Assembly (NCBI GenBank): GCA_963823335.1
Contig: CAWGLD010000007.1
Location: forward strand, 1-64,000
Direction: 5' to 3'
DNA from: an uncultured delta proteobacterium
Lineage (GTDB): Bacteria; Desulfobacterota; Desulfobacteria; Desulfobacterales; B30-G6
Length of the DNA stretch: 64,000 bases
The position numbers were made by a program, and so were the translations under genes. The stretch's first letter is position 1; each line of letters opens with the position of its first letter. The notes under the pieces are model-generated. The model saw only the letters and a list, made by a program, of their open reading frames with translations. It ran no database searches and was not told the DNA's origin. Below are positions 1 to 64,000 of the stretch, in pieces.

Positions 1-79
1 TTTCCTGAGCAAATGCCGGTTGAACTGCAACAAATAACGAGATTATTACAATAAAAAATAGTGCTGTGTTTCTTTTCAT
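1..79 (-). CDS. 5' end of a secreted protein, runs off the window edge
   Basis: Manual translation MKRNTALFFIVIISLFVAVQPAFAQE looks like a Sec signal peptide (AFA|Q); GGAG RBS upstream of the ATG at 79. Confidence 0.7.
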   Translation of the reverse strand, partial: MKRNTALFFIVIISLFVAVQPAFAQE

Positions 80-176
80 GGGACTTCTCCGTTAGATAAT
101 AGCGTTTATCTAATTTGAGTGCCTGACTATCTTTTTCATCATGTTTTCCATTAATGAACCATGACTGAATGCAAAG

Positions 177-1877
177 TTATTTTTTTTCGCCTTTCAGAAG
201 CACGCCAGCACCAGAGTCATCATCAACATGAATGTTTGAAAGACCTGGATTAACTCCAATAGTATGCTCCATCATCCATTTATCTTTATCAACCGGCGTA
301 AACCTTCCTTTGGCTTCTACTGGGAAACGAATTTCCTGTCCTGCATTTATAGGCAGTACTTTACTGTCTTTTACTGCAATAACCCCATTAATAATCACAT
401 AAGGAATACCGGTGGTAGGGAGGCCATTTTCCCCTACTTTATAAGTGGAATGATCGGTTATGGTTTCAGGGTTAAAAATGGTAATGTCTGCAACTTTTCC
501 TATTTGGATTCTTCCTCTTTGCTTCATAGCCTCAAGCCCGGAATTACCAAGGTGTAAAGCTGCCCAATAGCTTGATTGTGCAACCGTAAACATTAAAGGA
601 ACGCCTTGTTCACGAGCCATACGAAAAGATGCACCACGCGTACCAGCCGTTCTGGGATGGCCTCTATATTCTGACCAATCCGCATCCCATGGTAATGATT
701 CTCCATCGGCACCAACACCAACCATGGCATCAGCTCCTATAGTCATATGAGGCATTGCTAAAAAACTACTCATCCAAGGCTTACGGTATGGAAATTCTAC
801 TACAACCGATCTTCCTGGTTCTTTTTTCATCAATGCTGCATAGGTTTCGTTGGTAAGGTATGCATCATCAATAGGGTCGTAGATGGTTTCTTCGTATTTG
901 TAACCACGCTTTTCTACCCATTCAGAAGGTCTCAAGAAATCTGCAGTAATTGCTGTTGCTCCAGCAAGATACGGATAGTATTCAGACCACATATTAAGCC
1001 CTTTGGCACGGGCAAGTTGCAATTTTTCCTCAATTTCCCACCAACCATAATCATTATTATGGCACATTAAAAATGGAGCGTCTAACAACATTGCATTGGT
1101 AAACATCTCATCAAATGCTATTGGCGCTTCGGTAGGTGTATCAGACAATAAATGATATCTTATGTGTGAAGCTGTAAGACGACCATAATTTGCAGCTGCT
1201 TTTTGAGCCATAAAAACTTCGTAACTACTTGTTCCTAAAGTTATGTAAGCTACAGGAGCTGCCATACCTAATGCACCTTGTCTTAGATCTTCATCTAATA
1301 TTTGCAACGTTCTATTCATTTCGTCCAAAGTTGATTTTGTTACTGACCATCCTTGAACTCCATCTTCTGCAGCTTTAGCAATGTATGGTCTTGCAGCAGC
1401 ATAATCCATTTGGCCAACCATGTTCGTTTCAGGGTCATGAATAGCCATTCTTGTCCACAATAAACTTGCAGAAGTACCATAGTTCACTTGCCACCCCGTT
1501 TTTGCTTTTTCATCATACCATTCTTTAACATTGAATGATCCGGCTTCAAGGTCCATCCCAGTAGTTACACCGTCTCGAAGTGCCATTTTACTACCGAAAA
1601 CATCCAATGCATGGTAGTGTGTGTCAATAAACCCAGGAGCAACCACATGCCCTTTAGCATCAATGGTTTCCTTACCTTTAATTCGGGCTTTAGTTATGGC
1701 AACGATTTTCCCGTCTTTGATCCCAATATTTGCTACAGCATCAAACATCGTTTCGGGATCCATGACTCGGCCATTGTTGATGACGAGGTCATAGTCTTGC
1801 GCCAGCGCTGGAATGGCAAAGGTTATTAAGCAAATGAGCAATCCCAGCCCACGAGTTATACGTTTTCCAGTTTTCAT
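177..1877 (-). CDS. Secreted amidohydrolase-superfamily protein (D-aminoacylase-like)
   Basis: Signal peptide, YDLVINNGRVMDPET, PGFIDTHYH metal motif, GRIQIGKVADITIF; AAGGAG RBS. Confidence 0.85.
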   Translation of the reverse strand: MKTGKRITRGLGLLICLITFAIPALAQDYDLVINNGRVMDPETMFDAVANIGIKDGKIVAITKARIKGKETIDAKGHVVAPGFIDTHYHALDVFGSKMALRDGVTTGMDLEAGSFNVKEWYDEKAKTGWQVNYGTSASLLWTRMAIHDPETNMVGQMDYAAARPYIAKAAEDGVQGWSVTKSTLDEMNRTLQILDEDLRQGALGMAAPVAYITLGTSSYEVFMAQKAAANYGRLTASHIRYHLLSDTPTEAPIAFDEMFTNAMLLDAPFLMCHNNDYGWWEIEEKLQLARAKGLNMWSEYYPYLAGATAITADFLRPSEWVEKRGYKYEETIYDPIDDAYLTNETYAALMKKEPGRSVVVEFPYRKPWMSSFLAMPHMTIGADAMVGVGADGESLPWDADWSEYRGHPRTAGTRGASFRMAREQGVPLMFTVAQSSYWAALHLGNSGLEAMKQRGRIQIGKVADITIFNPETITDHSTYKVGENGLPTTGIPYVIINGVIAVKDSKVLPINAGQEIRFPVEAKGRFTPVDKDKWMMEHTIGVNPGLSNIHVDDDSGAGVLLKGEKK

Positions 1878-1905
1878 AATCGTCTCCTTGATTGATAATA
1901 TTTTT

Positions 1906-2161
1906 GGGATCTTCTCCCAATTAGTTGGGAGAAAGGGTCCAAGGGGTCCAGGATTCTAGGATTCAAGCGTTTGTTTTCCTGGAATTTGATCTTTGCGTTC
2001 AGCATTCTGTCGACTTCACCGCTTTGTATATATGCAAACAAAGCTTATATGATTTTTGCCAAACGTTTAACTATTTGCAATTTTAAAGCTTTTTCACTTG
2101 AACCCTGGACCCCTTGAACCCTTGGATCCTGGTTCTTCTCCAACTAATTGGGAGAAGAACC
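1906..2161. mobile_element. Inverted-repeat cassette carrying an internally deleted four-helix-bundle gene remnant
   Basis: About 27-bp terminal inverted repeats (GGATCTTCTCCCAATTAGTTGGGAGAA), inner 8-mer tandem arms, and minus-strand remnants LNVWQKSYKLCLHIYK and GEVDRMLNAKIKFQENKRLNP. Confidence 0.65.
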
Positions 2162-2233
2162 TATTTTTGTAAATTTTGCCGTCCTTCATGATAATAACAA
2201 ATTTGTTATGCGGATCAGCGCCTGCCGGATGTA

Positions 2234-2494
2234 TTACAGACAGGTGACCTCCTCTATGCACAGGTGTAGCTCATAGAGTGTATCCAGCACGCCTTTCAGC
2301 GCGGCTTGATCGGGCAACCCGCCTTCCAGCGTCGACTCGGTCGAAGAGACGGCGACAATTCGCATGCCTCCCAATCGAGCAATCCAGCTTTCGGGCACGA
2401 CACCGCGAACTTTGATTCGGTAAACAGATGGCTTATCCACGACAGGCACCTCGATGTGGTTAAAAGGTTTCAGGAATCTTTCAGAAAAGAGCAA
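2234..2494 (-). CDS. Small hypothetical protein of a type often found next to MalT-like regulators
   Basis: YRIKVRG..W..LGG..TLEG.LPDQAALKGVLDTLYELHL pattern; start uncertain. Confidence 0.65.
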   Translation of the reverse strand: MLFSERFLKPFNHIEVPVVDKPSVYRIKVRGVVPESWIARLGGMRIVAVSSTESTLEGGLPDQAALKGVLDTLYELHLCIEEVTCL

Positions 2495-2620
2495 ACAATC
2501 CTAAAGATTAGAACAGCAGAGTTTCGGTATCTATAAAACTCAATATCCTGGCGAGGAGCGTTTCGATGAAGACTCGATTCTGATTGAACACAAACTATAG
2601 CTGTCCATCCAGCTTGTAAA

Positions 2621-2670
2621 TCATCCAAAAGGAGTATTTTGAAGACAAATGGCCTACTCCTTTCGGAGTA
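2621..2670. promoter_or_regulatory. Two LuxR/NarL-like operator boxes
   Basis: TCATCCAAAAGGAGTA (2621-2636) and palindromic TACTCCTTTCGGAGTA (2655-2670), directly downstream of the LuxR-HTH regulator gene. Confidence 0.45.
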
Positions 2671-2800
2671 TGGGGCCTTGGCAAAGCGGCGGTGTGGGTA
2701 CAGTGGGCACTGGAATGGAAAACACCAATGACAAAAGTGGCCTATTGGACGGGTGTCGCTCTCCTGAGACCAATTATCTTGTGGCCGGGCGCGGGTGGGG

Positions 2801-5524
2801 TTATTTATCGATGAGGATACCGATCTGGCGGGATTTTTTTACCGCTTCGAAGCGGTTTCTGGTATTCAGTTTTTTGTAGATGTTTTGCAGATGGGTCTTA
2901 ACCGTTACTGGAGCGATACGCAGCCTTGCGGCGATTTTCCGGTTGCTCAGTCCCTGCGCCAACAGTGGAAGAATTTCGATCTCCCGCCGGGTGAGAACAG
3001 TATTTGGGGGGGGCTCAGAAATCCGTGGTTGGGTTGTCGCGTCCAATTCTAAGGATGCTTTTTTGCTGTGCTCCGCCTGACAAGCTTTCAGAACGTGTTG
3101 TGCATAGGTTTGTCCGGTTTGTTGTTGAATGAGGCAGTCCAGCAGTTCCTTCATCTCCATTCCCAGATCCACAAACGTTCGAATCCAATTACCAGGTTCG
3201 GCCAGGTCCAGGGCGGTCTGGAGGTTTTGAAGGGCCGCGGTTTCATCCTTTAATTTGTGGCAGACAAGGGCCAGCAAGGCCAAAATCTCGATGCGAACGC
3301 TTTTGCGATTAATTCGGCGCATCCGTTCCTCTAATTGGATGAGCCGGCTGTGTGCTTCTTGAAGATTATCGTGCGTGCCTCTATCCAGCAGGCATTTGAT
3401 GGGGGTGAGTTGCGGGATATAGAGAAACCACATCGGCTCTCGGACATTGAAATCAGCTTGCTGGGCGATATGCCACGCCTTTTGGGCATCTCCTCGGCGT
3501 AGCGCGAATTCCGCTTCAAATGCTTGGATAATGGACAGTACCGTTGTGTGGTTGTTTTCCCGGCAATGCGCTCCGATTTGGTCAAGCAAGCGATCGGCGG
3601 CGGCCTCATTTCCATGCTGGAGGTAAATATACGCCAGGATGAAACCGGCGTAGGCCACATATGATGGATTGGCTGCCTGTCGATCAACCACCACCTTCAG
3701 CAAGCTGGATTTAGCTGCTTCAGTTTGATTTTGCAGGTATTGTGCGGCACCGAGAATGTAATCGGCAAAGGTCCGGGTGTGGACAAAGGAAAGATTCCGG
3801 ATGGTTCTTAGGCATTCCACCGCGGCGGTCATCGATCCGGACAGGTCGGCGTCTAGGTATAGGACGATGGCAAGAGAAAAATGCAGTCTTGCCCTCAGAT
3901 TGGCTGGCCAGGTCGGATCCGACAGGGCCTCTTCGATCACAGCAACAGCCTGTTGTCTGTTCCCCATCATCTGTTGACAGAGGGCGATGGCAATAATCCC
4001 CAAAGACCTGATCATCAGGGCATTGTCCGGGATATACTCATAGGCTTCTTGTACCCGAGCCAGAACGGTCTCCGCAACGCCGGTCATCAGTTCGACAAGG
4101 CCTTGCAGCATCAGCACTTCGCCTTTCAGCTCATAATAAGCCTCAGCTTCCGGCGAAATCTCTGCAAGCATCTCTATCGCTTTTTGTGTGAACACATAAG
4201 CGTTCACATCATTTCCCAGGTCGATCCCGATAAAAGCTCGGGTGCTCGCCAATAGGGGTTCCTCCGCAACGACGTTCTCAGGCAATCGGGCCAGCAAGCC
4301 CTGCAAACGGAAGTACTGAGAGTGGTTCATCAACGCATGGCGATGGTCGAGGATCAACTGTATTGCTGCCGAAGTATCACCGACGGCCAGCAGGTGATCG
4401 ATTGCCTCTTCGATTAAGCCGTTTTCGTTAAACCAACGGCCGGCACCTCGATGCAGGCCGGCGATCCGATCCTTGGTATACTGTTTGTACAGCACCCCTT
4501 TGAGAAAATCATGAAAAAGATGGTGATACCGAAACCAATACCTCTCGTTGTCCAGGGCTATGACAAACAGTTTGGTGTCTGCCAGCCTCTGGATAAACTG
4601 TTCTGCCCCAACTTCCGATTTTTCGTCGTGTCCGTGGCTTCCTATTAGGTGCATTTGGTGGCACAAGGGAGCACAGAAGCGATTCAGGATTGAGGTCTCA
4701 AGCAGATAGGAGACCATTTCAGGATGCTGGCGGGACAAAACTTCGGCAAATAAATACTCGGCAATGTGCCTTGAGTTTCCGCTCAATTGCTGTAAAGACC
4801 GTTTCAGATCTTTCTGACCTTGCAGATAGAGTCCGGCCAGCCGCAACCCCGTAGCCCACCCTTCGGTTTTGATTTCCAGGAGGGCGGCCGTGGTTTCATC
4901 AACCACGACATTGAGCATCCGGCTCAGGAATGCCGCCGCTTCGTCGGGAGTAAATCGCAAATTGGACGCACGGATCTCTGTCACCAGCCCGCGGCCCCGC
5001 ATGGTGGCGATCGGCAGTGAAGGGTCTTGCCGTGTCAGCAGTACCAGATGCATGCCCTGTGGAGGATAAGCCAGAAACTCATCCAGCAAGTCGTTTACGG
5101 GGGATCCTCTTTGAATGCGGTGATAATCATCCAGCACGAGGTTGAAAGGCTCGGATATCTGATAAAGATCATTCAGCAAGTGGCGCGCCAAGTCTGCCGC
5201 AGGGGGCATTTGTGAGGTTTCCAGTATCGCCTCGGTCCGAAAGTCTGTTCTGGGAAACAGTGTCTGAATGGCAGCCAGAACATAGCTCAGAAACATGCGC
5301 ATGTCACTGTCGCTCTCTTCCAGAGATACCCACGCGTAAGGGTAATCGCATCCCGCTACCCATCGGCTGGCTAGGGTGCTCTTGCCGTAGCCGGCCGCGG
5401 CCGAGATCAATGTCAAGGGCCGGTAAAGCCCCGCATTAAGCCGATCCAGAAGGCGGTCCCGCGGCACAATATCCGGCGCCACTGATGGCCGTTGCAATTT
5501 GGTGTATATAATATTTTGTTTCAC
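2801..5524 (-). CDS. MalT-like STAND ATPase / LuxR-family transcriptional regulator
   Basis: TKLQRP..VPRDRLL, Walker A AAAGYGKST, LVLDDYH, WFRYHHLF, C-terminal LuxR HTH (LTRRE..GLSNRKIA..TVKTHLQNIYKKL). Confidence 0.92.
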   Translation of the reverse strand: MKQNIIYTKLQRPSVAPDIVPRDRLLDRLNAGLYRPLTLISAAAGYGKSTLASRWVAGCDYPYAWVSLEESDSDMRMFLSYVLAAIQTLFPRTDFRTEAILETSQMPPAADLARHLLNDLYQISEPFNLVLDDYHRIQRGSPVNDLLDEFLAYPPQGMHLVLLTRQDPSLPIATMRGRGLVTEIRASNLRFTPDEAAAFLSRMLNVVVDETTAALLEIKTEGWATGLRLAGLYLQGQKDLKRSLQQLSGNSRHIAEYLFAEVLSRQHPEMVSYLLETSILNRFCAPLCHQMHLIGSHGHDEKSEVGAEQFIQRLADTKLFVIALDNERYWFRYHHLFHDFLKGVLYKQYTKDRIAGLHRGAGRWFNENGLIEEAIDHLLAVGDTSAAIQLILDHRHALMNHSQYFRLQGLLARLPENVVAEEPLLASTRAFIGIDLGNDVNAYVFTQKAIEMLAEISPEAEAYYELKGEVLMLQGLVELMTGVAETVLARVQEAYEYIPDNALMIRSLGIIAIALCQQMMGNRQQAVAVIEEALSDPTWPANLRARLHFSLAIVLYLDADLSGSMTAAVECLRTIRNLSFVHTRTFADYILGAAQYLQNQTEAAKSSLLKVVVDRQAANPSYVAYAGFILAYIYLQHGNEAAADRLLDQIGAHCRENNHTTVLSIIQAFEAEFALRRGDAQKAWHIAQQADFNVREPMWFLYIPQLTPIKCLLDRGTHDNLQEAHSRLIQLEERMRRINRKSVRIEILALLALVCHKLKDETAALQNLQTALDLAEPGNWIRTFVDLGMEMKELLDCLIQQQTGQTYAQHVLKACQAEHSKKASLELDATTQPRISEPPPNTVLTRREIEILPLLAQGLSNRKIAARLRIAPVTVKTHLQNIYKKLNTRNRFEAVKKSRQIGILIDK

Positions 5525-5847
5525 ACAGAGGGTCTCCCATAAAAGCTGAAACCGGGGTGATCCCCGCCAAAGATCAAAAACGGTAATTGTATCAGTATAA
5601 TGGGAAAGATACAGATAATCAAGGCAGACGTTTGGTTGATTTCAACTCGTAGTTCCAACCATATACATGCAATCAAATTCTATAGCTTTGATCTTTCTTA
5701 CAGAAATGTAATCCGAACGACTTTATGATTGAACCTCAGATTCTCATTGATCAGACGAAAATGACGAAATCACAACCGCTAAAGAGAGTGCGCCCATATT
5801 AGACTCCTTTCTGTAGTGGTTGAATAATGATTTACATCTATTCACCA

Positions 5848-5998
5848 ACCTGCCCATGATCTGCCGTTTCATATGGGCATCGGCATTGTCTTCGCCTACA
5901 TTGTGACGATACTGCGAAACAGGTGCGTGGGGTGCCAGCTTCTCCAGCCACACCTCGTAATCCGCATGTAAACCGGACTCATCATCATTGATAAAAAC
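5848..5998 (-). pseudogene. yjbQ: Internal fragment of a YjbQ/UPF0047-family gene
   Basis: [44 protein letters not shown]; both ends missing and the 5' side replaced by repeats. Confidence 0.75.
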
Positions 5999-6002
5999 GA
6001 AT

Positions 6003-6059
6003 GAACATCGAACATCCAACGTCGAATATTGAACTGAAAAAGCGAGCGCATTCCCCGTA
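6003..6059. repeat. 7-mer tandem repeat plus a truncated family-A end
   Basis: GAACATC GAACATC CAACGTC GAATATT; 6030-6059 is a 29/30 reverse complement of 6277-6306. Confidence 0.75.
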
Positions 6060-6163
6060 TGACAAGCCAAGACGTCTTGCTATTGGACAATTTGTATCAG
6101 ACGACTGTACACATTTCAACCAAAGCGTTCCTTGCGTCCATGGCAAATATCGCATATAAATAA

Positions 6164-6306
6164 ATTGAAGAACCTCGCAGCAAGCTACGAGGAATCTTCG
6201 ACCGTAAGGAATTCTGTCTAATATAGATTCGCTCGCTAACCCCGCAGCATGCGAAGCACTGCCGAACGGCAGAACCTACGGGGAATGCGCTCGCTTTTTC
6301 GGTTCA
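6164..6306 (+). repeat. Family-A 143-bp palindromic REP/MITE-like element
   Basis: Near-identical reverse-complement copy at 11679-11821; internal hairpins around GCAGCAAGCTAC-type palindromes. Confidence 0.85.
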
Positions 6307-6329
6307 TTTTTTAGATATAGAATAAGGTT

Positions 6330-9300
6330 ATGCTTTTGAAAAACATCCCCAAACAATTGAACCGCTTGAGTGCGATGCTGTCGGAGGCCATGTTGGCAGA
6401 TCGTGCCCCGGTCATGCGCCAAATGAGAAAAGCACGTCAGTTGCTCAAGAAAGGTGCCTCCATACCGGATCTCAAACAAGTGCTTGATTCCATTGAAAAG
6501 CATATCAACACGTCTATTCACTTAAAAAACAACCGGCGTGATCGGCTTCCATCTACAGGAGAAATGCCGTCTCTGCCCATATGGAGTAAAAGAGACGCCA
6601 TCATCCAGGCCATTAAAGACAACCCGGTCGTCATTGTCTCTGGTGAAACCGGGTCCGGGAAAACAACCCAGATTCCAAAGTTCTGTCTGGCGGCCGGCAG
6701 GGGTATTGAGGGTTTAATTGGCTGTACACAACCGAGACGCATCGCCGCTATCACCGTATCGAAACGCATTGCGGAAGAATTAGGCGAAAGTATTGGACAA
6801 TCGGTTGGATATAAAATTCGTTTCAAGGACGAGACAGGCTCCGGAACGTATATCAAGGTCATGACGGACGGTATTTTACTAGCTGAAACCCAGGGTGACC
6901 CTTATCTGAACATGTACGATACCATCATCGTCGACGAAGCCCATGAAAGAAGCCTCAATATCGACTTTGTGCTGGGTATCCTGAAAACCCTTCTCAAAAA
7001 AAGAAGAGATCTGAAACTCATCATCACATCGGCAACCATCGACACCTTGAAATTCTCAAAGGCCTTTGGCAATGCGCCGGTCATTGAAGTCTCAGGCAGA
7101 ACGTACCCGGTGGAAACACGCTATCTGCCATCCAGTGCAATAAAAAAAAGTAACGGAGATCCAAGCCATATCGAGCTGGCTGTGGATGCCGTTGTAAAGC
7201 TGATGCACGAAAGCTCCCGCGGCGATATCCTGACTTTTTTACCTACGGAACAGGATATTCGTGAAACCTGTGATATGCTTTTGGGCCGCAAACTGAAGCA
7301 TGTTCAGATCATGCCCTTATTTGCCAGATTATCCGCGTCCGAACAGCAAAGCGTGTTCAAGCATTCCAAAAATAGAAAAATCATCGTTGCCACCAACATT
7401 GCCGAAACATCCATTACCATTCCCGGTATCCGGTACGTGGTCGATACCGGGCTCGCACGAATATCTCAGTATACACCCAGGTCGCGTATCACCGCCCTCC
7501 CGGTAGTGCCCATATCACAAAGCAGCGCAGACCAGAGAAAAGGGCGTTGTGGCCGCATGGAAAACGGTGTCTGTATCCGGCTCTTCTCCGAAGAGGATTT
7601 TCTTCTGCGCCCCCTTTATACCAAGCCCGAAATTCTTCGATCGAACCTGGCCGAAGTTATTCTCAGAATGCTCTTTCTCAAACTTGGAAGTGTAAACCGA
7701 TTCCCATTTGTCGATCCGCCCCATGAAAAAAGTATCCAGGATGGCTTCAAACTCCTGCTGGAACTCGGCGCCATCAAGCGCCGTAAAAGGCAAGCCCAAT
7801 GCCCTCCCCGAGAACACGTCTCCTCTGAAGTTTCCAAAGGGACATCCGATACCTTACGGTCTGAATATGAACTGACTCCCATTGGCCGCATCATGGCCAA
7901 GATGCCCGTCGACCCCAGGCTTTCCCGCATTATCATCGAGGCTGACACACGAAACTGTCTTCGCGAAATTGCCATTATTGCCTCGGCGTTGAGCATCCAG
8001 GATCCAAGAGAAAGACCGCTGGAAAAGGAGGCTGAGGCCGATGAAGCTCATGGCCAGTTCAAGGATCCACAATCGGACTTTTTGACGCTCCTCAATATCT
8101 GGCATGCCTGCTGGAAGCTCACCCAAAAAAAAGGCTCCTTACAGTCATTGAAAAAGTTCTGCCAAGCCGGCTTTATTTCCTTCAGACGCATGCGGGAATG
8201 GCAGGATATCTACAATCAGCTTACCTCGATCCTCAGGGAAAACAGATTTCACTTAAACAAAGGCAGAGGTCCTGTCTCGTCCATAGCGGGAGAGCCTTTC
8301 AGCCAGTACTATATCGATATTCACAAATCGATCCTCAGTGGGTTTCTATCGAATATCGCTCAGAAAAAGGAAAAGCATTACTTCAAGGCCGCCAGGGACA
8401 GGGAGGTCATGATTTTTCCAGGGTCGGGACTCTTTGACAAGCCCGGTTCGTGGATCGTTGCTGCCGAAATGATAGAAACCTCAAGACTCTTTGCCAGATC
8501 CTGTGCCAATATCGACAGTGCTTGGCTGGAAGAACTGGGCGCAGACCAATGCCGGCACACCTACCTCAATGCCCGGTGGTCCCGCAAACAGGGCGCTGTC
8601 ATAGCCGATGAGCAGGTCTCGCTTTTCGGTCTTATTGTCGTACCCAAACGTGTGGCTCACTATGGCGATGTGAATCCTGCAGAAGCCGGTGATCTTTTCA
8701 TACGCCAGGCCTTGATCCCCGGAGAAATAGACCCCCGCTTTCCATTCCTTACCCACAATCTGAAAATTGAACGGATCGTCCAGGACATGGAAAGCCGCAT
8801 CCGCCGCAGGGATATCCGGGTGAACGATGAAGAGATCTTCTGTTTTTACCAGAAACACCTCCCCCGGGTGCACGATGTCCGGACACTGAAAAACATCATT
8901 CGCAAAAAAGGGACCGACCGCTTCCTGATGCTGAAGCAGGAGGATTTCATGCGCTATGAACCTGATTCTGAGGAATTGATCGGTTATCCGGAATCCATCA
9001 GATTCGGAGAGCAATCGTTCCCCCTCAAATACCAGTTTGAAACAGGTAAAGAACATGACGGGGTTACCTTAAACGTTCCGGCCCCGCTGACAGATGCTAT
9101 AGCACCTGAACAGACAGAGTGGTTGATTCCTGGGTTGTTCAGGGAAAAAATAGAAACACTTATCAAAGCACTTCCCAAACACTATCGCAAAAAACTGGTC
9201 CCGATTTCAGCCACCCTTCAAACCATTGTGGATGAAATGCCCCGCGCCAACAGCTCTCTGGCCTCTGCCCTCAGCCGATTTCTTTACACCCGTGCGGGTG

Positions 9301-10370
9301 TCGATATTCCTGCCAACGCCTGGCCGGTAGAATCCCTGCCTGATCATCTTAAAATGAGAATTGCCATCACCGATTCCCAGAAAAAGATTGTAATGGCCGG
9401 ACGGGACATCGCGCATCTGAAAAAAAAACTTGTCAAAAAACCCGATCCCGATGAACTGGTTTCGGCTAAAAACCAGTGGGAGAAAAAAGGTCTCGCGAAA
9501 TGGGATTTTGGCGATATACCCGAATCCATCACCTTGACGGATAAGCACCACGCCCGCTGGGTTCTCTATCCGGGTCTCGAGGTTCGCGATAAAGATCTCC
9601 GTTTGAGTCTTTTTGCCGACAGGACCAAGGCCGTAATGTCACACAAAAAAGGCGTGGCCTTTCTCTTTACAAAATCGCTCTCAAAAGAGCTCAAGTTTCT
9701 TAAGATAAATCTTCGCCTGCTACCGGTGTTCAAAAAGCAGGCCATCTATTTTGGCGGCTGCAAAGTCCTTGAGCAGGAACTGTATCAACAGCTTATCGAC
9801 ACGCAGTTTCAGATAAACATACGTAAGCAGGCGCAGTTTTATGCCAGGGTGGAAAAATTTGAAAAAGAAGGCATTCACCTCATGGGCCAGGATCTGCTCG
9901 AGAAAACAACCCAGGTTCTGAATGCAGTGTATACTGCCCGGACAGCGATTCATCAACTTGAAACAAGCAATCTCAAAAACAGCAGACTCGTTGAGTTTCT
10001 GTCCGATTTAAAAAATGATATGTCGCGTCTCGTTCCCCGCCACTTTGTAAGACTCTATGACAGTGAGCGCCTGACACACATCGTTCGATACATAAAAGGC
10101 ATGCAGATACGTGCACAAAGGGCTGTGGTCAATTTTGAAAAAGATCGCATCAGAGAAAAGACCGTATCCGGCTTTACATCCAAGTTGAATACACTCGTAA
10201 TGGATCTGTCTGCAGGTGCCGGGCAGGAAAAGCGAGAGGCCATCGAAGCGCTTTTCTGGCTCCTGGAAGAGTACAAGGTGTCCTTGTTTGCCCAGGAGTT
10301 GAAAACAGCTATCCGTGTTTCCGAAAAGAAATTAAGGGATGCCATCAGGGAGATTGAAAGGATGGTGTGA
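6330..10370 (+). CDS. hrpA: ATP-dependent RNA helicase HrpA
   Basis: GETGSGKTTQ, TQPRRIAA, DEAHERS, SAT, QRKGRCGR and the C-terminal EEYKVSLFAQEL region. Confidence 0.96.
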   Translation: MLLKNIPKQLNRLSAMLSEAMLADRAPVMRQMRKARQLLKKGASIPDLKQVLDSIEKHINTSIHLKNNRRDRLPSTGEMPSLPIWSKRDAIIQAIKDNPVVIVSGETGSGKTTQIPKFCLAAGRGIEGLIGCTQPRRIAAITVSKRIAEELGESIGQSVGYKIRFKDETGSGTYIKVMTDGILLAETQGDPYLNMYDTIIVDEAHERSLNIDFVLGILKTLLKKRRDLKLIITSATIDTLKFSKAFGNAPVIEVSGRTYPVETRYLPSSAIKKSNGDPSHIELAVDAVVKLMHESSRGDILTFLPTEQDIRETCDMLLGRKLKHVQIMPLFARLSASEQQSVFKHSKNRKIIVATNIAETSITIPGIRYVVDTGLARISQYTPRSRITALPVVPISQSSADQRKGRCGRMENGVCIRLFSEEDFLLRPLYTKPEILRSNLAEVILRMLFLKLGSVNRFPFVDPPHEKSIQDGFKLLLELGAIKRRKRQAQCPPREHVSSEVSKGTSDTLRSEYELTPIGRIMAKMPVDPRLSRIIIEADTRNCLREIAIIASALSIQDPRERPLEKEAEADEAHGQFKDPQSDFLTLLNIWHACWKLTQKKGSLQSLKKFCQAGFISFRRMREWQDIYNQLTSILRENRFHLNKGRGPVSSIAGEPFSQYYIDIHKSILSGFLSNIAQKKEKHYFKAARDREVMIFPGSGLFDKPGSWIVAAEMIETSRLFARSCANIDSAWLEELGADQCRHTYLNARWSRKQGAVIADEQVSLFGLIVVPKRVAHYGDVNPAEAGDLFIRQALIPGEIDPRFPFLTHNLKIERIVQDMESRIRRRDIRVNDEEIFCFYQKHLPRVHDVRTLKNIIRKKGTDRFLMLKQEDFMRYEPDSEELIGYPESIRFGEQSFPLKYQFETGKEHDGVTLNVPAPLTDAIAPEQTEWLIPGLFREKIETLIKALPKHYRKKLVPISATLQTIVDEMPRANSSLASALSRFLYTRAGVDIPANAWPVESLPDHLKMRIAITDSQKKIVMAGRDIAHLKKKLVKKPDPDELVSAKNQWEKKGLAKWDFGDIPESITLTDKHHARWVLYPGLEVRDKDLRLSLFADRTKAVMSHKKGVAFLFTKSLSKELKFLKINLRLLPVFKKQAIYFGGCKVLEQELYQQLIDTQFQINIRKQAQFYARVEKFEKEGIHLMGQDLLEKTTQVLNAVYTARTAIHQLETSNLKNSRLVEFLSDLKNDMSRLVPRHFVRLYDSERLTHIVRYIKGMQIRAQRAVVNFEKDRIREKTVSGFTSKLNTLVMDLSAGAGQEKREAIEALFWLLEEYKVSLFAQELKTAIRVSEKKLRDAIREIERMV

Positions 10371-10480
10371 AGGATCTGGAGGGTAATAGGATTCGAGGAT
10401 GATACAAGGGTTCGCGGGTAGCTGACGGCTATCAGCGGATAGCAGCATCCCAGCCTCCAAGCATCCTGGCTTCCCAGCAT
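10369..10480. repeat. Family-D modular repeat
   Basis: Core GATACAAGGGTTCGCGGGTAGCTGA shared with the copies near 15.9, 18.0, 22.5 and 45.3 kb. Confidence 0.6.
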
Positions 10481-10663
10481 AAAAGGATCCAACGTTTCGA
10501 GGGGCCACGTGCTTGTTTTCCGTTCGATTGGGATAGGACGCCGCCACTTGAACTTGAAGCCTTGACACGGACTATTTTTGTTCTATGTTTTTTACATTTC
10601 AACATAAATAAGTGTTATGGATTGGTTTGAACCGGTTTCTCAACAATTGAAAGGGGATATTAA

Positions 10664-11476
10664 ATGGAAGAAACACTCCAGAAAGTTTATGGTCTAATCA
10701 TGTTATACGGTATTAAAGTCCTTGCCGCCATCGCCATATTTATTTTCGGTCGATGGGTTGCAAAAGGGTTTCGATCGCTTACCCAGCGGTTGATGGATAA
10801 AAGGAACGTCGACCCCACCATTACCGGATTTGTGGGTAACCTGACCTATATGGCCCTGCTCGTATTCGTTATCATCGCTGCGCTTGGCCAACTGGGAATC
10901 CAGACCACGTCCTTTATCGCCATTCTGGGTGCTGCCGGTCTTGCTGTCGGTCTGGCATTACAGGGCAGCCTGTCCAATTTTGCCGCTGGATTTCTGATGC
11001 TCATCTTCAAACCGTTCAAGGTGGGGGACTATATTGAGGCTGCCGGTGTTGCCGGAACCGTCGAAACGATTCAGATTTTTACCACCACCTTGAAAACACC
11101 CGACAACAAAACCGTTATCGTCCCGAACTCAGGCGTCACCGGTGGCAACATCGTAAACTGGACCGTGAAAGGAACACGCCGGGCCGACATGGTTTTTGGT
11201 ATCAGTTATGACGATGATATCGACAAGGCCAAACAGATCATGGCCGAGGTCCTTGGCAAGGACGACAGAATCCTGAAGGATCCACCCCTGCAGATCGCCG
11301 TCTCCGAGTTGGCCGACAGCAGCGTCAATTTTGTCGTGCGCCCCTGGGTAACCATTGAAAATTACTGGGGTGTCTATTTCGATGCCATTGAAAATATCAA
11401 GAAAGCATTTGATGAGGCCGGCATTTCCATCCCCTACCCCCAACGGGATGTACATATGTACGAACACAAAGAATAA
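10664..11476 (+). CDS. mscS: Small-conductance mechanosensitive channel
   Basis: GAAGLAVGLALQGSLSNFAAG, KPFKVGD, GISIPYPQRDVH. Confidence 0.95.
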   Translation: MEETLQKVYGLIMLYGIKVLAAIAIFIFGRWVAKGFRSLTQRLMDKRNVDPTITGFVGNLTYMALLVFVIIAALGQLGIQTTSFIAILGAAGLAVGLALQGSLSNFAAGFLMLIFKPFKVGDYIEAAGVAGTVETIQIFTTTLKTPDNKTVIVPNSGVTGGNIVNWTVKGTRRADMVFGISYDDDIDKAKQIMAEVLGKDDRILKDPPLQIAVSELADSSVNFVVRPWVTIENYWGVYFDAIENIKKAFDEAGISIPYPQRDVHMYEHKE

Positions 11477-11513
11477 ATTCGTTTCACGAATTTATATAAC
11501 GCGACGTTGTCGC
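11473..11513 (+). repeat. Family-C 41-bp double-hairpin repeat at a gene 3' end
   Basis: ATAAATTCG-N5-CGAATTTAT-N3-ACGCGAC-N3-GTCGC. Confidence 0.8.
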
Positions 11514-11516
11514 TCT

Positions 11517-11556
11517 AAAAAATGGGTCATCTCCTTTAGAGATTACCCATTTTTTT
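11517..11556 (+). terminator. Rho-independent terminator after mscS, possibly bidirectional
   Basis: AAAAAATGGGTCATCTC-cttta-GAGATTACCCATTTTTTT. Confidence 0.7.
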
Positions 11557-11590
11557 ATTGCCACCACGTGGTGATTGGTGTTAATAATTC

Positions 11591-11923
11591 GGGATCATCT
11601 CCCAAAGAGTTGATCCAAATTAAGGATTCAAGGATTCCAGGGGTCCAGGGGTCGAGTGAGATGAAGTGAGGCACCAGCTGAACCGCAACAGCGAGCGCAT
11701 TCCCCGTAGGTTCTGCCGTTCGGCAGTGCTTCGCATGCTGCGGGGTTAGCGAGCGAATCTAAATTATACAGAATTCCTTACGGTCGAAGATTCCTCGTAG
11801 CTTGCTGCGAGGTTCTTCAATACTTAAGAGTTATAAAGAGTTAAAGGTCTGGAAAACCAACACTTGAATCCTTGAATCCTGGACCCCTTGAACCCTTTCT
11901 CCCAAATAATTGGGAGAAGATCC
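11591..11923. mobile_element. Second four-helix-bundle remnant cassette with a nested family-A element
   Basis: Same terminal repeats and 8-mer arms as 1906-2161; remnant LKSYKELKVW joined to LENQHLNP; family-A copy inside at 11679-11821. Confidence 0.65.
11679..11821 (-). repeat. Family-A element, inverted copy
   Basis: Reverse complement of 6164-6306 with few mismatches. Confidence 0.85.
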
Positions 11924-11970
11924 GTATAGATTATATGCGCTTTTTTTATGGATCAATACAAAGGTACACA

Positions 11971-12921
11971 ATGCAAACGACCAACCATCCCATTACCCGA
12001 AGAGAATCCATCAAGAAAATACTGATGTTTTCCGGTGGTATAGCCCTGGCGGGCAGCCCTGCCCTGCCCTTTAGTCTGCCCCGTTCTGTTCTGGCAGACA
12101 CAGGCCGGGAGTCGTTCATCGTCGATGCCGAGGGCCGGACACCCGGCTTCACCATCAGGGATCTGACACGCAGGACCTTCGATGCTGCCGGCGGCATGCA
12201 ACAATTCATATCCAGGGGGGACATCGTCGTTGTCAAACCCAACATTTCCTGGGCACGGGCTCCCCAGCTAGCCGCCACGACCCACCCGGAGGTCTTAAAG
12301 ACCGTCATCGAACTGTGCCAGGAGGCCGGTGCCAAAAAGGTCAGGATCGCCGACCACACCATTCATGGTGCAAATCGATGTTTTGCTGTCACCGGCGCAG
12401 GCTCGGTTGCCAAAGAAACCGGTGCAGACCTGGTGTTTCCACGATCTTCTCTCATGAGGGATATGAAGTTGAACGGACACCGCCTGGATGTGTGGCCGGT
12501 TTTCACCCCCGTCGTGGAAGCAGACAAACTCATCAACCTGCCGGTTGCAAAGGTCCACGGCCTGAGCGACCTGACCCTGGGAATGAAGAATTGGATCGGC
12601 GCTGTTGGTGGCCGACGGTACGCGCTTCACCAGGACATTCACCAGACCATTGTCGATCTGGCCCAATTTTTCAAACCCACCATCACCCTCATCGATGCCA
12701 CGCGCATAATGACCCGCAATGGACCGTCAGGCGGCAGCATGGCCGATGTTGCAGTCGTGAACCGGCTCATACTGAGTGATGATCCTGTAGCGGCAGACGC
12801 ACGGGCAGCCGGTCTTTTCGGTTTTGCACCGGATGATATCGGTTTCATACGCCTGGGCAAAAAATGGCGGCTCGGCACCTATGACGTTGACATTCCCTTG
12901 CAGCGCGAGGTCTCCGTTTGA
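11971..12921 (+). CDS. DUF362-family protein with a Tat-like signal
   Basis: TRRESIK signal, VVVKPN, TTHPEV, LINLPVAKVHG..LTLGMKNWIG; the ORF-track extension from 11872 lies in repeat DNA. Confidence 0.85.
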   Translation: MQTTNHPITRRESIKKILMFSGGIALAGSPALPFSLPRSVLADTGRESFIVDAEGRTPGFTIRDLTRRTFDAAGGMQQFISRGDIVVVKPNISWARAPQLAATTHPEVLKTVIELCQEAGAKKVRIADHTIHGANRCFAVTGAGSVAKETGADLVFPRSSLMRDMKLNGHRLDVWPVFTPVVEADKLINLPVAKVHGLSDLTLGMKNWIGAVGGRRYALHQDIHQTIVDLAQFFKPTITLIDATRIMTRNGPSGGSMADVAVVNRLILSDDPVAADARAAGLFGFAPDDIGFIRLGKKWRLGTYDVDIPLQREVSV

Positions 12922-14537
12922 AACCCAAACATCTGGTCTGGATACGTCGAGGGAGCCAGGCGTTTTTTTTATGTCTCTTTCTATTCCTGCTGGTGGAAAG
13001 CCGTCTGCCCCAGGACATCGTTGTGGACTACACCCAATCCATGGGAGAAACCCAGGAATTACGTATCGATCAGCCCATCACGTTTTTTTTCCAGCTCGAC
13101 CCCCTGGTATGGCTGACCTCGCTTATTTCAGGGCACCTGTGGATCAAAGGATTTTTCTGGGCCGTAGCTGTCCTGGTGATGACCCTGCTGTTAGGCCGCG
13201 TTTTCTGCGGGTTCATCTGCCCCTTCGGAACCATCCACCACATGATCAGCCATTTCAAATCTTCCCTCAAGGGGAAAAAGCTTTTTCATCTCAACCGTAA
13301 AACCGGATCCCAAAAGATCAAATATGCCGTATTGGTGAGCGTGCTTTTTTCAGCCCTTTGCGGCCTCAATATCGCCGGATGGATGGATCCTATTTCATTT
13401 CTCTTTCGATCTCTGGCACTGGCCGTCATACCGGGGGTTGGGAATGGCCTTTCCGAATTTTTCGGACTGCTGGCCGCCAGCGACATTAAAATACTGAACC
13501 TCATGAGTTACGGTGAGATGCTGGTATGGCCGATCTTTGGATTTGACTTCAAATCCTTCCAGACCGGATGGATCATCGGTATGCTTTTTCTCGTCTCCCT
13601 CTTTCTCAACCGGGTAAGACCGCGCTTCTGGTGTCGAACGCTCTGTCCCCTGGGGGCATTGCTGGGATTGTGTTCCGGATTCAGCCGCCTTCGATTGGAA
13701 AAAGACACTGCCAAGTGCACACAATGCCAGGAATGCGTCATGACCTGTCAGGGAGCGGCAGAACCGATTCCGGGTGTCGATTGGCAGCCGGCCGAGTGCC
13801 TGACCTGTTTCAACTGTTCTGAAACTTGCCCTGAAACTGCCCTGCAATTTACCTTCCGCCAACCCGGAAAGGAGCGGAAACTGCCGGACATGGGCAGACG
13901 GGCACTGCTGGGAGGATTGGCCACCGGCGTATCGCTACCCTTTTTGGGAAGTCTCGATGGAAATATCCATGGGGTATCCCAGGCCAATCTCATCCGACCA
14001 CCCGGTTCTGTCACGGAGAATGAATTTCTCAAACTTTGCCAGCGTTGTGGTCTCTGTATGAAGGCCTGTCCCACAAACGCCATCAACCCCGCATTTACTG
14101 AAGCCGGCATGGCCGGTTTCTGGACCCCCACGCTGTTGATGACCCAGGGGTACTGCGAACACACCTGTACCCTGTGCGGGTCGGTCTGCCCGACCCGGGC
14201 CATTCAGGAGATCTCCAGCACGCAAAAGATCGAAACACCCATTCGTATCGGGTCGGCCCATTTTGACCGGGGAAGGTGTCTCCCCTGGTCCGGAAACGGT
14301 CCCTGTATCGTTTGTGAAGAGCACTGTCCCACATCGCCCAAGGCAATTTATTTTTTTGAAGACCGGGTCGAGGGCCCCGGAGGGGAACGTCAGCAGGTCA
14401 AACTGCCCCAGGTGGACCTGACACGCTGCACCGGTTGCGGGATCTGTGAAAACAAGTGTCCCATCAGGGGCAAACCAGCCATAAGGGTCATTTCCGCTGG
14501 TGAATCACGATCAACAAAAAACCAGATCATGCTCTAA
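12918..14537 (+). CDS. Membrane polyferredoxin (NapH/MauN-type fused to a NapG/MauM-type domain)
   Basis: GRVFCGFICPFG, FWCRTLCPLG, several CxxCxxCxxxCP motifs, IRPPGS. Confidence 0.88.
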   Translation: MKPKHLVWIRRGSQAFFLCLFLFLLVESRLPQDIVVDYTQSMGETQELRIDQPITFFFQLDPLVWLTSLISGHLWIKGFFWAVAVLVMTLLLGRVFCGFICPFGTIHHMISHFKSSLKGKKLFHLNRKTGSQKIKYAVLVSVLFSALCGLNIAGWMDPISFLFRSLALAVIPGVGNGLSEFFGLLAASDIKILNLMSYGEMLVWPIFGFDFKSFQTGWIIGMLFLVSLFLNRVRPRFWCRTLCPLGALLGLCSGFSRLRLEKDTAKCTQCQECVMTCQGAAEPIPGVDWQPAECLTCFNCSETCPETALQFTFRQPGKERKLPDMGRRALLGGLATGVSLPFLGSLDGNIHGVSQANLIRPPGSVTENEFLKLCQRCGLCMKACPTNAINPAFTEAGMAGFWTPTLLMTQGYCEHTCTLCGSVCPTRAIQEISSTQKIETPIRIGSAHFDRGRCLPWSGNGPCIVCEEHCPTSPKAIYFFEDRVEGPGGERQQVKLPQVDLTRCTGCGICENKCPIRGKPAIRVISAGESRSTKNQIML

Positions 14538-14578
14538 ATAAATTCGCCCAGCGAATTTATGTGACGCGACGATGTCGC
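14538..14578 (+). repeat. Family-C double-hairpin repeat
   Basis: Matches the consensus; lies directly after the stop codon. Confidence 0.8.
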
Positions 14579-14629
14579 TTTAAAAACTTGAAAGATTTGT
14601 TTATCGTTCCATAAAAGAAAGGAAAAAAC

Positions 14630-15451
14630 GTGACACTTTTAATCGTAGACAATGAAAAATGTAAAAAGGATGGTATTTGTGCGGCTGATTGCCCCATGGC
14701 AATCATCAAGATTGAAAAGGAAGAGGGCCCCAAGATCGTTCCGGGTAGTGACGATTTCTGCCTGAGATGTGGTCACTGCGTGGCAATCTGTCCCCATGGA
14801 GCCTTGAGTCACCAGGACATCCCCCTGGAAAGCTGTGTACCGCTGAAGAAAGAACATGCCATTGACACGGATCAGGCGATTCAATTTCTTCGTTCCCGCA
14901 GATCGATCCGATTTTTCAAAGACAAACCCGTTGAAAAGGGTACCCTGAAGCGACTGATCGAAATTGGCCGCTATGCCCCCACGGCCAGCAATTCCCAGTT
15001 GGTGGAATGGACCGTTTTTACGGACAAGGCAAAGATCCAGGAAATAGCCGGTCTGGTCATCGACTGGGTAAAAGGAATATTAAAAAAAGACCCGCAACCT
15101 TCATATGCACCCTACATGCCCATCATCGCAGGCGCCTGGGACATGGGCTTTGATGCGGTTTTGCGAAATGCGCCCGGGTTGATCCTCGCCTCGGCGCCCA
15201 AGGAAGCCAGCAACGGTCTGGTGGACGTGACCCTGGCACTTTCCTACCTGGAGCTTGCGGCGCCTTCTTTCGGTCTGGGAACCTGTTGGGCTGGCTTGTT
15301 GTACGGCGCCGCGCGATCCCATGCACCCATCAGGGAAATACTAAACCTTGCAGACAATGTTCCTTTTTATTACCCCATGATGATCGGTCACCCCAAAACC
15401 AGATATTATCGCTGTCCGGAAAGAAAAGCACCCAGGATTGTATGGAAATAA
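14630..15451 (+). CDS. Nitroreductase with an N-terminal 4Fe-4S ferredoxin domain
   Basis: CKKDGICAADCP, CLRCGHCVAICP, SRRSIR, APTASNSQ, GLGTCWAG. Confidence 0.9.
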   Translation: MTLLIVDNEKCKKDGICAADCPMAIIKIEKEEGPKIVPGSDDFCLRCGHCVAICPHGALSHQDIPLESCVPLKKEHAIDTDQAIQFLRSRRSIRFFKDKPVEKGTLKRLIEIGRYAPTASNSQLVEWTVFTDKAKIQEIAGLVIDWVKGILKKDPQPSYAPYMPIIAGAWDMGFDAVLRNAPGLILASAPKEASNGLVDVTLALSYLELAAPSFGLGTCWAGLLYGAARSHAPIREILNLADNVPFYYPMMIGHPKTRYYRCPERKAPRIVWK

Positions 15452-15488
15452 ATTCGCTTTGCGAATTTATCTGACGCGACTTCGTCGC
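15448..15488 (+). repeat. Family-C double-hairpin repeat
   Basis: Matches the consensus; overlaps the stop codon. Confidence 0.8.
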
Positions 15489-15864
15489 TTTTAAGATAGT
15501 TTATTAATTAATCGAGCCCTCGGGGAGTTGTTCATAAAGTCGGCGGAGCAAGGGGCGATGCAGCGAAGTGGGTATCAGCTGAAGCGTTTCTTTCGCAGGC
15601 TTTATCGGGATAACGTATAAGCTGACAGATACCACAGGTTAACCATAGCTTATCCCCGGCATGAGACTTGGTTATGCCTCCATTTCAGGATCCGCTGGGC
15701 TTTAGCCTCTGGATATGGCCGGAAGCACACGAGCATGCAGATCGACTTCATCACAGTAATTCGCCTGGGGAAGGGTTCGTGGGCAAGCGCTCGAAGACAC
15801 ACCCCAGGATCACGGCGGCCCCGTATTCTTTGGTGAATATCCTTTAGGATTATATATTTCACTG

Positions 15865-15992
15865 GATCCTTTGACCCTTTAAACCCTCATTAGCCTTTTA
15901 GCGGTTCAGACTGTAGGCTGTTAAGTGCCGTCGGCTAAGTGCTTTCAGCCACCCTCGAACCCTTGTATCACCCTCAAACCCTCGGACCCTTG
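15865..15992. repeat. Family-D modular repeat
   Basis: Reverse-complement core GGGTGATACAAGGGTTCGAGGGTGGCTGA plus the TAGCCTTTTAGCGG module. Confidence 0.7.
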
Positions 15993-16011
15993 TTGGCTTA
16001 ATAGCAGATGA

Positions 16012-16040
16012 TTGACATCAAAGACAATCATACATAGAAT
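16012..16040 (+). promoter_or_regulatory. Sigma70-type promoter of the pfpI-glycerate kinase genes
   Basis: TTGACA-17 nt-TAGAAT. Confidence 0.7.
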
Positions 16041-16079
16041 AAAATTTACGCGATTTTATAAACCATAAGGAGATTTGTC

Positions 16080-16595
16080 ATGCTGCAAAATAAAAAAATT
16101 GCCATACTGATCGAAGATATGTTCAATGTATTCGAGTTCTGGTACCCATATTACCGATTGAAGGAAGAAGGCGCGGAGGTTATAGTGGTGGGTTCCGGAA
16201 GAACGGATGTTTTTACGGGAAAACCCGCCACGGAATGCAAGGCGGATGTCAGTGCTGAAGATGTCAGGGCCGCTGACTTCGATGGCCTCATTGTTCCGGG
16301 CGGCTATGCGCCTGACATGATGCGCAGGTATCCGGCCATGGTGAAGCTGGTAAAGGATATGCATCAGGCAAACAAACTGGTGGCTGCTATCTGCCATGCC
16401 GGCTGGATGCTTGCCTCGGCTGACATCCTGCAAGGGAAAAAGGTGACGTCTTTCTTTGCCATCAAGGATGATCTGGTTCATGCGGGCGCCGACTGGGTGG
16501 ACCAGGGTGTCGTGGTGGACGGCAACCTGATTACCAGTCGAACACCGGACGATCTGCCGGTATTTATGAAGGCGATTATCGGGTATCTTAAATAA
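16080..16595 (+). CDS. pfpI: DJ-1/PfpI-family protein (type 1 glutamine amidotransferase-like)
   Basis: PGGYAPD, AAICHAG, VVVDGNLITSRTPDDL. Confidence 0.93.
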   Translation: MLQNKKIAILIEDMFNVFEFWYPYYRLKEEGAEVIVVGSGRTDVFTGKPATECKADVSAEDVRAADFDGLIVPGGYAPDMMRRYPAMVKLVKDMHQANKLVAAICHAGWMLASADILQGKKVTSFFAIKDDLVHAGADWVDQGVVVDGNLITSRTPDDLPVFMKAIIGYLK

Positions 16596-16632
16596 CTCAA
16601 CTTTCGGGATTTAGAAAACGCGAAATGAATAT

Positions 16633-17970
16633 ATGATTCACGCCAATTTGAATAAAATGAGAAAAGACGCCGTCGATATCTTCCATGCAGGTCTGAAGGC
16701 AGTGGATCCGGTTGCGGCTGTCAGGCGATGTGTCAGCCTGGATCACGGGAAACTCACTATCGGTGCCAAAACATTTGACCTGTCACAGGTGAAGGATATT
16801 TTTGTTGTCGGTGCCGGTAAGGCTTCGGGAGCCATGGCAGCAGCGCTGGAAGAGATCCTGGCAGATCGGATCACAGGGGGACTGGTGGTGGTCAAATATG
16901 GCCATGCCGTAAATCTTTCCCACGTCTCACTGGTGGAGGCCGGTCATCCCGTACCGGACAAGAATGGTCAAGAAGGCGCCGAAAGGATACGCAAACATAT
17001 TGCAAGGGCAGGCATCGGCGATCTTGTTCTCTGCCTGATATCCGGTGGCGGTTCCGCCCTGCTGCCCTCTCCCGCCCCAGGTCTGACCCTGGCGGATAAA
17101 CAGGTGACCATCCAGGTGCTCCTGTCCTGTGGCGCCACCATCCATGAAATCAACACCATCCGCAAGCATCTGTCCCGAATCAAGGGAGGGCAACTGGCCC
17201 TGTCCGCTCACCCGGCCAGAGTGGTTTCATTGATTTTATCCGATGTTGTGGGTGATGACCTGGATGTAATCGCTTCGGGACCCACGGTTCCCGATCCCAG
17301 CACCTTCCAGGACTGCATGAATATCCTTTCCAAGTATCGCATCGCTGAAAAACTGCCCAAGACCATCTACAGGCATCTTGTGGACGGGGCTCAAGAAAAA
17401 ATCAGAGAAACCCCCAAACCAGGCCACCCTGCCTTTGACCATGCAGACCACTTCATTATCGGAAACAATTTTCAGGCACTGGATTCCGCCAGACGTTACG
17501 CTGAAGCCCTGGGATACAACACGATGATGCTCACGTCCTTTCTGACAGGCGAAACCAGAGATGCCGCCCATTTTCATGCCGCCATTCTCAGGGAAATAAA
17601 CCAGTCCGGGCATCCGGCCGGTCCACCGGCATGCCTTCTTTCGGGGGGTGAAACCACGGTAACCCTGAAAGGGAAAGGCAAAGGCGGCAGAAACCAGGAG
17701 TTTACCCTGGCATCGGCCATTGCACTTGAGGGCTTAGGACCGGTGGTCTGCCTGAGCGCAGGCACCGACGGCACCGACGGCCCGACCGATGCAGCCGGCG
17801 CCATCATGGATAGCACAACCCTGGCGCGAGCCAGGGCCAAAGGGCTCGATGCAACCGCCTACCTGGCGGACAACGATTCATACCACTTTTTTCAAACCCT
17901 GGGAGATCTCTTTATTACAGGCCCTACCATAACCAATGTCATGGATCTGCGAATTGCGTTGGTGGGCTGA
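16633..17970 (+). CDS. Glycerate 2-kinase / hydroxypyruvate reductase (TtuD/MOFRL family)
   Basis: GAGKAS, AGHPVPD, LISGGGSAL, IASGPT, GGRNQE, GTDGTDG, TNVMD. Confidence 0.93.
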   Translation: MIHANLNKMRKDAVDIFHAGLKAVDPVAAVRRCVSLDHGKLTIGAKTFDLSQVKDIFVVGAGKASGAMAAALEEILADRITGGLVVVKYGHAVNLSHVSLVEAGHPVPDKNGQEGAERIRKHIARAGIGDLVLCLISGGGSALLPSPAPGLTLADKQVTIQVLLSCGATIHEINTIRKHLSRIKGGQLALSAHPARVVSLILSDVVGDDLDVIASGPTVPDPSTFQDCMNILSKYRIAEKLPKTIYRHLVDGAQEKIRETPKPGHPAFDHADHFIIGNNFQALDSARRYAEALGYNTMMLTSFLTGETRDAAHFHAAILREINQSGHPAGPPACLLSGGETTVTLKGKGKGGRNQEFTLASAIALEGLGPVVCLSAGTDGTDGPTDAAGAIMDSTTLARARAKGLDATAYLADNDSYHFFQTLGDLFITGPTITNVMDLRIALVG

Positions 17971-18116
17971 GGATCGAAGGGTTGGAGGGGTGGCGGTCTG
18001 GAGGGTTAGCCATCAGCTATGAGCTGTCAGTTACATACGGCTTATAGCCAAAAGCTTGCGGTCTTACCCTCCAACCCTTGTATCCCCCTCCAACCCTTCA
18101 ACCCTTCAACCCTTTT
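17971..18116. repeat. Family-D modular repeat with facing GGGTTG/CAACCC arms
   Basis: AGGGTTGGAGGG ... CCCTCCAACCCTTGTATCCCCCTCCAACCCTTCAACCCTTCAACCC. Confidence 0.7.
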
Positions 18117-18188
18117 TACCAATGAAATTTAAAATCACAAATACGTGACTATTTATTTGAATTCTTTTATTTAGGGAAATGCAATCGT

Positions 18189-18632
18189 ATGCGCTCAGTC
18201 GTTCAAAGAGTCATAGAGAGTCATGTATCCGTCGCAGACGAAATTGTTGCCGGAATCGGCCGTGGTTTGCTGGTTTTGCTGGGGGTGGCAAAAAGCGACA
18301 CCCATAAGGATGCCAAATACCTTGCCGACAAGATTGCTCATCTTAGAATTTTTGAAGATGATCAGGGCAAAATGAACCGCTCTCTTATCGAAACCGGTGG
18401 CAGTATGCTGTTGGTATCCCAGTTCACGCTCTTGGGTGACTGCCGCAAAGGGAGACGACCCTCTTTTATCCAGGCTGCCCGACCCGAAGATGCCGATCAC
18501 TTATACAAATCCTTTGCAGGACTTGTGCGAGACATGGGTGTCGATGTCAAAACTGGTCGTTTCCAAACCATGATGGCTGTCTCACTGATAAACGACGGAC
18601 CGGTGACCATCATTCTTGAAAGCCCCTCATGA
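18189..18632 (+). CDS. dtd: D-aminoacyl-tRNA deacylase
   Basis: [26 protein letters not shown]. Confidence 0.96.
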
Positions 18633-19846
18633 ATATCTTTCGACAAACAAGTAAACATCTGATCGGAACCCTGTTGTGTCTCGCCCTGGTCGGGATTCTT
18701 CCCGCCCAAGCCTTTGAGTTTGAGGGCTTGCAGAATCTGGTGGGGCTACGAGACGCGGTGGTGGTCTCAGGACCGGACAATCGCGTACTGTTTTCGCACA
18801 ATGCCGATGCCTTACAAATTCCTGCGTCGACACTGAAAATCCTCACGGCCCTCACGGCTTTTCACACCCTGGGTGAAGGATACCGCTTCCGGACTGAATT
18901 TTATTTGGATGCGCAATCAAACCTCAAAATCAAGGGCTACGGTGATCCGCTTTTGATTTCAGAGGTTATTGCAGACATATCTGCATTGCTCCATGACCGC
19001 CTGAAGGGCAACAGTCATTCATTGTCGAACATCATTGTCGACCCATCCTATTTCGACAGGGCCGTCGTGATACCGGATGTCACCGACTCCACCGAACCCT
19101 ACGATGCACCCAACGGGGCCTTGTGCGTCAATTTCAATACGGTAAATTTCAAGACCGTCAAGGGCGACTATACAAGTGCCGAACCCCAGACCCCCCTGCT
19201 GCCCATGACGCTTGATCGTATAAAAAGAACAGGGCTGTCCAGAGGGCGCATCACTCTCAGTCATCAAAAAAACGAGCTGCTTTTCTACGCCGGCAACCTG
19301 TTCAAATATTTTCTGCAGCAGACCGGCTTCACGGTGACCGGCAAGGTGTTGATCGGCAAGGTCGAATCTACGGACAAACAGATCCTTCTTTATCAATCCC
19401 CCTACCCGCTGAATCAGGCCATCGCCAAGATGATGACCTACTCCAACAATTTCATGGCCAACCAGATACTGCTTGAATCCGGTATTGCCCAGGCCGGCCC
19501 CCCGGGCACCCTGCAGAAAGGTGTCACGGCAGCCAGGGAGTTTGCCAAAAATGAACTCGGCATGGATGGGCTGCAGATCACGGAAGGATCGGGTATTTCC
19601 CGAACAAACCGCATCACAGCCATAAATCTTCACCGGCTTCTCCTGAAATTCAAACCGCATTACCGGCTTCTCAGGCAGGACGGAACTGACTTTTACAAGA
19701 CCGGCACACTCAAGGATGTCAGTACCCGGGTCGGATTTATTGGTCAGGATGAGACAAGGCTGTATGCCTATGTGATTCTCTGCAACACACCGGGTCGGTC
19801 GGCGACACCTGTCAGGAATAGGTTGCTCGAGATATTATCCCGCTGA
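18629..19846 (+). CDS. dacB: D-alanyl-D-alanine carboxypeptidase (peptidase S13, PBP4-like)
   Basis: SxxK (PASTLK), SNN and KTG motifs, GYGDP, EGSGISR. Confidence 0.88.
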
Positions 19847-20245
19847 AACAGTTATTTTTCGCGGTGCGGCCTTCTCGACTTTGGGCAGAACCAATCGCAA
19901 CACACCGTTTTTCAGCTCTGCAGAAATCCTGGTCTGGTCGATGACCTCTGACAGGCTGAACTGGCGATGATATGTACCCACACCGTATTCGATGACAATG
20001 GGCTTTTCCGAAATTTCTACATCAGAGTCGGTTCCACCGGTCAAGGTGAGCACATCATCACGCAGATCAATGCTCAGGGTGTCCGTAGTTACGCCCGGCA
20101 TGTCCGCCAGCAGGGTTATCTCATTATCTGATTCGAAAATGTCCACGTCCGGTGTATAGACCACACCCGGCCTGGTCTGCTCGCCTGGCGCTGTCACTTC
20201 TTGTTTTTCCCTAATTTTTAATTCTTTGGCTTCGACGTCTGTCAT
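19835..20245 (-). CDS. Hsp20/alpha-crystallin small heat-shock protein
   Basis: VDIFE..LLADMPGV, AELKNGVLRLVLPK. Confidence 0.93.
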   Translation of the reverse strand: MTDVEAKELKIREKQEVTAPGEQTRPGVVYTPDVDIFESDNEITLLADMPGVTTDTLSIDLRDDVLTLTGGTDSDVEISEKPIVIEYGVGTYHRQFSLSEVIDQTRISAELKNGVLRLVLPKVEKAAPRKITVSAG

Positions 20246-20280
20246 GAGACTCCCTCCCTTCCAATAAAATATACGTTTGC

Positions 20281-20739
20281 TTAGTTGATCTCAATTTGTC
20301 TGGGTTTGGCTTTTTCGGCTTTGGGAACGCTCACTTTTAAAATACCATCGGCCAGAGAGGCGCTCACACCTTCCGGATCGATATCACCGGGAAGACTTAT
20401 GGCCCGAGAAAATTTACCGGCCTCCCTCTCACGCCGATGATAGCGCACACCCTCTTTCTCGGCTAATATCTTGCGTTCCCCTGATATCGACAGGTTGACA
20501 CCTGTGGCCTGGATGTCCAGATCTTCTGCGAAGATACCGGGAAGCTCCGCCCGGATATAATAATGATCCTTATCTTCGGCCAGGTTGATGGCTGGGAAAA
20601 CCCCGGCATGCAGGTTAGGCAGGCCGCCATCGGTCACCCTGCTGAACAGATCGTCCATCTTCTGGCGCATACGCACCAGGTCCTGAAAAGGGTTTCCTAC
20701 ATTCCAGGTGGGTATTCCGAACATTCTATTGTAAATCAT
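20281..20739 (-). CDS. Hsp20/alpha-crystallin small heat-shock protein
   Basis: FPAINL, RAELPG, YHRRER.AGKFSR, GILKVSVPK. Confidence 0.93.
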   Translation of the reverse strand: MIYNRMFGIPTWNVGNPFQDLVRMRQKMDDLFSRVTDGGLPNLHAGVFPAINLAEDKDHYYIRAELPGIFAEDLDIQATGVNLSISGERKILAEKEGVRYHRREREAGKFSRAISLPGDIDPEGVSASLADGILKVSVPKAEKAKPRQIEIN

Positions 20740-20883
20740 AGCACATCCCTCCTATATCCCATTCTTTTTATTAGCCCGTGAAATCCAGATTTCATGTCAT
20801 CGGGCCAGTTGTGAGCAAAAGAAGCAAAGCTCTATTGCCGGAAAATTTTCTTAGCTCAAGATGAACTTTAAAATCTTAAGACT

Positions 20884-20911
20884 ATGATAAAAACAATTTT
20901 ATCTTTGTCAA
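20884..20911 (-). promoter_or_regulatory. Sigma70-type promoter upstream of the hsp20 pair
   Basis: Minus strand TTGACA-16 nt-TATCAT. Confidence 0.5.
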
Positions 20912-21050
20912 TATTGCAAATAAATTTTTTATTGCATTATTTATTAATTTTTTAGTGATTAAGTAATGATCTGGCGTCTCAGGGGGTGATCTGGAAAGGA
21001 TTGAGGTGAGGAAAAACGGAATGGATGGCTTTGGGTACAATAACTTATTG

Positions 21051-21285
21051 CTATTCACCGGAAAGAGGATGATACATTCGTACAAAGTTTCCGTTTTTCA
21101 GTTTTTCGGTCGTGGGCACGAGTCTGCCATCGATGGAAACAATACCTATTTTGGATTGAAGAATATCCAGTTTTTTTTATCAGATCACCCATTGTTGCAC
21201 CTTCAGGGATCTCGACTTCGAATCCGTGCATGGGGTCATGTTCTGAAAATTTGGCTCCCAATGTTCCGAATAAGCGAACGCGACG
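21051..21285 (-). pseudogene. Frameshifted MoaD/ThiS-family sulfur-carrier gene
   Basis: VRLFGTL..VEIPEGATMGDLIKK, then +1 shift in an A8 run to LDI..IVSIDGRL..LKNGNFVRMYHPLSGE*; start region overlaid by a family-C half repeat. Confidence 0.7.
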
Positions 21286-21315
21286 ATGTCGCTCCAAAAC
21301 GAAAAACAGGAAATA

Positions 21316-21364
21316 CTATCCCTGCTGCAAGCAGCGGGGAATGTGCTCGCTGTTGCGTTTCAAT
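21316..21364 (+). repeat. Family-A right-end fragment
   Basis: CCCTGCTGCAAGCAGCGGGGAATGTGCTCGCTGTTGCGTTTCAA. Confidence 0.7.
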
Positions 21365-21486
21365 ATGAATGCTGAACCCTTGACCATGGCAAATCATGTT
21401 TTAAATTATTATTAAATTGCCCGGGAGCAGCTGGATATGGGTCACGGTCTGTTCGTCAATGATGTTAATATGTTAAAGGAGATAAT

Positions 21487-22473
21487 GTGTGTATGGACAT
21501 TAAGGAAATTACCCATCGGGTTGAAAAGGAAAGCATATCGATCAAGCAGATTGTCGCTGAAATCGAAAAAGTCATTGTCGGCCAGACAGGACTGATAAAC
21601 CAAATGCTCATCGGTCTGCTATGTAAAGGCCATCTGCTGCTGGAAGGCCTGCCGGGACTTGCCAAGACCACCGCAGTCAAGGCAATGGCCCAAACCATCG
21701 ACACCTCTTTCAAACGCATCCAGTTTACACCGGATCTCCTTCCTGCAGATATCATCGGAACCCAGATTTACAGACCCGACAATGGTACCTTCGAAATAAG
21801 TAAAGGACCGATATTTAACAATATTATTTTGGCAGATGAGATCAACCGTGCCCCCGCCAAAGTACAGAGCGCTTTACTTGAAGCCATGCAGGAACACCAG
21901 GTCACGATTCGGAACAAGACCTTCAAGCTCGATGACCCGTTCCTGGTAATGGCCACCCAGAATCCCATCGAGCAGGAAGGGACCTATCCGCTTCCCGAGG
22001 CCCAGATCGACCGTTTCATGATGAAAATTAAAGTGGACTATCCTTCTGCAGAAGAAGAAAAGGAGATCGTTAAACGCATTCGCACCGGTGCAGACAACAC
22101 TGCTGCCAACGTCATCAGTGTTTCGGCTCTCAAATCAGCCCGGGAAACACTGCATGAAATTCACATGGAAGACCGACTGGTGGATTATATTGTCAGGCTG
22201 ACCCAGGCTACCAGAAAACCGGGTGAATTCGGCCTGGATATCGGACCCATGGTCAGCTACGGGGCATCGCCCCGGGCATCGATCTGGCTCGAAGTTGCCG
22301 CCAGAGCGCAGGCGTTTTTGAACGGGCGCGGCTATGTGACTCCCCAGGATGTCAAATCCATGGCACCGCAAGTGTTCAGGCACCGCATTATTTTAAGCTA
22401 TGAAGCAGAAGCCGAGGGGCGTACCACAGACGATATCATCAATGAGCTGTTGGAACGGATCGAGGTTCCCTAG
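21487..22473 (+). CDS. moxR: MoxR-family AAA+ ATPase
   Basis: LEGLPGLAKT, RIQFTPDLLPAD, LADEINRAPAKVQSALLEAM, ATQNPIEQEGTYPLPEAQ. Confidence 0.96.
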   Translation: MCMDIKEITHRVEKESISIKQIVAEIEKVIVGQTGLINQMLIGLLCKGHLLLEGLPGLAKTTAVKAMAQTIDTSFKRIQFTPDLLPADIIGTQIYRPDNGTFEISKGPIFNNIILADEINRAPAKVQSALLEAMQEHQVTIRNKTFKLDDPFLVMATQNPIEQEGTYPLPEAQIDRFMMKIKVDYPSAEEEKEIVKRIRTGADNTAANVISVSALKSARETLHEIHMEDRLVDYIVRLTQATRKPGEFGLDIGPMVSYGASPRASIWLEVAARAQAFLNGRGYVTPQDVKSMAPQVFRHRIILSYEAEAEGRTTDDIINELLERIEVP

Positions 22474-22481
22474 CTTGAACC

Positions 22482-22590
22482 GAAGGGTTCGAGGGTTCAA
22501 GGGGGATACAAGGGTTTGAGGGTGGCTGATAGCTTTTGGCTTTTGGCGCCTAAAAGTCTTCCGTCTAAACGCCTAAAAGGCTAATGAATG
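22482..22590. repeat. Family-D modular repeat inside the moxR operon
   Basis: GGGGATACAAGGGTTTGAGGGTGGCTGA plus the CTAAAAGGCTA module. Confidence 0.7.
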
Positions 22591-22606
22591 AGGTAATATA
22601 GTTAGC

Positions 22607-23482
22607 ATGCTTTCCGATGACTTGTTGAAAAAAATTCAAGGTTTTCATTTCAAAACCAGACATCTGGCCAACGACCTGTTTGCCGGGCAATATGAAAGCG
22701 CATTCAAAGGGCAGGGACTGGAGTTCACCGAGGTTCGAGAATACCAGCCCGGTGACGATGTTCGCGCCATCGACTGGAATGTGTCCGCCCGGTTCGGACA
22801 TCCTTATATTAAAGTATTTCACGAAGAACGTGAACTTACTGTTATGCTTTTGCTTGATTTATCAGGATCGTTGTCATTCGGCACCAAGCTAAAGTTCAAA
22901 CGCGATTTATTGACCGAAGTGGCCGGTATGTTGGCCTTTCTTGCCATTCGAACCAACGACAAAGTGGGTGCCATCCTGTTCAGTTCCAAAGTGGAAAAAT
23001 ATATACCGCCCAAGAAAGGTAGCGCCCATGTCTGGACCCTCATCAAAGAAATCTTTACCTATGAGCCTTCCGACCTTGGGACCGATATCAAAGGCGCCCT
23101 GGACTATCTGAACCGGGTGGTAAAACGCCATGCCATCGTTTTTCTCATATCCGATTGCATGGACACGGACTTTGAACTCCCATTCGGCATCGCATCCCGA
23201 AAACACGATCTGTCCGTGATCCGCATATCAGACCCTTCAGAAGAAACCCTTCCAGATGTGGGCCTGGCTTATCTGACTGATCCAGAAACAAATCAGGTAC
23301 TTCTACTGAATACCCGCAGTAAGACATTAAGGGAAAAATGGCGCGTCCATCGTCAAACCCACCAGTCACGTCTCACAAACCTGCTAAAAAAAACCGGGGT
23401 GGACCTGGTGGACATTCAAACAAACGGGTCGCTTTCCGAACCACTGGTACGACTGTTTGATAAAAGGAAAAAGCGTCGGTGA
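22607..23482 (+). CDS. DUF58 / VWA-like MoxR partner
   Basis: EFTEVREYQPGDDVRAIDWNVSAR, DLSGS. Confidence 0.93.
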   Translation: MLSDDLLKKIQGFHFKTRHLANDLFAGQYESAFKGQGLEFTEVREYQPGDDVRAIDWNVSARFGHPYIKVFHEERELTVMLLLDLSGSLSFGTKLKFKRDLLTEVAGMLAFLAIRTNDKVGAILFSSKVEKYIPPKKGSAHVWTLIKEIFTYEPSDLGTDIKGALDYLNRVVKRHAIVFLISDCMDTDFELPFGIASRKHDLSVIRISDPSEETLPDVGLAYLTDPETNQVLLLNTRSKTLREKWRVHRQTHQSRLTNLLKKTGVDLVDIQTNGSLSEPLVRLFDKRKKRR

Positions 23483-24450
23483 GTCTATTTTCAACAAATC
23501 GACCCTGCCCTCGAAACGGGCTGCTGCTTCTTTGGGCACTGCTCTACCCTCTTCTTTGTTCCGGACCGACTTGGTCTGAGACACCCGTGACAGATTCCGT
23601 GCCGACACTGTCTGTATCCATCGAGAAAAGTACTGCCAGGATCGGTGACACGTTATGGGTGACCTTGAGATATGAGATTCCCGAGAACGCCAAATTACCT
23701 GAGAGCGGCGGTCTCGGGGGTCTTGAAGCACTGACGGTCATTGAACACAAAACAGAAGCCAATCAAATAAAAATCAGATTTTTGGTTGATCAGCTGGAAT
23801 CCTTTGACCTGGGACCCTTCAGTCTCACCTATATTGACCCTCAAAACAATCAACAACAGACCACAACAGACCCCATCACCATCACGGTTTTATCCAACCT
23901 GGGTGAAAAACCCCAGGACGCCGCCCTGAAACCGATAGAGGATATCATTTCCACCCAATCGAGATGGCTGTGGTATCTGTCATGGGCTTCTGGGGCCATC
24001 CTGCTGCTTGGCATTCTTTCCGGTTTGCTCTACTGGCGTAAAAAACGCCGCATCAATGACATGCAGACAGCAATGGAAGATCCGCCGCATGTGAAGGCCC
24101 ACAAGGAAATTGAAACTCTGATTGCCAGTGGGTTGTTTGAGCGTGGGGATGTGAAAGCATTTTATTATATTTTTTCCGAAACCATACGCCGATACATGGA
24201 ATCCATTCGCCGTTTCCCGGCGGCAGAAATGACAACCGAAGAGATCGCCAGGGCCATCAAGACAGAGCCCTCTGATCAACGCATTCTGCCGCTGCTCAGA
24301 CAGGCCGACCTGGTCAAATTTGCCGATTTAGTACCGGATTCTTACCGTAAGGATCAGGATATCCTGATGGCCCGAACCTATATTCAACAAACGCGCCCGG
24401 CAACCAGTGCTTTGCAGGAAAACCCTTCCCTTCAGGAGGTGCCGTCATGA
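23479..24450 (+). CDS. Bat-operon membrane protein
   Basis: Signal, one TM helix, AEMTTEE and ADLVKFA motifs; position between DUF58 and batA. Confidence 0.75.
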   Translation: MSLFSTNRPCPRNGLLLLWALLYPLLCSGPTWSETPVTDSVPTLSVSIEKSTARIGDTLWVTLRYEIPENAKLPESGGLGGLEALTVIEHKTEANQIKIRFLVDQLESFDLGPFSLTYIDPQNNQQQTTTDPITITVLSNLGEKPQDAALKPIEDIISTQSRWLWYLSWASGAILLLGILSGLLYWRKKRRINDMQTAMEDPPHVKAHKEIETLIASGLFERGDVKAFYYIFSETIRRYMESIRRFPAAEMTTEEIARAIKTEPSDQRILPLLRQADLVKFADLVPDSYRKDQDILMARTYIQQTRPATSALQENPSLQEVPS

Positions 24451-25442
24451 TGTTTCGCCTGGCTCACCCGGCATCGCTGGGCCTTTTGACGATGGTTATT
24501 GCCTGGCTTGCCTGGCGTCTTACACGTAAACCAATCGGAATTATCCACTCCATGGCCGGTACTCTGGCACAACTTTCCGGAGGCGGGCATCGACTGGCAG
24601 GACATATCCCTTTGATGCTAAGGACCGTCTGTCTTGTCCTGCTGGTGCTGACCGTCGCCCGCCCCCAACTGTACAATGTATCACGGGACATCGACTCTTC
24701 GGGTGTTGATATCATCCTGTGTCTGGACACGTCCGGCTCCATGCAAGCCCTGGATTTTACCATCGACGATGAACCGGTCTCCCGTCTGGCTGCGGTAAAA
24801 AAAGTGGTCATGGATTTCATCGAGAAAAGGGATATGGACAGGATCGGTCTGGTGGTTTTTGGCACCCAGGCTTTCACCCAGTCCCCCCTGACCTTGGACA
24901 AGGGTCTTTTGATGGCTCTGGTGAAAAGGATGGAAATCGGTATGGCAGGCGATCAAACGGCCATTGGAGATGCCATCGCCATCGGCGGGAAACGCTTGAA
25001 AGATCTTGAAGCCGTATCAAAAATTCTGATTCTATTGACGGATGGGCAACAAACCACAGACGGCCTGACGCCTTCAGATGCCGCAGATGCGGTACAAGCC
25101 CTGGGAATTAAAATATATACCATCGGGGTGGGAGGAATGGAACCCGCTCCCTTTCCGGTTCAGACACCTTTTGGTACAAAGATCGTTCGGCAAAAAGTCG
25201 ACCTGGATGAAACAACACTCATGAAGATTGCCGACATAGGAAATGGGCAATATTTCAGGGCTGCGGATACGGATCGCCTGCAGGAAATATATGCTATTAT
25301 CGACGAACAGGAAAAAACCGAAATCGAGGTCAAAGAGTTCTTTCACTTCAAGGAACTCTATCCCCTTTTTCTTATACCGGCGATGCTTTTGCTGGCAGCG
25401 GACATCATCATACGCACCACGTTGTTGAGGACGATTCCATGA
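24447..25442 (+). CDS. batA: BatA VWA-domain protein
   Basis: ARPQ, MIDAS DTSGSM, DRIGLVVFG, TAIGDAI, LLTDG. Confidence 0.9.
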   Translation: MMFRLAHPASLGLLTMVIAWLAWRLTRKPIGIIHSMAGTLAQLSGGGHRLAGHIPLMLRTVCLVLLVLTVARPQLYNVSRDIDSSGVDIILCLDTSGSMQALDFTIDDEPVSRLAAVKKVVMDFIEKRDMDRIGLVVFGTQAFTQSPLTLDKGLLMALVKRMEIGMAGDQTAIGDAIAIGGKRLKDLEAVSKILILLTDGQQTTDGLTPSDAADAVQALGIKIYTIGVGGMEPAPFPVQTPFGTKIVRQKVDLDETTLMKIADIGNGQYFRAADTDRLQEIYAIIDEQEKTEIEVKEFFHFKELYPLFLIPAMLLLAADIIIRTTLLRTIP

Positions 25443-27343
25443 CATTTACAAACATCTGGATCCTGCATTTTCTCTGGGTCATACCCCTGATCGCTTTTGT
25501 CCTCATGGTTCAGCACCGCAGACGGCAACGGGCCCTGGTCCGGTTTGCCGATCAGCCTCTCCTGAAAAGGCTTACCCCCGAGGACCACAAAGGCAAACGC
25601 TTTTTAAAAGCCCTGCTGCTCCTTTTTGCCTTAGGAACCCTGATCTTTGCCTTGGCCGGACCCCGTTGGGGGAGTCACTATCAGGAGGTGCGTCGCAAAG
25701 GTGTGGACATCATGATGCTGGTGGATGTTTCCCGGAGCATGATGGTTGAAGACGTGGAACCCAATCGCCTGGAGCGGGCCACAAGAGAGATCATCGATTT
25801 TCTCAAGGTCGTTGAAGGCGACCGGGTGGGTTTGACGGTTTTTGCAGGCACTGCCTTTGTTCAATGCCCCCTCACCCTCGATTATGGAGCCCTGGAGATG
25901 TTTTTAAATGTGCTTCAGCCAGGCAGTATCCCGGTGCCGGGAACCGATCTTGGCACAGCCATCGAAACAGGGTTGTCCGCTTTCGATACCAGGGCAGAAA
26001 CCGACAAGGTCATGTTATTGATCACCGATGGGGAGGACAATGAAAACCGCGCTCTGGAAGCCGCCCGAAAAGCAGCAGACCAGGGGGTCAAAATATTCGT
26101 TTTCGGCATGGGCGATCCATCCGGCGGCCCCATACCCGCCGGAAGTGACCAGGGCGGGTTCAAAAAGGACGAGAGCGGTAACCTGGTGCTGTCCAGGCTC
26201 GATGAAAAAACCTTACAGAATATCGCAAATGAAACCGGTGGCGGATATGTCCGCTCCATGGCCGGAGACCTGGACCTGGATCTGCTCTATTTTGACGGCA
26301 TCAAACAAAAAACCCGGGCCCAAACCCTGAAAAGCGGGAAAATCAAGGTTTATGAAGAACACTTCAATCTATTTGTGCTGGCTGCCTTTTTTTTACTGCT
26401 TTTTGAAGAACTGCTGGACACCAAAAGGCGTATCAATGGCCAAAGAAAATTCTGGTTCTTTTCGCTGGTCCTGGTTTTTGCTCTCACCTCCTGGTTTGAT
26501 ATATCCCCGGTCTCGGCGGCTGAATCTCCGGATGCGCTTTATCGGCAGGGACGCTATGAGGAGGCAGGCCAGGTATATACACGGCAGGATATGGATCATC
26601 CCAAAGATATCCGTTTTCGTTACAATCGCGGGTGTGCCGCCTTTCAGAACGGTCAATACACGGAAGCATCGGCTGCCTTTTCCAGTGTCTTCAAAAGGAC
26701 AGAAAATACGGAAGTACGATTCAAGGCCGTTTTTAATCTGGGTAACACCGCTTTCAAACAGGGTGATTACGTCTCTGCCATTGCCTATTATAAGCAGGCA
26801 CTCGTTGAACAGCCCTCCAGCGAGAATGCGCGCTACAACCTCGAACTTTCCCTGAGACTCCTGAAAAAAGAAAAAGAAAAACAAGAACAGGCACAACAAG
26901 ACGGGCCCCCATCCGACACAGCGCCCCCGGGAGACGACCAGGAAAAAAGGGCGGAAACCGACAAACAGGGCCAAAGAGATCAGCCACCAGAAAAAAAACC
27001 ACAACAAAATGACCAGGGAAAAGATGGCCCTCAAAAAGCAGAGGACCAAAGACCTGTAAAAAACGAGAAAGAGCAGTCCAACGACGGTCAGAATCAGACC
27101 ACGGCCCAAAACAAACCACCTGAACCAGAAGAGACACAGACGCTTTCCGGAGAGCTGAAAGCGCGTGAAACTATGCCTGAACCGCTATCGAACGCCCTCC
27201 TAGAAGGAGAAACGTCATCCGGTGTCGACAGAAAGAAAGCCCAGGCGCTGCTGGACAACGTACAGGAAGATCCGTCTGGATTAATGCGCTTTATGGTATC
27301 TGATGATAATCACCAAAATTCTTTTTCCGGAAGGGACTGGTAG
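25439..27343 (+). CDS. batB: BatB-BatC fusion (VWA + TPR + Q/E/K-rich tail)
   Basis: ALAGPRWG, DVSRSM, ITDGED, TPR motifs (YNRG, FNLGN, ARYNLEL), C-terminal RDW. Confidence 0.85.
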   Translation: MTFTNIWILHFLWVIPLIAFVLMVQHRRRQRALVRFADQPLLKRLTPEDHKGKRFLKALLLLFALGTLIFALAGPRWGSHYQEVRRKGVDIMMLVDVSRSMMVEDVEPNRLERATREIIDFLKVVEGDRVGLTVFAGTAFVQCPLTLDYGALEMFLNVLQPGSIPVPGTDLGTAIETGLSAFDTRAETDKVMLLITDGEDNENRALEAARKAADQGVKIFVFGMGDPSGGPIPAGSDQGGFKKDESGNLVLSRLDEKTLQNIANETGGGYVRSMAGDLDLDLLYFDGIKQKTRAQTLKSGKIKVYEEHFNLFVLAAFFLLLFEELLDTKRRINGQRKFWFFSLVLVFALTSWFDISPVSAAESPDALYRQGRYEEAGQVYTRQDMDHPKDIRFRYNRGCAAFQNGQYTEASAAFSSVFKRTENTEVRFKAVFNLGNTAFKQGDYVSAIAYYKQALVEQPSSENARYNLELSLRLLKKEKEKQEQAQQDGPPSDTAPPGDDQEKRAETDKQGQRDQPPEKKPQQNDQGKDGPQKAEDQRPVKNEKEQSNDGQNQTTAQNKPPEPEETQTLSGELKARETMPEPLSNALLEGETSSGVDRKKAQALLDNVQEDPSGLMRFMVSDDNHQNSFSGRDW

Positions 27344-27344
27344 G

Positions 27345-29102
27345 ATGAAAAAGATAATCCCGGGCATCCTGTGCTTCCTCTTATTTCCCCTGTTCACTGT
27401 CTGGGCGGCGGACGACGTGACGGTCTCGCTCCGGCTCGATCGGGTAGAGGCAAGCCTGTCAGACACCGTACGCATGGAGATACGTGTTTCCGGATCCCGT
27501 AAAAGCGATGCGCCTCCCGTACTCCAGGGTCTGGAATCCTTTCTGGTAACCACCGGAGGAACCTCCAGCCGGGTGGAGATCATCAATGGCAAGGTCAATT
27601 CGGGCGTCGACTACACCTATTTCATCCAGCCTAAAAAATCCGGCACGTTCAAAATAGGGCCCGTCAGGGTAAGCGTAGGTGGGAAAATATTTGAGAGCGA
27701 GAGCACCTCCCTGGTGATCAGGGCGGCGACACAATCCAGTGGTTCAGACCCCGGACCGGTATTTGTCAAAGCGTCCGTCTCGTCACAGGAGTTATATGTG
27801 GATGAACAGATTACTTACACCCTGAAACTCTATTACCGGGTCAGCGTTGGCAATCTCTCCTTGAGTCTGCCTGAAATGGAATATCTTACCTTCCAGCAGC
27901 TCGGCCGGCCTATAGAATACAAATCCACATACCAGGGCCTGACGTATCAGGTATTGGAGGTTCGTCACGCACTGATGGTTTCAAAGCCGGGCGCGTTTGT
28001 CATCAATCCTTCCCAACTTAGAATGACCGTGAGTCAGCCCGGTTCCCGCTCCAGGTCCGGCAATTTTTTCAATAACTTCCCCGGTTTCTCATCGAACAGG
28101 CCTTTGACATTGACCACCGACCCCATCGATTTGCACGTGAATGCGCTTCCCAGAGAAGGTAGGCCCACTGATTTTACGGGACTCGTGGGCAGGTTTCAGA
28201 TGATATCCACGCTGGAGCCTTCCCGTTTAAAGGCAGGTGAATCCGCTACCCTGACCATTCAGGTCAAAGGCAGGGGTACCGTGAATCGCATACCTGATCT
28301 GGATCTCCCTGAAATAGATTTTGTGCGAACGTATAGCGATCAACCGGTTCTGGAAATCGAGCAGGGTCAAGAGGGAATCACGGGTACAAAAACCATGAAG
28401 TGGGCCCTGGTTCCTGAAAAGTCCGGCGAGTACGAAGTTCCAATTTTGTCTATGAGTTTTTTTGATCCGCAAACAGGAGCTTATCATAGCCTGGTTACCC
28501 CCGCACATGATTTATCCGCTTTGCCCGGCAAGCCAGAAAACAGTGTCGCCAGCATGAATCCCCAATCCGACAAAAACAATACTGCCCAAGAGACGCTAAA
28601 AAAAGAGATTCAGCAGCTGGGAGAAGATATATTGCCGATTCACACCGATGCCGTGGCGCTCACCCTTCCCTTTGGTTCTCTTGCCAGGGGCTGGATCTTC
28701 TGGCTTGCGCTGCTGGGCCCCCTGTCCATGTATCTGCTTCTTTTAGGTGTCTTGAGAGTGCAACGTCTGTCACCTGAACGACTGGCCCAATCAAGAACAA
28801 GAAATGCCTTTAGCACTTTCAAACGGCGCTGCCGGAAAGATCAAATCAGCTACGCTGATCTCATCGACGCCTTCAAGGAGTATCTGAACGACCGCTGTGG
28901 CCTGTCCATCGGCACACTGACGGCGAATGATGCTGAAAGGATTTTGCGGGGTCAGGGTGTGAATGCTGAAACGACGAAAAGCATGTATTTACTGATCCAA
29001 CGGTTTGAAACGGCCGTGTATGCAGGCAATAATCTCAAGGATACAACGGCCACCGACCATCTGCTGGATCTTGTCAAAAAAATAGAAAAGGATATTTCAT
29101 GA
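27345..29102 (+). CDS. batD: BatD-family protein
   Basis: Signal, SSRVEIING, FTGLVGRF, GRGT, FFDP.TG.Y; operon context. Confidence 0.85.
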   Translation: MKKIIPGILCFLLFPLFTVWAADDVTVSLRLDRVEASLSDTVRMEIRVSGSRKSDAPPVLQGLESFLVTTGGTSSRVEIINGKVNSGVDYTYFIQPKKSGTFKIGPVRVSVGGKIFESESTSLVIRAATQSSGSDPGPVFVKASVSSQELYVDEQITYTLKLYYRVSVGNLSLSLPEMEYLTFQQLGRPIEYKSTYQGLTYQVLEVRHALMVSKPGAFVINPSQLRMTVSQPGSRSRSGNFFNNFPGFSSNRPLTLTTDPIDLHVNALPREGRPTDFTGLVGRFQMISTLEPSRLKAGESATLTIQVKGRGTVNRIPDLDLPEIDFVRTYSDQPVLEIEQGQEGITGTKTMKWALVPEKSGEYEVPILSMSFFDPQTGAYHSLVTPAHDLSALPGKPENSVASMNPQSDKNNTAQETLKKEIQQLGEDILPIHTDAVALTLPFGSLARGWIFWLALLGPLSMYLLLLGVLRVQRLSPERLAQSRTRNAFSTFKRRCRKDQISYADLIDAFKEYLNDRCGLSIGTLTANDAERILRGQGVNAETTKSMYLLIQRFETAVYAGNNLKDTTATDHLLDLVKKIEKDIS

Positions 29103-29902
29103 TCAGGCAGGTCCGGCTCATAAGCAGTGCTATACTGGTGCTGGTATGCTTTTTAAACATGGCCCAGGCAAGCACCGGCCCGTCTTTTGTGGAACAGTTT
29201 TTTGAAGCCAACCAGGCTTATAAGAACCATCAGTTTCAACAGGCCATAGATGGCTATCTCAATCTGATTGAAAACGGGCTTGAAAATGGGCAGGTATACT
29301 ACAATCTGGGTAACGCATACTTTCGAGCGGGAGACCTGGGAAGGGCCATCCTGTCTTATGAAAGAGCACACCTCCTGATCCCACGGGACGGGGATCTGGC
29401 CTTTAATCTTTCCCATGCAAGAAACCAGACCCAGGATGCTGCTATGGATTTGCAGATGTCTTTATTCGGCGACTTTCTGGGCCTCGGTGGCCTCAACCGG
29501 TATGAAGTTTTTTTCGCGTTTACCCTCTTGAACCTCCTGTTCTTCGCTCTTCTCTGTATAAGACTTTTCAAAAAAGCCGAGTGGACATATTACCTGTCAA
29601 TTTTCCTGGCCTTCGTTATCAGTATCGGGGGATGCGCAGTGGCATTGAAGTGGGGCGCGTGGGCGATCGATAACCGTGCCGTGGTGTTATCCGAGGAAAT
29701 CGTGGTGCAGGCCGGGCCGGAATCCAGAGACACGGTGTTGTTTAAACTTCACGCCGGGGCGGTGGTGCGTGTTGAACGCACTGAGAACGATTGGACCCTG
29801 CTGCAGCTGTCAGAAGGCAAAAGAGGCTGGGCTCAATCGCATCAATTGGAGCGCGTCATCAAAAGAACGGACCTGCAAACCAAACAAAGGCAGTACAGTT
29901 AA
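29099..29902 (+). CDS. batE: BatE-like TPR + SH3 protein
   Basis: YYNLGNAYFR, AILSYERA, C-terminal SH3-like FKLHAG..GW. Confidence 0.85.
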   Translation: MIRQVRLISSAILVLVCFLNMAQASTGPSFVEQFFEANQAYKNHQFQQAIDGYLNLIENGLENGQVYYNLGNAYFRAGDLGRAILSYERAHLLIPRDGDLAFNLSHARNQTQDAAMDLQMSLFGDFLGLGGLNRYEVFFAFTLLNLLFFALLCIRLFKKAEWTYYLSIFLAFVISIGGCAVALKWGAWAIDNRAVVLSEEIVVQAGPESRDTVLFKLHAGAVVRVERTENDWTLLQLSEGKRGWAQSHQLERVIKRTDLQTKQRQYS

Positions 29903-29904
29903 GT

Positions 29905-32448
29905 CTACTTCTTCTTATCTGACGCTTCGGCCTGCTCCTGATCGATTGCAAGCGCTGCCGCGGCGGCGACCTGTTGCAGCTTATCGGCAGCATTTTCAGA
30001 TTTCGATGCCGCTTGCGTTATCTCGGGCGGCATATAGACCGTGACATTCTTGTGCGCGAATTCAATGCCTTCCTTCTCGAAGGCTTCTCTCATGAGACGA
30101 TAGACTTCTTTGCGGATGGCAAACTGCTCACCGGGTTTGGTCTTATACTTCACGCGCATGACCATGGCGGAATCCTCCATCTCGCGAACACCCTGAGACT
30201 TGATGGGTTCCAGCAGTTTCGGCCCCAGCTCTTCGTCGGCCAGTATTTTCTGGTAGACTTTCTTTTTAATGATTTTTTTGACCTTTTTCACGTCCGTGTC
30301 GTATCGCATGCGAAAATCGAGTTTTGTGATGATGTAGTCCCGGCTGAAATTGGTCACGGTACCGATATCGCCAAAGTTAACGGTGTTCACCATGCCCCGT
30401 GGGTGACGCAATTTCATGGAACGGATCGATAGTTTCTCCACCATGCCCTTGGTGCCGCCGATATCGATGTAGTCACCGATGCGAAAGGCATCGTCCAGCA
30501 TGAAGAACAACCCGGAAATGATATCTGTTACCAGCGATTTGGCACCCAGTCCTATGGCCAGGCCCACAATCCCGGCCCCGGCAATGAGGGGGCCGATATC
30601 CACGCCGACACTCGACAGAGCCACCAGGGTCGCCATGATGACAATGACAGCGAGAAAGAACCGTCGCAGAATCAGCAGCAGGGTGGCCACGCGGCTGCCG
30701 CCGGCCCCACCTTCCTCGAGTTCCTCATCGGCGCTGGGCATTTCTTCGTTGATTTTCTGCTGGATTTTGGCATTGATGAGCTCCCAGCCAACGTAACAGA
30801 CCGCCACGGTTATGAGGATGCTGAACAGCGCCTTTGAAATGGCTTCACCCACGGACAGGTCGATACCCCATACCCGCAGCACCCAGAAGAGCGCATAAAC
30901 CAGCAGCGCTATTCGCAGACCGATTTTGATGATGGTTTTCATGCGGCCCACATAGACGGTTGCGGGGGGTTCTTTTGCTTCGTCCGGGCCCGCTTTCTCA
31001 GCCGTTTCTTCCTTCCCGGCGTCTGATTCGGCTGCCATATCACCTGACGTGGCTGCAGGTTTCATCCCATCGGCAGAAACGGTTTTCATGGGTTCTGCTG
31101 CTGCGTCTGGTTCCGCTTTCCCTTCAGTTTCTTCCTCCCCGGTGTCTGATGTGGCTGCCTTGTCACCCGATGTGGTCGCGGACTTCCCGGGCGTTTCCCG
31201 GGCCATTCCAAAGACGGATTTCAGTGCTTTTCGCAACAACCAGTCGAATAAAACATAAAGACCGATGATCATAAGGGTTTTGAATCCCAAAGCCCCGCCT
31301 CTGTTTGAGATGACGCGTGAAAAAATCGAAAACATCAGTAGCAGCACCACGCCGAAAATGGCCATCTGGTGCCAGCGTTCTGCCAGACGCGAGACCAGGC
31401 TGGTGGCTGGGTTCGATCCGGTCAGTGCTGCAGCCACCGGTCTTTTCTTGTGCAGAATCACGAAGATAAACATCCCGGCGATCACACACCCGTTCAGGGC
31501 CAGCAACAAAATATAATTGAGCTCGCGCATGCCTGCCAGACGCAAGATGCCAAAGGTTATTAAAGCAAAGGTGTTGATGATTATGACAGCCAGGAGCCAG
31601 CGACTCAAATATCGGGCGGCATCGTCCGAAAGCGGTAACATCCGTAATGCCGGGGCATCAGCGGAAAAGAGAAATCGAAACAGCGCCGCAAACAAGCGCA
31701 CGATGACGATGGCCGCCAGATACGATGCCACGAGTACCCGTTTGCCAGGGGTATCGGCTAAAAAGACAAAGCTGATGATGATCACGGCCACGGTGAAAAA
31801 ACCGATGGAAAAGCAGTCCCGAACCGCTCTCATTGCCAACTGTGCAAGACGTTCGGACCATGAAGGCTGCTCCGATCCCACCATCCGTTTCCGAGCAAAA
31901 AGTAGATAGCGCCTGAAAATCCAATCCAGAAGCATGGCCCCTGCGAATACGAGGACCACACCCAGGATCGCCCTTACAGGTTTTCCAGACTTCTCACCGT
32001 CACCCATATATTTGTAGATCGCTGGGAATTCTTCCTGGATATCGACCCCGTCTGAGGATTTAAGGCTTTCAATGCGTTCGCGAACGAAGCTGATACGATT
32101 TTTTATCCTGTCGAGAAACCCGGCGATTCCCCCTATGTCATTATTGCTTTTTAAGGCGAGCTGTTCCCTTGCAGCCTGGGCCTTCAGTTCATCGATGAGC
32201 AGGCGTCTGACCTGCTCGTCACCCATGACGGCCACCACGCTGTCGATATTTTGAGTGCTCAGACCACCCGTTGCTTCTGCAGGTGGAGGGGTGGGTCCTG
32301 GCTTCATCGCCTTCTGAAGAAGAAGGGCCTGTGTTTGCGCCACAGCAGATGAAAGCGGAAGACCCATACATGTCAACATGGCAACCAGGGCCAGCACTGT
32401 AATAAACATGTGTTTGGCGGCTATCGTGAAAAGGGGTCGCTCACACAT
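29905..32448 (-). CDS. Large multi-TM MscS-family channel (YbiO-like)
   Basis: GPLIAGAGIVGLAIGLGAKSLVTDIISG, FRIGDYI, many TM helices. Confidence 0.9.
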   Translation of the reverse strand: MCERPLFTIAAKHMFITVLALVAMLTCMGLPLSSAVAQTQALLLQKAMKPGPTPPPAEATGGLSTQNIDSVVAVMGDEQVRRLLIDELKAQAAREQLALKSNNDIGGIAGFLDRIKNRISFVRERIESLKSSDGVDIQEEFPAIYKYMGDGEKSGKPVRAILGVVLVFAGAMLLDWIFRRYLLFARKRMVGSEQPSWSERLAQLAMRAVRDCFSIGFFTVAVIIISFVFLADTPGKRVLVASYLAAIVIVRLFAALFRFLFSADAPALRMLPLSDDAARYLSRWLLAVIIINTFALITFGILRLAGMRELNYILLLALNGCVIAGMFIFVILHKKRPVAAALTGSNPATSLVSRLAERWHQMAIFGVVLLLMFSIFSRVISNRGGALGFKTLMIIGLYVLFDWLLRKALKSVFGMARETPGKSATTSGDKAATSDTGEEETEGKAEPDAAAEPMKTVSADGMKPAATSGDMAAESDAGKEETAEKAGPDEAKEPPATVYVGRMKTIIKIGLRIALLVYALFWVLRVWGIDLSVGEAISKALFSILITVAVCYVGWELINAKIQQKINEEMPSADEELEEGGAGGSRVATLLLILRRFFLAVIVIMATLVALSSVGVDIGPLIAGAGIVGLAIGLGAKSLVTDIISGLFFMLDDAFRIGDYIDIGGTKGMVEKLSIRSMKLRHPRGMVNTVNFGDIGTVTNFSRDYIITKLDFRMRYDTDVKKVKKIIKKKVYQKILADEELGPKLLEPIKSQGVREMEDSAMVMRVKYKTKPGEQFAIRKEVYRLMREAFEKEGIEFAHKNVTVYMPPEITQAASKSENAADKLQQVAAAAALAIDQEQAEASDKKK

Positions 32449-32584
32449 TTTCCATATCCTCTCTTAAAATTGAAATGACGGGGCAATGATCATCTTTCTG
32501 CAACATGTTACTGAAAGCTGTCACCTGACCGTATATCCCTTGCCCTCCAGACAGGCACTGTAAGCACGATCGTACTTGCTGGTT

Positions 32585-33202
32585 TCAGATGATATTTTTA
32601 ATCTCATCCAGAATCATGCGGCTTAATTTTTCCAGGGCCTCGCTTTGTGCTGCAACCAGGGCGTCAAAGTCAGGGCCGGATACGGGTTGAACAATGGTCG
32701 CTCTTCTTAAATGCGTATTGTCTGTCTGGTCAGGCGTTCTCAGAATCCAGCTGACATTCAGCACCACGGAGTCCCCCAGTTTGCCGTCAAATTGATGAAC
32801 ATCGAATTCAATTCGATAGGATGGATTCAAGTTGCCCGGCCAGGGATAGACGACCACTTGATCCGTCCCCAGAAGCGTCATCATGTTTTCGGCCATGACA
32901 GACAGGAAATCATCCTTTAAAAAGCCCCCCCATCGTTTGAATTCCGCCAGGTCGAGTCTGCCAGGGGCCGGGCGGGTGACGATCTGGGGCCGGTCGAGTA
33001 TCTTGGGAAATTTCAAGGGCCCGATACCGATCAGAACATCTTTTAAGTTGGTCTGACCACTGCCCGCATCCTGCATCACAGCCATGGGAGTAAGCGTGTA
33101 AAAAGTTACCGGCGGCTTGCTGCCCCCCCAACACCCCAGGACCGCAAACACCATCAAAAGTAGTGACGCGTATCGCGCTGACATATTCACTGTATGCCTC
33201 AT
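32585..33202 (-). CDS. pqiC: PqiC-family lipoprotein
   Basis: Lipobox VLGC, LDRPQIV, FDG; downstream of pqiB. Confidence 0.88.
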   Translation of the reverse strand: MRHTVNMSARYASLLLMVFAVLGCWGGSKPPVTFYTLTPMAVMQDAGSGQTNLKDVLIGIGPLKFPKILDRPQIVTRPAPGRLDLAEFKRWGGFLKDDFLSVMAENMMTLLGTDQVVVYPWPGNLNPSYRIEFDVHQFDGKLGDSVVLNVSWILRTPDQTDNTHLRRATIVQPVSGPDFDALVAAQSEALEKLSRMILDEIKNII

Positions 33203-34938
33203 TCGTTTTCTCCTTTACCGTATATTAACGCATTGGGCTGCCGTTCCAGAAAATCCACCAGCATGCGAATGGCGCTGGCGGCATCGGCGATTTCCCTCAT
33301 TGCACGGGTTGTCTCCTGATTGAAACTGGAGTCGGAACTCAATATCTGCTCTATGGAAACCAGGGTCTTTTGGGCCTGCGTCAAGGTGGCCACGACTTCA
33401 CCCTCTCCCCCTGTATTCAAACTTTCTATCAATACCCCGATGTCTTGGATGGTCTTGTTCAAATTTTTAACCAGAGCGTCCACGTTACTCGCGTTTAGCT
33501 GGCCGGTAAAGCTGTTCACATTATGAATGATCGATGCCACTTCAGAGCTGCTGATTTGCCGGGTTGTCTTTTCCAGGTTCGCAACAATCGCCTGCAGATC
33601 GCTGCCGATTTTTTTAACTGGAAAGGCTTTCAGTTCCTCCAGCAGTTGCTCCACGGCACTCAGAAATTCTTCCGAGCTTTTAGGTATCGTCGGAAATACA
33701 GGATATTTTCCTTCCCAATCCATCTTTGCAGGAGGCTGATTGGGATGAAAGTCAAGATCCACAAAAAGTTGCCCCGTCAATAGATTGCCGGTTTTGAGCT
33801 GGGCCCTGAGTCCATTGGTCACAAGGCGATCGATAAATTTTCGCCGCTCCATTTCATCCGGGAAACCCGTTTGCCCTGCCAGACGCTCGGGTTCTGTCTC
33901 CACCAGAACCGAAATGGCCATATCGGATAGATTTTCCCCGAACAGCAGATTGACATCCAGAACTTTGCCCAACACCAGTCCTCTTAATTCCACCGGAGCC
34001 CCGGGATTTAGTCCGCGGATAGATGTTCCTTTGAAAATCAAATTCCAATACGTTTTGACATTGTATGACACCTGCTGGGCATCTGCAAAGCTATCGTACA
34101 ATGTGAAAACCTGGCCCTCTTCAGCGGGGGGGTCTTCCAGTTCAAGATCCAAAAAATTATCAAAGGCCAGTCCACCGCTCATGATGCTGAGCATGGATTC
34201 CGTGTTGACCTTTAAGCCCTCCGCACCCAGGGTCACATCGAAACCGCTTGCATCCCAGAATCGCGTGTTTTTGCGAACAAACTGATGGTAGGGATCGTGA
34301 ATGAACACCTGAATGTCAACGTCTTGTCCGTTCTCGGCCAGGCTGAAATTTTCGACCTTGCCTACCTGAATCTGCCGGTAATATATCACCGTACCTTGAT
34401 TCAATGATCCGAGTTTCTCGGCTCTTAGTTTGAATTGGCGGCCCGGTTCATCGGTCGATATGACGGGTGGATTTTCAAGACCGGTGAAGGCTTTGGAAGT
34501 TTTTCCGTCGTTCCTGGGATCCATGGCAATGTAGGCGCCGCCAAAAAGAGTCCCGAGCCCTGATACCGCTCCCGATGAAACCCTGGCCCTTACGACCCAG
34601 AATCGGGCCTTATCCGTCACATAGGGTTGGACGCCTTTGTTAAGCTCCGCTGAAACAAGGACATGGGACAGGTCCTTGCCGAAAGAGATGCCAGTGACCT
34701 GACCGATTTCCACATCCTTGTATTTGATTTTTGTCTTTCCCGCCTCCAGACCTTCGGCGGATTTAAAGGATATGGTGATCTCCGGTCCTTTTTCCGTCAC
34801 GGCTTTGTAAACCAGCCACCCGCCGATAAGTATGGCCACCAGGGGCACAAACCATACAATGGAAAAGGATTTCTTTTGTTTCACCACCGCTTGAGGTATT
34901 GCTGCGGGTGTTTCATGATGACTACTTTCTTGCGTCAT
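33199..34938 (-). CDS. pqiB: PqiB multi-MCE-domain protein
   Basis: SIVWFVPLVA, AEGLEAGKTKIKYKDV, FWVVR, three MCE domains. Confidence 0.93.
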   Translation of the reverse strand: MTQESSHHETPAAIPQAVVKQKKSFSIVWFVPLVAILIGGWLVYKAVTEKGPEITISFKSAEGLEAGKTKIKYKDVEIGQVTGISFGKDLSHVLVSAELNKGVQPYVTDKARFWVVRARVSSGAVSGLGTLFGGAYIAMDPRNDGKTSKAFTGLENPPVISTDEPGRQFKLRAEKLGSLNQGTVIYYRQIQVGKVENFSLAENGQDVDIQVFIHDPYHQFVRKNTRFWDASGFDVTLGAEGLKVNTESMLSIMSGGLAFDNFLDLELEDPPAEEGQVFTLYDSFADAQQVSYNVKTYWNLIFKGTSIRGLNPGAPVELRGLVLGKVLDVNLLFGENLSDMAISVLVETEPERLAGQTGFPDEMERRKFIDRLVTNGLRAQLKTGNLLTGQLFVDLDFHPNQPPAKMDWEGKYPVFPTIPKSSEEFLSAVEQLLEELKAFPVKKIGSDLQAIVANLEKTTRQISSSEVASIIHNVNSFTGQLNASNVDALVKNLNKTIQDIGVLIESLNTGGEGEVVATLTQAQKTLVSIEQILSSDSSFNQETTRAMREIADAASAIRMLVDFLERQPNALIYGKGENE

Positions 34939-35572
34939 GGTTTTCCTCCATACAATCCCATATCAGTCTCGGGTCAAAACTCATGGCAGCGAACATGGTA
35001 ATCACAACCATGGTGCCAAAAAATACAGCCGCCGGCCCGGCGTCAAACGATGCCAGGCCCCCCAGTTTTATCAGGGCCATCATGATGGTAATCACGTAGA
35101 TATCCACCATGGACCATTTGCCGATGACCTCGATGATGCGGTAAAGACGGGTGCTGTCAAGGGGACGCCAGGTTGATTTCCGTTGCACGGATATTAATAA
35201 ATATATTAAAATCATTATCTTGAGTATCGGAACCAGGATGCTGGCCACAAAAATAACCAGGGCGATATGCCACGACCCCGAGTGGATAAAATAGATCACC
35301 CCGCTCATGATGGTGTCACCCTGGGCGCCGGCGAAGGTGGTGGTAACAGAAATGGGCAGGACCATGGCCGGGATGTAAAAAGCGATCGCCGCGATGACCA
35401 GGGCCCACGTGCGGTTGATGCTGTCCGGTTTTCGCTGGTGCAGGGCCGCCCCGCACCGGGGGCAGGCCATCTGGGGAAGATTGCCACCGGACGGCATCTG
35501 GCTCAGCAGGTGACAGCGATGGCAGGCCACCATGGCGGCATTCCGGGCCGTCAGCGTTGGGGCCATTGTCAT
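34922..35572 (-). CDS. pqiA: PqiA-family protein (C-half type)
   Basis: CHRC..CPRCG, DTIMSGV, IGKWSMVD, FDPRLIWD. Confidence 0.9.
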   Translation of the reverse strand: MTMAPTLTARNAAMVACHRCHLLSQMPSGGNLPQMACPRCGAALHQRKPDSINRTWALVIAAIAFYIPAMVLPISVTTTFAGAQGDTIMSGVIYFIHSGSWHIALVIFVASILVPILKIMILIYLLISVQRKSTWRPLDSTRLYRIIEVIGKWSMVDIYVITIMMALIKLGGLASFDAGPAAVFFGTMVVITMFAAMSFDPRLIWDCMEENHDARK

Positions 35573-36174
35573 TCTCCTTCCAATTTTTCCCAAGCCGGAT
35601 GCGGGTCAAAAGATGCCGCAATCCCTGCCAGGACAAAAATGAGCAACACAAATGCAAACAGGGAAATACCGGGAATCACTTTCATCATCTTGACCAGTTT
35701 TACCACCGAAACCAGAACGCCGAGCATGAACACGTCCATCATCCCCCAGGGGTTGATGGACTGCATGAATGACAGGATGGATGCCAGCTTCCAGGGCTTC
35801 CTGTTCATCTTCAGGGGAATCAGGATGGTCAGTCTGGATACCAGATCTAAAAACGGGAACAAGATCGCGGTGAGAAAAACCAGCAAACCGATCTGCCACA
35901 TTCCGGCGGCATGGAGAACTTCCACACTCCCCATCAACGTGGTGGCCTTATAAAGCGAGCCGCTCTTGATTGCAAGAAGCGGGTAGGCATTGGCCATCAC
36001 AAAAAGAATCAGACCGGTTAGGGTCAGGGCCAGGCTGCGGTCAAGACTGTTGCGCTTGTGGCTGACCAGAACCGCCCCGCAGCGGCTGCATATACTGGTT
36101 GCGCCTTCGGGTAAGCCGACGATCCGGTTAAGAAGATCGCACTCGTGGCAGGCCATGAGAAAATCGCTTTGCAT
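35569..36174 (-). CDS. pqiA: PqiA-family protein (N-half type)
   Basis: ACHECDLL, CSRCG, PWGMMDVFMLG. Confidence 0.9.
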   Translation of the reverse strand: MQSDFLMACHECDLLNRIVGLPEGATSICSRCGAVLVSHKRNSLDRSLALTLTGLILFVMANAYPLLAIKSGSLYKATTLMGSVEVLHAAGMWQIGLLVFLTAILFPFLDLVSRLTILIPLKMNRKPWKLASILSFMQSINPWGMMDVFMLGVLVSVVKLVKMMKVIPGISLFAFVLLIFVLAGIAASFDPHPAWEKLEGE

Positions 36175-36345
36175 GCTTACGTCTCTTTATGTCTTTTTTG
36201 TTTATCTTTACAAAGCATTAACAAGACCTCTCATTTATACAAAATTTTTATTACTGTGTACATATAAATTTTTAAAGCACCTCGCAGCAAGCCATAAGGC
36301 GGGGAGCTTCGATTGAGATGGGGAGCCATTACCTGAAAACACAAA

Positions 36346-36387
36346 ATAAAATCGTAGGCACGATTATATAGAACGCGACGGTGTCGC
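36346..36387 (+). repeat. Degenerate family-C repeat, preceded by a family-A fragment near 36277
   Basis: ATAAAATCGT-aggc-ACGATTATAT..ACGCGACGGTGTCGC. Confidence 0.65.
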
Positions 36388-36418
36388 TACTTCGCGAAAG
36401 ACTAAAATATGTTATACA

Positions 36419-37567
36419 TCAATCCGGCATTGCAATATTGCAAGGTGTCTTTTCAGTCGTTTCTATTTTCCCTGGCTCAGCTTCGGTATCTTTTTCGGCG
36501 TTGTCGACCCATTCCATGAAAACCTGGTAGCCCACGGCCAGCAGTGCGGCACCCACAAACATACCGATAATGCCGCCGGACACCATGCCGCCCAGGGCGC
36601 CCAGCAGGATGACCGGCATGGGCACCGCCACACCGCGACCGAGCAGGAGCGGTTTGAGCACATTGTCGGCAAGACCGGCCACAAACAGGTAAATGGTGAA
36701 GACGATATTGCTCGTGGTGGAGGCATCACCGGCCCACCACAGATAGGCAATGACGGGAAGTGTAATGATGGCGGCAGGCAGCTGCAAAATACCGAGAAAC
36801 ATGACAATAAGCGCCAATACACCGGACATGGGAATATCGGCCATGACAAAACCGACACCCAGCAACAACGCCTGGATGAAGGCCACGCCGATAACACCCG
36901 TGCCTACCGAGCGGATGGTTGCGGTGGACAGGGTCTGCAGTCGCGGGCCTGTCACCGGATCCGTCATGCGGGAGAAAATGCGCTGTATGGCCTGGCTGCC
37001 GGACTCCCCGTAGGCCATCATGATTCCGGCCACAATCAGCGCACCCAGGAAAAGCAACAACGAGCCTGCCGTATTCGCTGCGGCTGCAAAAACGCGTTTG
37101 GCAATATTCTGGAGCTGTGCCTGGTTTTCCTTCAGAAAGGCAGGCAGGTTATCGGCTGCCGAACTCCAGGTGCCATAGACGCGTTTGCCCACAATAGGCC
37201 AGTCAGCCACTGCCGGCTTTGGTTGCTTTATGGTAAGGGTGTTGTTGTCGAAAGCGGTATATGCATTGTGCGCCTGCCTGGCAAAGTATCCGCCAAGCAT
37301 CACCGTTGGCCCCCCGATGAGCAGCAGGAATGCAAGCACCAGAAGTGTTGCGGCAATACCCTGCCGTCCCCCTATCTTTTTAGCCAGAAACTGGTGCAAG
37401 GGATAGAGAGCAATGGCCAGAATCAATGCCCACAACACCAGATTTACAAAGGGGGCAAATACACGCACGCACATGATTACCAGAAAAGCGATCAGGCCGA
37501 TGCGGATCACGGCGTTCGTGAAATCTTGAGACAGCATCTTTCGAATTGTCGAATCATCTAGTTGCAT
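36419..37567 (-). CDS. AI-2E family transporter (YdiK-like)
   Basis: Multi-TM; DNVLKPLLLGRG, GALGG, GMFVG. Confidence 0.9.
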   Translation of the reverse strand: MQLDDSTIRKMLSQDFTNAVIRIGLIAFLVIMCVRVFAPFVNLVLWALILAIALYPLHQFLAKKIGGRQGIAATLLVLAFLLLIGGPTVMLGGYFARQAHNAYTAFDNNTLTIKQPKPAVADWPIVGKRVYGTWSSAADNLPAFLKENQAQLQNIAKRVFAAAANTAGSLLLFLGALIVAGIMMAYGESGSQAIQRIFSRMTDPVTGPRLQTLSTATIRSVGTGVIGVAFIQALLLGVGFVMADIPMSGVLALIVMFLGILQLPAAIITLPVIAYLWWAGDASTTSNIVFTIYLFVAGLADNVLKPLLLGRGVAVPMPVILLGALGGMVSGGIIGMFVGAALLAVGYQVFMEWVDNAEKDTEAEPGKIETTEKTPCNIAMPD

Positions 37568-37624
37568 TGGGTAATACCTCCTTTACGCTAAGCCATTCCC
37601 CGACGTTCAGGCCCTTCCTCATTC

Positions 37625-40081
37625 TCATGACACATCTCCTTTTCCATTACCGGGTATAGGTGTTGTGGTTAATTCGGCACCGCCATCGTTACCGTGAAGA
37701 TGTATATCCCGTTGTGGAAAAGGAATCACGATATTTAGTTCCCTGAATTTCCGTTCAATCTCATGATACAGCGCGCTATTCACCCGCAACCTTCCGTCAA
37801 TATCATTTATCCAGACACGCAGTTCAAAATTGAGCGAACTGTCCCCAAAGTTCATAAACAACACCTCAGGAGCAGGTGATTTCACCACATCTTTCTGTTC
37901 TTTTGCACACGCCAGGATGGTCTCCACCACCAGGGAAACGTCGGAACCGTAAGCCACACCAACGGGAACCCGCAGTCGTACTTTACGATCTGTCAGGGTC
38001 CAGTTGGTGACCTGGTTGTTGATGAGATCCGCATTGGGGATGATCAGGTCCGCCTCGTCAAATGTCCGGACGATGGTGGATCGCAGGCCGATTTTTCTGA
38101 TATACGCCCAGGTTCCACCGATCTCGATGGTGTCACCTTCGGTCAGCGGGCGTTCAAACAGCAGAACAAGACCACTGATAAAATTATTGACAATACCTTG
38201 CAGACCAAAACCGATACCGACGCCGAGGGCGCTCAGAATGATGGTGGCTTTTGTAAAATCAAAACCAAGGATGATAAATGTCAGTAAAAAGCCGAAAAAT
38301 ATGATAAAATAGCGGATCAATTGACCGATTGAGCGTTGAACCCCCCTTGACAGCTTGCGTCCACTGACTGTTTCATCCAAAAGCACTTTCGGAAGAATCC
38401 GGGAGGTGAGAAATACGCCGTAGAAAGTGCCTGCCAGGGTAACGATCATCCCCGTACTGATCCGCAGGACTCCCAGGGACAACCCCAGGGAATATATGCC
38501 CGTAGTGGCCCCCGGTACATCGTCGTACAAACCCCACGCCACGAGGATTGCAGGCAACAAGGCAAATCCGACAAGGGCCGATGCAAACAAAAAACCGACT
38601 CTCTGCACATGGAAATCCGCATCGCTGCGCAACAGTTTTATTCGCCAGAGCGGGGACGCGTGGAACAGCCAGTTCAGACCGCCGTAAATCATGTATATGA
38701 AGAAGAGGTAGGGAAATGCAATCGCCATGGATTTAAGCATCGACCGGAAAAGATAGACAGCGATTCCGGCATTCCCCCATAACTCGGCAATGATGATGAC
38801 GACAAAAAATGCCCCGGTCACCCGAAACAACCAGATATAGAAACCGGTCTTGTTCAGAACGGAGCATTTTTTAATCCAGCGCACCAAGAAGTAAAGTGCC
38901 ATGAGGGACACCATAAATATATAGAGCCTGGAAAGAGGAAGCGGCAAGCCGATGGCCACCCATAGATCCGAAACGATTTGAACACCCATCACCCCATAGA
39001 CAGCCTGTTTTTTCCATGACTCATCTACCACCAGCACCAGAAGTCTGACACAGGCAATACCCCCAACGACGGTATAGACCAGCTTCAAATCGTCCGCATA
39101 TGGCGAATAGACTAGAAACAACCCCAGTGTCGCCAAACTTATGAAGAGTGCACTTGCAACAGGTCTATCAGCGAGAAATTTCCAGTGTTCCGACGCCTTC
39201 AATGCGATCCTGTTCCTATGGATAACACCAATTAGCACCAGAATAAAGCAGAGCTGAAAAAGAAATTTCCATCCATGCTGGGTAAAAAAGCGGACACCCG
39301 GCCATGACATAAGTCGCAGGTCATCCAGGGACAGGGACCAGATTTTACTACTGAACTGGGAAAGGTATTCAAGGGAGAACAACGGTGGTGCTTTGCTGAA
39401 CAGGTATTCCTGGCGAGCATCTGAGAATACAACACGCAAGTCAGCGTCAAGCACGTCAATTTTCCCCGCGACATCGCCGCCTTTGGCTTGCAGTACCAGC
39501 ATATTCTCGAGACGATGCATGACAAGTTCAAGGCCGCCGTCAATTGTCTTAAATGCCTTGCCAAAGACCCGTTTAAGTTGTTCAGGCGGCTGATTTTTGA
39601 GCAGAGATGATTGCCAGGCTTCCCAGCGTTCCTTTTCCGACAGCCATTCCGTTTTCCAACCGTCAACCCGTCTGATTTCATTTTTCAAAGGTTTGCTGAT
39701 GTTCTCAAGCATGGTTTTCTTGACCGCAATGGCTTGTCTGAGCACGTAGATTTTTGAATAATTAAAAGTGCCCGTTTCCTTCAGTTGCTCGAGTTTCCTT
39801 GTAAACGCGTCCAGGTCAGCCGCAATGGCGGCGTACTCTTTTTCAACAGCAGAAAAGTCATCCCCCTGCTCGAGGCCGTTTTTAAGGCGTGTAAAAAGGC
39901 CGGACAGGGTTGCCGACAAAGGGATAATCTCCGTCAGATCCGGGACGGCAATTTTCGTTTTCAGTTTCGCATCTGGCGTTTGAGCCTCTTTTTGTTGCTG
40001 GTCCGCCGCCACATGGCCCGGCACAAGAAAGACCACCCCTATCAACACAATCCCCAAAATTATATTTGCCGTTTTTCTCAT
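37625..40081 (-). CDS. MscK-like MscS-family channel
   Basis: ALGVGIGFGLQGIVNNFISGLVLLFERP, VGVAYGSD, IPFPQRDIH; signal peptide from the ATG at 40081. Confidence 0.9.
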   Translation of the reverse strand: MRKTANIILGIVLIGVVFLVPGHVAADQQQKEAQTPDAKLKTKIAVPDLTEIIPLSATLSGLFTRLKNGLEQGDDFSAVEKEYAAIAADLDAFTRKLEQLKETGTFNYSKIYVLRQAIAVKKTMLENISKPLKNEIRRVDGWKTEWLSEKERWEAWQSSLLKNQPPEQLKRVFGKAFKTIDGGLELVMHRLENMLVLQAKGGDVAGKIDVLDADLRVVFSDARQEYLFSKAPPLFSLEYLSQFSSKIWSLSLDDLRLMSWPGVRFFTQHGWKFLFQLCFILVLIGVIHRNRIALKASEHWKFLADRPVASALFISLATLGLFLVYSPYADDLKLVYTVVGGIACVRLLVLVVDESWKKQAVYGVMGVQIVSDLWVAIGLPLPLSRLYIFMVSLMALYFLVRWIKKCSVLNKTGFYIWLFRVTGAFFVVIIIAELWGNAGIAVYLFRSMLKSMAIAFPYLFFIYMIYGGLNWLFHASPLWRIKLLRSDADFHVQRVGFLFASALVGFALLPAILVAWGLYDDVPGATTGIYSLGLSLGVLRISTGMIVTLAGTFYGVFLTSRILPKVLLDETVSGRKLSRGVQRSIGQLIRYFIIFFGFLLTFIILGFDFTKATIILSALGVGIGFGLQGIVNNFISGLVLLFERPLTEGDTIEIGGTWAYIRKIGLRSTIVRTFDEADLIIPNADLINNQVTNWTLTDRKVRLRVPVGVAYGSDVSLVVETILACAKEQKDVVKSPAPEVLFMNFGDSSLNFELRVWINDIDGRLRVNSALYHEIERKFRELNIVIPFPQRDIHLHGNDGGAELTTTPIPGNGKGDVS

Positions 40082-40100
40082 TATCTTCGACCTTCCATCT

Positions 40101-41492
40101 TCACGAAGATGAAACCGCCTCCACGTCTTCAATGCTTTTGGGGATCGGTCTGCCCAGTACGCGGCAACCAGACTCGGTGACAAGCACATCGTCTTCGATG
40201 CGAACACCGCCGAATCCCATGTACGCTTCAACCTTTTTAAAATCGATGAAGGCGTCAAACTTGCCGGATGCTTTCCACTGCGCCATCAACTGCGATATGA
40301 AATAGATACCCGGCTCTACGGTCAGCACAAACCCGGGTTCAAGTTTGCGTGCCAGCCGGAGTTTGTGCCTCCCGAACTGGGTGCTGCGTTTGACAGTATC
40401 CGTATACCCCACATAATCTTCACCCAGGTCTTCCATGTCGTGAACATCCAGGCCCATCATATGCCCCAGACCGGCAGGCATAAAAAGAGCGTGTGCCCCT
40501 GCGGCCAGCGATTCTTCCACATCACCAGTCATCAGCCCAATCTGCTTCAGACCCGTCGTCAGTACGCGACACGCCAGGGTATGGATGTCCCGAAACTCGA
40601 CACCGGGCCGTATGGCCTGAATACCGGCTGTCTGAGAATCCATAACGACCTGGTATATTTCTTTCTGCCGGGTATCGAACCTTCCACCCACAGGAAAGGT
40701 GCGGGTGATGTCGCTGGCATAGCGCAGGGGGGATTCCGCTCCGGAGTCATTGATAACCAGATCACCCGCCTGCATGGTGTTTTGGTGATACGGGTTATGG
40801 AGGATATCCCCACGAATGGAAAAAATGGTAGGAAACGCCATACGGCTGCCGGTTTCGGCGTAGACAAGGCTTTCCATTGCACCAACCACTTCCTGTTCAA
40901 GCAAGCCCGGAGATACCATTTTCATGGCCAGGATCTGCATGCGGTACGACATCTCCAGGGCCTTTTCAATCTCTTCGATTTCTGCAGCGCTTTTTATGGA
41001 CCGCTGGGTCACAACAGCCCGGATCATCTTCGGCGAAACTTCTTCCCCCACAGCTCCGGGACTGATATCCAACAGGTAGGACAATTTGAGAATATTGTCT
41101 GCTCTGAATTGCGGCAAAAAATGGACCGGCCGCCCGGAATTCAGTGCTTTTGTTAATATTCCTTCTAGTTGGTCTGCCGGCTCAACTGCCTGAATACCTG
41201 CTTTTTCGCCCAATGAAACCAGGGAAGGCTGGGGCCCGGCCCACACGCTTTCCTCAAGCGTCATATCGTTCCCGAAAATCATCTCGCTGGACGCATCCAC
41301 ATCGATGACCGCTGTTAAGCCCGGATTTTCAAGTCCCCAGAAGTATAAGAATGAGCTGTCCTGCCGAAAAGGATATACATTGTCGCGAAAATTGATAGGG
41401 CTCTGGCTGTTTCCCAGAAAAAGAATCACACCGGTTCCGATATCCGCGGAAAGTCGCTTTCGCCGCCGGCCATAAATTTCTGCTGCAACCAT
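40101..41492 (-). CDS. pepP: Xaa-Pro aminopeptidase (M24B)
   Basis: FRQDSSFLY, YASDITRTFP, GLGHMMGLDVHD, TVEPGIY, GVRIEDD; AAGGAG RBS before the ATG at 41492. Confidence 0.92.
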   Translation of the reverse strand: MVAAEIYGRRRKRLSADIGTGVILFLGNSQSPINFRDNVYPFRQDSSFLYFWGLENPGLTAVIDVDASSEMIFGNDMTLEESVWAGPQPSLVSLGEKAGIQAVEPADQLEGILTKALNSGRPVHFLPQFRADNILKLSYLLDISPGAVGEEVSPKMIRAVVTQRSIKSAAEIEEIEKALEMSYRMQILAMKMVSPGLLEQEVVGAMESLVYAETGSRMAFPTIFSIRGDILHNPYHQNTMQAGDLVINDSGAESPLRYASDITRTFPVGGRFDTRQKEIYQVVMDSQTAGIQAIRPGVEFRDIHTLACRVLTTGLKQIGLMTGDVEESLAAGAHALFMPAGLGHMMGLDVHDMEDLGEDYVGYTDTVKRSTQFGRHKLRLARKLEPGFVLTVEPGIYFISQLMAQWKASGKFDAFIDFKKVEAYMGFGGVRIEDDVLVTESGCRVLGRPIPKSIEDVEAVSSS

Positions 41493-41530
41493 CTGTTCAT
41501 ACTCCTTCTCGACCAAAATATTCCAGTTTA

Positions 41531-41702
41531 TAGAAGCCATCTCAAAAAAAGGGTTTTGGCTCAAGTTCAAGGCAGGCCCGAACTTCAACCCGCAGGTGCC
41601 CGCAGGAAATGCCCTTGGGGTGCATACTCAAGTATTCCGAGGAGTTGAAGCAAGGGACCAACACAGAAATTGGGCTAAAAAACTTTTTTGAGATAGCTTC
41701 TA
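41531..41702. mobile_element. 172-bp MITE-like element with 19-bp terminal inverted repeats
   Basis: TAGAAGCCATCTCAAAAAA ... TTTTTTGAGATAGCTTCTA (18/19 match); no transposase. Confidence 0.7.
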
Positions 41703-42020
41703 ATCTGATTTTATGGCGCCATCCGCCACCCGGTCGATGGTGGAGGTAGGCCAGATGGGCTGATCTTTTTCCAAGTCCGTGTCTGGAAACATACCAAATT
41801 TGCTGCTGCCCACATGACATCCAGGCCAGCACCTGGCCCGGTAGTATCGCATGGGCTTTTCGGGGATGTCACCATCTCCCGGGTACCATACGCCGGCTGC
41901 AATGGGGTATTCCCATGTCTCACTCCTGGTAGCAGAAGCTTTTTCGGATGCACTGGTCACGATGACGGCAAAGGATGTCACCGCCGAAAAAGCCAGAAAA
42001 AATATCAGGATGTATTTCAT
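41700..42020 (-). CDS. Small secreted hypothetical protein with a CxxxCH motif
   Basis: Signal peptide MKYILIFFLAFSAVTSFA, RCWPGCH, AAGGAG RBS. Confidence 0.65.
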   Translation of the reverse strand: MKYILIFFLAFSAVTSFAVIVTSASEKASATRSETWEYPIAAGVWYPGDGDIPEKPMRYYRARCWPGCHVGSSKFGMFPDTDLEKDQPIWPTSTIDRVADGAIKSD

Positions 42021-42039
42021 TTCCCTTTCTCCTTTCCCA

Positions 42040-42130
42040 ACCCGTAAGCCGGGGGAATACGCTCGCTGTTGCGGTTCAATATTACTTGTTCAAAATTGAA
42101 GAGCCTCGCAGCAAGCTACGAGAAATCTTC
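42040..42130 (+). repeat. Family-A fragments (right end followed by left end)
   Basis: GGGGAATACGCTCGCTGTTGCGGTTCAA and ATTGAAGAGCCTCGCAGCAAGCTACGAGAAATCTTC. Confidence 0.75.
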
Positions 42131-43192
42131 ATCGGATCGGTACAACCTTTCCGGGTTCGCCACCAGCGGCAGAGATTTTCGATCAGCATAATTCCGCGCA
42201 GATTCTACCCCCCCGGCCATGACGGGACAGGCCACCCAGTGGTCCGGATCGACTTCCATCAATTCCGGAACGGCCTTTGAACACTGGGCCACGGCAAAAT
42301 TGCATCGCGGGTGGAAGCGGCACCCGGATGGAGGATCGATGGCACTGGGAATTTCGCCCTGGGGAATTGCGTGCTTCCTTTTGAATTTCGGATCCGGAAC
42401 AGGAACGGCGGCCAACAGCGAAACCGTGTAGGGGTGAACCGGGTGCTTGAACACGGATTCCAGGGGACCGATTTCCATAATCTTTCCCAGATACATGATG
42501 GCAATCCTGTCACAGATGTACTTGCAGGTAGCCAGGTCATGGGTGATAAAAAGATAGGTCAGATCAAACTCATCTTTCAATTTTACCATCAACTCGAGAA
42601 TCATGGCACTCACGGAAACATCGGCCATGGCGATGGGCTCGTCCGCGACCACAAAATCCGGATTGGTAATCAGAGCCCGGGCGATAACCACACGCTGACG
42701 CTGCCCACCTGAGAGCTGGTGCGGGTATTTGTCATACAGAAACGACGCCGGCGACATGCCTACCTTCTCCATTATTTCCAGGGTGTGCCCACGAACTTCC
42801 GAGGTTCGCTGGTTTGAATGGATGGCCAGCGGGTGCCCAATGGAGTCACCGATGCGCATCCGCGGGTTCAATGAAGCAAAGGGGTCCTGAAAGATGATCT
42901 GCATGTTTTCCCGCATCTTGCGCATTTCTTCGGGTGAGGACTCGAAAAGGGGTTGCCCCCGGTAGAGAATCTGACCCGCGGTTGGATCCAGCAGCCGCAA
43001 TGCGAGGCGCCCCGTCGTGGTCTTACCACAACCGCTTTCACCGGCCAGGCCCAGTACCTCGCCTTGGCGGATGAAAAAGGAAACATCATCCACGGCCCGT
43101 ACCACCCGCTTCTCCTTTGTAAACAGATAGGAGAACAGTCCTGTATCCAGAGGGAAGTACTTTTTTAAATTTTTAACATCCAGTAGTTTCAT
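42116..43192 (-). CDS. Peptide/nickel-family ABC transporter ATPase (OppF-like)
   Basis: [34 protein letters not shown]. Confidence 0.93.
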
Positions 43193-43236
43193 GTTTTTTT
43201 TAGCCTATTGGCGATTTAGGCTGAAGACTATATCCT

Positions 43237-43361
43237 GTTTATTGTGTTCATTGTGTTCGTTGTGTTTATTGCGTTGCTCTCGGCAAAGGGTACACAGCTC
43301 TCAAACATGCCCCAGTTTCACCAACTCAATGAACCCAAGAAGCTCAACAAACTCAATGAAC
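43237..43361. repeat. Facing 9-mer tandem repeats forming a long imperfect inverted repeat
   Basis: GTTYATTGT x4 (43237-43276) facing CAATGAAC-type units (43322-43361). Confidence 0.7.
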
Positions 43362-43379
43362 TTCTTTTCCTTTGGACCC

Positions 43380-44339
43380 TCAGGTATATAACCAGCAGGC
43401 AGCCCGATGCCCGGTCGTCTGTCCCAGTTCAGGGTTTTTGTTTTTACAGATCTCCATCACCTGGGGACACCGGGGATTGAACACACACCCTCGCGGCGGG
43501 TCCACAAGGTCCGGGGGGGAGCCGGGCATGGTTTTCAATTTCGGTTGTTCCAGTTGAATGTTGGGAATGGATGCCAGCAGCCCCTGGGTGTAGGGATGCA
43601 TGGGATTTGCAAAAACATCTTCGGATACCCCGGTTTCCGCAATCCGCCCCCCGTACATGACGGTGATGCGGTCCGCCATCTGCGCTACGATGCCCAGGTT
43701 GTGCGAAATCAGGAGAATAGTCAGGTTGAAATCCGCCCTCAGTTCATTCAAAAGATCGAGAAACTGGGCCTCCACGATAACATCCAGAGCCGTGGTGGGT
43801 TCATCGGCAATCAATAGATCAGGGTTCAGAATCAATCCCATACCGATCATGATGCGCTGACGCATGCCCCCCGACATCTGATGGGGATATTCAAAGAGAC
43901 GTTCCCGGGCAATGCCCAGTCTTTCCAGCATGGCCCCTGCTTTCTCCAAAGCCTGTTTTCTGGACACCCCGGTTTTATGGGTTTGTATGGTTTCCACAAA
44001 TTGATCCCCGATCCTGAACAGTGGATTCAGCGATGTCAACGGGTCCTGGAAAATCATGGCGATCCGCTTTCCGCGAAGCGATAGGACATCCTTTGCACTC
44101 ATTTTGAGGATATCCTGATTGTGATAGGTGATCCTGCCCGCTGTAATTCTTCCAGGGGGTCTGAGCATTCTGATAATGGAAAATCCCAGGGTTGATTTTC
44201 CACAACCGGATTCCCCGACCAGCCCCATCACTTCACCCTTTTTCAGATTGAGGCTTACATTCTCCACCGCACGTACCGTACCGATATGAATGGGAAACTG
44301 TACGTCCAGATTTTCGATTTCCAATATATGATCTTGCAA
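43380..44339 (-). CDS. Peptide ABC transporter ATPase (OppD-like)
   Basis: GESGCGKST, FQDPLTSLNP, MSGGMRQR, DEPTTALD. Confidence 0.93.
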   Translation of the reverse strand: MQDHILEIENLDVQFPIHIGTVRAVENVSLNLKKGEVMGLVGESGCGKSTLGFSIIRMLRPPGRITAGRITYHNQDILKMSAKDVLSLRGKRIAMIFQDPLTSLNPLFRIGDQFVETIQTHKTGVSRKQALEKAGAMLERLGIARERLFEYPHQMSGGMRQRIMIGMGLILNPDLLIADEPTTALDVIVEAQFLDLLNELRADFNLTILLISHNLGIVAQMADRITVMYGGRIAETGVSEDVFANPMHPYTQGLLASIPNIQLEQPKLKTMPGSPPDLVDPPRGCVFNPRCPQVMEICKNKNPELGQTTGHRAACWLYT

Positions 44340-44340
44340 A

Positions 44341-45225
44341 CTAACGCTCCAATAACCGGGGGTTTAAAATCTCCGCCAGCCCTTCTCCCAGCATGGTAAA
44401 TCCAAGGGCCAGGATTGAAATCATGGCCCCAGGAAAAGTTATCAGCCACCACTGACCCGAAGGCAGATATTTCTTACCCATGGCCAGATCCATTCCCCAG
44501 TCCACGATACTGGGTGGAAGACCCAGACCCAGATATGTCAGCGCCGCCTCGATCATGATCGCGTCACCTATATTCATGGTAAACACCACCACGGTTGTGG
44601 CAATCACGTTGGGAAAGATATACTTCCACAATATGGTCATTCCCGGCGCCCCGATAGCGCGTGCGGCCTCCACATACAACTCTTCCTTGATGCTGAGTGT
44701 CTGACCCCGCACCAGACGAAAATAGGTTGGAATATAAATAACCGACACGGCCAGAGTGATGCTGATAATTCCCGGTTCCAGCATGGCGGCAAACGCAATG
44801 GCCAGAATGAGCCCTGGAAAGGAATAGACTGAATCCATGACCAGGGATAGACTCTTGTCAAAAATACCGCCGGAATACCCGGAGATCAACCCCAGGCTGA
44901 TGCCAATGAGCGAGGAAATAATGGCCGCCAGAATGGCCACCCCCAGAATGGTTCGCGATCCAAACACAATACGCGAAAACACATCCCGCTGCAGATTGTC
45001 CGTACCGAACAAATGATCGATTCCGGGTGGTGCCAGTTGCGGTCCGGCTTCCTGATCGTGGGGATCGAAGGGCGCGATGCTTGAGGCAAACATGGCCATA
45101 AAAAGAACCGATGCAACGATAATGGCCCCTGCCACCAGAATCCACCACTCCGCACCATACTGCCTGCCCATACCGACAAAACGGGCCAAAAGCTTTCCCA
45201 CGCCTGCTGAGGGAGAGTATTTCAA
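44341..45225 (-). CDS. Peptide ABC transporter permease (OppC/DppC-like)
   Basis: HLFGTD..RDVFSR, YVEAARAIGA. Confidence 0.92.
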   Translation of the reverse strand: MKYSPSAGVGKLLARFVGMGRQYGAEWWILVAGAIIVASVLFMAMFASSIAPFDPHDQEAGPQLAPPGIDHLFGTDNLQRDVFSRIVFGSRTILGVAILAAIISSLIGISLGLISGYSGGIFDKSLSLVMDSVYSFPGLILAIAFAAMLEPGIISITLAVSVIYIPTYFRLVRGQTLSIKEELYVEAARAIGAPGMTILWKYIFPNVIATTVVVFTMNIGDAIMIEAALTYLGLGLPPSIVDWGMDLAMGKKYLPSGQWWLITFPGAMISILALGFTMLGEGLAEILNPRLLER

Positions 45226-45237
45226 TCAATTTCCTCC

Positions 45238-45392
45238 AAAATAAATTGGCGACGCCAATTTATTTTCTCGTAATAGCCTTTTAGCGGTTTAGGCTAAGGA
45301 CTGTAGGCTGTTAGCCGCTTACAGCTTATTGCTTTCAGCTGTCAGCTACCCTCCAACCCTAGTATCACCCTTGTACCACCCTCGAACCCTTT
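45238..45392. repeat. Family-C half hairpin plus a family-D repeat
   Basis: AAAATAAATTGGCGACGCCAATTTATTTT; TAGCCTTTTAGCGG; TCAGCTACCCTCCAACCCTAGTATCACCC. Confidence 0.7.
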
Positions 45393-45394
45393 GT

Positions 45395-46411
45395 CTAGTA
45401 CCTCACCCGCGGATCTATCAGGGCATACACGATGTCCACCACCAGAGAAACCAGGGCTACAATCACCGCAAAAACAACGATCACCCCTTGAATGGTGGGG
45501 TAGTCCCGGAGATATATGCGCTCCAGCAGCAATCGTCCCATTCCGGGCCAGGAAAATGTTGTTTCCGTTAACACGGCACCTGCCATGAGAAGGGCTACCT
45601 GGAGACCCATCATGGTCAATATGGGAACAAAGGCGTTCAGCATGGCATGCTTGTATACAACCCGGCGATGCCGGATGCCCCTGGCCTCGGCCGCCAGTAT
45701 GTAATCCGATTTCAGCACATCGAGCATGTTGGCCCTGGTGAGCCGGATAAATATGCCTGACAGGGTCAAGCCCAGGGTAAAAGACGGCAGTATCAGATGG
45801 ATGAGAACATCTTTCAACGCCTCGAAATCTCTCACCAGAATAGTGTCCAGTATGTAGAAACCGGTTTTTTCGAACATGGACACGAACACCCGTGCACCGG
45901 TTCGGCCGGCCACCGGAAGCACATCCATCCAGACGCCGAAAATCATCTGTAGCATCAACCCCAGCCAATATACCGGGATACAGTATATGACGATGCCATA
46001 AAGTCGAATCGCATAATCCTGGGGAGATCTGCGTTTGTCGGCGGCATAGGCACCCAGTGTCACGCCCACCAGAAGTGTGATGAGCATGCCAAAAAAGGTG
46101 AGCTCCATGGTGGCCGGGATTTTCATCTTGATGGCATCCACGACACGCTCATTGAAAATCATAGAGTTGCCGAGATCAAAACGACAAATTTGCAACAGGT
46201 AGTCACCATATTGCACGATCAGTGGCCGGTTGAGCCCCAGCTCCTCTTTTTTCTGTTCGATGACGCTTTCAGGCGCATGGCCACCGAGCATGGAAGAGAC
46301 CGGGTCGCCGGGCATCACGCGAATCACCACAAAAACAATGCTCAAGAGGATAAAAAGCATGGGCAATGTCAGGAATGTCCGTGTAATGATGTATCGAATG
46401 AGATTTTTCAT
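45395..46411 (-). CDS. Peptide ABC transporter permease (OppB/DppB-like)
   Basis: MPGDP, DLGNS, HLILP, ETTFSWPGMG, RDYP, IDPRVRY. Confidence 0.93.
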   Translation of the reverse strand: MKNLIRYIITRTFLTLPMLFILLSIVFVVIRVMPGDPVSSMLGGHAPESVIEQKKEELGLNRPLIVQYGDYLLQICRFDLGNSMIFNERVVDAIKMKIPATMELTFFGMLITLLVGVTLGAYAADKRRSPQDYAIRLYGIVIYCIPVYWLGLMLQMIFGVWMDVLPVAGRTGARVFVSMFEKTGFYILDTILVRDFEALKDVLIHLILPSFTLGLTLSGIFIRLTRANMLDVLKSDYILAAEARGIRHRRVVYKHAMLNAFVPILTMMGLQVALLMAGAVLTETTFSWPGMGRLLLERIYLRDYPTIQGVIVVFAVIVALVSLVVDIVYALIDPRVRY

Positions 46412-46481
46412 CTATTGCGGGTCTGTGACGAAAAAAGCATGATATCCGCACACCTGGTACGGATATCATGCCTAAAGACAC

Positions 46482-48038
46482 TTATTTTGTGCGTTTGATG
46501 GGTGAATACATAAACTGCAATGTGGGAGAAATCATAATGCCTTCGATGTTTTTCTGGGAGAACAGATAAAGTGTTCCCTGAAAAATCGGGGCTGTGGGGA
46601 CTTCGTCGGTCCACATCTGCTGAACTGTCTTGTAGATGGCGGCTCTTTTGTTCTCATCCGCGTTTTTCTGTCCTTCCACAAACAAATTGTCCCAGACCTC
46701 GCTGGAAAAATAGATGCCGTTGCCTTTGGACCCGGCTGTTCCGGCAAAAGCGGCGGTGTAGTTGTCCGGGTCGATATAGTCCGGGTACCAGCCCAGAAGA
46801 TAAACCGGCATCAACTGCTCTCTCCAGTTATTTTTGTAGGTAGCCCACTCGGCGGATTTTACCGTTACATCGATTACACCGGTGGCCTCCAGTTGCGTCT
46901 TGATGACGGCTGCCATGTCCACTTCCGTATCACCATAATGGCTGGGTGTGTACCAGAATTCAAAGGTCAGCTTGTTGCTGCTGTTGAATCCTCTTGAACC
47001 CAGCAGCTCCTTGGCTTTGGCGATGTTGCCGTCGCCCCAGGTCGTTTTGAAATTATCCATGTGAGTCCACATGCCCATGGGGACCATGGAGTAGAGGGGT
47101 TCATTCTGTCCCAGAAAAACTTTTTTGATGATTTCAGGACGATTGAGTGCCGCGGCAACCCCCTGTCTTACGATTTTATCGTCAAACGGCGGGGTGTTGT
47201 TCTGAAAACAGAGATACCGGATATAGGGCCCCTGGCCTACGATGGTGTTAATTTTTGGTGATTTTTGCAGATCATTGATATCCGATGGATTGAAGGATTT
47301 GAATGCAAAATCAAGTTCACCCTTTTCCAGGGCAAGACGCATGGTGGTTGCATCCGCAAAATAACGTATGACCACCCGGTCATTCTTGGGTTTATCCCCC
47401 GAGAAATAGGGGTTGACATCCAGGATGATCTCTTCGTCCCGCTTGAAGGCAACCGCCTGATACTCTCCGAGGCCCACCAGTTTACCCCCTTTGAGATCGC
47501 TGGGGTTTTTCACAACCTTGTCGGCCGGGTAGACATTGGGATTGACCGGATAATAAGGTACCGTTGCCACGAGAGAAGGAAAATAGGCCACAGGGTTTTT
47601 CAGAATAAATTTCACGTTGTACTTATCGACAATGTCTACTCTCTCGACAAAATCCGTGACCAGCCAGGAAGGATCCCCGGCAATCCGGATAACCCTGTCG
47701 ATAGACCACTTGACCGCGTGAGAGTCGAAAGGTGTTCCATCCGAAAACTTGACACCCTCTTTCAACTTGAATGTATACTCTTTCCCGTCACTGCTGATGG
47801 TGTAGGATTCCGCCAGCCCGGGAACCAGATTGGTCTTCCCGGCAGGATAGCTCATCAGTCCCTGGTAGATATTGTAAAAAATTTCCCAGGTGTGAAAATC
47901 ATATGCATTACAAGGATCCATGTCCGTAACCTTTTCGGTGGTACCGTAAACCAGCGCCTGGCCCTTGGCAAAGCAATTACCGGACAGCAAAAAAACGGCC
48001 ATTACCAACACACTGAAAACAACTAACGTTTTTTTCAT
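46482..48038 (-). CDS. ABC transporter substrate-binding protein, family 5
   Basis: Signal peptide, PGLAESY, FKLKEGVKFSDGTPF, GWYPDYIDPDNY. Confidence 0.92.
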   Translation of the reverse strand: MKKTLVVFSVLVMAVFLLSGNCFAKGQALVYGTTEKVTDMDPCNAYDFHTWEIFYNIYQGLMSYPAGKTNLVPGLAESYTISSDGKEYTFKLKEGVKFSDGTPFDSHAVKWSIDRVIRIAGDPSWLVTDFVERVDIVDKYNVKFILKNPVAYFPSLVATVPYYPVNPNVYPADKVVKNPSDLKGGKLVGLGEYQAVAFKRDEEIILDVNPYFSGDKPKNDRVVIRYFADATTMRLALEKGELDFAFKSFNPSDINDLQKSPKINTIVGQGPYIRYLCFQNNTPPFDDKIVRQGVAAALNRPEIIKKVFLGQNEPLYSMVPMGMWTHMDNFKTTWGDGNIAKAKELLGSRGFNSSNKLTFEFWYTPSHYGDTEVDMAAVIKTQLEATGVIDVTVKSAEWATYKNNWREQLMPVYLLGWYPDYIDPDNYTAAFAGTAGSKGNGIYFSSEVWDNLFVEGQKNADENKRAAIYKTVQQMWTDEVPTAPIFQGTLYLFSQKNIEGIMISPTLQFMYSPIKRTK

Positions 48039-48362
48039 CCCTACCCCCTTCACATTAATCTGTTATGATGAAATACCCCGGTGCAGAAATCTTGCAGCCG
48101 CACCAAAACATTATAGTTGTAAATATAGAGTAGAAACAGGACGGGGTCAACAAAGAAGGTGTTGATTCGCAAGTTGAACCCATTATAACAAAAGCCTTAC
48201 ACGATTTTATTATCGTGCTTGTTTGATCTTATTTGCCGAAACAGTTTTGGAATGCTATCTTGACGCTCTGAGCCGCTACCCACGGAGCGGTTGGACCTTT
48301 CCGGGTCCTCCACCAGAGGTGTGGGTTTTAGATCAGAACAATAAAAATATTAGGACCGTATC

Positions 48363-49952
48363 ATGCCAAATAAATTGCCCAGTATCTTTAACGATGTCAT
48401 CGGGCCGGTCATGCGGGGCCCCTCCAGCTCCCATTGCGCTGCAGCCACAAGGATCGGGCTTCTCGCACGCTCCCTGATGAACAATACCATCGGATCGGTC
48501 CTGGTAGAATTTGACAGGGCCGGTTCGTTAGCAACCACCCACGCATCCCAGGGATCTGACATGGGTCTGTGCGGCGGTCTTCTGGGCCTTGAGCCTTCTG
48601 ATGAGCGGCTTGTTCACTATCGGGAAGAGATCCGCAAGGCCGGTATTCAGGTTCGGTTCAAAACCGGTTCATACGGGGACGTACATCCAAATACGTACAG
48701 ATTGCGTCTGAAAAACGCGACGGAGACCCATGATCTGGTGGCCTTGTCCACCGGTGGCGGCATGATCGAGGTCGTTGAAGTCGATGGTCATGCCGTGTCC
48801 ATGCTGGGCGATCTTTATGAAACCTTGGTATATTTTGAGAAAAAAGAAAATGTCATCGCCCAGAATATCGAGAAAATCCTGCATGACAAAGGTAACATCC
48901 AGGTTCTGAAAGAAAAGAACAAACCACAAAACTTCATTCGCATAAAAACCAGAGTCCCCCTGGAGGATCGTCAATTAGACGCCATTTCAGCAGAACAAGG
49001 GGCCATCAGTGTTAAATGTCTGCCACCGGTCCTGCCCGTTTTGACACCCCGGGAAATAAATGTGCCCTTTGAATCCTGTGAACAGATGCTGGCCTTCAAC
49101 CGGAACCGGCACCTGAACCTTGCAGAACTGGCCATTCTGTATGAAAGCGCCCGGGGAGGGATCGGCCGGGAAGAGATCTTCCACAAAATGATCGAAATTG
49201 TCAGGACCATGAAATCTTCCCTGGAAGTGGGACTGGCAGGAACCCGCCATAAAGACAGAATCCTGGGGTGCCAATCGGCTTTTTATCGTGAAAAACAACG
49301 ATCCGGACAACTGCTGGATCTAGGTATCTTGAACCGTATTATTCTTTATGTCACGGCCCTGATGGAAACCAAGAGCGCCATGGGTGTGATTGTTGCCGCA
49401 CCGACAGCAGGGTCCTGCGGTGGGTTGCCGGGTACGGTTCTGGGAACTGTGGACGCCATGGGACGCTCTGAAAACGAAACGGCCGAGGCTATGCTGGCCG
49501 CCGGTATGATCGGCATATTTATTTCGACTTTATCGACCTTTGCTGCGGAAGTGGCGGGCTGTCAGGCGGAGTGTGGTGCCGGATCCGGCATGGCTGCGGC
49601 CGCTATCGTGACCCTCGTGGGCGGAACCACGGAAAATGCCGTGGCAGCGGCTTCCATGGCATTGCAGAACAGTCTGGGTATGATCTGTGATCCCGTGGCC
49701 AGCAGGGTCGAAGTGCCCTGCCTGGGGAAAAATGTATTGGCGGCAAGCAATGCCGTATCCTGTGCAAACATGGCCCTCGCAGGTTACGACCCGGTTATTC
49801 CCCTGGATGAGGTTATTCACACCATGGATGCCGTGGGAAAACGTATCCCCTGCGAATTCCGGTGTACCGCCCTGGGCGGTCTTTCAGTGACCGAGACATC
49901 CAAACAAATTGAAAAAAAGCTGCTTAGAAACGATAGACCAAAAGACCGCTGA
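48363..49952 (+). CDS. sdaA: Fe-S L-serine dehydratase, fused beta-alpha
   Basis: IGPVMRGPSSSHCA, STGGG, IVAAPTAGSCG, AEVAGCQAECG, GMICDPV..VEVPC. Confidence 0.9.
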   Translation: MPNKLPSIFNDVIGPVMRGPSSSHCAAATRIGLLARSLMNNTIGSVLVEFDRAGSLATTHASQGSDMGLCGGLLGLEPSDERLVHYREEIRKAGIQVRFKTGSYGDVHPNTYRLRLKNATETHDLVALSTGGGMIEVVEVDGHAVSMLGDLYETLVYFEKKENVIAQNIEKILHDKGNIQVLKEKNKPQNFIRIKTRVPLEDRQLDAISAEQGAISVKCLPPVLPVLTPREINVPFESCEQMLAFNRNRHLNLAELAILYESARGGIGREEIFHKMIEIVRTMKSSLEVGLAGTRHKDRILGCQSAFYREKQRSGQLLDLGILNRIILYVTALMETKSAMGVIVAAPTAGSCGGLPGTVLGTVDAMGRSENETAEAMLAAGMIGIFISTLSTFAAEVAGCQAECGAGSGMAAAAIVTLVGGTTENAVAAASMALQNSLGMICDPVASRVEVPCLGKNVLAASNAVSCANMALAGYDPVIPLDEVIHTMDAVGKRIPCEFRCTALGGLSVTETSKQIEKKLLRNDRPKDR

Positions 49953-50415
49953 AAACCCCGCCACTGGGTGTCGGGAAATAAAGCACTTCTATAGATGTAT
50001 TCTTATATCCGAATTCTACCGTAGGCGCCACTGCCGGGGTAATCCCGGCAAGGTTGGGGAAACGATCACCGTAACCGTACACAAGACCGGCATACAGATT
50101 GCCCTGAAAAAAAAAATTGCTGTTGCGGGAATCGTGTATTTTTTTTGTCTGAAACCGTCTCCCCCCGAATAAAGATTGATCGTGATAGCTGTTGCTGAAC
50201 CCCAGTATGACCCAGTCGGAATAGGATAAGCCCAGCATTCCCGTATGTTCATTGGTATCACCGGACGGGTTGACGTGACGGGTGAACAGTCCCAATGTTA
50301 TGGCCCACTGCTGCGCCTGGTTTTCTTTTTCCTCTGTTTCCTCCGCCATTCCTGTCAACGGCATCAACAGAATAAGAATAGACAGCAGCAAACTACAAAA
50401 TACTTTTACAAACAT
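49924..50415 (-). CDS. Secreted hypothetical protein, possibly a small outer-membrane beta-barrel
   Basis: Signal peptide, FSNSY, AGLVYGY, C-terminal YRF. Confidence 0.65.
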   Translation of the reverse strand: MFVKVFCSLLLSILILLMPLTGMAEETEEKENQAQQWAITLGLFTRHVNPSGDTNEHTGMLGLSYSDWVILGFSNSYHDQSLFGGRRFQTKKIHDSRNSNFFFQGNLYAGLVYGYGDRFPNLAGITPAVAPTVEFGYKNTSIEVLYFPTPSGGVFSGLLVYRF

Positions 50416-50503
50416 TCGAGTCCTTCTAAAATTGTTCTAAATGACAACGGTTTTTCGCTCCATCAAAGCACAAGCCGAAAATTGAGCTTTTAACCCATGA
50501 ATA

Positions 50504-50520
50504 TGCATTGAGCAAGCCAA
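50504..50520 (-). promoter_or_regulatory. Candidate sigma54 (-24/-12) promoter
   Basis: Minus strand TTGGCTTGCTCAATGCA has GG-N10-GC spacing, about 90 nt upstream of the ATG at 50415. Confidence 0.4.
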
Positions 50521-50712
50521 AAGATAAAACACGCTTTGGATTTGCAAACCAGATCTATCTTTTACATGTTGAGAAGACACCCGACATTGTGTTAAACAAA
50601 TATCGTTCCAATACTAACTGTTACTCTATAATTCCCTAGGAAAGACGCATCATATTCTCTCATAGGATGATGGATGGTATTTCGCACCTTATAACGAAAG
50701 TTGCATGGTCGC

Positions 50713-52560
50713 ATGAATTCTAATTGGCTAGATAAACTGGTATCACCGGAAGAGGTCCTGAGGCATATCAAACCTGGTATGACCATTTTTCTCGGAAGTG
50801 GTTTTGCTGAGCCTCGAACCCTTATGAAAAGTCTTATTGAGTCTGGACTCCCTGATACAAATGATTTGGAATTTATCCAACTGACAAGCTACAGTGACTT
50901 TTTATCACTGAACAATATGGACTATGGGAAATACCGGTTGAAAACATTTTTCTCCAGCTGGGTATCCAGCGAGGCCGTTATCAGCAACAGTGTCGATCTC
51001 ATTCCAGCCAGAATTTCCCAACTCCCTAAAATCATCAAGTCCAACCGGATTCCCATAGATGTCGCTTTTATCCAGATTACACCGCCGGATGAAGCAGGCT
51101 ATTGCAGCTTAGGGGTCGCCGTGGATATTGCCAGAGAGGCCATGGAAAAGGCCAAACTGGTAGTAGCAGAGGTCAATACCAAACTTCCCTTTACCTTCGG
51201 AGATACCATTGTATCCCTCGCCGATTTTGATCTTGTTGTAAAGTCAACTGAGCTGCCTACTTATTACAAACCCAAACCGGTCAGGCCTGTCATCGATCAA
51301 GTGGCAGCCAATATGGCCCAGCTGATAAAAGATGGGGACTGTATCAGCTTCCTGGTAGGGCCGCTCTTCGAAGCTCTCGGCCGTCACCTGGATAAAAAAC
51401 GACACTTGGGGATACACACCCCTTATTTTTCAGACGCATTGATGGCCCTGGTGAAAAACGGCATCGCAACCAACTACCGTAAACCCCAGTACCGGGGAAA
51501 ATCCGTTGCCTCCTATGCACTGGGAACACCGGCCTTGATGCAGTGGTTGGACCGCAATCCGCTTGTAGAATTCCAGAGTGTCGAGCAGGTGTTCGATCCC
51601 ATCCAGATCGGCCGCATCCCCAATTTTGTGGTTGTCAACGAAGCGAATAAAGTAGACCTGCTTGGACGAATCGCCTTTACCGTGGGCAAAAACGATATCA
51701 CTGCCGGACCCGGCAAAAGTGCTGACCTTTTTGCCGGAACCGAAATGTCCCCGGGTGGACGAAACATCATCGGTCTGCCCAGCAGGAATGCCATGGGGAA
51801 GCCCAATGTCGTGGTCATGCTCAAAAGTCTTCGTAATCAGTTTCACATGCGTGAATCCATCGACGCCGTTGTAACCGAATACGGCATTGCCAACCTGAAA
51901 TGGCGCACCATCAGAGAAAGAGCCCAGGCCTTGATCGACATCGCCCACCCGGATGACAGAAAAAAACTGATGGAAGATGCCAAGGCAAAAAGGATAATTT
52001 TCCTGGATCAGATTTTTCTCTCGGACAGCGCCCGACTGTATCCCAGCGAAGCTGTTAACGAACATGTGATGAAGAACGGGCTGCCGGTTCGGTTCCGACC
52101 TATCAAGCCGTCTGACGAAGAAGCCATGCGGCGCTTTTTCTACCGTTTTTCTAAGCAATCCATTTTCCGTCGATTCTTCTTTCCGGTTTCAACCATGCCC
52201 CATAATAAAATGCAGACCTACGTCAATGTCGACTACCGCAGCGAAATGTCCATAGTGGCCTTGATCCATGAGCCCGGGCAGGAAATCATTATCGCTGAAG
52301 CAAGATATGCCAAAGATGAGGAGAATGGTTTTGGTGATCTGGCCTTCTTTGTGGACGAAAAATATCAAGGACTGGGCATCGCGCCGTATCTCTATGACTT
52401 GCTGACTCGCCTAGCCAAGGATCGAGGACTGAGAGGGTTTACAGCTGAAGTGATGCAGGAGAACAAAGGTATGCTAACGGTCTTTGAAAAAAGTGGACTG
52501 CCAATGGAAGCTTTGTTAAAAAACGGTATTTACAAGCTGAGAATGCCTTTTGATGAATAA
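50713..52560 (+). CDS. Acetyl-CoA hydrolase/transferase-family domain fused to a GNAT domain
   Basis: PPDEAGYCSLGV, VVTEYGIANL, ERAQALIDIAHPD; GNAT RFRPIKPSDE..YQGLGIA. Confidence 0.88.
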   Translation: MNSNWLDKLVSPEEVLRHIKPGMTIFLGSGFAEPRTLMKSLIESGLPDTNDLEFIQLTSYSDFLSLNNMDYGKYRLKTFFSSWVSSEAVISNSVDLIPARISQLPKIIKSNRIPIDVAFIQITPPDEAGYCSLGVAVDIAREAMEKAKLVVAEVNTKLPFTFGDTIVSLADFDLVVKSTELPTYYKPKPVRPVIDQVAANMAQLIKDGDCISFLVGPLFEALGRHLDKKRHLGIHTPYFSDALMALVKNGIATNYRKPQYRGKSVASYALGTPALMQWLDRNPLVEFQSVEQVFDPIQIGRIPNFVVVNEANKVDLLGRIAFTVGKNDITAGPGKSADLFAGTEMSPGGRNIIGLPSRNAMGKPNVVVMLKSLRNQFHMRESIDAVVTEYGIANLKWRTIRERAQALIDIAHPDDRKKLMEDAKAKRIIFLDQIFLSDSARLYPSEAVNEHVMKNGLPVRFRPIKPSDEEAMRRFFYRFSKQSIFRRFFFPVSTMPHNKMQTYVNVDYRSEMSIVALIHEPGQEIIIAEARYAKDEENGFGDLAFFVDEKYQGLGIAPYLYDLLTRLAKDRGLRGFTAEVMQENKGMLTVFEKSGLPMEALLKNGIYKLRMPFDE

Positions 52561-52569
52561 TCGGTGGAA

Positions 52570-53673
52570 TTATGTCATATAAACACCATATTTGTGAACA
52601 GCCTCAACGGCCGCTCGAACATTCTCCAAGGGGGTAGTTGGGCCGATGTTGCATAGATACAGGCAAAAGTGCCCGTTTTTCCCACCGATTTCGATGTACT
52701 GTTTCACCCGCTCGGCTACTTCCACGGGTTTACTCAAGGCCAGAAAACCGGCACCAATGCCAAGCACCAGAGCAACCCTGTTTTTTTCAGCATAGGCCTT
52801 GTAAACTGCAGGGCCGATTTTGGCCACATCTGGATCCTGACCTTCCACAAAATCCGGGCAAACCCGAAGCTTTAAATCGAGAAGTTCTTCAGGTCTTCGC
52901 AGATAACTTTCACCGACCCAGTTAGGCACATAAACCTGTGGACCGCAAATCTCCCGCAATCTGAGAATATAGGGGATAATCCAGTCCTGCAGAATAGAGG
53001 TGTTGACAATGGGCAACGAGGCCATTGCATCACTTCCGCATATACTCCGGGCTGTTGGAAACTTCTCTTTAAGGTAAAGGATCCAGGGGATGATCACATC
53101 TTCGGTAAACCGATCAAAAAGTTCCTTGGCAAAGGTGGGGTCCGTCATGATATCCATGATCAACCGTTCAACGCCTCGTGCATTCGCTGCCATGGTAAAG
53201 GGTGCACAAAAGTTCAGCGTCGGATCCTTATCGACCCACTCACGGTATAGGGTGTTCATTTCAACAACCATGGGGAAGCGCCCGTCTGTCGTGAAATCGG
53301 GCGTTTGGATCTTTTTCAGGTCATTCCAGTTTTTAATCAACGGGTCAGTGCGGTCAACATCAGGCGAATTATGCTTGCTGTAAATTATTTTCTGTCCAAT
53401 CGCCTCAACTTCAATATTGTAAATATCATAATCCAATAAAGGAACGTCCAGATCATATTTATGCGCCGTTGATAAAATTGCTGAAACCAGACATTGCGGA
53501 TCTGAAAAGAATTCCGGGGCATCGAGACCGGATTCTTTCATTGCCAGTTCATGAATTTGAGCAAAGACCGGAACCCGGTCCGGTATGCCTGTCAAGGCAT
53601 TTTCCAGACGGGTAATCCCTTCCTTAAAAAACGCATAATCGGGCGACCCGGCGCTGTTCAAGGAAGGTTTCAA
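52570..53673 (-). CDS. Uroporphyrinogen decarboxylase / MtaA-CmuA superfamily protein
   Basis: PDRVPV, EVEAIG, DGRFP, APFT.A..RG, TPLENVRA; abuts the upstream stop codon. Confidence 0.8.
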   Translation of the reverse strand: MKPSLNSAGSPDYAFFKEGITRLENALTGIPDRVPVFAQIHELAMKESGLDAPEFFSDPQCLVSAILSTAHKYDLDVPLLDYDIYNIEVEAIGQKIIYSKHNSPDVDRTDPLIKNWNDLKKIQTPDFTTDGRFPMVVEMNTLYREWVDKDPTLNFCAPFTMAANARGVERLIMDIMTDPTFAKELFDRFTEDVIIPWILYLKEKFPTARSICGSDAMASLPIVNTSILQDWIIPYILRLREICGPQVYVPNWVGESYLRRPEELLDLKLRVCPDFVEGQDPDVAKIGPAVYKAYAEKNRVALVLGIGAGFLALSKPVEVAERVKQYIEIGGKNGHFCLYLCNIGPTTPLENVRAAVEAVHKYGVYMT

Positions 53674-56136
53674 TTACATCCGTACCTTTTGACTCATGGG
53701 ATCATACATCGGTTCGAGGTGGATCTCGATGGGAAACAGCTTCCCGGCAACGTTGATTTCATAATCCCCCGCCATGATCCAGTCATCATCGATGCCATCG
53801 GAATGTTTCAGATAACACATTCCGATGGAGCACCCATACAGATGAGAATAGGCGCCATGGGTATTTTCACTCATCAGTTCCCCATTGCGATAGATGGGTT
53901 CATCATGGTAAACTAGCGGTTCGGGGTTTTTTAGTGAGAACATGACCAGCTTGCGTTTCAGACCGGTTTTCTTTTGCCGGGCCAGTGCCTCCTTACCCAG
54001 AAATGATGCTTTCTCCATTTTGACACAGAACCCCAACCCGGATTCGAAAGGTGTCTGATCCGGTGTAATGTCGGCCCCCCAGTGTTTGTAGCCCTTTTCC
54101 AATCGCAGGGAGTCCAGGGCATGCAGACCGACCAGCTGGAGGTTGTATTTTTCTCCTTCCGCCATCAGCGCATCAAAGACGTTATTTGAAAATTCTGTCG
54201 GTATGTACAGTTCCCACCCCAGTTCCCCGACAAACGACATGCGGATGGCCAGCGGTCTTGCATAGGCGACATTGATCTCTTGTGCGGTGGCAAACGGAAA
54301 CGCCGCGTTTGAAAGATCGGCATCGGTCAGATTTTGCAGAAATTCCCGTGCGTTCGGACCCATGACGGCGAGCATTGTGTAGCCGGAGGTCACCTCGGTC
54401 AGGGTCACGAAATCATTTTTCTTGATGTGACGATTTATGGTGTCGAAGTCCCGGACACCACAGGCACCCGGACTGACAATAAAGAATTTGTCTTCAGCCA
54501 GACGTGTAACCGTGATATCCGCTTCGATACCCCCCCGTTCGTTGAGCATCTGTGTGTAGACCACCTTACCAACCGGCACATCCACGTCATTGCAACAAGC
54601 ATATTGCAAGGTCTTCATGGCATCACGCCCCTGAACGAGAAATTTAGCCATGGAGGAGAGATCATAGACACCCAGATTTTCACGTACCGCCATATGCTCT
54701 GCAGCCGAGTATTCGAACCAGTTCTGGCGCCCCCAGCTGTATGCATATACCGGTGTTACACCCTCGGGAGCAAACCAGTTGGCACGCTCCCAGCCGGCCA
54801 CCACACCAAAGCAGGCACCGCGTTGTGCCAGTCTGTCGTGAAATGGCGTCTGACGGACATTTCTGGCGGTCTCCGGTTGTTTAAACGGCCAGTGATCCGC
54901 GTACAGATTGCCAACGGCTTCGATGACACGGTCGTGGACATAGCGCGTATTCTGCTGCCAACCGTAAAAACGCCGTACATCCACGGCCCACAGGTCTTCT
55001 TCGGGATAGCCCTGATCCATCCACTGGGCCAGTGCCCGGCCGGCGCCCCCCGCACTGGTGATGCCCACCGAATTCATACCGGTGGCTACAAAAAGGTTTT
55101 TGACACCGGGAACCTCACCCAGCATGTAAGCGGTATCGGGTGTAAAACTCTCCGGCACCGTTGTGAGGCTGTTAATTTCCGCTGTTTCAAAAGCCGGTAC
55201 TCTTTTTATCGCGTTTTTCATGAATATTTCGAATTGATCCCAGTCTTCCTGGAGCTGGGTATATTGAAAATTTTCCGGAATACCCTGCATACCCCAGGGC
55301 TTGGCCACCGGTTCAAAACCGCCCATAAGAAGACCGCCCATCTCCTCCTTGATATAGATATAGCCATCCATATCCCGCACATACGGCATCCCCTTGTAGG
55401 TTCCCTCCATGGGATTGGTGGTCATGTGCATGTGTTCGGCAGCATACAGCGGAAAGCTGGCACCCATCATCTTACCCAATTCACGCGACCACATACCAGT
55501 GCAATTGACCAGAAATTCACATGCAATGTCCCCCTGGTCGGTGGTAAGCCCGCTGACGGTGTCCAGCCCTGAGACGATGCCGGGTTTAAAATGGACGCCG
55601 GTTACCTTGACGTTCTCGATGAATCTGGCACCACCTTTTCTGGCGCCCTTGGCCAATGCCTGGGTTGTATCTTCGGGGTTGGTGTGTCCGTCGTTCGGCT
55701 GGAACCATGCTGCTTCAAGATCGTCGGTATGCAGCAGGGGAAACAATCTTCGGGCTTCTGTCAGGCTGATTTCTTCCATTTCAATGCCGAATGCACGCGC
55801 CATCTGCATGGATCGATCATATTCTTCTTTGCGTGCCTTGGTCTGTGCGACCCGGATGGAACCAGGACGCTGATAACCCGTAGGCTGCCCGGTCTCCTCT
55901 TCCAGACGGGAATAAAGATCCGCGCCGTAAACAGCGAGTTTGGTCAAGGCGGCATTCGACCAGAGCTGGCCCAGCAAGCCTGCTGCAGCCCAGGTCGTTC
56001 CGGATGCAATCGTTTTACGCTCCACAACCACGACATCCTTCCAGCCTAATTTACACAAGTGGTAAGCGACACTGCAACCGACAATACCACCCCCGACAAT
56101 GACAACCTGCGCGTGTGTGGGTAACTGTTCTGCCAT
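53674..56136 (-). CDS. FAD-dependent oxidoreductase with a GcvT/THF domain (dimethylglycine/sarcosine dehydrogenase family)
   Basis: GGGIVG, SGTTWAAAG, PESFTPD, GWERANWF, GELGWELY, SLRLEKGY; GGAGG RBS before 56136. Confidence 0.9.
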   Translation of the reverse strand: MAEQLPTHAQVVIVGGGIVGCSVAYHLCKLGWKDVVVVERKTIASGTTWAAAGLLGQLWSNAALTKLAVYGADLYSRLEEETGQPTGYQRPGSIRVAQTKARKEEYDRSMQMARAFGIEMEEISLTEARRLFPLLHTDDLEAAWFQPNDGHTNPEDTTQALAKGARKGGARFIENVKVTGVHFKPGIVSGLDTVSGLTTDQGDIACEFLVNCTGMWSRELGKMMGASFPLYAAEHMHMTTNPMEGTYKGMPYVRDMDGYIYIKEEMGGLLMGGFEPVAKPWGMQGIPENFQYTQLQEDWDQFEIFMKNAIKRVPAFETAEINSLTTVPESFTPDTAYMLGEVPGVKNLFVATGMNSVGITSAGGAGRALAQWMDQGYPEEDLWAVDVRRFYGWQQNTRYVHDRVIEAVGNLYADHWPFKQPETARNVRQTPFHDRLAQRGACFGVVAGWERANWFAPEGVTPVYAYSWGRQNWFEYSAAEHMAVRENLGVYDLSSMAKFLVQGRDAMKTLQYACCNDVDVPVGKVVYTQMLNERGGIEADITVTRLAEDKFFIVSPGACGVRDFDTINRHIKKNDFVTLTEVTSGYTMLAVMGPNAREFLQNLTDADLSNAAFPFATAQEINVAYARPLAIRMSFVGELGWELYIPTEFSNNVFDALMAEGEKYNLQLVGLHALDSLRLEKGYKHWGADITPDQTPFESGLGFCVKMEKASFLGKEALARQKKTGLKRKLVMFSLKNPEPLVYHDEPIYRNGELMSENTHGAYSHLYGCSIGMCYLKHSDGIDDDWIMAGDYEINVAGKLFPIEIHLEPMYDPMSQKVRM

Positions 56137-56451
56137 GGGAACCTCCTGCATGGAATCTGAACGATTGGGTAACACTTTAAAAAGAATCATTACAATGGTT
56201 AATGCTTCAACTTTCGGTTTTCACCATCGATAGAGCGAAATGGGTGATCCAATGGCGATTTGCGCTGTTTGAGGCGCTTAGGGATTCTCACATCAGCGCA
56301 TGAAAATAAACATCCAACATGAAAACCTGTCCATTTGGAAACCATGCCTGTTTAACCATATGACCAGCGCTGATGTTAGAAGTCCTTTCGGCGAGTTCGC
56401 AAAGCGCCAGGGGATTATTCATTTCGTGTTCGCTGAACCCATGAAGTTGAG

Positions 56452-57921
56452 TTAACCCACGCCCTGCTCTTTCTCGGCTTCGTCAACGATCTCCCGAATG
56501 TCCTGGAGCACGCTGTCTGAGAGCTGCGGCGGTTCGTACGTCTCCAGGATATCGATCATCTTGTCGTGTGCACGCTGGTAGAGGTCTGTGCTGCCGTCCG
56601 CCTCCCAGTCTTCGCGCATGCGCCGGTCCATCAGTTCGGCTCGGGATTGCGATGCCCTATGTTGATACGTTGATTCATGGGCCAGGTAGTCTTTTCCGAT
56701 GCCCATCTCCCTGATAATGTCCACCGCCAAGGTCTCTTCGTTGACGGGTATACCTTTTACGGTATATTTAATCATTTCTGCAATTTCATTGTCGATGACC
56801 AGCTGTGCTAAATCAAAGGTGATTCCCATTTCGAGCATTCCCAGGCCGTATATGACGTTGGCTCCTGCCAGCGCCGGTAAAATGCCTGTAATGGTCTTTT
56901 CATGTCCCGACTGGGCATCGACCACCTTGCTGTCGCCCTAACCACCGGCGACGAAACACGGCAGACTGTAATAACGCGCCAGCCTTGCGACCGCGGCACT
57001 GATCATACCGGTTTCCGGCGATCCAACGGTTGCGGTAGCCCGGCGCAGGTCCAGCGGGCAGGTGGAGCTGCCATACATAAAGGGAGAGCCCTTGCGGCTC
57101 AGCTGGCTCAGCACCAGGCTGGAAAGCACTTCACAGTTCTGCACAACCAGGGTTCCCGCAAGGTGGATCGGAGCGGAACCCCCGGACATGGCCATGCCGA
57201 TAACGTTCACCCCCAGACCGTGCCTGGCCGCGCCCATGATGATCTCGCAATGGTGATCCGTAAGCTTCAACGGGCTGATGGGGCAGGTGGTAAACGAGAG
57301 CAGCGGCCGTTCTCTCAGCTTCTCCTTGCTTCCTGAAATGGCCACGCATATGTCTACAATTTTCTCCAACTGAAACCCGTTGACCGGGCCCAGCCAGTGA
57401 TGCTTGGTGGTGTTGGTCAGAGAAGCTTCCGCATTGTGGATCGCCTGGACCTCCGGCGGTTTGTCGTGCGAACACATAGCGCGCTCGTAAGTCTCCACGT
57501 TCTCCAGATAATCGATGAGGCGTGACGCTTTTTCGATGTCCGCCTTGGTGGTGTCGCGGTGTTCACCTGTATCGGGATCGACAAAGACAATCCCTTCACC
57601 AAAATTGGTAAACGTCACCCGGTTGTCCTCCAGCACCACGTCACTCTCAGGAATTCTTCCATAGGCAATAAACGTGGCCGGTGCGGTATGAATGGCATCC
57701 TCTACGACAAAATGGGGAATTTTTACGGTGCTACTTTTTGCATCAACCGTACAGCCCGCCCCGTGGTATATTTCAAGGGCTTTTTCATTTTCGACGAATA
57801 CACCGGTATTACTCAAAACTTCCAGTGTCGCCAGATGAATTTCATGAAGCTCGTCATCGGTCATGAGATTGAGACTGAATCCGCTGTTGCGTTTGATACC
57901 GGCTTTTGGTCTACGTTTCAT
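56452..57921 (-). CDS. mttB: Trimethylamine:corrinoid methyltransferase MttB, predicted pyrrolysine-containing (TAG at codon 328)
   Basis: One frame reading VAGG-TAG-GDSKVVDAQSGHEKT; 489 aa with readthrough, colinear with the adjacent paralog; AAGGAGG RBS. Confidence 0.9.
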
Positions 57922-57951
57922 AGTGCCTCCTTGCTCGCCCTATATTTGATT

Positions 57952-59433
57952 TTATTTCTTTTTTTTCACTTCCATCTCGTATGCGTCGACAATCTCTTTC
58001 ATGGCCTCGGAGACTTTGTCAGGCAGGGCATAGGGCTTATGATTTTCAAGGATGTCGATGGCTTTTGCATAAGCGCGATCCCTGATACTTTTGCCTTGCG
58101 TTACATCCATCCAGTCACCCCGCGAGCGTCTGTCGAACAGTTCGACCCGGGATTGGCTCCTCATGTAACGGAGATTCTGTTCGTGGGTGATGTAAGCGCC
58201 GCCGGGGCCGACCTCGTGTATGACATCCATGGCCAGGGTCTCGTCATTGACGACGACACCCCCGAGCGCGATTTGAATCATACGGATCATCTCCGCATCC
58301 ATGATCAGCTTGGCGTAGTCCATGGTGAGTCCCTGTTCCAGAACGCCGGAACCGAAGATGATGTTCCCGCCTGAAAGCGCACTCAGCGTAGCGCTCAGGG
58401 TAAATTCATAACCGGATTGGATATCCGGCTCTTTGCTGTCCGATGCACCGCCGCCCACCCAGCCGGGCAGTCGGTAGTACTGGGCCATTTTGGCAAGCGA
58501 TGCGTTGATCATACCATACTCGGGAGAACCGATGGCGGAGGTGCCGAATCTCAAATCCAGAATCGTGCTGGTGCTGCCATAGGTGCAGGGCAAACCTTTT
58601 TTCACCAACTGGGCCAGGGCGATGGTTGCCAGGACTTCGGCATTGTGGGTTACCAAGGTACCTGCCAGGGAAGCGCTGGCTGTTCCACCGGAGAGAGCCA
58701 TGGGTATGATGAGAATCCCCAATCCGAGCCGGGCGCTCTCTATGATGACGTCGCAGGTATTTTCTCCAAGGGTAAGCGGACTGATGGGGCAGACGTTGAC
58801 CGTAAAAATGGGTCGTTTCTGAAATATTTCCTTGCCACCCACGCACGCCGATGCGAGTTCGACCATTACCTGCAGGGACCTTGCCGAATCTGCACCGAGA
58901 AAGATATGCTTACCGGTGTTGGCCAACATGGCTTCGAGATTGTGCAGAGACTGTGTGCCATCCATGACATCTGTCGAGTTGACCATGCGCTCGGCTACAC
59001 TGATCTCGTCCAGATAGTCGCCTACCCGGACCAGTTCACCACAGTCCTTTTTGGTCGCCCGCCGAACTTTTTTGGTATAGGGATCGATAACGTTGATGCA
59101 GCCGCCGAATGTGGTAAATCCAACACGGTTGGGCTCCATAATAAAGTCGTCGGCTGGGTTCCTGGCATCGTACACAAATGTGTGCGGGGACCTGAAAGCG
59201 GACTCCTCCACCAGAAACGATGGAATTCTCACGATCCCGAAACCCTCATACCTCTCCACCATGGCACCGCCGCCGTGAAATATTTCGAGTGCCTCCTCGC
59301 TCATCACCTTTATCCCGGTGTCCTGGAGGATTTGCAGGGTTGCATAGTGGATCGAATCAAGCTCGTCCCGTGATAATGAGCTCAGCCCCAAGCCCGAAGA
59401 TGCACTGATTCCACTTCTGAAACGTCTTTTCAT
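57952..59433 (-). CDS. MttB-superfamily methyltransferase without pyrrolysine
   Basis: LAGTLVTHNAEVL, YGSTSTILDL, GSPE, WVGGGASDSK; no internal stop; likely start MKRRF at 59433. Confidence 0.9.
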   Translation of the reverse strand: MKRRFRSGISASSGLGLSSLSRDELDSIHYATLQILQDTGIKVMSEEALEIFHGGGAMVERYEGFGIVRIPSFLVEESAFRSPHTFVYDARNPADDFIMEPNRVGFTTFGGCINVIDPYTKKVRRATKKDCGELVRVGDYLDEISVAERMVNSTDVMDGTQSLHNLEAMLANTGKHIFLGADSARSLQVMVELASACVGGKEIFQKRPIFTVNVCPISPLTLGENTCDVIIESARLGLGILIIPMALSGGTASASLAGTLVTHNAEVLATIALAQLVKKGLPCTYGSTSTILDLRFGTSAIGSPEYGMINASLAKMAQYYRLPGWVGGGASDSKEPDIQSGYEFTLSATLSALSGGNIIFGSGVLEQGLTMDYAKLIMDAEMIRMIQIALGGVVVNDETLAMDVIHEVGPGGAYITHEQNLRYMRSQSRVELFDRRSRGDWMDVTQGKSIRDRAYAKAIDILENHKPYALPDKVSEAMKEIVDAYEMEVKKKK

Positions 59434-59731
59434 GACACCCCCTGTCACCAAATATGGTGCTTTGTAGCCGTGTCTGATCTGCTGTATGTCTTCAAAAGTC
59501 TTTGGTAAAATCAGGAATTGAGATAGCAAGAAAGATTTTCAGGATCCAATACCTTTTATTGGTTTTTTAAGCAACTATTTATGATAAAAAAATTCTTGAT
59601 TCCACTTTTTTTTGGTTCAATTAATTTAGTTCAATTAAAAGGTGAATTTCTCAGATCTCTTGACTTTGGTCGCGATACAAATTAGAGTCATTTTTAACTG
59701 CGGCAAGACAATGTGCTATTTATCGTGCATC

Positions 59732-59896
59732 GAAGAACCTCACAGCATGCGAAGCACTGCCGAACGGCAGAACCTACGAAAAATGTTGTGATGTGCGGCA
59801 GTGCTTTGCAGCGACCATAAGAGATTCTGCCTAATTTAGATTCGCTCGCTAACCCCGCAGTAAGCTGCGGGGTTAGCGCAGGCTATTGCGGTTCAA
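59732..59896 (+). repeat. Rearranged family-A element in the divergent promoter region
   Basis: GAAGAACCTCACAGCATGCGAAGCACTGCCGAACGGCAGAACCTACG ... GATTCGCTCGCTAACCCCGCAG ... GCGGTTCA. Confidence 0.8.
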
Positions 59897-59924
59897 ATTT
59901 CAACTTACATAACGTGGTAGAAAA

Positions 59925-60881
59925 ATGAATACAATTCTCAGTTTGGTACTCAAACGACTGGCATTTGGTCTGGTGACCATTATCGTTATCTCAGTTTTAA
60001 TTTTTATCGGGGTGGAGGCGTTGCCCGGAGATCTGACCGAGGCAATTTTGGGACAAAGCGCTTTGCCTGAGACAATAGCGGCCTTTCGCAGGGAACTGAA
60101 ACTGGATCTTCCCCCGCATATCCGCTATTTCGCCTGGCTGGGTGATATAATGCACGGAAACCTCGGCAATTCCCTGGCGAACGGGAGGCCCATTGCTGAT
60201 CTGGTTGGCTGGCGATTTGCCAATACGCTCTTTCTGGCGTCCTCAGCAGCCGTGGTTGCCGTGCCCTTCGCTATTATGCTGGGTATCCTCGCTGCGCTAT
60301 ATCGCAACAGCTTGTTTGACCGGGCCATTTCCATCGCTACACTCAGTACTATTTCCTTTCCCGAGTTCTTTGTGGCCTATATTTTGGTGGCGTTGCTCTC
60401 GGTCAAATTGGTTGTGTTTCCCAGTATTTCAAATATCAACGACGGTATGGCATTTTGGGAAAAGATTCGAGCAATTGTCCTGCCCTGTTTGACCCTGACA
60501 CTGGTGGTTGTCGCTCACATGATGAGACAGACACGTGCGGCCATCATCAACATCCTGGCCAGTCCCTTCATTGAAATGGCTCATCTGAAAGGCATAAAAC
60601 GGTTACGGGTTATCGTGGTGCACGCTTTTCCGAACGCTCTCTCGCCCGTGATCAATGTGGTTGCGTTGAATCTGGCCTATCTGGTTGTGGGTGTGGTGAT
60701 TGTGGAGGTCGTTTTTGTCTATCCGGGTCTGGGGCAGTTGCTGGTGGATTCAGTCTCCAAACGAGATCTTCCGGTCGTACAGGCAAGTTGTCTCATTTTT
60801 GCCGTGATCTACATTAGTCTAAACTTGCTCGCTGACGTACTGTCTATTATCAGTAATCCTCGCATGCGAAATCCTCGATAA
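59925..60881 (+). CDS. Peptide/nickel-family ABC permease (DppB-like)
   Basis: LPGD, GNLGNS, EVVFVYPGLG, RDLPVVQ. Confidence 0.92.
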   Translation: MNTILSLVLKRLAFGLVTIIVISVLIFIGVEALPGDLTEAILGQSALPETIAAFRRELKLDLPPHIRYFAWLGDIMHGNLGNSLANGRPIADLVGWRFANTLFLASSAAVVAVPFAIMLGILAALYRNSLFDRAISIATLSTISFPEFFVAYILVALLSVKLVVFPSISNINDGMAFWEKIRAIVLPCLTLTLVVVAHMMRQTRAAIINILASPFIEMAHLKGIKRLRVIVVHAFPNALSPVINVVALNLAYLVVGVVIVEVVFVYPGLGQLLVDSVSKRDLPVVQASCLIFAVIYISLNLLADVLSIISNPRMRNPR

Positions 60882-60893
60882 GGAGAGCATTCA

Positions 60894-61718
60894 ATGGCGG
60901 TTTTCAAATTATTGAGACAATCACCCTGGAGCGCACGATGCGGCATAGCTATCGTGCTGCTCAATATTGGCGCCGCAATACTCGCACCGGTGGTGGCACC
61001 TTATGGTGAGACTGAAATAACAGGCGATGTCTGGATGTCCATGAGCGGCGACCATCTACTGGGTACCGATCACCTGGGGAGAGACCTGTTCACACGCCTG
61101 CTTTATGGCGCCCGCAACACCATTGCAATCGCTTTTATTACCACCATGCTTTCGTTTGTGGTCGGAACTGTGTGCGGTTTTTTTGCAGCGACGCTGAAAG
61201 GATGGGTCGATCAACTTCTCAGTCGCCTGGTTGACATTCTCATGGCGTTTCCGACCCTCATTTTTGCTTTAATGGCCTTGTCCGTGGTCGGGACATCCAT
61301 TGGTGCCTTGATCCTGGTGATCGCACTGTTGGACTCGACCCGGGTTTACCGCTTGTCACGCGCTGTGGCAATGGACATCGCCGTCATGGAATATGTTGAG
61401 GCTGCACGGCTGCGTGGTGAAAAAACCTGGTGGCTCATGCGCCAAGAAATCCTGCCCAACGCCATGCCGCCACTCGTGGCCGAATTTGGCCTGCGGTTCT
61501 GTTTCGTATTTTTGTTCATCGCCGCATTGTCCTTTCTGGGTCTTGGCATCCAACCGCCTATGGCGGACTGGGGCGGCATGGTCCGGGAAAATTCCGGTGC
61601 GATCACGTTTGGCATTTTCATTCCCTTGTGGCCGGCCGGGGCAATCGCTTTTCTGACAGTGGGTGTCAATTTAATCGTCGACTGGTTTCTACATGTCGCC
61701 AGCGGTTTGAAAGATTAG
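60894..61718 (+). CDS. Peptide/nickel-family ABC permease (DppC-like)
   Basis: HLLGTDHLGRDLF, EYVEAARLRGE, SFLGLGIQPP. Confidence 0.92.
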   Translation: MAVFKLLRQSPWSARCGIAIVLLNIGAAILAPVVAPYGETEITGDVWMSMSGDHLLGTDHLGRDLFTRLLYGARNTIAIAFITTMLSFVVGTVCGFFAATLKGWVDQLLSRLVDILMAFPTLIFALMALSVVGTSIGALILVIALLDSTRVYRLSRAVAMDIAVMEYVEAARLRGEKTWWLMRQEILPNAMPPLVAEFGLRFCFVFLFIAALSFLGLGIQPPMADWGGMVRENSGAITFGIFIPLWPAGAIAFLTVGVNLIVDWFLHVASGLKD

Positions 61719-61745
61719 CCATCAAGCTTATGATACGGTGAATAG

Positions 61746-63401
61746 ATGACGCAATTATTAGAGATGAAAGATATCTGGATTGAGGGATTCAGCGACGAAA
61801 AATGGCGGCCCATCATCAACGGCCTGAACCTTACCTTGGACAAAGGGGAAGTGCTGGGTTTAATCGGGGAATCCGGGGCCGGAAAATCAACCTTCGGCCT
61901 GGCTTCCATGGCTTATACCCGTCAGGGCTGCCGTATATCTTCCGGGTCCATCCTGTTCGATGGCATCGAACTGTTTGGAGCGTCGGAGAAGACCTTGAGA
62001 AAAATCAAAGGTGTTCGGATCGCCTATGTAGCCCAAAGTGCCGCGGCCTCTTTTAACCCGGCGCACCGGCTCATTAAGCAGTATGCAGAGGCTCCCGTTC
62101 AGCACCATATCATGTCCTTTGCAGAGGCTGAAAAGGAGGCCTTCGATATTTATAAACGGCTGCTGCTGCCGGATCCGGAACGCATCGGATACCGGTATCC
62201 GCACCAGGTGTCCGGTGGACAACTGCAACGTGCCATGGTTGCCATGGCAATGGCGTGCAAGCCGGACCTTATCATTTTTGACGAACCGACCACCGCACTG
62301 GATGTGACAACCCAGATTGAAGTTTTGGCCGCAATAAAACGCATCACCCGGCAATTCAATACAGCGGCCATTTACATCACCCATGACCTGGCTGTGGTGG
62401 CCCAGTTGGCAGACCGGATCATGGTGTTGCGCTATGGCAATTTGGTGGAAGAAAACAATGCCCGCCAATTGATTGCCCATCCGAAAGAGGAATACACCCG
62501 TGCCCTTCTTTCCGTCCGAACACTTCGAGAAGACAAGGACCTTTCAAAGACAGAACATGATACCATTCTGGAGGTCGAAAACGTCTCTGCAAGTTACACG
62601 GGCAAGGAGCTGGTCTTACAGGACATAGACCTGATAATCCGGCGTGGCCGGACCGTGGCGCTGGTGGGAGAATCGGGCAGCGGGAAAAGCACCCTGGCCC
62701 GGGTGATCACCGGGTTGCTTCCACCCCTCAAAGGTCGTGTCATTTATGACGGCCAGGATCTGCCACCGGCTTTAAGAAAGCGCAAAAAGGAAAGTCTCAG
62801 GGTGATGCAGATGATTTACCAGATGCCGGACACGGCCCTGAATCCCAGGCAACGGGTCAGCAGGATCATTGGACGCCCCCTTCAGTTTTACTATGGCATT
62901 CATGGCAAGGAGGCCGAGAAACGCGTTCTTGAGTTATTGGATAAGATCGAATTGACGCCAAAATACAAAGATCGATTTCCAGGAGAGCTCTCTGGTGGAG
63001 AAAAGCAACGGATTTGCATTGCGCGTGCTCTGGCAGCCGAACCCGATCTTATTATTTGTGATGAGGTCACCTCCGCCTTAGATCAGCTTGTGGCTGAAGA
63101 TATTTTGAAGCTGCTGCGCAAGCTCCAAAATGACCTGCAGGTGTCATATCTTTTTATTACCCATGATCTGGCCACAGTTAAAGCCATAGCGGATGAAATT
63201 GTGGTCATGCTGCAGGGCAAGATCGTGGAACAGGGCCGTAAAACGGATATTCTGACACCACCTCACCATGAATATACCGACCTGCTGCTGGAATCGGTCC
63301 CGGAGATGGACCCGGATTGGCTCGACGGCGTGCTGGCCGAAAGGGAACGCAAATCCGCCATGGGCATTGCCGTGAAGACAACCTTTATCGAAGAATCTTG
63401 A
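61746..63401 (+). CDS. ABC transporter ATPase with two fused ABC domains
   Basis: GESGAGKST and GESGSGKST; two signature motifs. Confidence 0.93.
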   Translation: MTQLLEMKDIWIEGFSDEKWRPIINGLNLTLDKGEVLGLIGESGAGKSTFGLASMAYTRQGCRISSGSILFDGIELFGASEKTLRKIKGVRIAYVAQSAAASFNPAHRLIKQYAEAPVQHHIMSFAEAEKEAFDIYKRLLLPDPERIGYRYPHQVSGGQLQRAMVAMAMACKPDLIIFDEPTTALDVTTQIEVLAAIKRITRQFNTAAIYITHDLAVVAQLADRIMVLRYGNLVEENNARQLIAHPKEEYTRALLSVRTLREDKDLSKTEHDTILEVENVSASYTGKELVLQDIDLIIRRGRTVALVGESGSGKSTLARVITGLLPPLKGRVIYDGQDLPPALRKRKKESLRVMQMIYQMPDTALNPRQRVSRIIGRPLQFYYGIHGKEAEKRVLELLDKIELTPKYKDRFPGELSGGEKQRICIARALAAEPDLIICDEVTSALDQLVAEDILKLLRKLQNDLQVSYLFITHDLATVKAIADEIVVMLQGKIVEQGRKTDILTPPHHEYTDLLLESVPEMDPDWLDGVLAERERKSAMGIAVKTTFIEES

Positions 63402-63435
63402 AGGCCGTTATCGACGCATTTGAAGGGAGAACCAC

Positions 63436-63834
63436 ATGAAGTTTTTAGTCTGTTATGAAGAGGCGGATCCATCGGCGGAGATTTTAAAAAAAGCCCTAGC
63501 GCATGCCAAAGTCTGGAACGCCACATTAGAGGTCGTGAAAACACTTACGCGAGAGATTCCCATCAAACACGCCAGGATCCTGGAAATGGAAAAGGAAATG
63601 GAAACCACCGTGAGCATGAAAATTGGAGACAGCGGTGTAGCATATAATGTACAGTTGATGGTTACTTCCCTGGAGCCGGGAGAAAAACTGGTCAAATTTG
63701 CCGAAGAAGAGGAGATCGACCTTATTTTTATAGGTATTATAAAAAAATCTAAAGTCAACAAATTGTTATTTGGATCAACAGCCCAATATGTAATTTTACA
63801 TGCGCCTTGTCCCGTGGTGACCATAAAAGTATAG
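63436..63834 (+). CDS. Universal stress protein
   Basis: DLIFIG, LLFGSTAQYVILHAPCPVV. Confidence 0.92.
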   Translation: MKFLVCYEEADPSAEILKKALAHAKVWNATLEVVKTLTREIPIKHARILEMEKEMETTVSMKIGDSGVAYNVQLMVTSLEPGEKLVKFAEEEEIDLIFIGIIKKSKVNKLLFGSTAQYVILHAPCPVVTIKV

Positions 63835-63900
63835 GCCCCCGATTCCGCACACCTGCAAAACCACCGAATTAAAAAATTACATTCAAATAGGAGAGTAAAA

Positions 63901-64000
63901 ATGAATGTTATCTGGATAACGTCGGACTCCTTTAGACGCGACCACATGGGGGCTTATGGCAACAAACAGATTCAAACCCCTTCTCTGGATATGCTGGCAG
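63901..64000 (+). CDS. 5' end of a sulfatase-family protein, runs off the window edge
   Basis: MNVIWITSDSFRRDHMGAYGNKQIQTPSLDMLA is a typical sulfatase N-terminus; GGAG RBS. Confidence 0.8.
   Translation, partial: MNVIWITSDSFRRDHMGAYGNKQIQTPSLDMLA

Follow-up and report, generated by a model that had tools for sequence, protein, structure and literature searches.

The window, a stretch of 64,000 nucleotides from an uncultured delta proteobacterium of sulfate-reducer type, carries on its minus strand at 56452-57921 a gene, mttB, predicted to encode a Pyl-dependent trimethylamine:corrinoid methyltransferase. The gene spans 489 codons including one TAG, starts with an ATG at 57921 that lies 4 nucleotides 3' of a Shine-Dalgarno-like GGAGG read off the sequence (57926-57930, minus strand), and ends in a TAA at 56452-56454. 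Translation yields 489 residues in one frame with a single internal stop, the TAG at 56938-56940 (codon 328), just as an earlier note made from the sequence had described, and the minus-strand codons quoted there are an exact match. With table 11 as the code, an ORF of 327 aa (56938-57921) and one of 157 aa (56452-56925) take the place of the single frame, and public annotations have each as a protein of its own, the longer in a 184-member cluster (40 members read and 15 listed, of which 8 are 327 aa long) and the shorter in a 6-member cluster whose six members are all 157 aa. That mttB is held as two public protein entries indicates that gene callers split it, as the note had anticipated. The product matches Pfam MTTB (PF06253; E 1.3e-87, 294.4 bits against a cut-off of 25) and NCBIfam TIGR02369 (717.6 bits against a cut-off of 525), and it scores 428.8 bits against Pyl-MttB and 236 bits against MtgB; since the TAG-free gene next door passes TIGR02369 too (591.8 bits), a family match alone does not discriminate for Pyl-MttB.

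That neighboring gene, a TAG-free MttB-family paralog (57952-59529, minus strand; Pfam MTTB 1.8e-91), lies directly upstream across a 30-nt gap, aligns with mttB end to end as previously claimed (46% identity, query residues 1-485), and carries Ala in the Pyl column and Phe where Tyr364 would be. The tandem of TAG-mttB and TAG-free paralog is kept in relatives. The best comparison for the paralog is MtgB of Desulfitobacterium hafniense (PDB 2QNE, 9YCE), a Pyl-free enzyme of the same fold family as mttB. A tree used to ask whether the neighbor derives from a Pyl enzyme by loss of Pyl joins the neighbor and the TAG clades in one polytomy and is compatible with a single origin of the TAG (support 67/73). 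Downstream on the minus strand, a DAO and GCV_T fusion resembling dimethylglycine/sarcosine dehydrogenase flavoenzymes (53674-56190; Pfam GCV_T 3e-83, DAO 3.5e-73, FAO_M and GCV_T_C) is followed by a URO-D / MtaA-CmuA-like protein (52570-53673; Pfam URO-D 1.7e-23), a candidate methylcorrinoid methyltransferase (MT2) whose NCBIfam MtaA/CmuA-type matches all fall below cut-offs. An Opp-type ABC transporter of two permeases and a double ATPase (59925-63401, plus strand; Pfam BPD_transp_1, ABC_tran and oligo_HPY) runs divergently. No corrinoid-protein gene was found in the window or the 28 kb of contig that follow it (64-92 kb), and a promoter and terminator scan of 52400-60000 gave counts no higher than shuffles. 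Contigs from four RNA libraries fall on both halves of mttB, and one 1025-nt metatranscriptome contig covers 56906-57930, although these are assembled contigs that may stem from DNA carry-over and establish neither expression nor a TAG retained in the RNA.

Alignment places the TAG at the Pyl position of an MttB of solved structure. The product is homologous over its full length to Methanosarcina barkeri MttB (PDB 7XCL, 7XCM, 7XCN; PMC9842639; E ~1e-127, with 2e-127 against 7xcm_A over residues 4-485), and the TAG aligns to X (Pyl334) of 7xcl_A ('VAGSXSDAKV') and to K in 7xcm_A, so that the assignment to the pyrrolysine position made in the earlier note holds on a solved structure. The portions of Li et al. 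(2023; PMC9842639) on which we draw place Gly110, Met249 and Tyr364 around Pyl334, and all three are kept here as Gly108, Met243 and Tyr358; Thr111, in contrast, is Glu. Among the 19 full-length MTTB paralogs in the genome, Tyr358 occurs in 6/6 with a TAG and in 1/13 without, and within the TAG paralogs Met243 is found in six of six and Gly108 in five of six. The TAG itself occupies one alignment column in all six TAG-bearing paralogs of this genome and in 51/51 TAG-bearing homologs fetched from relatives, a single-column placement which argues that it is not there by chance; each of the 55 best matches, from 41 related genomes, contains exactly one.

The genome that holds mttB also encodes a complete pyrrolysine system, for which the note had suggested a search. 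A tRNA-Pyl(cta) gene lies at c[80111,80184] of a second contig, and PylSc (326.6 bits), PylC (389.6), PylD (251), PylSn (133.1) and PylB (455.1) all exceed their NCBIfam cut-offs. pylT, PylSc, PylC, PylD and PylSn are grouped on that contig, where the neighbors of pylT include a corrinoid (B12-binding) protein, a RamA-like protein, a TAG-mttB and a TAG-mtbB; PylB is on a third contig, and further small B12-binding proteins are encoded elsewhere in the genome, away from the pylT locus. An ARAGORN search of the window returned no tRNA. The source, a metagenome-type assembly, is a bin of 11 contigs, 93.9% complete and 4.6% contaminated, and the pyl genes lie off the window's contig, so their co-residence with mttB rests on binning; related genomes have the same gene sets. 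Seven related pylS loci come from organisms labelled uncultured delta proteobacterium, Deltaproteobacteria, Desulfobacterales and Desulfobacteraceae, in keeping with the host affiliation that had been guessed. The genome contains six TAG-mttB and five TAG-mtbB genes. It also encodes RF1 (525.9 bits), and TAG terminates 401 of its 1912 long ORFs (21%), from which it follows that read-through must be partial or conditional.

Several simpler accounts of the in-frame TAG can be weighed against the comparative data. A nonsense mutation could have killed one mttB among many, a loss that 19 full-length paralogs would make tolerable in a genome where TAG is an ordinary stop, but we regard such a pseudogene as very improbable: the TAG sits on the Pyl column and is invariant in all ten sequences of the orthogroup (the window's mttB and nine orthologs), the 51 TAG homologs all carry it in that column, and purifying selection has acted alike on both halves of the gene, with dN/dS of 0.024-0.078 5' of the TAG and 0.039-0.105 over the 161 codons 3' of it and no indels among ten sequences whose dS reaches >1.5. 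The orthologs thus retain the codon and show no decay. That sequencing or assembly error created the TAG is a notion to which the metagenome-type origin of the 11 contigs lends some color, yet nine independently assembled related genomes carry the same TAG, as do the 51 homologs, and we consider this source negligible. One could also propose a split enzyme, in which polypeptides of 327 and 157 aa assemble without pyrrolysine and the TAG is only a stop; in its favor, public annotations list the two pieces as proteins, a GTG occurs 4 codons past the TAG, and RF1 is present. If the codon served purely as a stop, however, sequences this divergent would be expected to use TAA, TGA and TAG interchangeably, whereas all 51 have TAG; the genome has the full Pyl machinery; the Pyl-activating Tyr tracks the TAG; and the GTG is not kept in other TAG orthogroups. 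We therefore think a split enzyme highly unlikely.

Given the observed frame, Pyl column, machinery, TAG conservation and selection on both halves, we conclude with high confidence that mttB is an intact gene for a Pyl-dependent MttB, its UAG at codon 328 probably decoded as pyrrolysine, a rare amino acid counted as the 22nd. The reading of mttB as a recoded gene passed the Pyl-column, pyl-gene and ortholog tests, each of which had been set beforehand. In the mechanism we propose, codon 328 would be read by tRNA-Pyl(CUA), charged by the split synthetase PylSn and PylSc with pyrrolysine that PylB, PylC and PylD would build from lysine, and this decoding would compete with RF1, because UAG is an ordinary stop elsewhere in the genome. 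We infer the substrate (trimethylamine), the corrinoid protein that partners the enzyme and what becomes of the methyl group: Pyl together with Gly108, Met243 and Tyr358 would activate trimethylamine, leading to methylation of a corrinoid protein whose gene lies elsewhere in the genome, and the methyl group would presumably pass to tetrahydrofolate and on to oxidation.

Analysis of synonymous sites revealed a further feature of the message. Synonymous diversity is 0.225 in the segment formed by codons +0 to +39 from the TAG (56821-56940, minus strand) and 0.439 over the remaining codons, and a dip of about 40 codons appears in 4/4 TAG-mttB orthogroups (segment/rest ratios 0.51, 0.56, 0.51 and 0.50) and in 0/2 TAG-free paralog groups from the same genomes (0.97 and 1.00). 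Its onset falls exactly at the TAG: in 5-codon bins, relative diversity is 1.06 at -5 to -1 and 0.50 at +0 to +4. The unrelated mtbB family shows a dip in 4/4 TAG-mtbB orthogroups (ratio 0.54-0.64 over 30 codons). These orthogroups share genomes and so are not independent, and the TAG-free controls for the dip comprise two orthogroups only. As a positive control, the same method applied to the Sec-FdhA genes recovered the SECIS as a ratio of 0.50 over 15 codons, with 11 of 646 blocks as low.

Several candidate causes of the dip were considered and rejected. Amino-acid composition does not produce it, as normalized observed/expected diversity remains 0.50-0.56 in TAG groups and is 0.98-1.04 in controls; nor does an overlapping reading frame, since in every group each alternative frame is interrupted in at least one sequence. 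Codon optimality is likewise discounted (relative adaptiveness 0.74-0.80 inside and 0.77-0.80 outside), as is gene conversion between paralogs, given that the frozen synonymous states differ among orthogroups, and composition of the anti-Rho (rut-avoidance), C/G, YC or SD-like kind (all |z| < 1.6). From these patterns of synonymous diversity, some 120 nt after the UAG appear to be under selection at the nucleotide level, and this constraint is found only in TAG-bearing genes.

What this selection maintains is less certain. The segment may be a cis-acting mRNA feature that favors Pyl insertion, or it may protect the message during the ribosome's wait, an interpretation to which we assign an even chance; under it, the segment (PYLIS_3 in mttB, PYLIS_2 in mtbB) would tip the competition between tRNA-Pyl and RF1 or shield the message. 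A by-product of something else, be it translational accuracy at the active site, another RNA function such as stability or avoidance of polarity, or an artefact of MAG assembly, we place slightly below even. Such a by-product would fit with our having found no defined covarying structure, with the use of only two control groups, and with the segment encoding the part of the protein that varies least (amino-acid invariance 0.80-0.89, compared with 0.51-0.74 in the remainder). Protein conservation is nonetheless a poor match to the data in group A: synonymous diversity is 0.196 in the segment but normal (mean 0.439, minimum 0.402) in 41 blocks elsewhere in the gene that are just as conserved. 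Codon adaptiveness is also equal inside and outside, no alternative frame is open, the compositional signals are absent, and the dip begins at the TAG itself, recurs in two unrelated protein families and is missing from the TAG-free genes next door on the same contigs, all of which argues against a by-product.

A defined RNA structure in the post-UAG segment could not be shown. Rfam PYLIS_3 (RF02510) matches the minus strand from the TAG at 56841-56940 over its whole length (model positions 1-100 of 100; 75.6 bits, gathering 38), but it also exceeds gathering on both TAG-free neighbors (58347-58446, 45.3 bits; L034 4164-4261, 42.2 bits), so that the match fails as a marker specific to Pyl genes and by itself reflects coding homology. 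The 8 pairs of the Rfam structure are formed in 80.1% of cells, a single pair shows a double change (GC 30, AU 12), and the 3-pair helix is 55.3% paired. Folding 44 sequences together with RNAalifold gives a weak consensus (-11.98 kcal/mol, 18 pairs, 0 compensatory changes). It offers a hairpin candidate, UGGC-AGGN-GCCA, at nt +70 to +81 (56859-56870, minus strand), at the diversity minimum, whose pairs form in 44/44 sequences (columns 101-112 of alignment A2) without compensatory change; an exhaustive search found no helix of at least 4 bp with more than one double change. In sliding RNAalifold windows over the 10-sequence orthogroup, the 5 lowest of 92 lie around the TAG, minima to which we give no weight, since strong conservation is enough to lower a consensus energy. 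Comparison of native minimum free energy with synonymous shuffles over codons +1 to +45 (7 sequences per group, 40 shuffles) gave mean z of +0.35, -1.18, -0.63 and -2.21 in groups A, B, D and C, and of -1.11 and -0.21 in control groups N and V; the same test misses the known SECIS (z +0.96), and thus lacks power and argues neither way. Windows of 60 nt (5 sequences per group, 25 shuffles) gave no consistent signal. In a set of 40 mtbB sequences, pairing amounts to 71.6% for hairpin 1 of PYLIS_2, a poor level of conservation, and to 85.7% for hairpin 2, where six pair types occur at one pair; this support for a hairpin in mtbB is suggestive only.

Pyl-MttB with an expansion of paralogs has been published for marine Deltaproteobacteria (PMC1976440; Kivenson et al., 2021, PMC8318568), and the gene described here adds one Pyl-dependent trimethylamine methyltransferase to a group with this published trait. 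In the parts of those accounts used here, which include the Olavius delta1 symbiont, the Pyl codon is 327 of 485, compared with 328 of 489 in our gene; shared features are multiple Pyl mttB and mtbB genes, Pyl-free MttB paralogs nearby, and the use of Sec and Pyl in one genome. The same material shows a different neighborhood from that seen here, with its tandem TAG-free paralog, DMGDH-like flavoenzyme, URO-D-like protein and Opp-type transporter, and it differs also in that pylB is unlinked from the pyl cluster in our genome. What sets the system apart from that of M. barkeri is a bacterial host with RF1 and with PylS split into PylSn and PylSc; moreover, neither mttC nor mtbA adjoins mttB. 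As for a signal in the message, a PYLIS in mtmB is named as RF01982 by Have et al. (2013; PMC3639795), the relevant passages of Zhang and Gladyshev (2007; PMC1976440) report no common RNA structure for Pyl genes, and the abstract, section 9 and searched passages of Kivenson et al. (2021; PMC8318568) do not address RNA structure. Our literature searches found no paralog-controlled synonymous-constraint evidence for PYLIS in print. The regions modelled by Rfam are RF02510 PYLIS_3 in mttB and RF02509 PYLIS_2 in mtbB; the PYLIS_3 region coincides with the frozen synonymous sites, while its structure is barely supported here and the model also matches TAG-free paralogs.

The closest parallel to the constraint is the bacterial SECIS, which in the same genomes produces a dip of equal depth starting from the recoded stop, though one of about 15 codons compared with about 40 for Pyl. 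SECIS has a dedicated factor, SelB, and no SelB-like factor is known for Pyl.

Our findings have practical value for annotation, as public calls hold mttB as fragments of 327 and 157 aa. The synonymous constraint after the UAG goes beyond the published picture of Pyl-mttB genes, and the lineage is well suited to exposing it, pairing many TAG orthogroups with TAG-free paralogs in the same genomes so that the contrast brings out selection with its onset at the UAG. The disputed, structure-based PYLIS idea thereby gains a defined stretch of 120 nt at which reporter and probing experiments can be aimed. If the proposed cis element exists, it would account for 11 methyltransferase genes with an in-frame TAG in a genome where 21% of long ORFs end in TAG. 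The frozen message after the UAG hints at a built-in recoding signal, and with chances that we put at about even, pyrrolysine decoding in these bacteria would then not be context-free.

The mttB gene at 56452-57921 (minus strand) translates into 489 residues with a single internal stop, a TAG at codon 328 (56938-56940), and ends in TAA, with a GGAGG placed 4 nt 5' of the ATG at 57921. The codons quoted in the earlier note match the minus strand exactly, and its claim of one frame running through a single TAG holds in this translation. The readthrough product matches Pfam MTTB (E 1.3e-87) and the NCBIfam trimethylamine:corrinoid methyltransferase equivalog (717.6 bits, cut-off 525), and its top matches among solved structures are M. 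barkeri MttB 7xcm_A (E 2e-127) and 7xcl_A (E 1.2e-126), over residues 4-485. Aligned with this Methanosarcina enzyme, the TAG falls where the earlier note had placed it, in the pyrrolysine (Pyl) column, opposite the 'X' at position 334 of 7xcl_A. Pyl334 is described as surrounded by Gly110, Met249 and Tyr364 in a section of the structural report (Li et al., 2023, PMC9842639), and these residues correspond to Gly108, Met243 and Tyr358 of our gene; among the genome's 19 full-length MTTB paralogs, the Tyr364 equivalent occurs in all 6 that bear a TAG versus 1 of the 13 that do not. The sequence evidence strongly supports a genuine Pyl-encoding mttB. Genes of this type are already known in this group: the Olavius delta1 symbiont was reported to have eight Pyl mttB/mtbB genes together with pyl genes (Zhang and Gladyshev, 2007, PMC1976440), and in marine Deltaproteobacteria that also use Sec, Pyl was described at codon 327 of 485, with paralogs lacking it close by (Kivenson et al., 2021, PMC8318568).

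Read with the standard code, the gene breaks into a 327-aa and a 157-aa ORF. Each piece is on record as a called protein of its own: the first belongs to a cluster of 184 (of the 15 members listed, 8 are exactly 327 aa), the second to a cluster of 6 in which every member is 157 aa. Gene callers thus split mttB, as had been predicted; RNA-library contigs align to both halves, an observation that does not prove expression. In an alignment of the window's gene with 9 orthologs (87-98% identity; two others that were listed were left out), the TAG is invariant, no gaps occur, and dN/dS is 0.024-0.078 5' of the TAG and 0.039-0.105 3' of it, with dS up to >1.5. Matches at E ≤ 1e-60 occur in 23 of 41 related genomes, the 55 best carrying exactly one TAG each, and in the TAG-bearing homologs fetched the codon occupies a single alignment column (51/51), which in TAG-free neighbours holds A/T or V/I. 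At a plain stop, TAA, TGA and TAG would replace one another over time. The invariant TAG, its single column and the low dN/dS on both sides therefore exclude decay as well as a mere stop, and the conservation across orthologs that recoding implies is found. Two orthologs, L022 (genome G013) and L024 (genome G012), themselves terminate in TAG (…GVG-TAG), with more in-frame TAGs a few codons on, and their C-termini could therefore extend when Pyl-tRNA is plentiful.

The host genome (G000; 4.37 Mb, 11 contigs, 93.9% complete, 4.6% contamination) encodes the machinery for which the earlier note had proposed a search. ARAGORN places tRNA-Pyl(CUA) on contig C2, in a pylT-pylSc-pylC-pylD-pylSn cluster (G000:C2:76703-80184, locus L015; PylSc 326.6 bits, PylC 389.6, PylD 251, PylSn 133.1) that also holds a B12-binding protein, a RamA-like protein, another TAG-mttB and a TAG-mtbB. 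The unlinked pylB lies on contig C1 (G000:C1:1461420-1462460, L016:5406-6488; 455.1 bits), and the co-residence of these genes with the window, on contig C7, in one genome rests on binning. Around pylB are genes for a pterin-binding protein, a class-III aminotransferase, an aldehyde:ferredoxin oxidoreductase and a branched-chain ABC transporter; pylB is also absent between pylSc and pylC in 4 close relatives (L027, L028, L029, L031), and the canonical order is retained at 3 other loci (L030, L032, L033), whose PylB proteins are only 46-52% identical to the host's. The related pylS loci (n=7) come from organisms labelled uncultured delta proteobacterium, Deltaproteobacteria, Desulfobacterales or Desulfobacteraceae. 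With RF1 encoded (525.9 bits) and TAG closing 21% of long ORFs (401 of 1912), there is no genome-wide reassignment of UAG; back-up stops are no closer behind TAG-terminated ORFs (median 15 codons) than behind the others (15 and 14). In-frame TAGs occur in 6 mttB and 5 mtbB genes. The sole MtmB homolog (G000:C7:374563-375909), near a B12-binding protein gene (C7:376248-376580), lacks an internal stop and is therefore a Pyl-free relative of monomethylamine methyltransferase. A Sec-containing formate dehydrogenase with one in-frame TGA (G000:C1:1677470-1679476) and a tRNA-SeC (C6:16589-16686) show that both expanded codons are in use here.

Upstream of mttB by 30 nt lies a TAG-free MttB paralog (57952-59529, minus strand; 46% identical) in which Ala stands in place of Pyl and Phe in place of Tyr364, and which nevertheless passes TIGR02369 (591.8 bits, cut-off 525), so that automatic naming would label a Pyl-less protein trimethylamine methyltransferase. 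The tandem recurs in relatives, and a tree puts the neighbour in a polytomy with the TAG clades. Genes for a DMGDH-like DAO + GCV_T flavoenzyme and then a URO-D/MtaA-like protein lie downstream; an Opp-type transporter is divergently oriented, and there is no corrinoid-protein gene near the locus. Loose ends of RNA-library contigs fall mostly in the 261-nt spacer between mttB and the DMGDH-like gene (56200-56450), a stretch in which strains from the environment seem to vary, with the genes on either side remaining colinear. Past the window end, the methylamine island runs on beyond position 64000 with a TAG-mtbB (G000:C7:65471-66850), a further TAG-free MttB paralog, a second TAG-mtbB (C7:79653-81038; locus L034), the ETF genes etfBA, FAD-linked oxidases and an aldehyde dehydrogenase. 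An unrelated Bat-type aerotolerance operon (MoxR ATPase, DUF58, VWA, BatA-like, BatD, TPR) occupies 21487-29902 on the plus strand.

Synonymous constraint after the TAG is reproducible and TAG-specific. Measured as pairwise diversity at codons with an invariant amino acid, diversity in the window's orthogroup (A) is 0.42-0.53 along the gene but falls to 0.16-0.22 between the TAG and roughly codon +40, with a mean of 0.225 in the 45-codon block after the TAG versus 0.439 elsewhere (5/444 blocks as low). In the comparison across orthogroups, group A has a ratio of 0.51 between this block and the rest of the gene (5/452 blocks as low). Three further TAG orthogroups from the same genomes (clusters at ≥70% amino-acid identity, 7 sequences in clusters of <3 left out) give ratios of 0.56 (B; 4/450 blocks as low), 0.51 (D; 6/355) and 0.50 (C; 9/411), whereas the TAG-free neighbour group N and group V give 0.97 (125/448) and 1.00 (138/253), in a comparison of kindred orthogroups that share genomes and include two control groups. 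The dip begins at the TAG (relative diversity 1.06 in codons -5..-1, 0.50 in +0..+4), reaches its minimum of 0.27-0.28 at +15..+24, and returns to 0.89 from +40; codons of 4-fold or higher degeneracy show it most strongly. The unrelated mtbB family, with its TAG in one column in 40/40 sequences, dips likewise over 30 codons in four orthogroups (9, 8, 8 and 8 sequences, 7 left out; ratios 0.63, 0.54, 0.64, 0.61). As a positive control, Sec-FdhA of the same genomes keeps its TGA in 14/14 orthologs and shows a dip spanning about 15 codons after the UGA, at the expected SECIS site (ratio 0.50; 11/646 blocks as low; 9 family sequences).

Protein conservation could lower synonymous diversity in a block, yet 41 equally conserved blocks elsewhere in group A average 0.439 (minimum 0.402) versus 0.196 after the TAG, and amino-acid normalisation keeps the dip (0.50-0.56 in TAG groups versus 0.98-1.04 in TAG-free ones). 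Five other possible causes (an overlapping ORF, codon optimality, composition, paralog conversion, rut-avoidance) received no support when tested. Rfam RF02510 (PYLIS_3, pyrrolysine insertion sequence mttB) matches 56841-56940 end to end from the TAG at 75.6 bits (gathering 38), and the mtbB genes match PYLIS_2 at 64-84 bits; however, both TAG-free neighbours also pass PYLIS_3 (45.3 and 42.2 bits), so the match largely reflects homology of the coding sequence, and it is the synonymous contrast alone that tells the classes apart.

A structured RNA element after the TAG is a candidate at most: folding 44 sequences together gives a consensus of 18 pairs with 0 compensatory changes, the 8-pair Rfam PYLIS_3 structure is 80.1% paired with 1 compensatory pair, and an exhaustive search of the post-TAG segment found no helix ≥4 bp with >1 double change. 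PYLIS_2 hairpin 2 reaches 85.7% pairing, one of its pairs occurring as six pair types, and a small hairpin candidate sits at about nt +70 to +90 in mttB and mtbB, at the diversity minimum. Stability against synonymous shuffles was negative, a test that is uninformative because it misses SECIS as well. Have et al. (2013, PMC3639795), in their passages on these elements, report no common structure in the mttB region and cite mtmB work in which synonymous PYLIS changes lowered product, and part of a 2025 PNAS paper (PMC12626013) states that no mechanism is known for targeted Pyl insertion. A full-text literature search found no published report of paralog-controlled synonymous constraint after a Pyl codon. 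The post-TAG constraint lends evolutionary support to the catalogued but disputed PYLIS_3 and PYLIS_2 regions and makes them a defined experimental target.

Follow-up and report, generated by a model that had tools for sequence, protein, structure and literature searches.

A pyrrolysine-free MttB homolog encoded beside a pyrrolysine-type trimethylamine methyltransferase gene in an uncultured deltaproteobacterium

The MttB superfamily comprises, to our knowledge, thousands of members with only six known substrates, those of the members without pyrrolysine (Pyl) all being acidic quaternary amines. In the Pyl enzyme of M. barkeri, MttB (7XCL/7XCM/7XCN), Tyr364 is described as the proton-shuttle partner of pyrrolysine; it is reported to be invariant across 66 Pyl MttBs and necessary for the full rate, with the Y364F exchange lowering Vmax from 48 to 1.7 per min (PMC9842639). 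The same source describes an N-terminal arm and a C-terminal loop that build the D3 hexamer and help to hold MttC (PMC9842639). MtgB of Desulfitobacterium hafniense (2QNE/9YCE) is a non-Pyl member whose pocket is reported to engage its ligand through cation-pi contacts from Y97 and F356 and to bind the carboxylate through R312 and H348; the arginine at R312 is reported to be conserved in all characterised non-Pyl members, with substrates that are all acidic (PMC13080624). Further non-Pyl members, MtcB, MtpB, MtyB and MthB of Eubacterium limosum, are described as using carnitine, proline betaine, gamma-butyrobetaine and phosphocholine, quaternary amines that are demethylated without trimethylamine (TMA) being formed (PMC12155760).

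The pairing described below was partly anticipated by Kivenson et al. 2021, who studied the same kind of organism, marine Deltaproteobacteria, and the same kind of locus, in which a non-Pyl MttB homolog adjoins the Pyl mttB and extra copies lie elsewhere in the genome. The accessible part of that report names the non-Pyl gene by analogy and gives no pocket residues, clade placement or pair conservation (PMC8318568).

The gene pair and its place in the family

The window (the whole 64,000-nt stretch of DNA analysed here, from a bacterium of marine sediment) contains two MttB-family genes, P0001 and P0002, with the following features.

57952..59433, minus strand: P0001, non-pyrrolysine MttB-family methyltransferase, 493 aa, ATG to TAA, without internal stop
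58459..58461, minus strand: codon of P0001 Trp325, at the position of MtgB Arg312 (9yce alignment)
58444..58446, minus strand: GCA codon, Ala330 of P0001, opposite the P0002 TAG and Pyl334 of M. barkeri MttB
58354..58356, minus strand: codon of P0001 Phe360, at the position of MttB Tyr364 (7xcl alignment)
57922..57951, minus strand: spacer between P0001 and P0002, exactly 30 nt, with AAGGAGG ahead of the P0002 ATG
56452..57921, minus strand: P0002, pyrrolysine-type trimethylamine methyltransferase MttB, 489 codons with a single in-frame TAG
56938-56940, minus strand: in-frame TAG of P0002, codon 328
C2:80111-80184: tRNA-Pyl(CUA), found in the same genome

The original prediction of co-oriented MttB genes 30 nt apart, with GCA opposite TAG, was confirmed by the sequence, its translation and BLASTP. 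The two products share 221 of 488 positions (45%, E 2e-146), and the Ala of VGGG-A-SDSK in P0001 aligns with the TAG of VAGG-O-GDSK in P0002. Both codons were invariant in contigs from four metatranscriptome libraries, which represent independent samples. The matching N-termini (MKRR..G...SG..L...DEL..IH.ATL) pointed out earlier are real but branch-wide, being found also in M. barkeri MttB and in other paralogs. Of the two motifs thought to lie closer to the Pyl clade than to MtgB, LAGTLVTHNAEVL is identical in M. barkeri MttB, but YGSTST does not discriminate, its counterparts being YGSTSA in MtgB and YGSSTT in MttB.

Alongside the tRNA, the genome encodes a PylS C-terminal domain (326.6 bits) and PylD (251 bits), and it can decode pyrrolysine. 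It carries six TAG-bearing MttB paralogs and about 15 TAG-free ones.

Both proteins matched PF06253 far above the cut-off of 25 (307.4 bits for P0001, over profile positions 33-494 of 500, and 294 bits for P0002). They also exceeded the cut-off of 525 of the NCBIfam model TIGR02369, with 592.1 and 718 bits, and two TAG-bearing paralogs of the same genome scored below P0001 (553 and 580 bits). This model is blind to pyrrolysine, and the score of P0001 thus measures closeness rather than function. In phmmer searches of the PDB, P0001 reached 328 bits to M. barkeri MttB and 229 bits to MtgB, and P0002 reached 429 bits to 7xcm. The AF2 model of P0001 (pLDDT 94.1) superposed on 7xcl with a TM score of 0.93 and on 9yce with 0.91 (Foldseek). 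The earlier view that the upstream copy is nearer to Pyl MttB than to MtgB is borne out by the two PDB scores, by TIGR02369 and by the tree described below.

P0001 belongs to a known superfamily, as a variant that is so far uncharacterised. It resembles M. barkeri MttB in fold and length, is 37% identical to it, and likewise has the N-terminal arm, the LAGTLVTHNAEVL motif, Gly110 and Met249, along with an aromatic residue at 329. Like MtgB, it is without pyrrolysine; the two have superfamily and fold in common, are 30% identical, and both show a loop of the form GGG-x-[SN]DSK and, where MttB has His346, a Tyr. The alignment to MtgB begins at P0001 residue 19-20 and hence does not cover the N-terminal arm. 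MtcB, MtpB, MtyB and MthB are likewise non-Pyl, but their substrates are acidic and they reportedly retain the R312 arginine (PMC13080624); P0001 has Trp at this position, as placed via the MtgB alignment only.

The scores also expose an annotation trap. JGI labels relatives of P0001 as TMA methyltransferases, and public protein clusters bear only generic "trimethylamine--corrinoid protein Co-methyltransferase" names. Because the equivalog model passes P0001 (592 versus 525), metagenomic "mttB" counts may include enzymes unable to use TMA.

Active-site residues and the predicted substrate

P0001 differs from M. barkeri MttB in having Ala330 in place of UAG/pyrrolysine, and in four further residues that are exchanged in all or most rows of its clade. 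The Tyr364 column (P0001 position 360) holds Phe in 17/17 rows of the P0001 clade and Tyr in 101/101 Pyl rows, P0002 also having Tyr. His346 (position 342) is replaced by Tyr in 17/17 clade rows and is His in 93/101 Pyl rows; for Lys348 (position 344) the counts are Phe in 15/17 and Lys in 96/101, and for Met368 (position 364) Val in 16/17 and Met in 101/101. Position 111 shows a change from Glu to Gly, and M. barkeri MttB has Thr there. P0001 retains Met245 (MttB Met249), the aromatic at 325 (MttB 329) and Gly110 of the cis-peptide loop, a column with Gly in 83/101 Pyl rows and Ser in 17/101. In addition, the P0001 clade and the Pyl rows have the same residue, conserved to at least 97%, at 64 positions, including SDSK..D.Q.G.E after the site. 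The Ala at the Pyl site is not special per se, since P0001 orthologs have Ala, Thr, Gly or Cys there and the superfamily as a whole almost any residue.

The original prediction had also considered that the upstream copy might group with the MtgB-type enzymes and their betaine pocket. None of the four pocket residues is present in P0001, which has Gly110 at the position of Y97, Trp325 at that of R312, a gap at H348 and Gly368 at F356, with the MtgB numbering mapped by hand from one pairwise HMMER alignment and an offset of 2 inferred from three residues. The R312 column holds Trp, Phe or Tyr in 17/17 rows of the P0001 clade. As predicted from these positions, the pocket of P0001 is not of the betaine type.

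We favor, with a probability of about 0.5, the reading that P0001 is catalytically active without pyrrolysine and demethylates a quaternary amine that is not acidic, both activity and substrate class being inferred. P0001 would be a corrinoid-dependent MT1 with no need for pyrrolysine, in the lineage nearest to the Pyl trimethylamine methyltransferases. The TIM barrel of MttB is preserved, as are its N-terminal arm, Met249 and the aromatic at 329, and the residues that serve pyrrolysine in MttB are exchanged for small or aromatic ones (in M. barkeri numbering, Pyl334 for Ala, Thr or Gly, Tyr364 for Phe, His346 for Tyr, Lys348 for Phe and Met368 for Val). The hydrophobic, aromatic pocket expected from these sequence positions alone would hold an amine that is already quaternary, making a Pyl adduct unnecessary. 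Since an arginine to bind an acid group would be missing from such a pocket, its substrate would probably be a non-acidic methylammonium compound, and tetramethylammonium or a choline-type compound are better candidates than glycine betaine. The methyl group would presumably pass to a corrinoid protein that also serves the Pyl-MttB and MtbB systems nearby, with folate as the next acceptor. Three functional options had been put forward for the upstream copy (a changed substrate, a Pyl-independent backup and a partner subunit), and the changed substrate appears to fit the residue pattern best. P0001 should be producible in E. coli without pyl genes and would then be an easy test case for the roles of the residues around pyrrolysine.

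The backup option holds that P0001 demethylates TMA (or dimethylamine, DMA) without pyrrolysine when pyrrolysine or UAG read-through is limiting, with protonated trimethylammonium in the aromatic pocket. P0001-type genes are always found within Pyl TMA/DMA methyltransferase clusters with corrinoid proteins, P0001 exceeds the NCBIfam equivalog cut-off for TMA methyltransferase, and Met249 and the aromatic at 329 are kept. However, Phe occupies the Tyr364 position in 17/17 rows, the very exchange that cut the Vmax of MttB (PMC9842639), and His346 and Lys348 are replaced too, which makes this option quite improbable. The literature searched yielded no account of a non-Pyl member that uses TMA. 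If P0001-type enzymes did demethylate TMA, pyrrolysine would not be chemically indispensable for the reaction, and the clade would record the origin of the Pyl enzyme from a 20-amino-acid form or its reversion to one. For the reading favored here, that of a non-acidic quaternary amine, TMA would be the product only with tetramethylammonium as substrate, and the link to TMA/DMA genes is thus only partly explained.

Pyrrolysine loss or a pre-pyrrolysine sister

In an IQ-TREE phylogeny under a site-heterogeneous model, without archaeal or Firmicutes sequences, P0001 and all Pyl rows formed one clade (96), in which P0001 was sister to one Pyl row with a support of 88. The tree does not settle the order at the base of this clade, and the AU test did not reject monophyly of the Pyl forms (p-AU 0.364). 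The relatives of P0002 used for the trees came from a search with a 4-sequence alignment that returned bacterial sequences only, and archaeal MttB is therefore absent from the trees. The P0001 clade may have lost pyrrolysine or may be a pre-Pyl sister, and the tree fits either. Of the earlier proposal of a Pyl-lineage enzyme that lost Pyl, the closeness to the Pyl forms is supported, and the loss may or may not have occurred: the clade branches at the unsettled base, and the AU result is compatible with monophyly of the Pyl forms. Of the pyrrolysine-free relatives, the P0001 clade stands closest to the Pyl enzymes, and it has no acid-binding arginine. Elsewhere, a Thermoleophilia Pyl clade shows an independent loss of Pyl to Val, likewise with Phe at 364. 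A FastTree topology in which the non-Pyl clade branches off later than a Pyl paralog (95) was rejected as phylogenetic proof of Pyl loss, as IQ-TREE and the AU test do not bear it out.

The window holds two matches to the Rfam family PYLIS_3.

56841..56940, minus strand: PYLIS_3 match in P0002, starting from the TAG; 75.6 bits (gathering 38), 0 non-standard pairs
58347..58446, minus strand: PYLIS_3 match in P0001, starting from the GCA; 45.3 bits (gathering 38), 5/8 pairs non-standard

PYLIS_3 also matched other Pyl-proximal non-Pyl genes, and 0/11 of the distant paralogs searched. A relic PYLIS in P0001 was rejected on account of the non-standard pairs and of these further matches; the match in P0001 is read as coding similarity and not as a kept RNA structure. 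A TAG within the G001 ortholog is merely its stop codon. The two PYLIS_3 matches were the only Rfam hits in the window, with no sign of a cobalamin riboswitch, and scans of the window for promoters and terminators gave results at chance level.

Conservation and surroundings of the pair

A P0001 ortholog is followed by a P0002 ortholog in 9/10 relatives with P0001, the contig of the tenth being too short to tell. The pairing, on whose conservation the original prediction partly depended, is therefore kept. In seven further MAGs the P0001-type gene adjoins a Pyl mttB, together with a corrinoid protein gene in 6/7 and a Pyl mtbB in 3/7. The clade thus stays beside Pyl mttB/mtbB in marine sulfate-reducer-type bacteria.

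This gene order, upstream of a Pyl mttB, would suit a partner subunit that joins P0002 in mixed dimers or hexamers, serves as a scaffold or modulates how the corrinoid protein binds, and itself contributes little or no catalysis. The 30-nt spacer in the window and the preserved N-terminal arm and C-terminal loop region fit such a role. However, spacer lengths in the relatives run from about 20 to 640 nt, showing that tight coupling is not conserved; a corrinoid gene lies between the two MttB genes in L073 and L075; and the Pyl subclade of the adjacent gene differs from genome to genome. Moreover, the conserved active-site stretch, with 64 positions common with the Pyl forms, and the replaced residues, which are fixed and not drifting, are unlike what would be expected of a catalytically dead subunit. 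We consider a partner subunit unlikely.

P0001 is under purifying selection. Against the copies in the window, dN/dS was 0.055-0.139 for P0001 orthologs (9 distinct genomes) and 0.029-0.082 for P0002 orthologs. It is highly improbable that P0001 is a decaying duplicate without a function of its own. Its orthologs are less conserved than those of P0002 (74-87% versus 87-98% identity), and the G005 ortholog (L041/L062) is split across two frames. Yet selection acts on the gene, its frame is open at full length in 9/10 relatives, public data hold more than 100 protein clusters at least 69% identical to it, and RNA libraries contain it. In 4/4 metatranscriptome libraries, to which carried-over DNA may contribute, both genes were covered by contigs at least 95% alike, and the spacer is spanned by an RNA-library contig of 830 nt (57212-58041).

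The genes around the pair are as follows.

53674..56190, minus strand: 838-aa dimethylglycine/sarcosine-dehydrogenase-like flavoprotein with DAO + FAO_M + GCV_T + GCV_T_C domains
52570..53673, minus strand: URO-D family protein (PF01208, 84 bits; TIGR01463, 52 bits, below the cut-off of 235)
59925..63401, plus strand: divergent ABC transporter of the Opp/Dpp type, with two permeases and one fused double ATPase

The flavoprotein had no NCBIfam equivalog match. It bears on the reading that P0001 is a methyltransferase of the glycine betaine type, for acidic quaternary amines, whose dimethylglycine product would be oxidised by the flavoprotein. In L063 this gene likewise comes after the pair, DAO-type starts follow the pair in L064 and L066, and ETF genes are found in L064. 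In Kivenson et al. 2021 the non-Pyl gene at the Pyl-mttB locus is labelled as a glycine betaine methyltransferase, putatively (PMC8318568), and the six members other than MttB with known substrates are all reported to act on acidic quaternary amines (PMC12155760). Against this reading stand the pocket, with 0/4 MtgB residues and Trp, Phe or Tyr for the conserved Arg in 17/17 rows, and a match to MtgB that is 100 bits weaker than that to MttB. The dehydrogenase-like gene is inconstant as well: a binding-protein gene follows the pair in L065, mtbB comes first in L066, and estuary RNA contigs part from the window directly past the P0002 stop. A betaine-type enzyme is, in our judgment, rather unlikely.

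Several observations on the locus sit uneasily with a non-acidic quaternary amine as the substrate. The dimethylglycine-dehydrogenase-like gene after the pair would suit a route from betaine to dimethylglycine, the operon is without a corrinoid gene, one ortholog is frame-split and the spacer is variable. Corrinoid protein genes number only four genome-wide (one at C2:80683-80898) versus about 21 MttB-family genes, with 0 in the P0001/P0002 operon. The URO-D protein is a distant MtaA/CmuA-like candidate for the transfer of methyl groups from methylcorrinoid to an acceptor.

Sulfate-reducer-type bacteria of sediments compete with methanogens for methylamines, and P0001 opens the question of which amine other than TMA feeds such sediment pathways. 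The divergent permease of the transporter in the window also lies upstream of the pair in L063 and L066.

A tandem MttB pair in a pyrrolysine-decoding genome

The original prediction described two tandem MttB genes 30 nt apart, with alanine opposite the pyrrolysine (Pyl) codon. The open reading frames, their translations and their alignment bear this out. The relevant features are as follows.

59433-57952, minus strand: P0001, the upstream TAG-free MttB-family protein (493 aa, internal stops absent)
57921-56452, minus strand: P0002, the downstream Pyl MttB (489 codons, single in-frame TAG at 56940-56938)
53674-56190, downstream of the pair: flavoprotein with DAO, FAO_M, GCV_T and GCV_T_C domains
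52570-53673, downstream of the pair: URO-D family protein
From 59925, divergent: Opp/Dpp-type ABC transporter
C2:80111-80184, on another contig of the same genome: tRNA-Pyl(CUA)

The TAG of P0002, whose gene is preceded by AAGGAGG, aligns with Ala330 of P0001 (GCA, 58446-58444). Both proteins match PF06253 over its full length, and 221 of 488 positions (45%) are identical between them.

The source genome (4.37 Mb, 11 contigs; the window is C7:1-64000) also encodes a PylS C-terminal domain (326.6 bits; cutoff, 178), PylD (251 bits) and tRNA-Sec. The organism decodes UAG as pyrrolysine. A PF06253 profile search of the genome gave 26 matches, including 21 near-full-length MttB-family genes. Six of them carry TAG in frame at this column, and the remaining 15 encode A, V, S, C, G, T, M, N or L there. 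A family-wide search of 50%-identity representatives gave 6,914 matches at E ≤ 0.001; among the 134 listed matches of at least 440 aa in which the column was read, nearly every residue type was found. Thus, alanine at this column is not, by itself, unusual.

Family placement and active site of P0001

P0001 scored 328 bits against Methanosarcina barkeri MttB and 229 bits against Desulfitobacterium hafniense MtgB (429 and 236 bits, respectively, for P0002). With TIGR02369, the NCBIfam equivalog model of the Pyl trimethylamine (TMA) methyltransferase (cutoff, 525), it scored 592 bits, inside the range of the genome's six TAG-bearing paralogs (553, 580, 687, 718, 718 and 765). P0001 is thus nearer to Pyl MttB than to MtgB, as had been proposed. 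Its AF2 model (pLDDT 94.1) matched the MttB structure 7xcl with a TM score of 0.93 and the MtgB structure 9yce with 0.91. The TIGR02369 cutoff was passed at 531 to 609 bits by TAG-free P0001, P0122, P0123, P0125, P0129, P0116 and P0039, and JGI labels relatives of these proteins TMA methyltransferases; automatic annotation therefore does not distinguish Pyl from non-Pyl forms. A metagenomic protein representative, P0127, is TAG-free with Trp at the Pyl column, keeps Tyr364 and scores 663 bits; TGG (Trp) is a single step from TAG, and the replacement may be very recent.

Residue roles were taken from published work and carried to P0001 through pairwise alignments to the solved structures. According to the available text of PMC9842639, a water-mediated hydrogen bond joins Pyl334 and Tyr364 in M. 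barkeri MttB, Y364F lowers Vmax from 48 to 1.7 per min, the cis peptide is Gly110-Thr111, and Met249 shifts, admitting TMA. P0001 has Gly110 and Gly111 at the peptide, Met245 for Met249, Trp325 for Tyr329, Ala330 for Pyl334 and Phe360 for Tyr364. MtgB binds the quaternary nitrogen through Y97 and F356 and the carboxylate through R312 and H348; R312 is reported to be conserved throughout the characterized non-Pyl members, all of which act on acidic substrates (PMC13080624, available text). In the MtgB alignment, which uses a numbering offset of 2 inferred from three residues, P0001 has none of the four (Gly110 for Y97, Gly368 for F356, Trp325 for R312 and a gap for H348) and is not MtgB-type. 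By these alignments, P0001 has exchanged the residues that serve pyrrolysine and lacks the betaine pocket. Action on glycine betaine is nevertheless possible, and the available text of Kivenson et al. 2021 (PMC8318568) places a non-Pyl "putative glycine betaine methyltransferase" in the marine deltaproteobacterial Pyl-mttB locus, with more copies elsewhere.

The exchanges extend across the clade. We aligned 160 distinct MttB-family sequences (TAG coded as X) from this genome, 40 relatives' genomes and 77 public loci retrieved with a Pyl-MttB alignment. The Tyr364 and Met368 columns hold Tyr and Met, respectively, in every one of the 101 TAG-bearing rows; in the 17-row P0001 clade, the corresponding positions 360 and 364 are Phe (17/17) and Val (16/17). 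Position 342 (MttB 346) is Tyr in 17/17 rows versus His in 93/101 Pyl rows, position 344 (MttB 348) is Phe in 15/17 versus Lys in 96/101, and the Pyl column holds Ala (14), Thr (2) or Gly (1). Tyr342 and Lys375 also occur in MtgB or the earliest-branching Pyl paralog and so may be ancestral. Met245 is retained in the clade, as is an aromatic side chain at 325, and the clade shares with the Pyl rows 64 identical positions at least 97% conserved, including SDSK..D.Q.G.E just past the site. Use of TMA without pyrrolysine is a possible reading of such an enzyme, set against the Phe found at position 360 in every row.

Phylogeny and conservation of the pair

A FastTree of the 160 rows placed every TAG-bearing row and a 27-row TAG-free clade (support, 99) in one 129-row clade (support, 99); the TAG-free clade divides into the P0001 clade and its sister group of 10 rows, in which the site is I, V, H or A. 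IQ-TREE (LG+C20 PMSF, quick search, 68 chosen rows) recovered the same groups (57-row clade, 96) with the base not settled, and placed the TAG-free clade sister to one Pyl row (88). Both trees were built without archaeal or Firmicutes sequences. An AU test did not reject a single clade of all Pyl rows (delta lnL 5.0, p 0.364), so both pyrrolysine loss and a pre-Pyl sister position fit. The proposed closeness of P0001 to the Pyl enzymes stands; the suggested loss does not follow. A Val-bearing gene of a Thermoleophilia MAG (L126:717-2168, plus strand), nested in a Thermoleophilia Pyl clade (97) with Phe at 364, is a clear case of separate, independent replacement of pyrrolysine. It lies in tandem with a TAG-bearing copy and keeps His346, Lys348 and Met368.

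With P0001 as the query, orthologs (at least 74% identity) were found in 10 of 40 other genomes, all in the same family (7/9 congeners and 3/4 of a second genus). In nine, the P0001 ortholog is followed by a co-oriented P0002 ortholog; the tenth contig is just 2,949 nt. The pair is real and conserved, as the original prediction required, with gaps of about 20 to 640 nt measured from HMM envelope ends. In relative G005, the P0001 ortholog is broken across two overlapping frames (L041, L062), because of pseudogenization or misassembly, next to an intact, 98% identical P0002 ortholog. Identity to the window copies was 74 to 87% for P0001 and 87 to 98% for P0002 orthologs; pairwise dN/dS was 0.055 to 0.139 (nine distinct genomes; four more rows were duplicates) and 0.029 to 0.082, respectively, rough values because dS often exceeded 1. 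In seven more MAGs, a P0001-clade gene and a Pyl mttB from another subclade lie no more than 3 kb apart, an adjacency that holds by construction since these loci were retrieved via the Pyl gene; six have a corrinoid protein gene and three a Pyl mtbB. Among the 77 loci, at least 30 have a TAG-free MttB-family gene adjoining the Pyl gene, making mixed neighborhoods common. A partner-subunit role for P0001 is possible; it would suit the kept pairing.

Neighborhood, expression and likely role

The P0001 gene is a maintained, uncharacterized MttB-superfamily variant, close to the Pyl enzymes in sequence as well as in chromosomal position. Past the window end, the same island contains ETF genes, dehydrogenases, a sulfatase and, in locus L060, a Val-bearing paralog and two Pyl mtbB genes:

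L060:4178-5650 (C7:67178-68650), plus strand: TAG-free MttB paralog, about 3 kb past the window end
L060:2471-3520, plus strand: MtbB (dimethylamine methyltransferase) gene
L060:16992-18038, minus strand: MtbB gene

Both MtbB reading frames break off near profile position 349 of 463, as would be expected if a TAG lay in frame. The paralog, immediately after a Pyl mtbB with an ABC transporter and sulfatase upstream, is 44% identical to P0001; Val occupies its Pyl column, Phe position 364 and Arg the R312 column. Its substrate may be an acidic quaternary amine, for instance choline esterified with sulfate or phosphate. Opp/Dpp-type (SBP_bac_5) transporters repeatedly adjoin MttB-family genes (window 42116-48053, minus, and 59925-63401, plus; L061:2001-3590; L065:4668-6269), unlike betaine-type transporters, for which no such recurrence was seen.

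The genome has 4 corrinoid (B12-binding_2) protein genes for about 21 MttB-family genes, none near the pair, so many MT1 enzymes must share them. The likeliest role of P0001, at about even odds (roughly 0.5), is Pyl-independent demethylation of a nonacidic quaternary amine, for which the neighboring TMA and dimethylamine systems would supply the corrinoid and folate steps. A full-text literature search, with subscription journals outside its scope, returned no description of, or substrate for, a Pyl-proximal Arg-less clade. More than 10 non-Pyl MttB homologs are reported in the Olavius delta-1 symbiont (Zhang and Gladyshev 2007, PMC1976440, available text), and one protein of this symbiont is 70% identical to P0001.

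Estuary metatranscriptome contigs at least 95% alike span both genes in 4/4 libraries, one of 830 nt crossing the spacer, and list no difference at the TAG and GCA codons; they may include carried-over DNA and do not prove a single transcript. They part from the window directly after the P0002 stop (about 56441-56462), so close strains differ in what follows the pair. Elsewhere, Rfam PYLIS_2 matches adjoin several other MttB loci (L002, L003, L006, L010), and a group II intron D1-D4-6 match (87.5 bits; L017:942-1136) adjoins a distant MttB-like paralog on contig C5.
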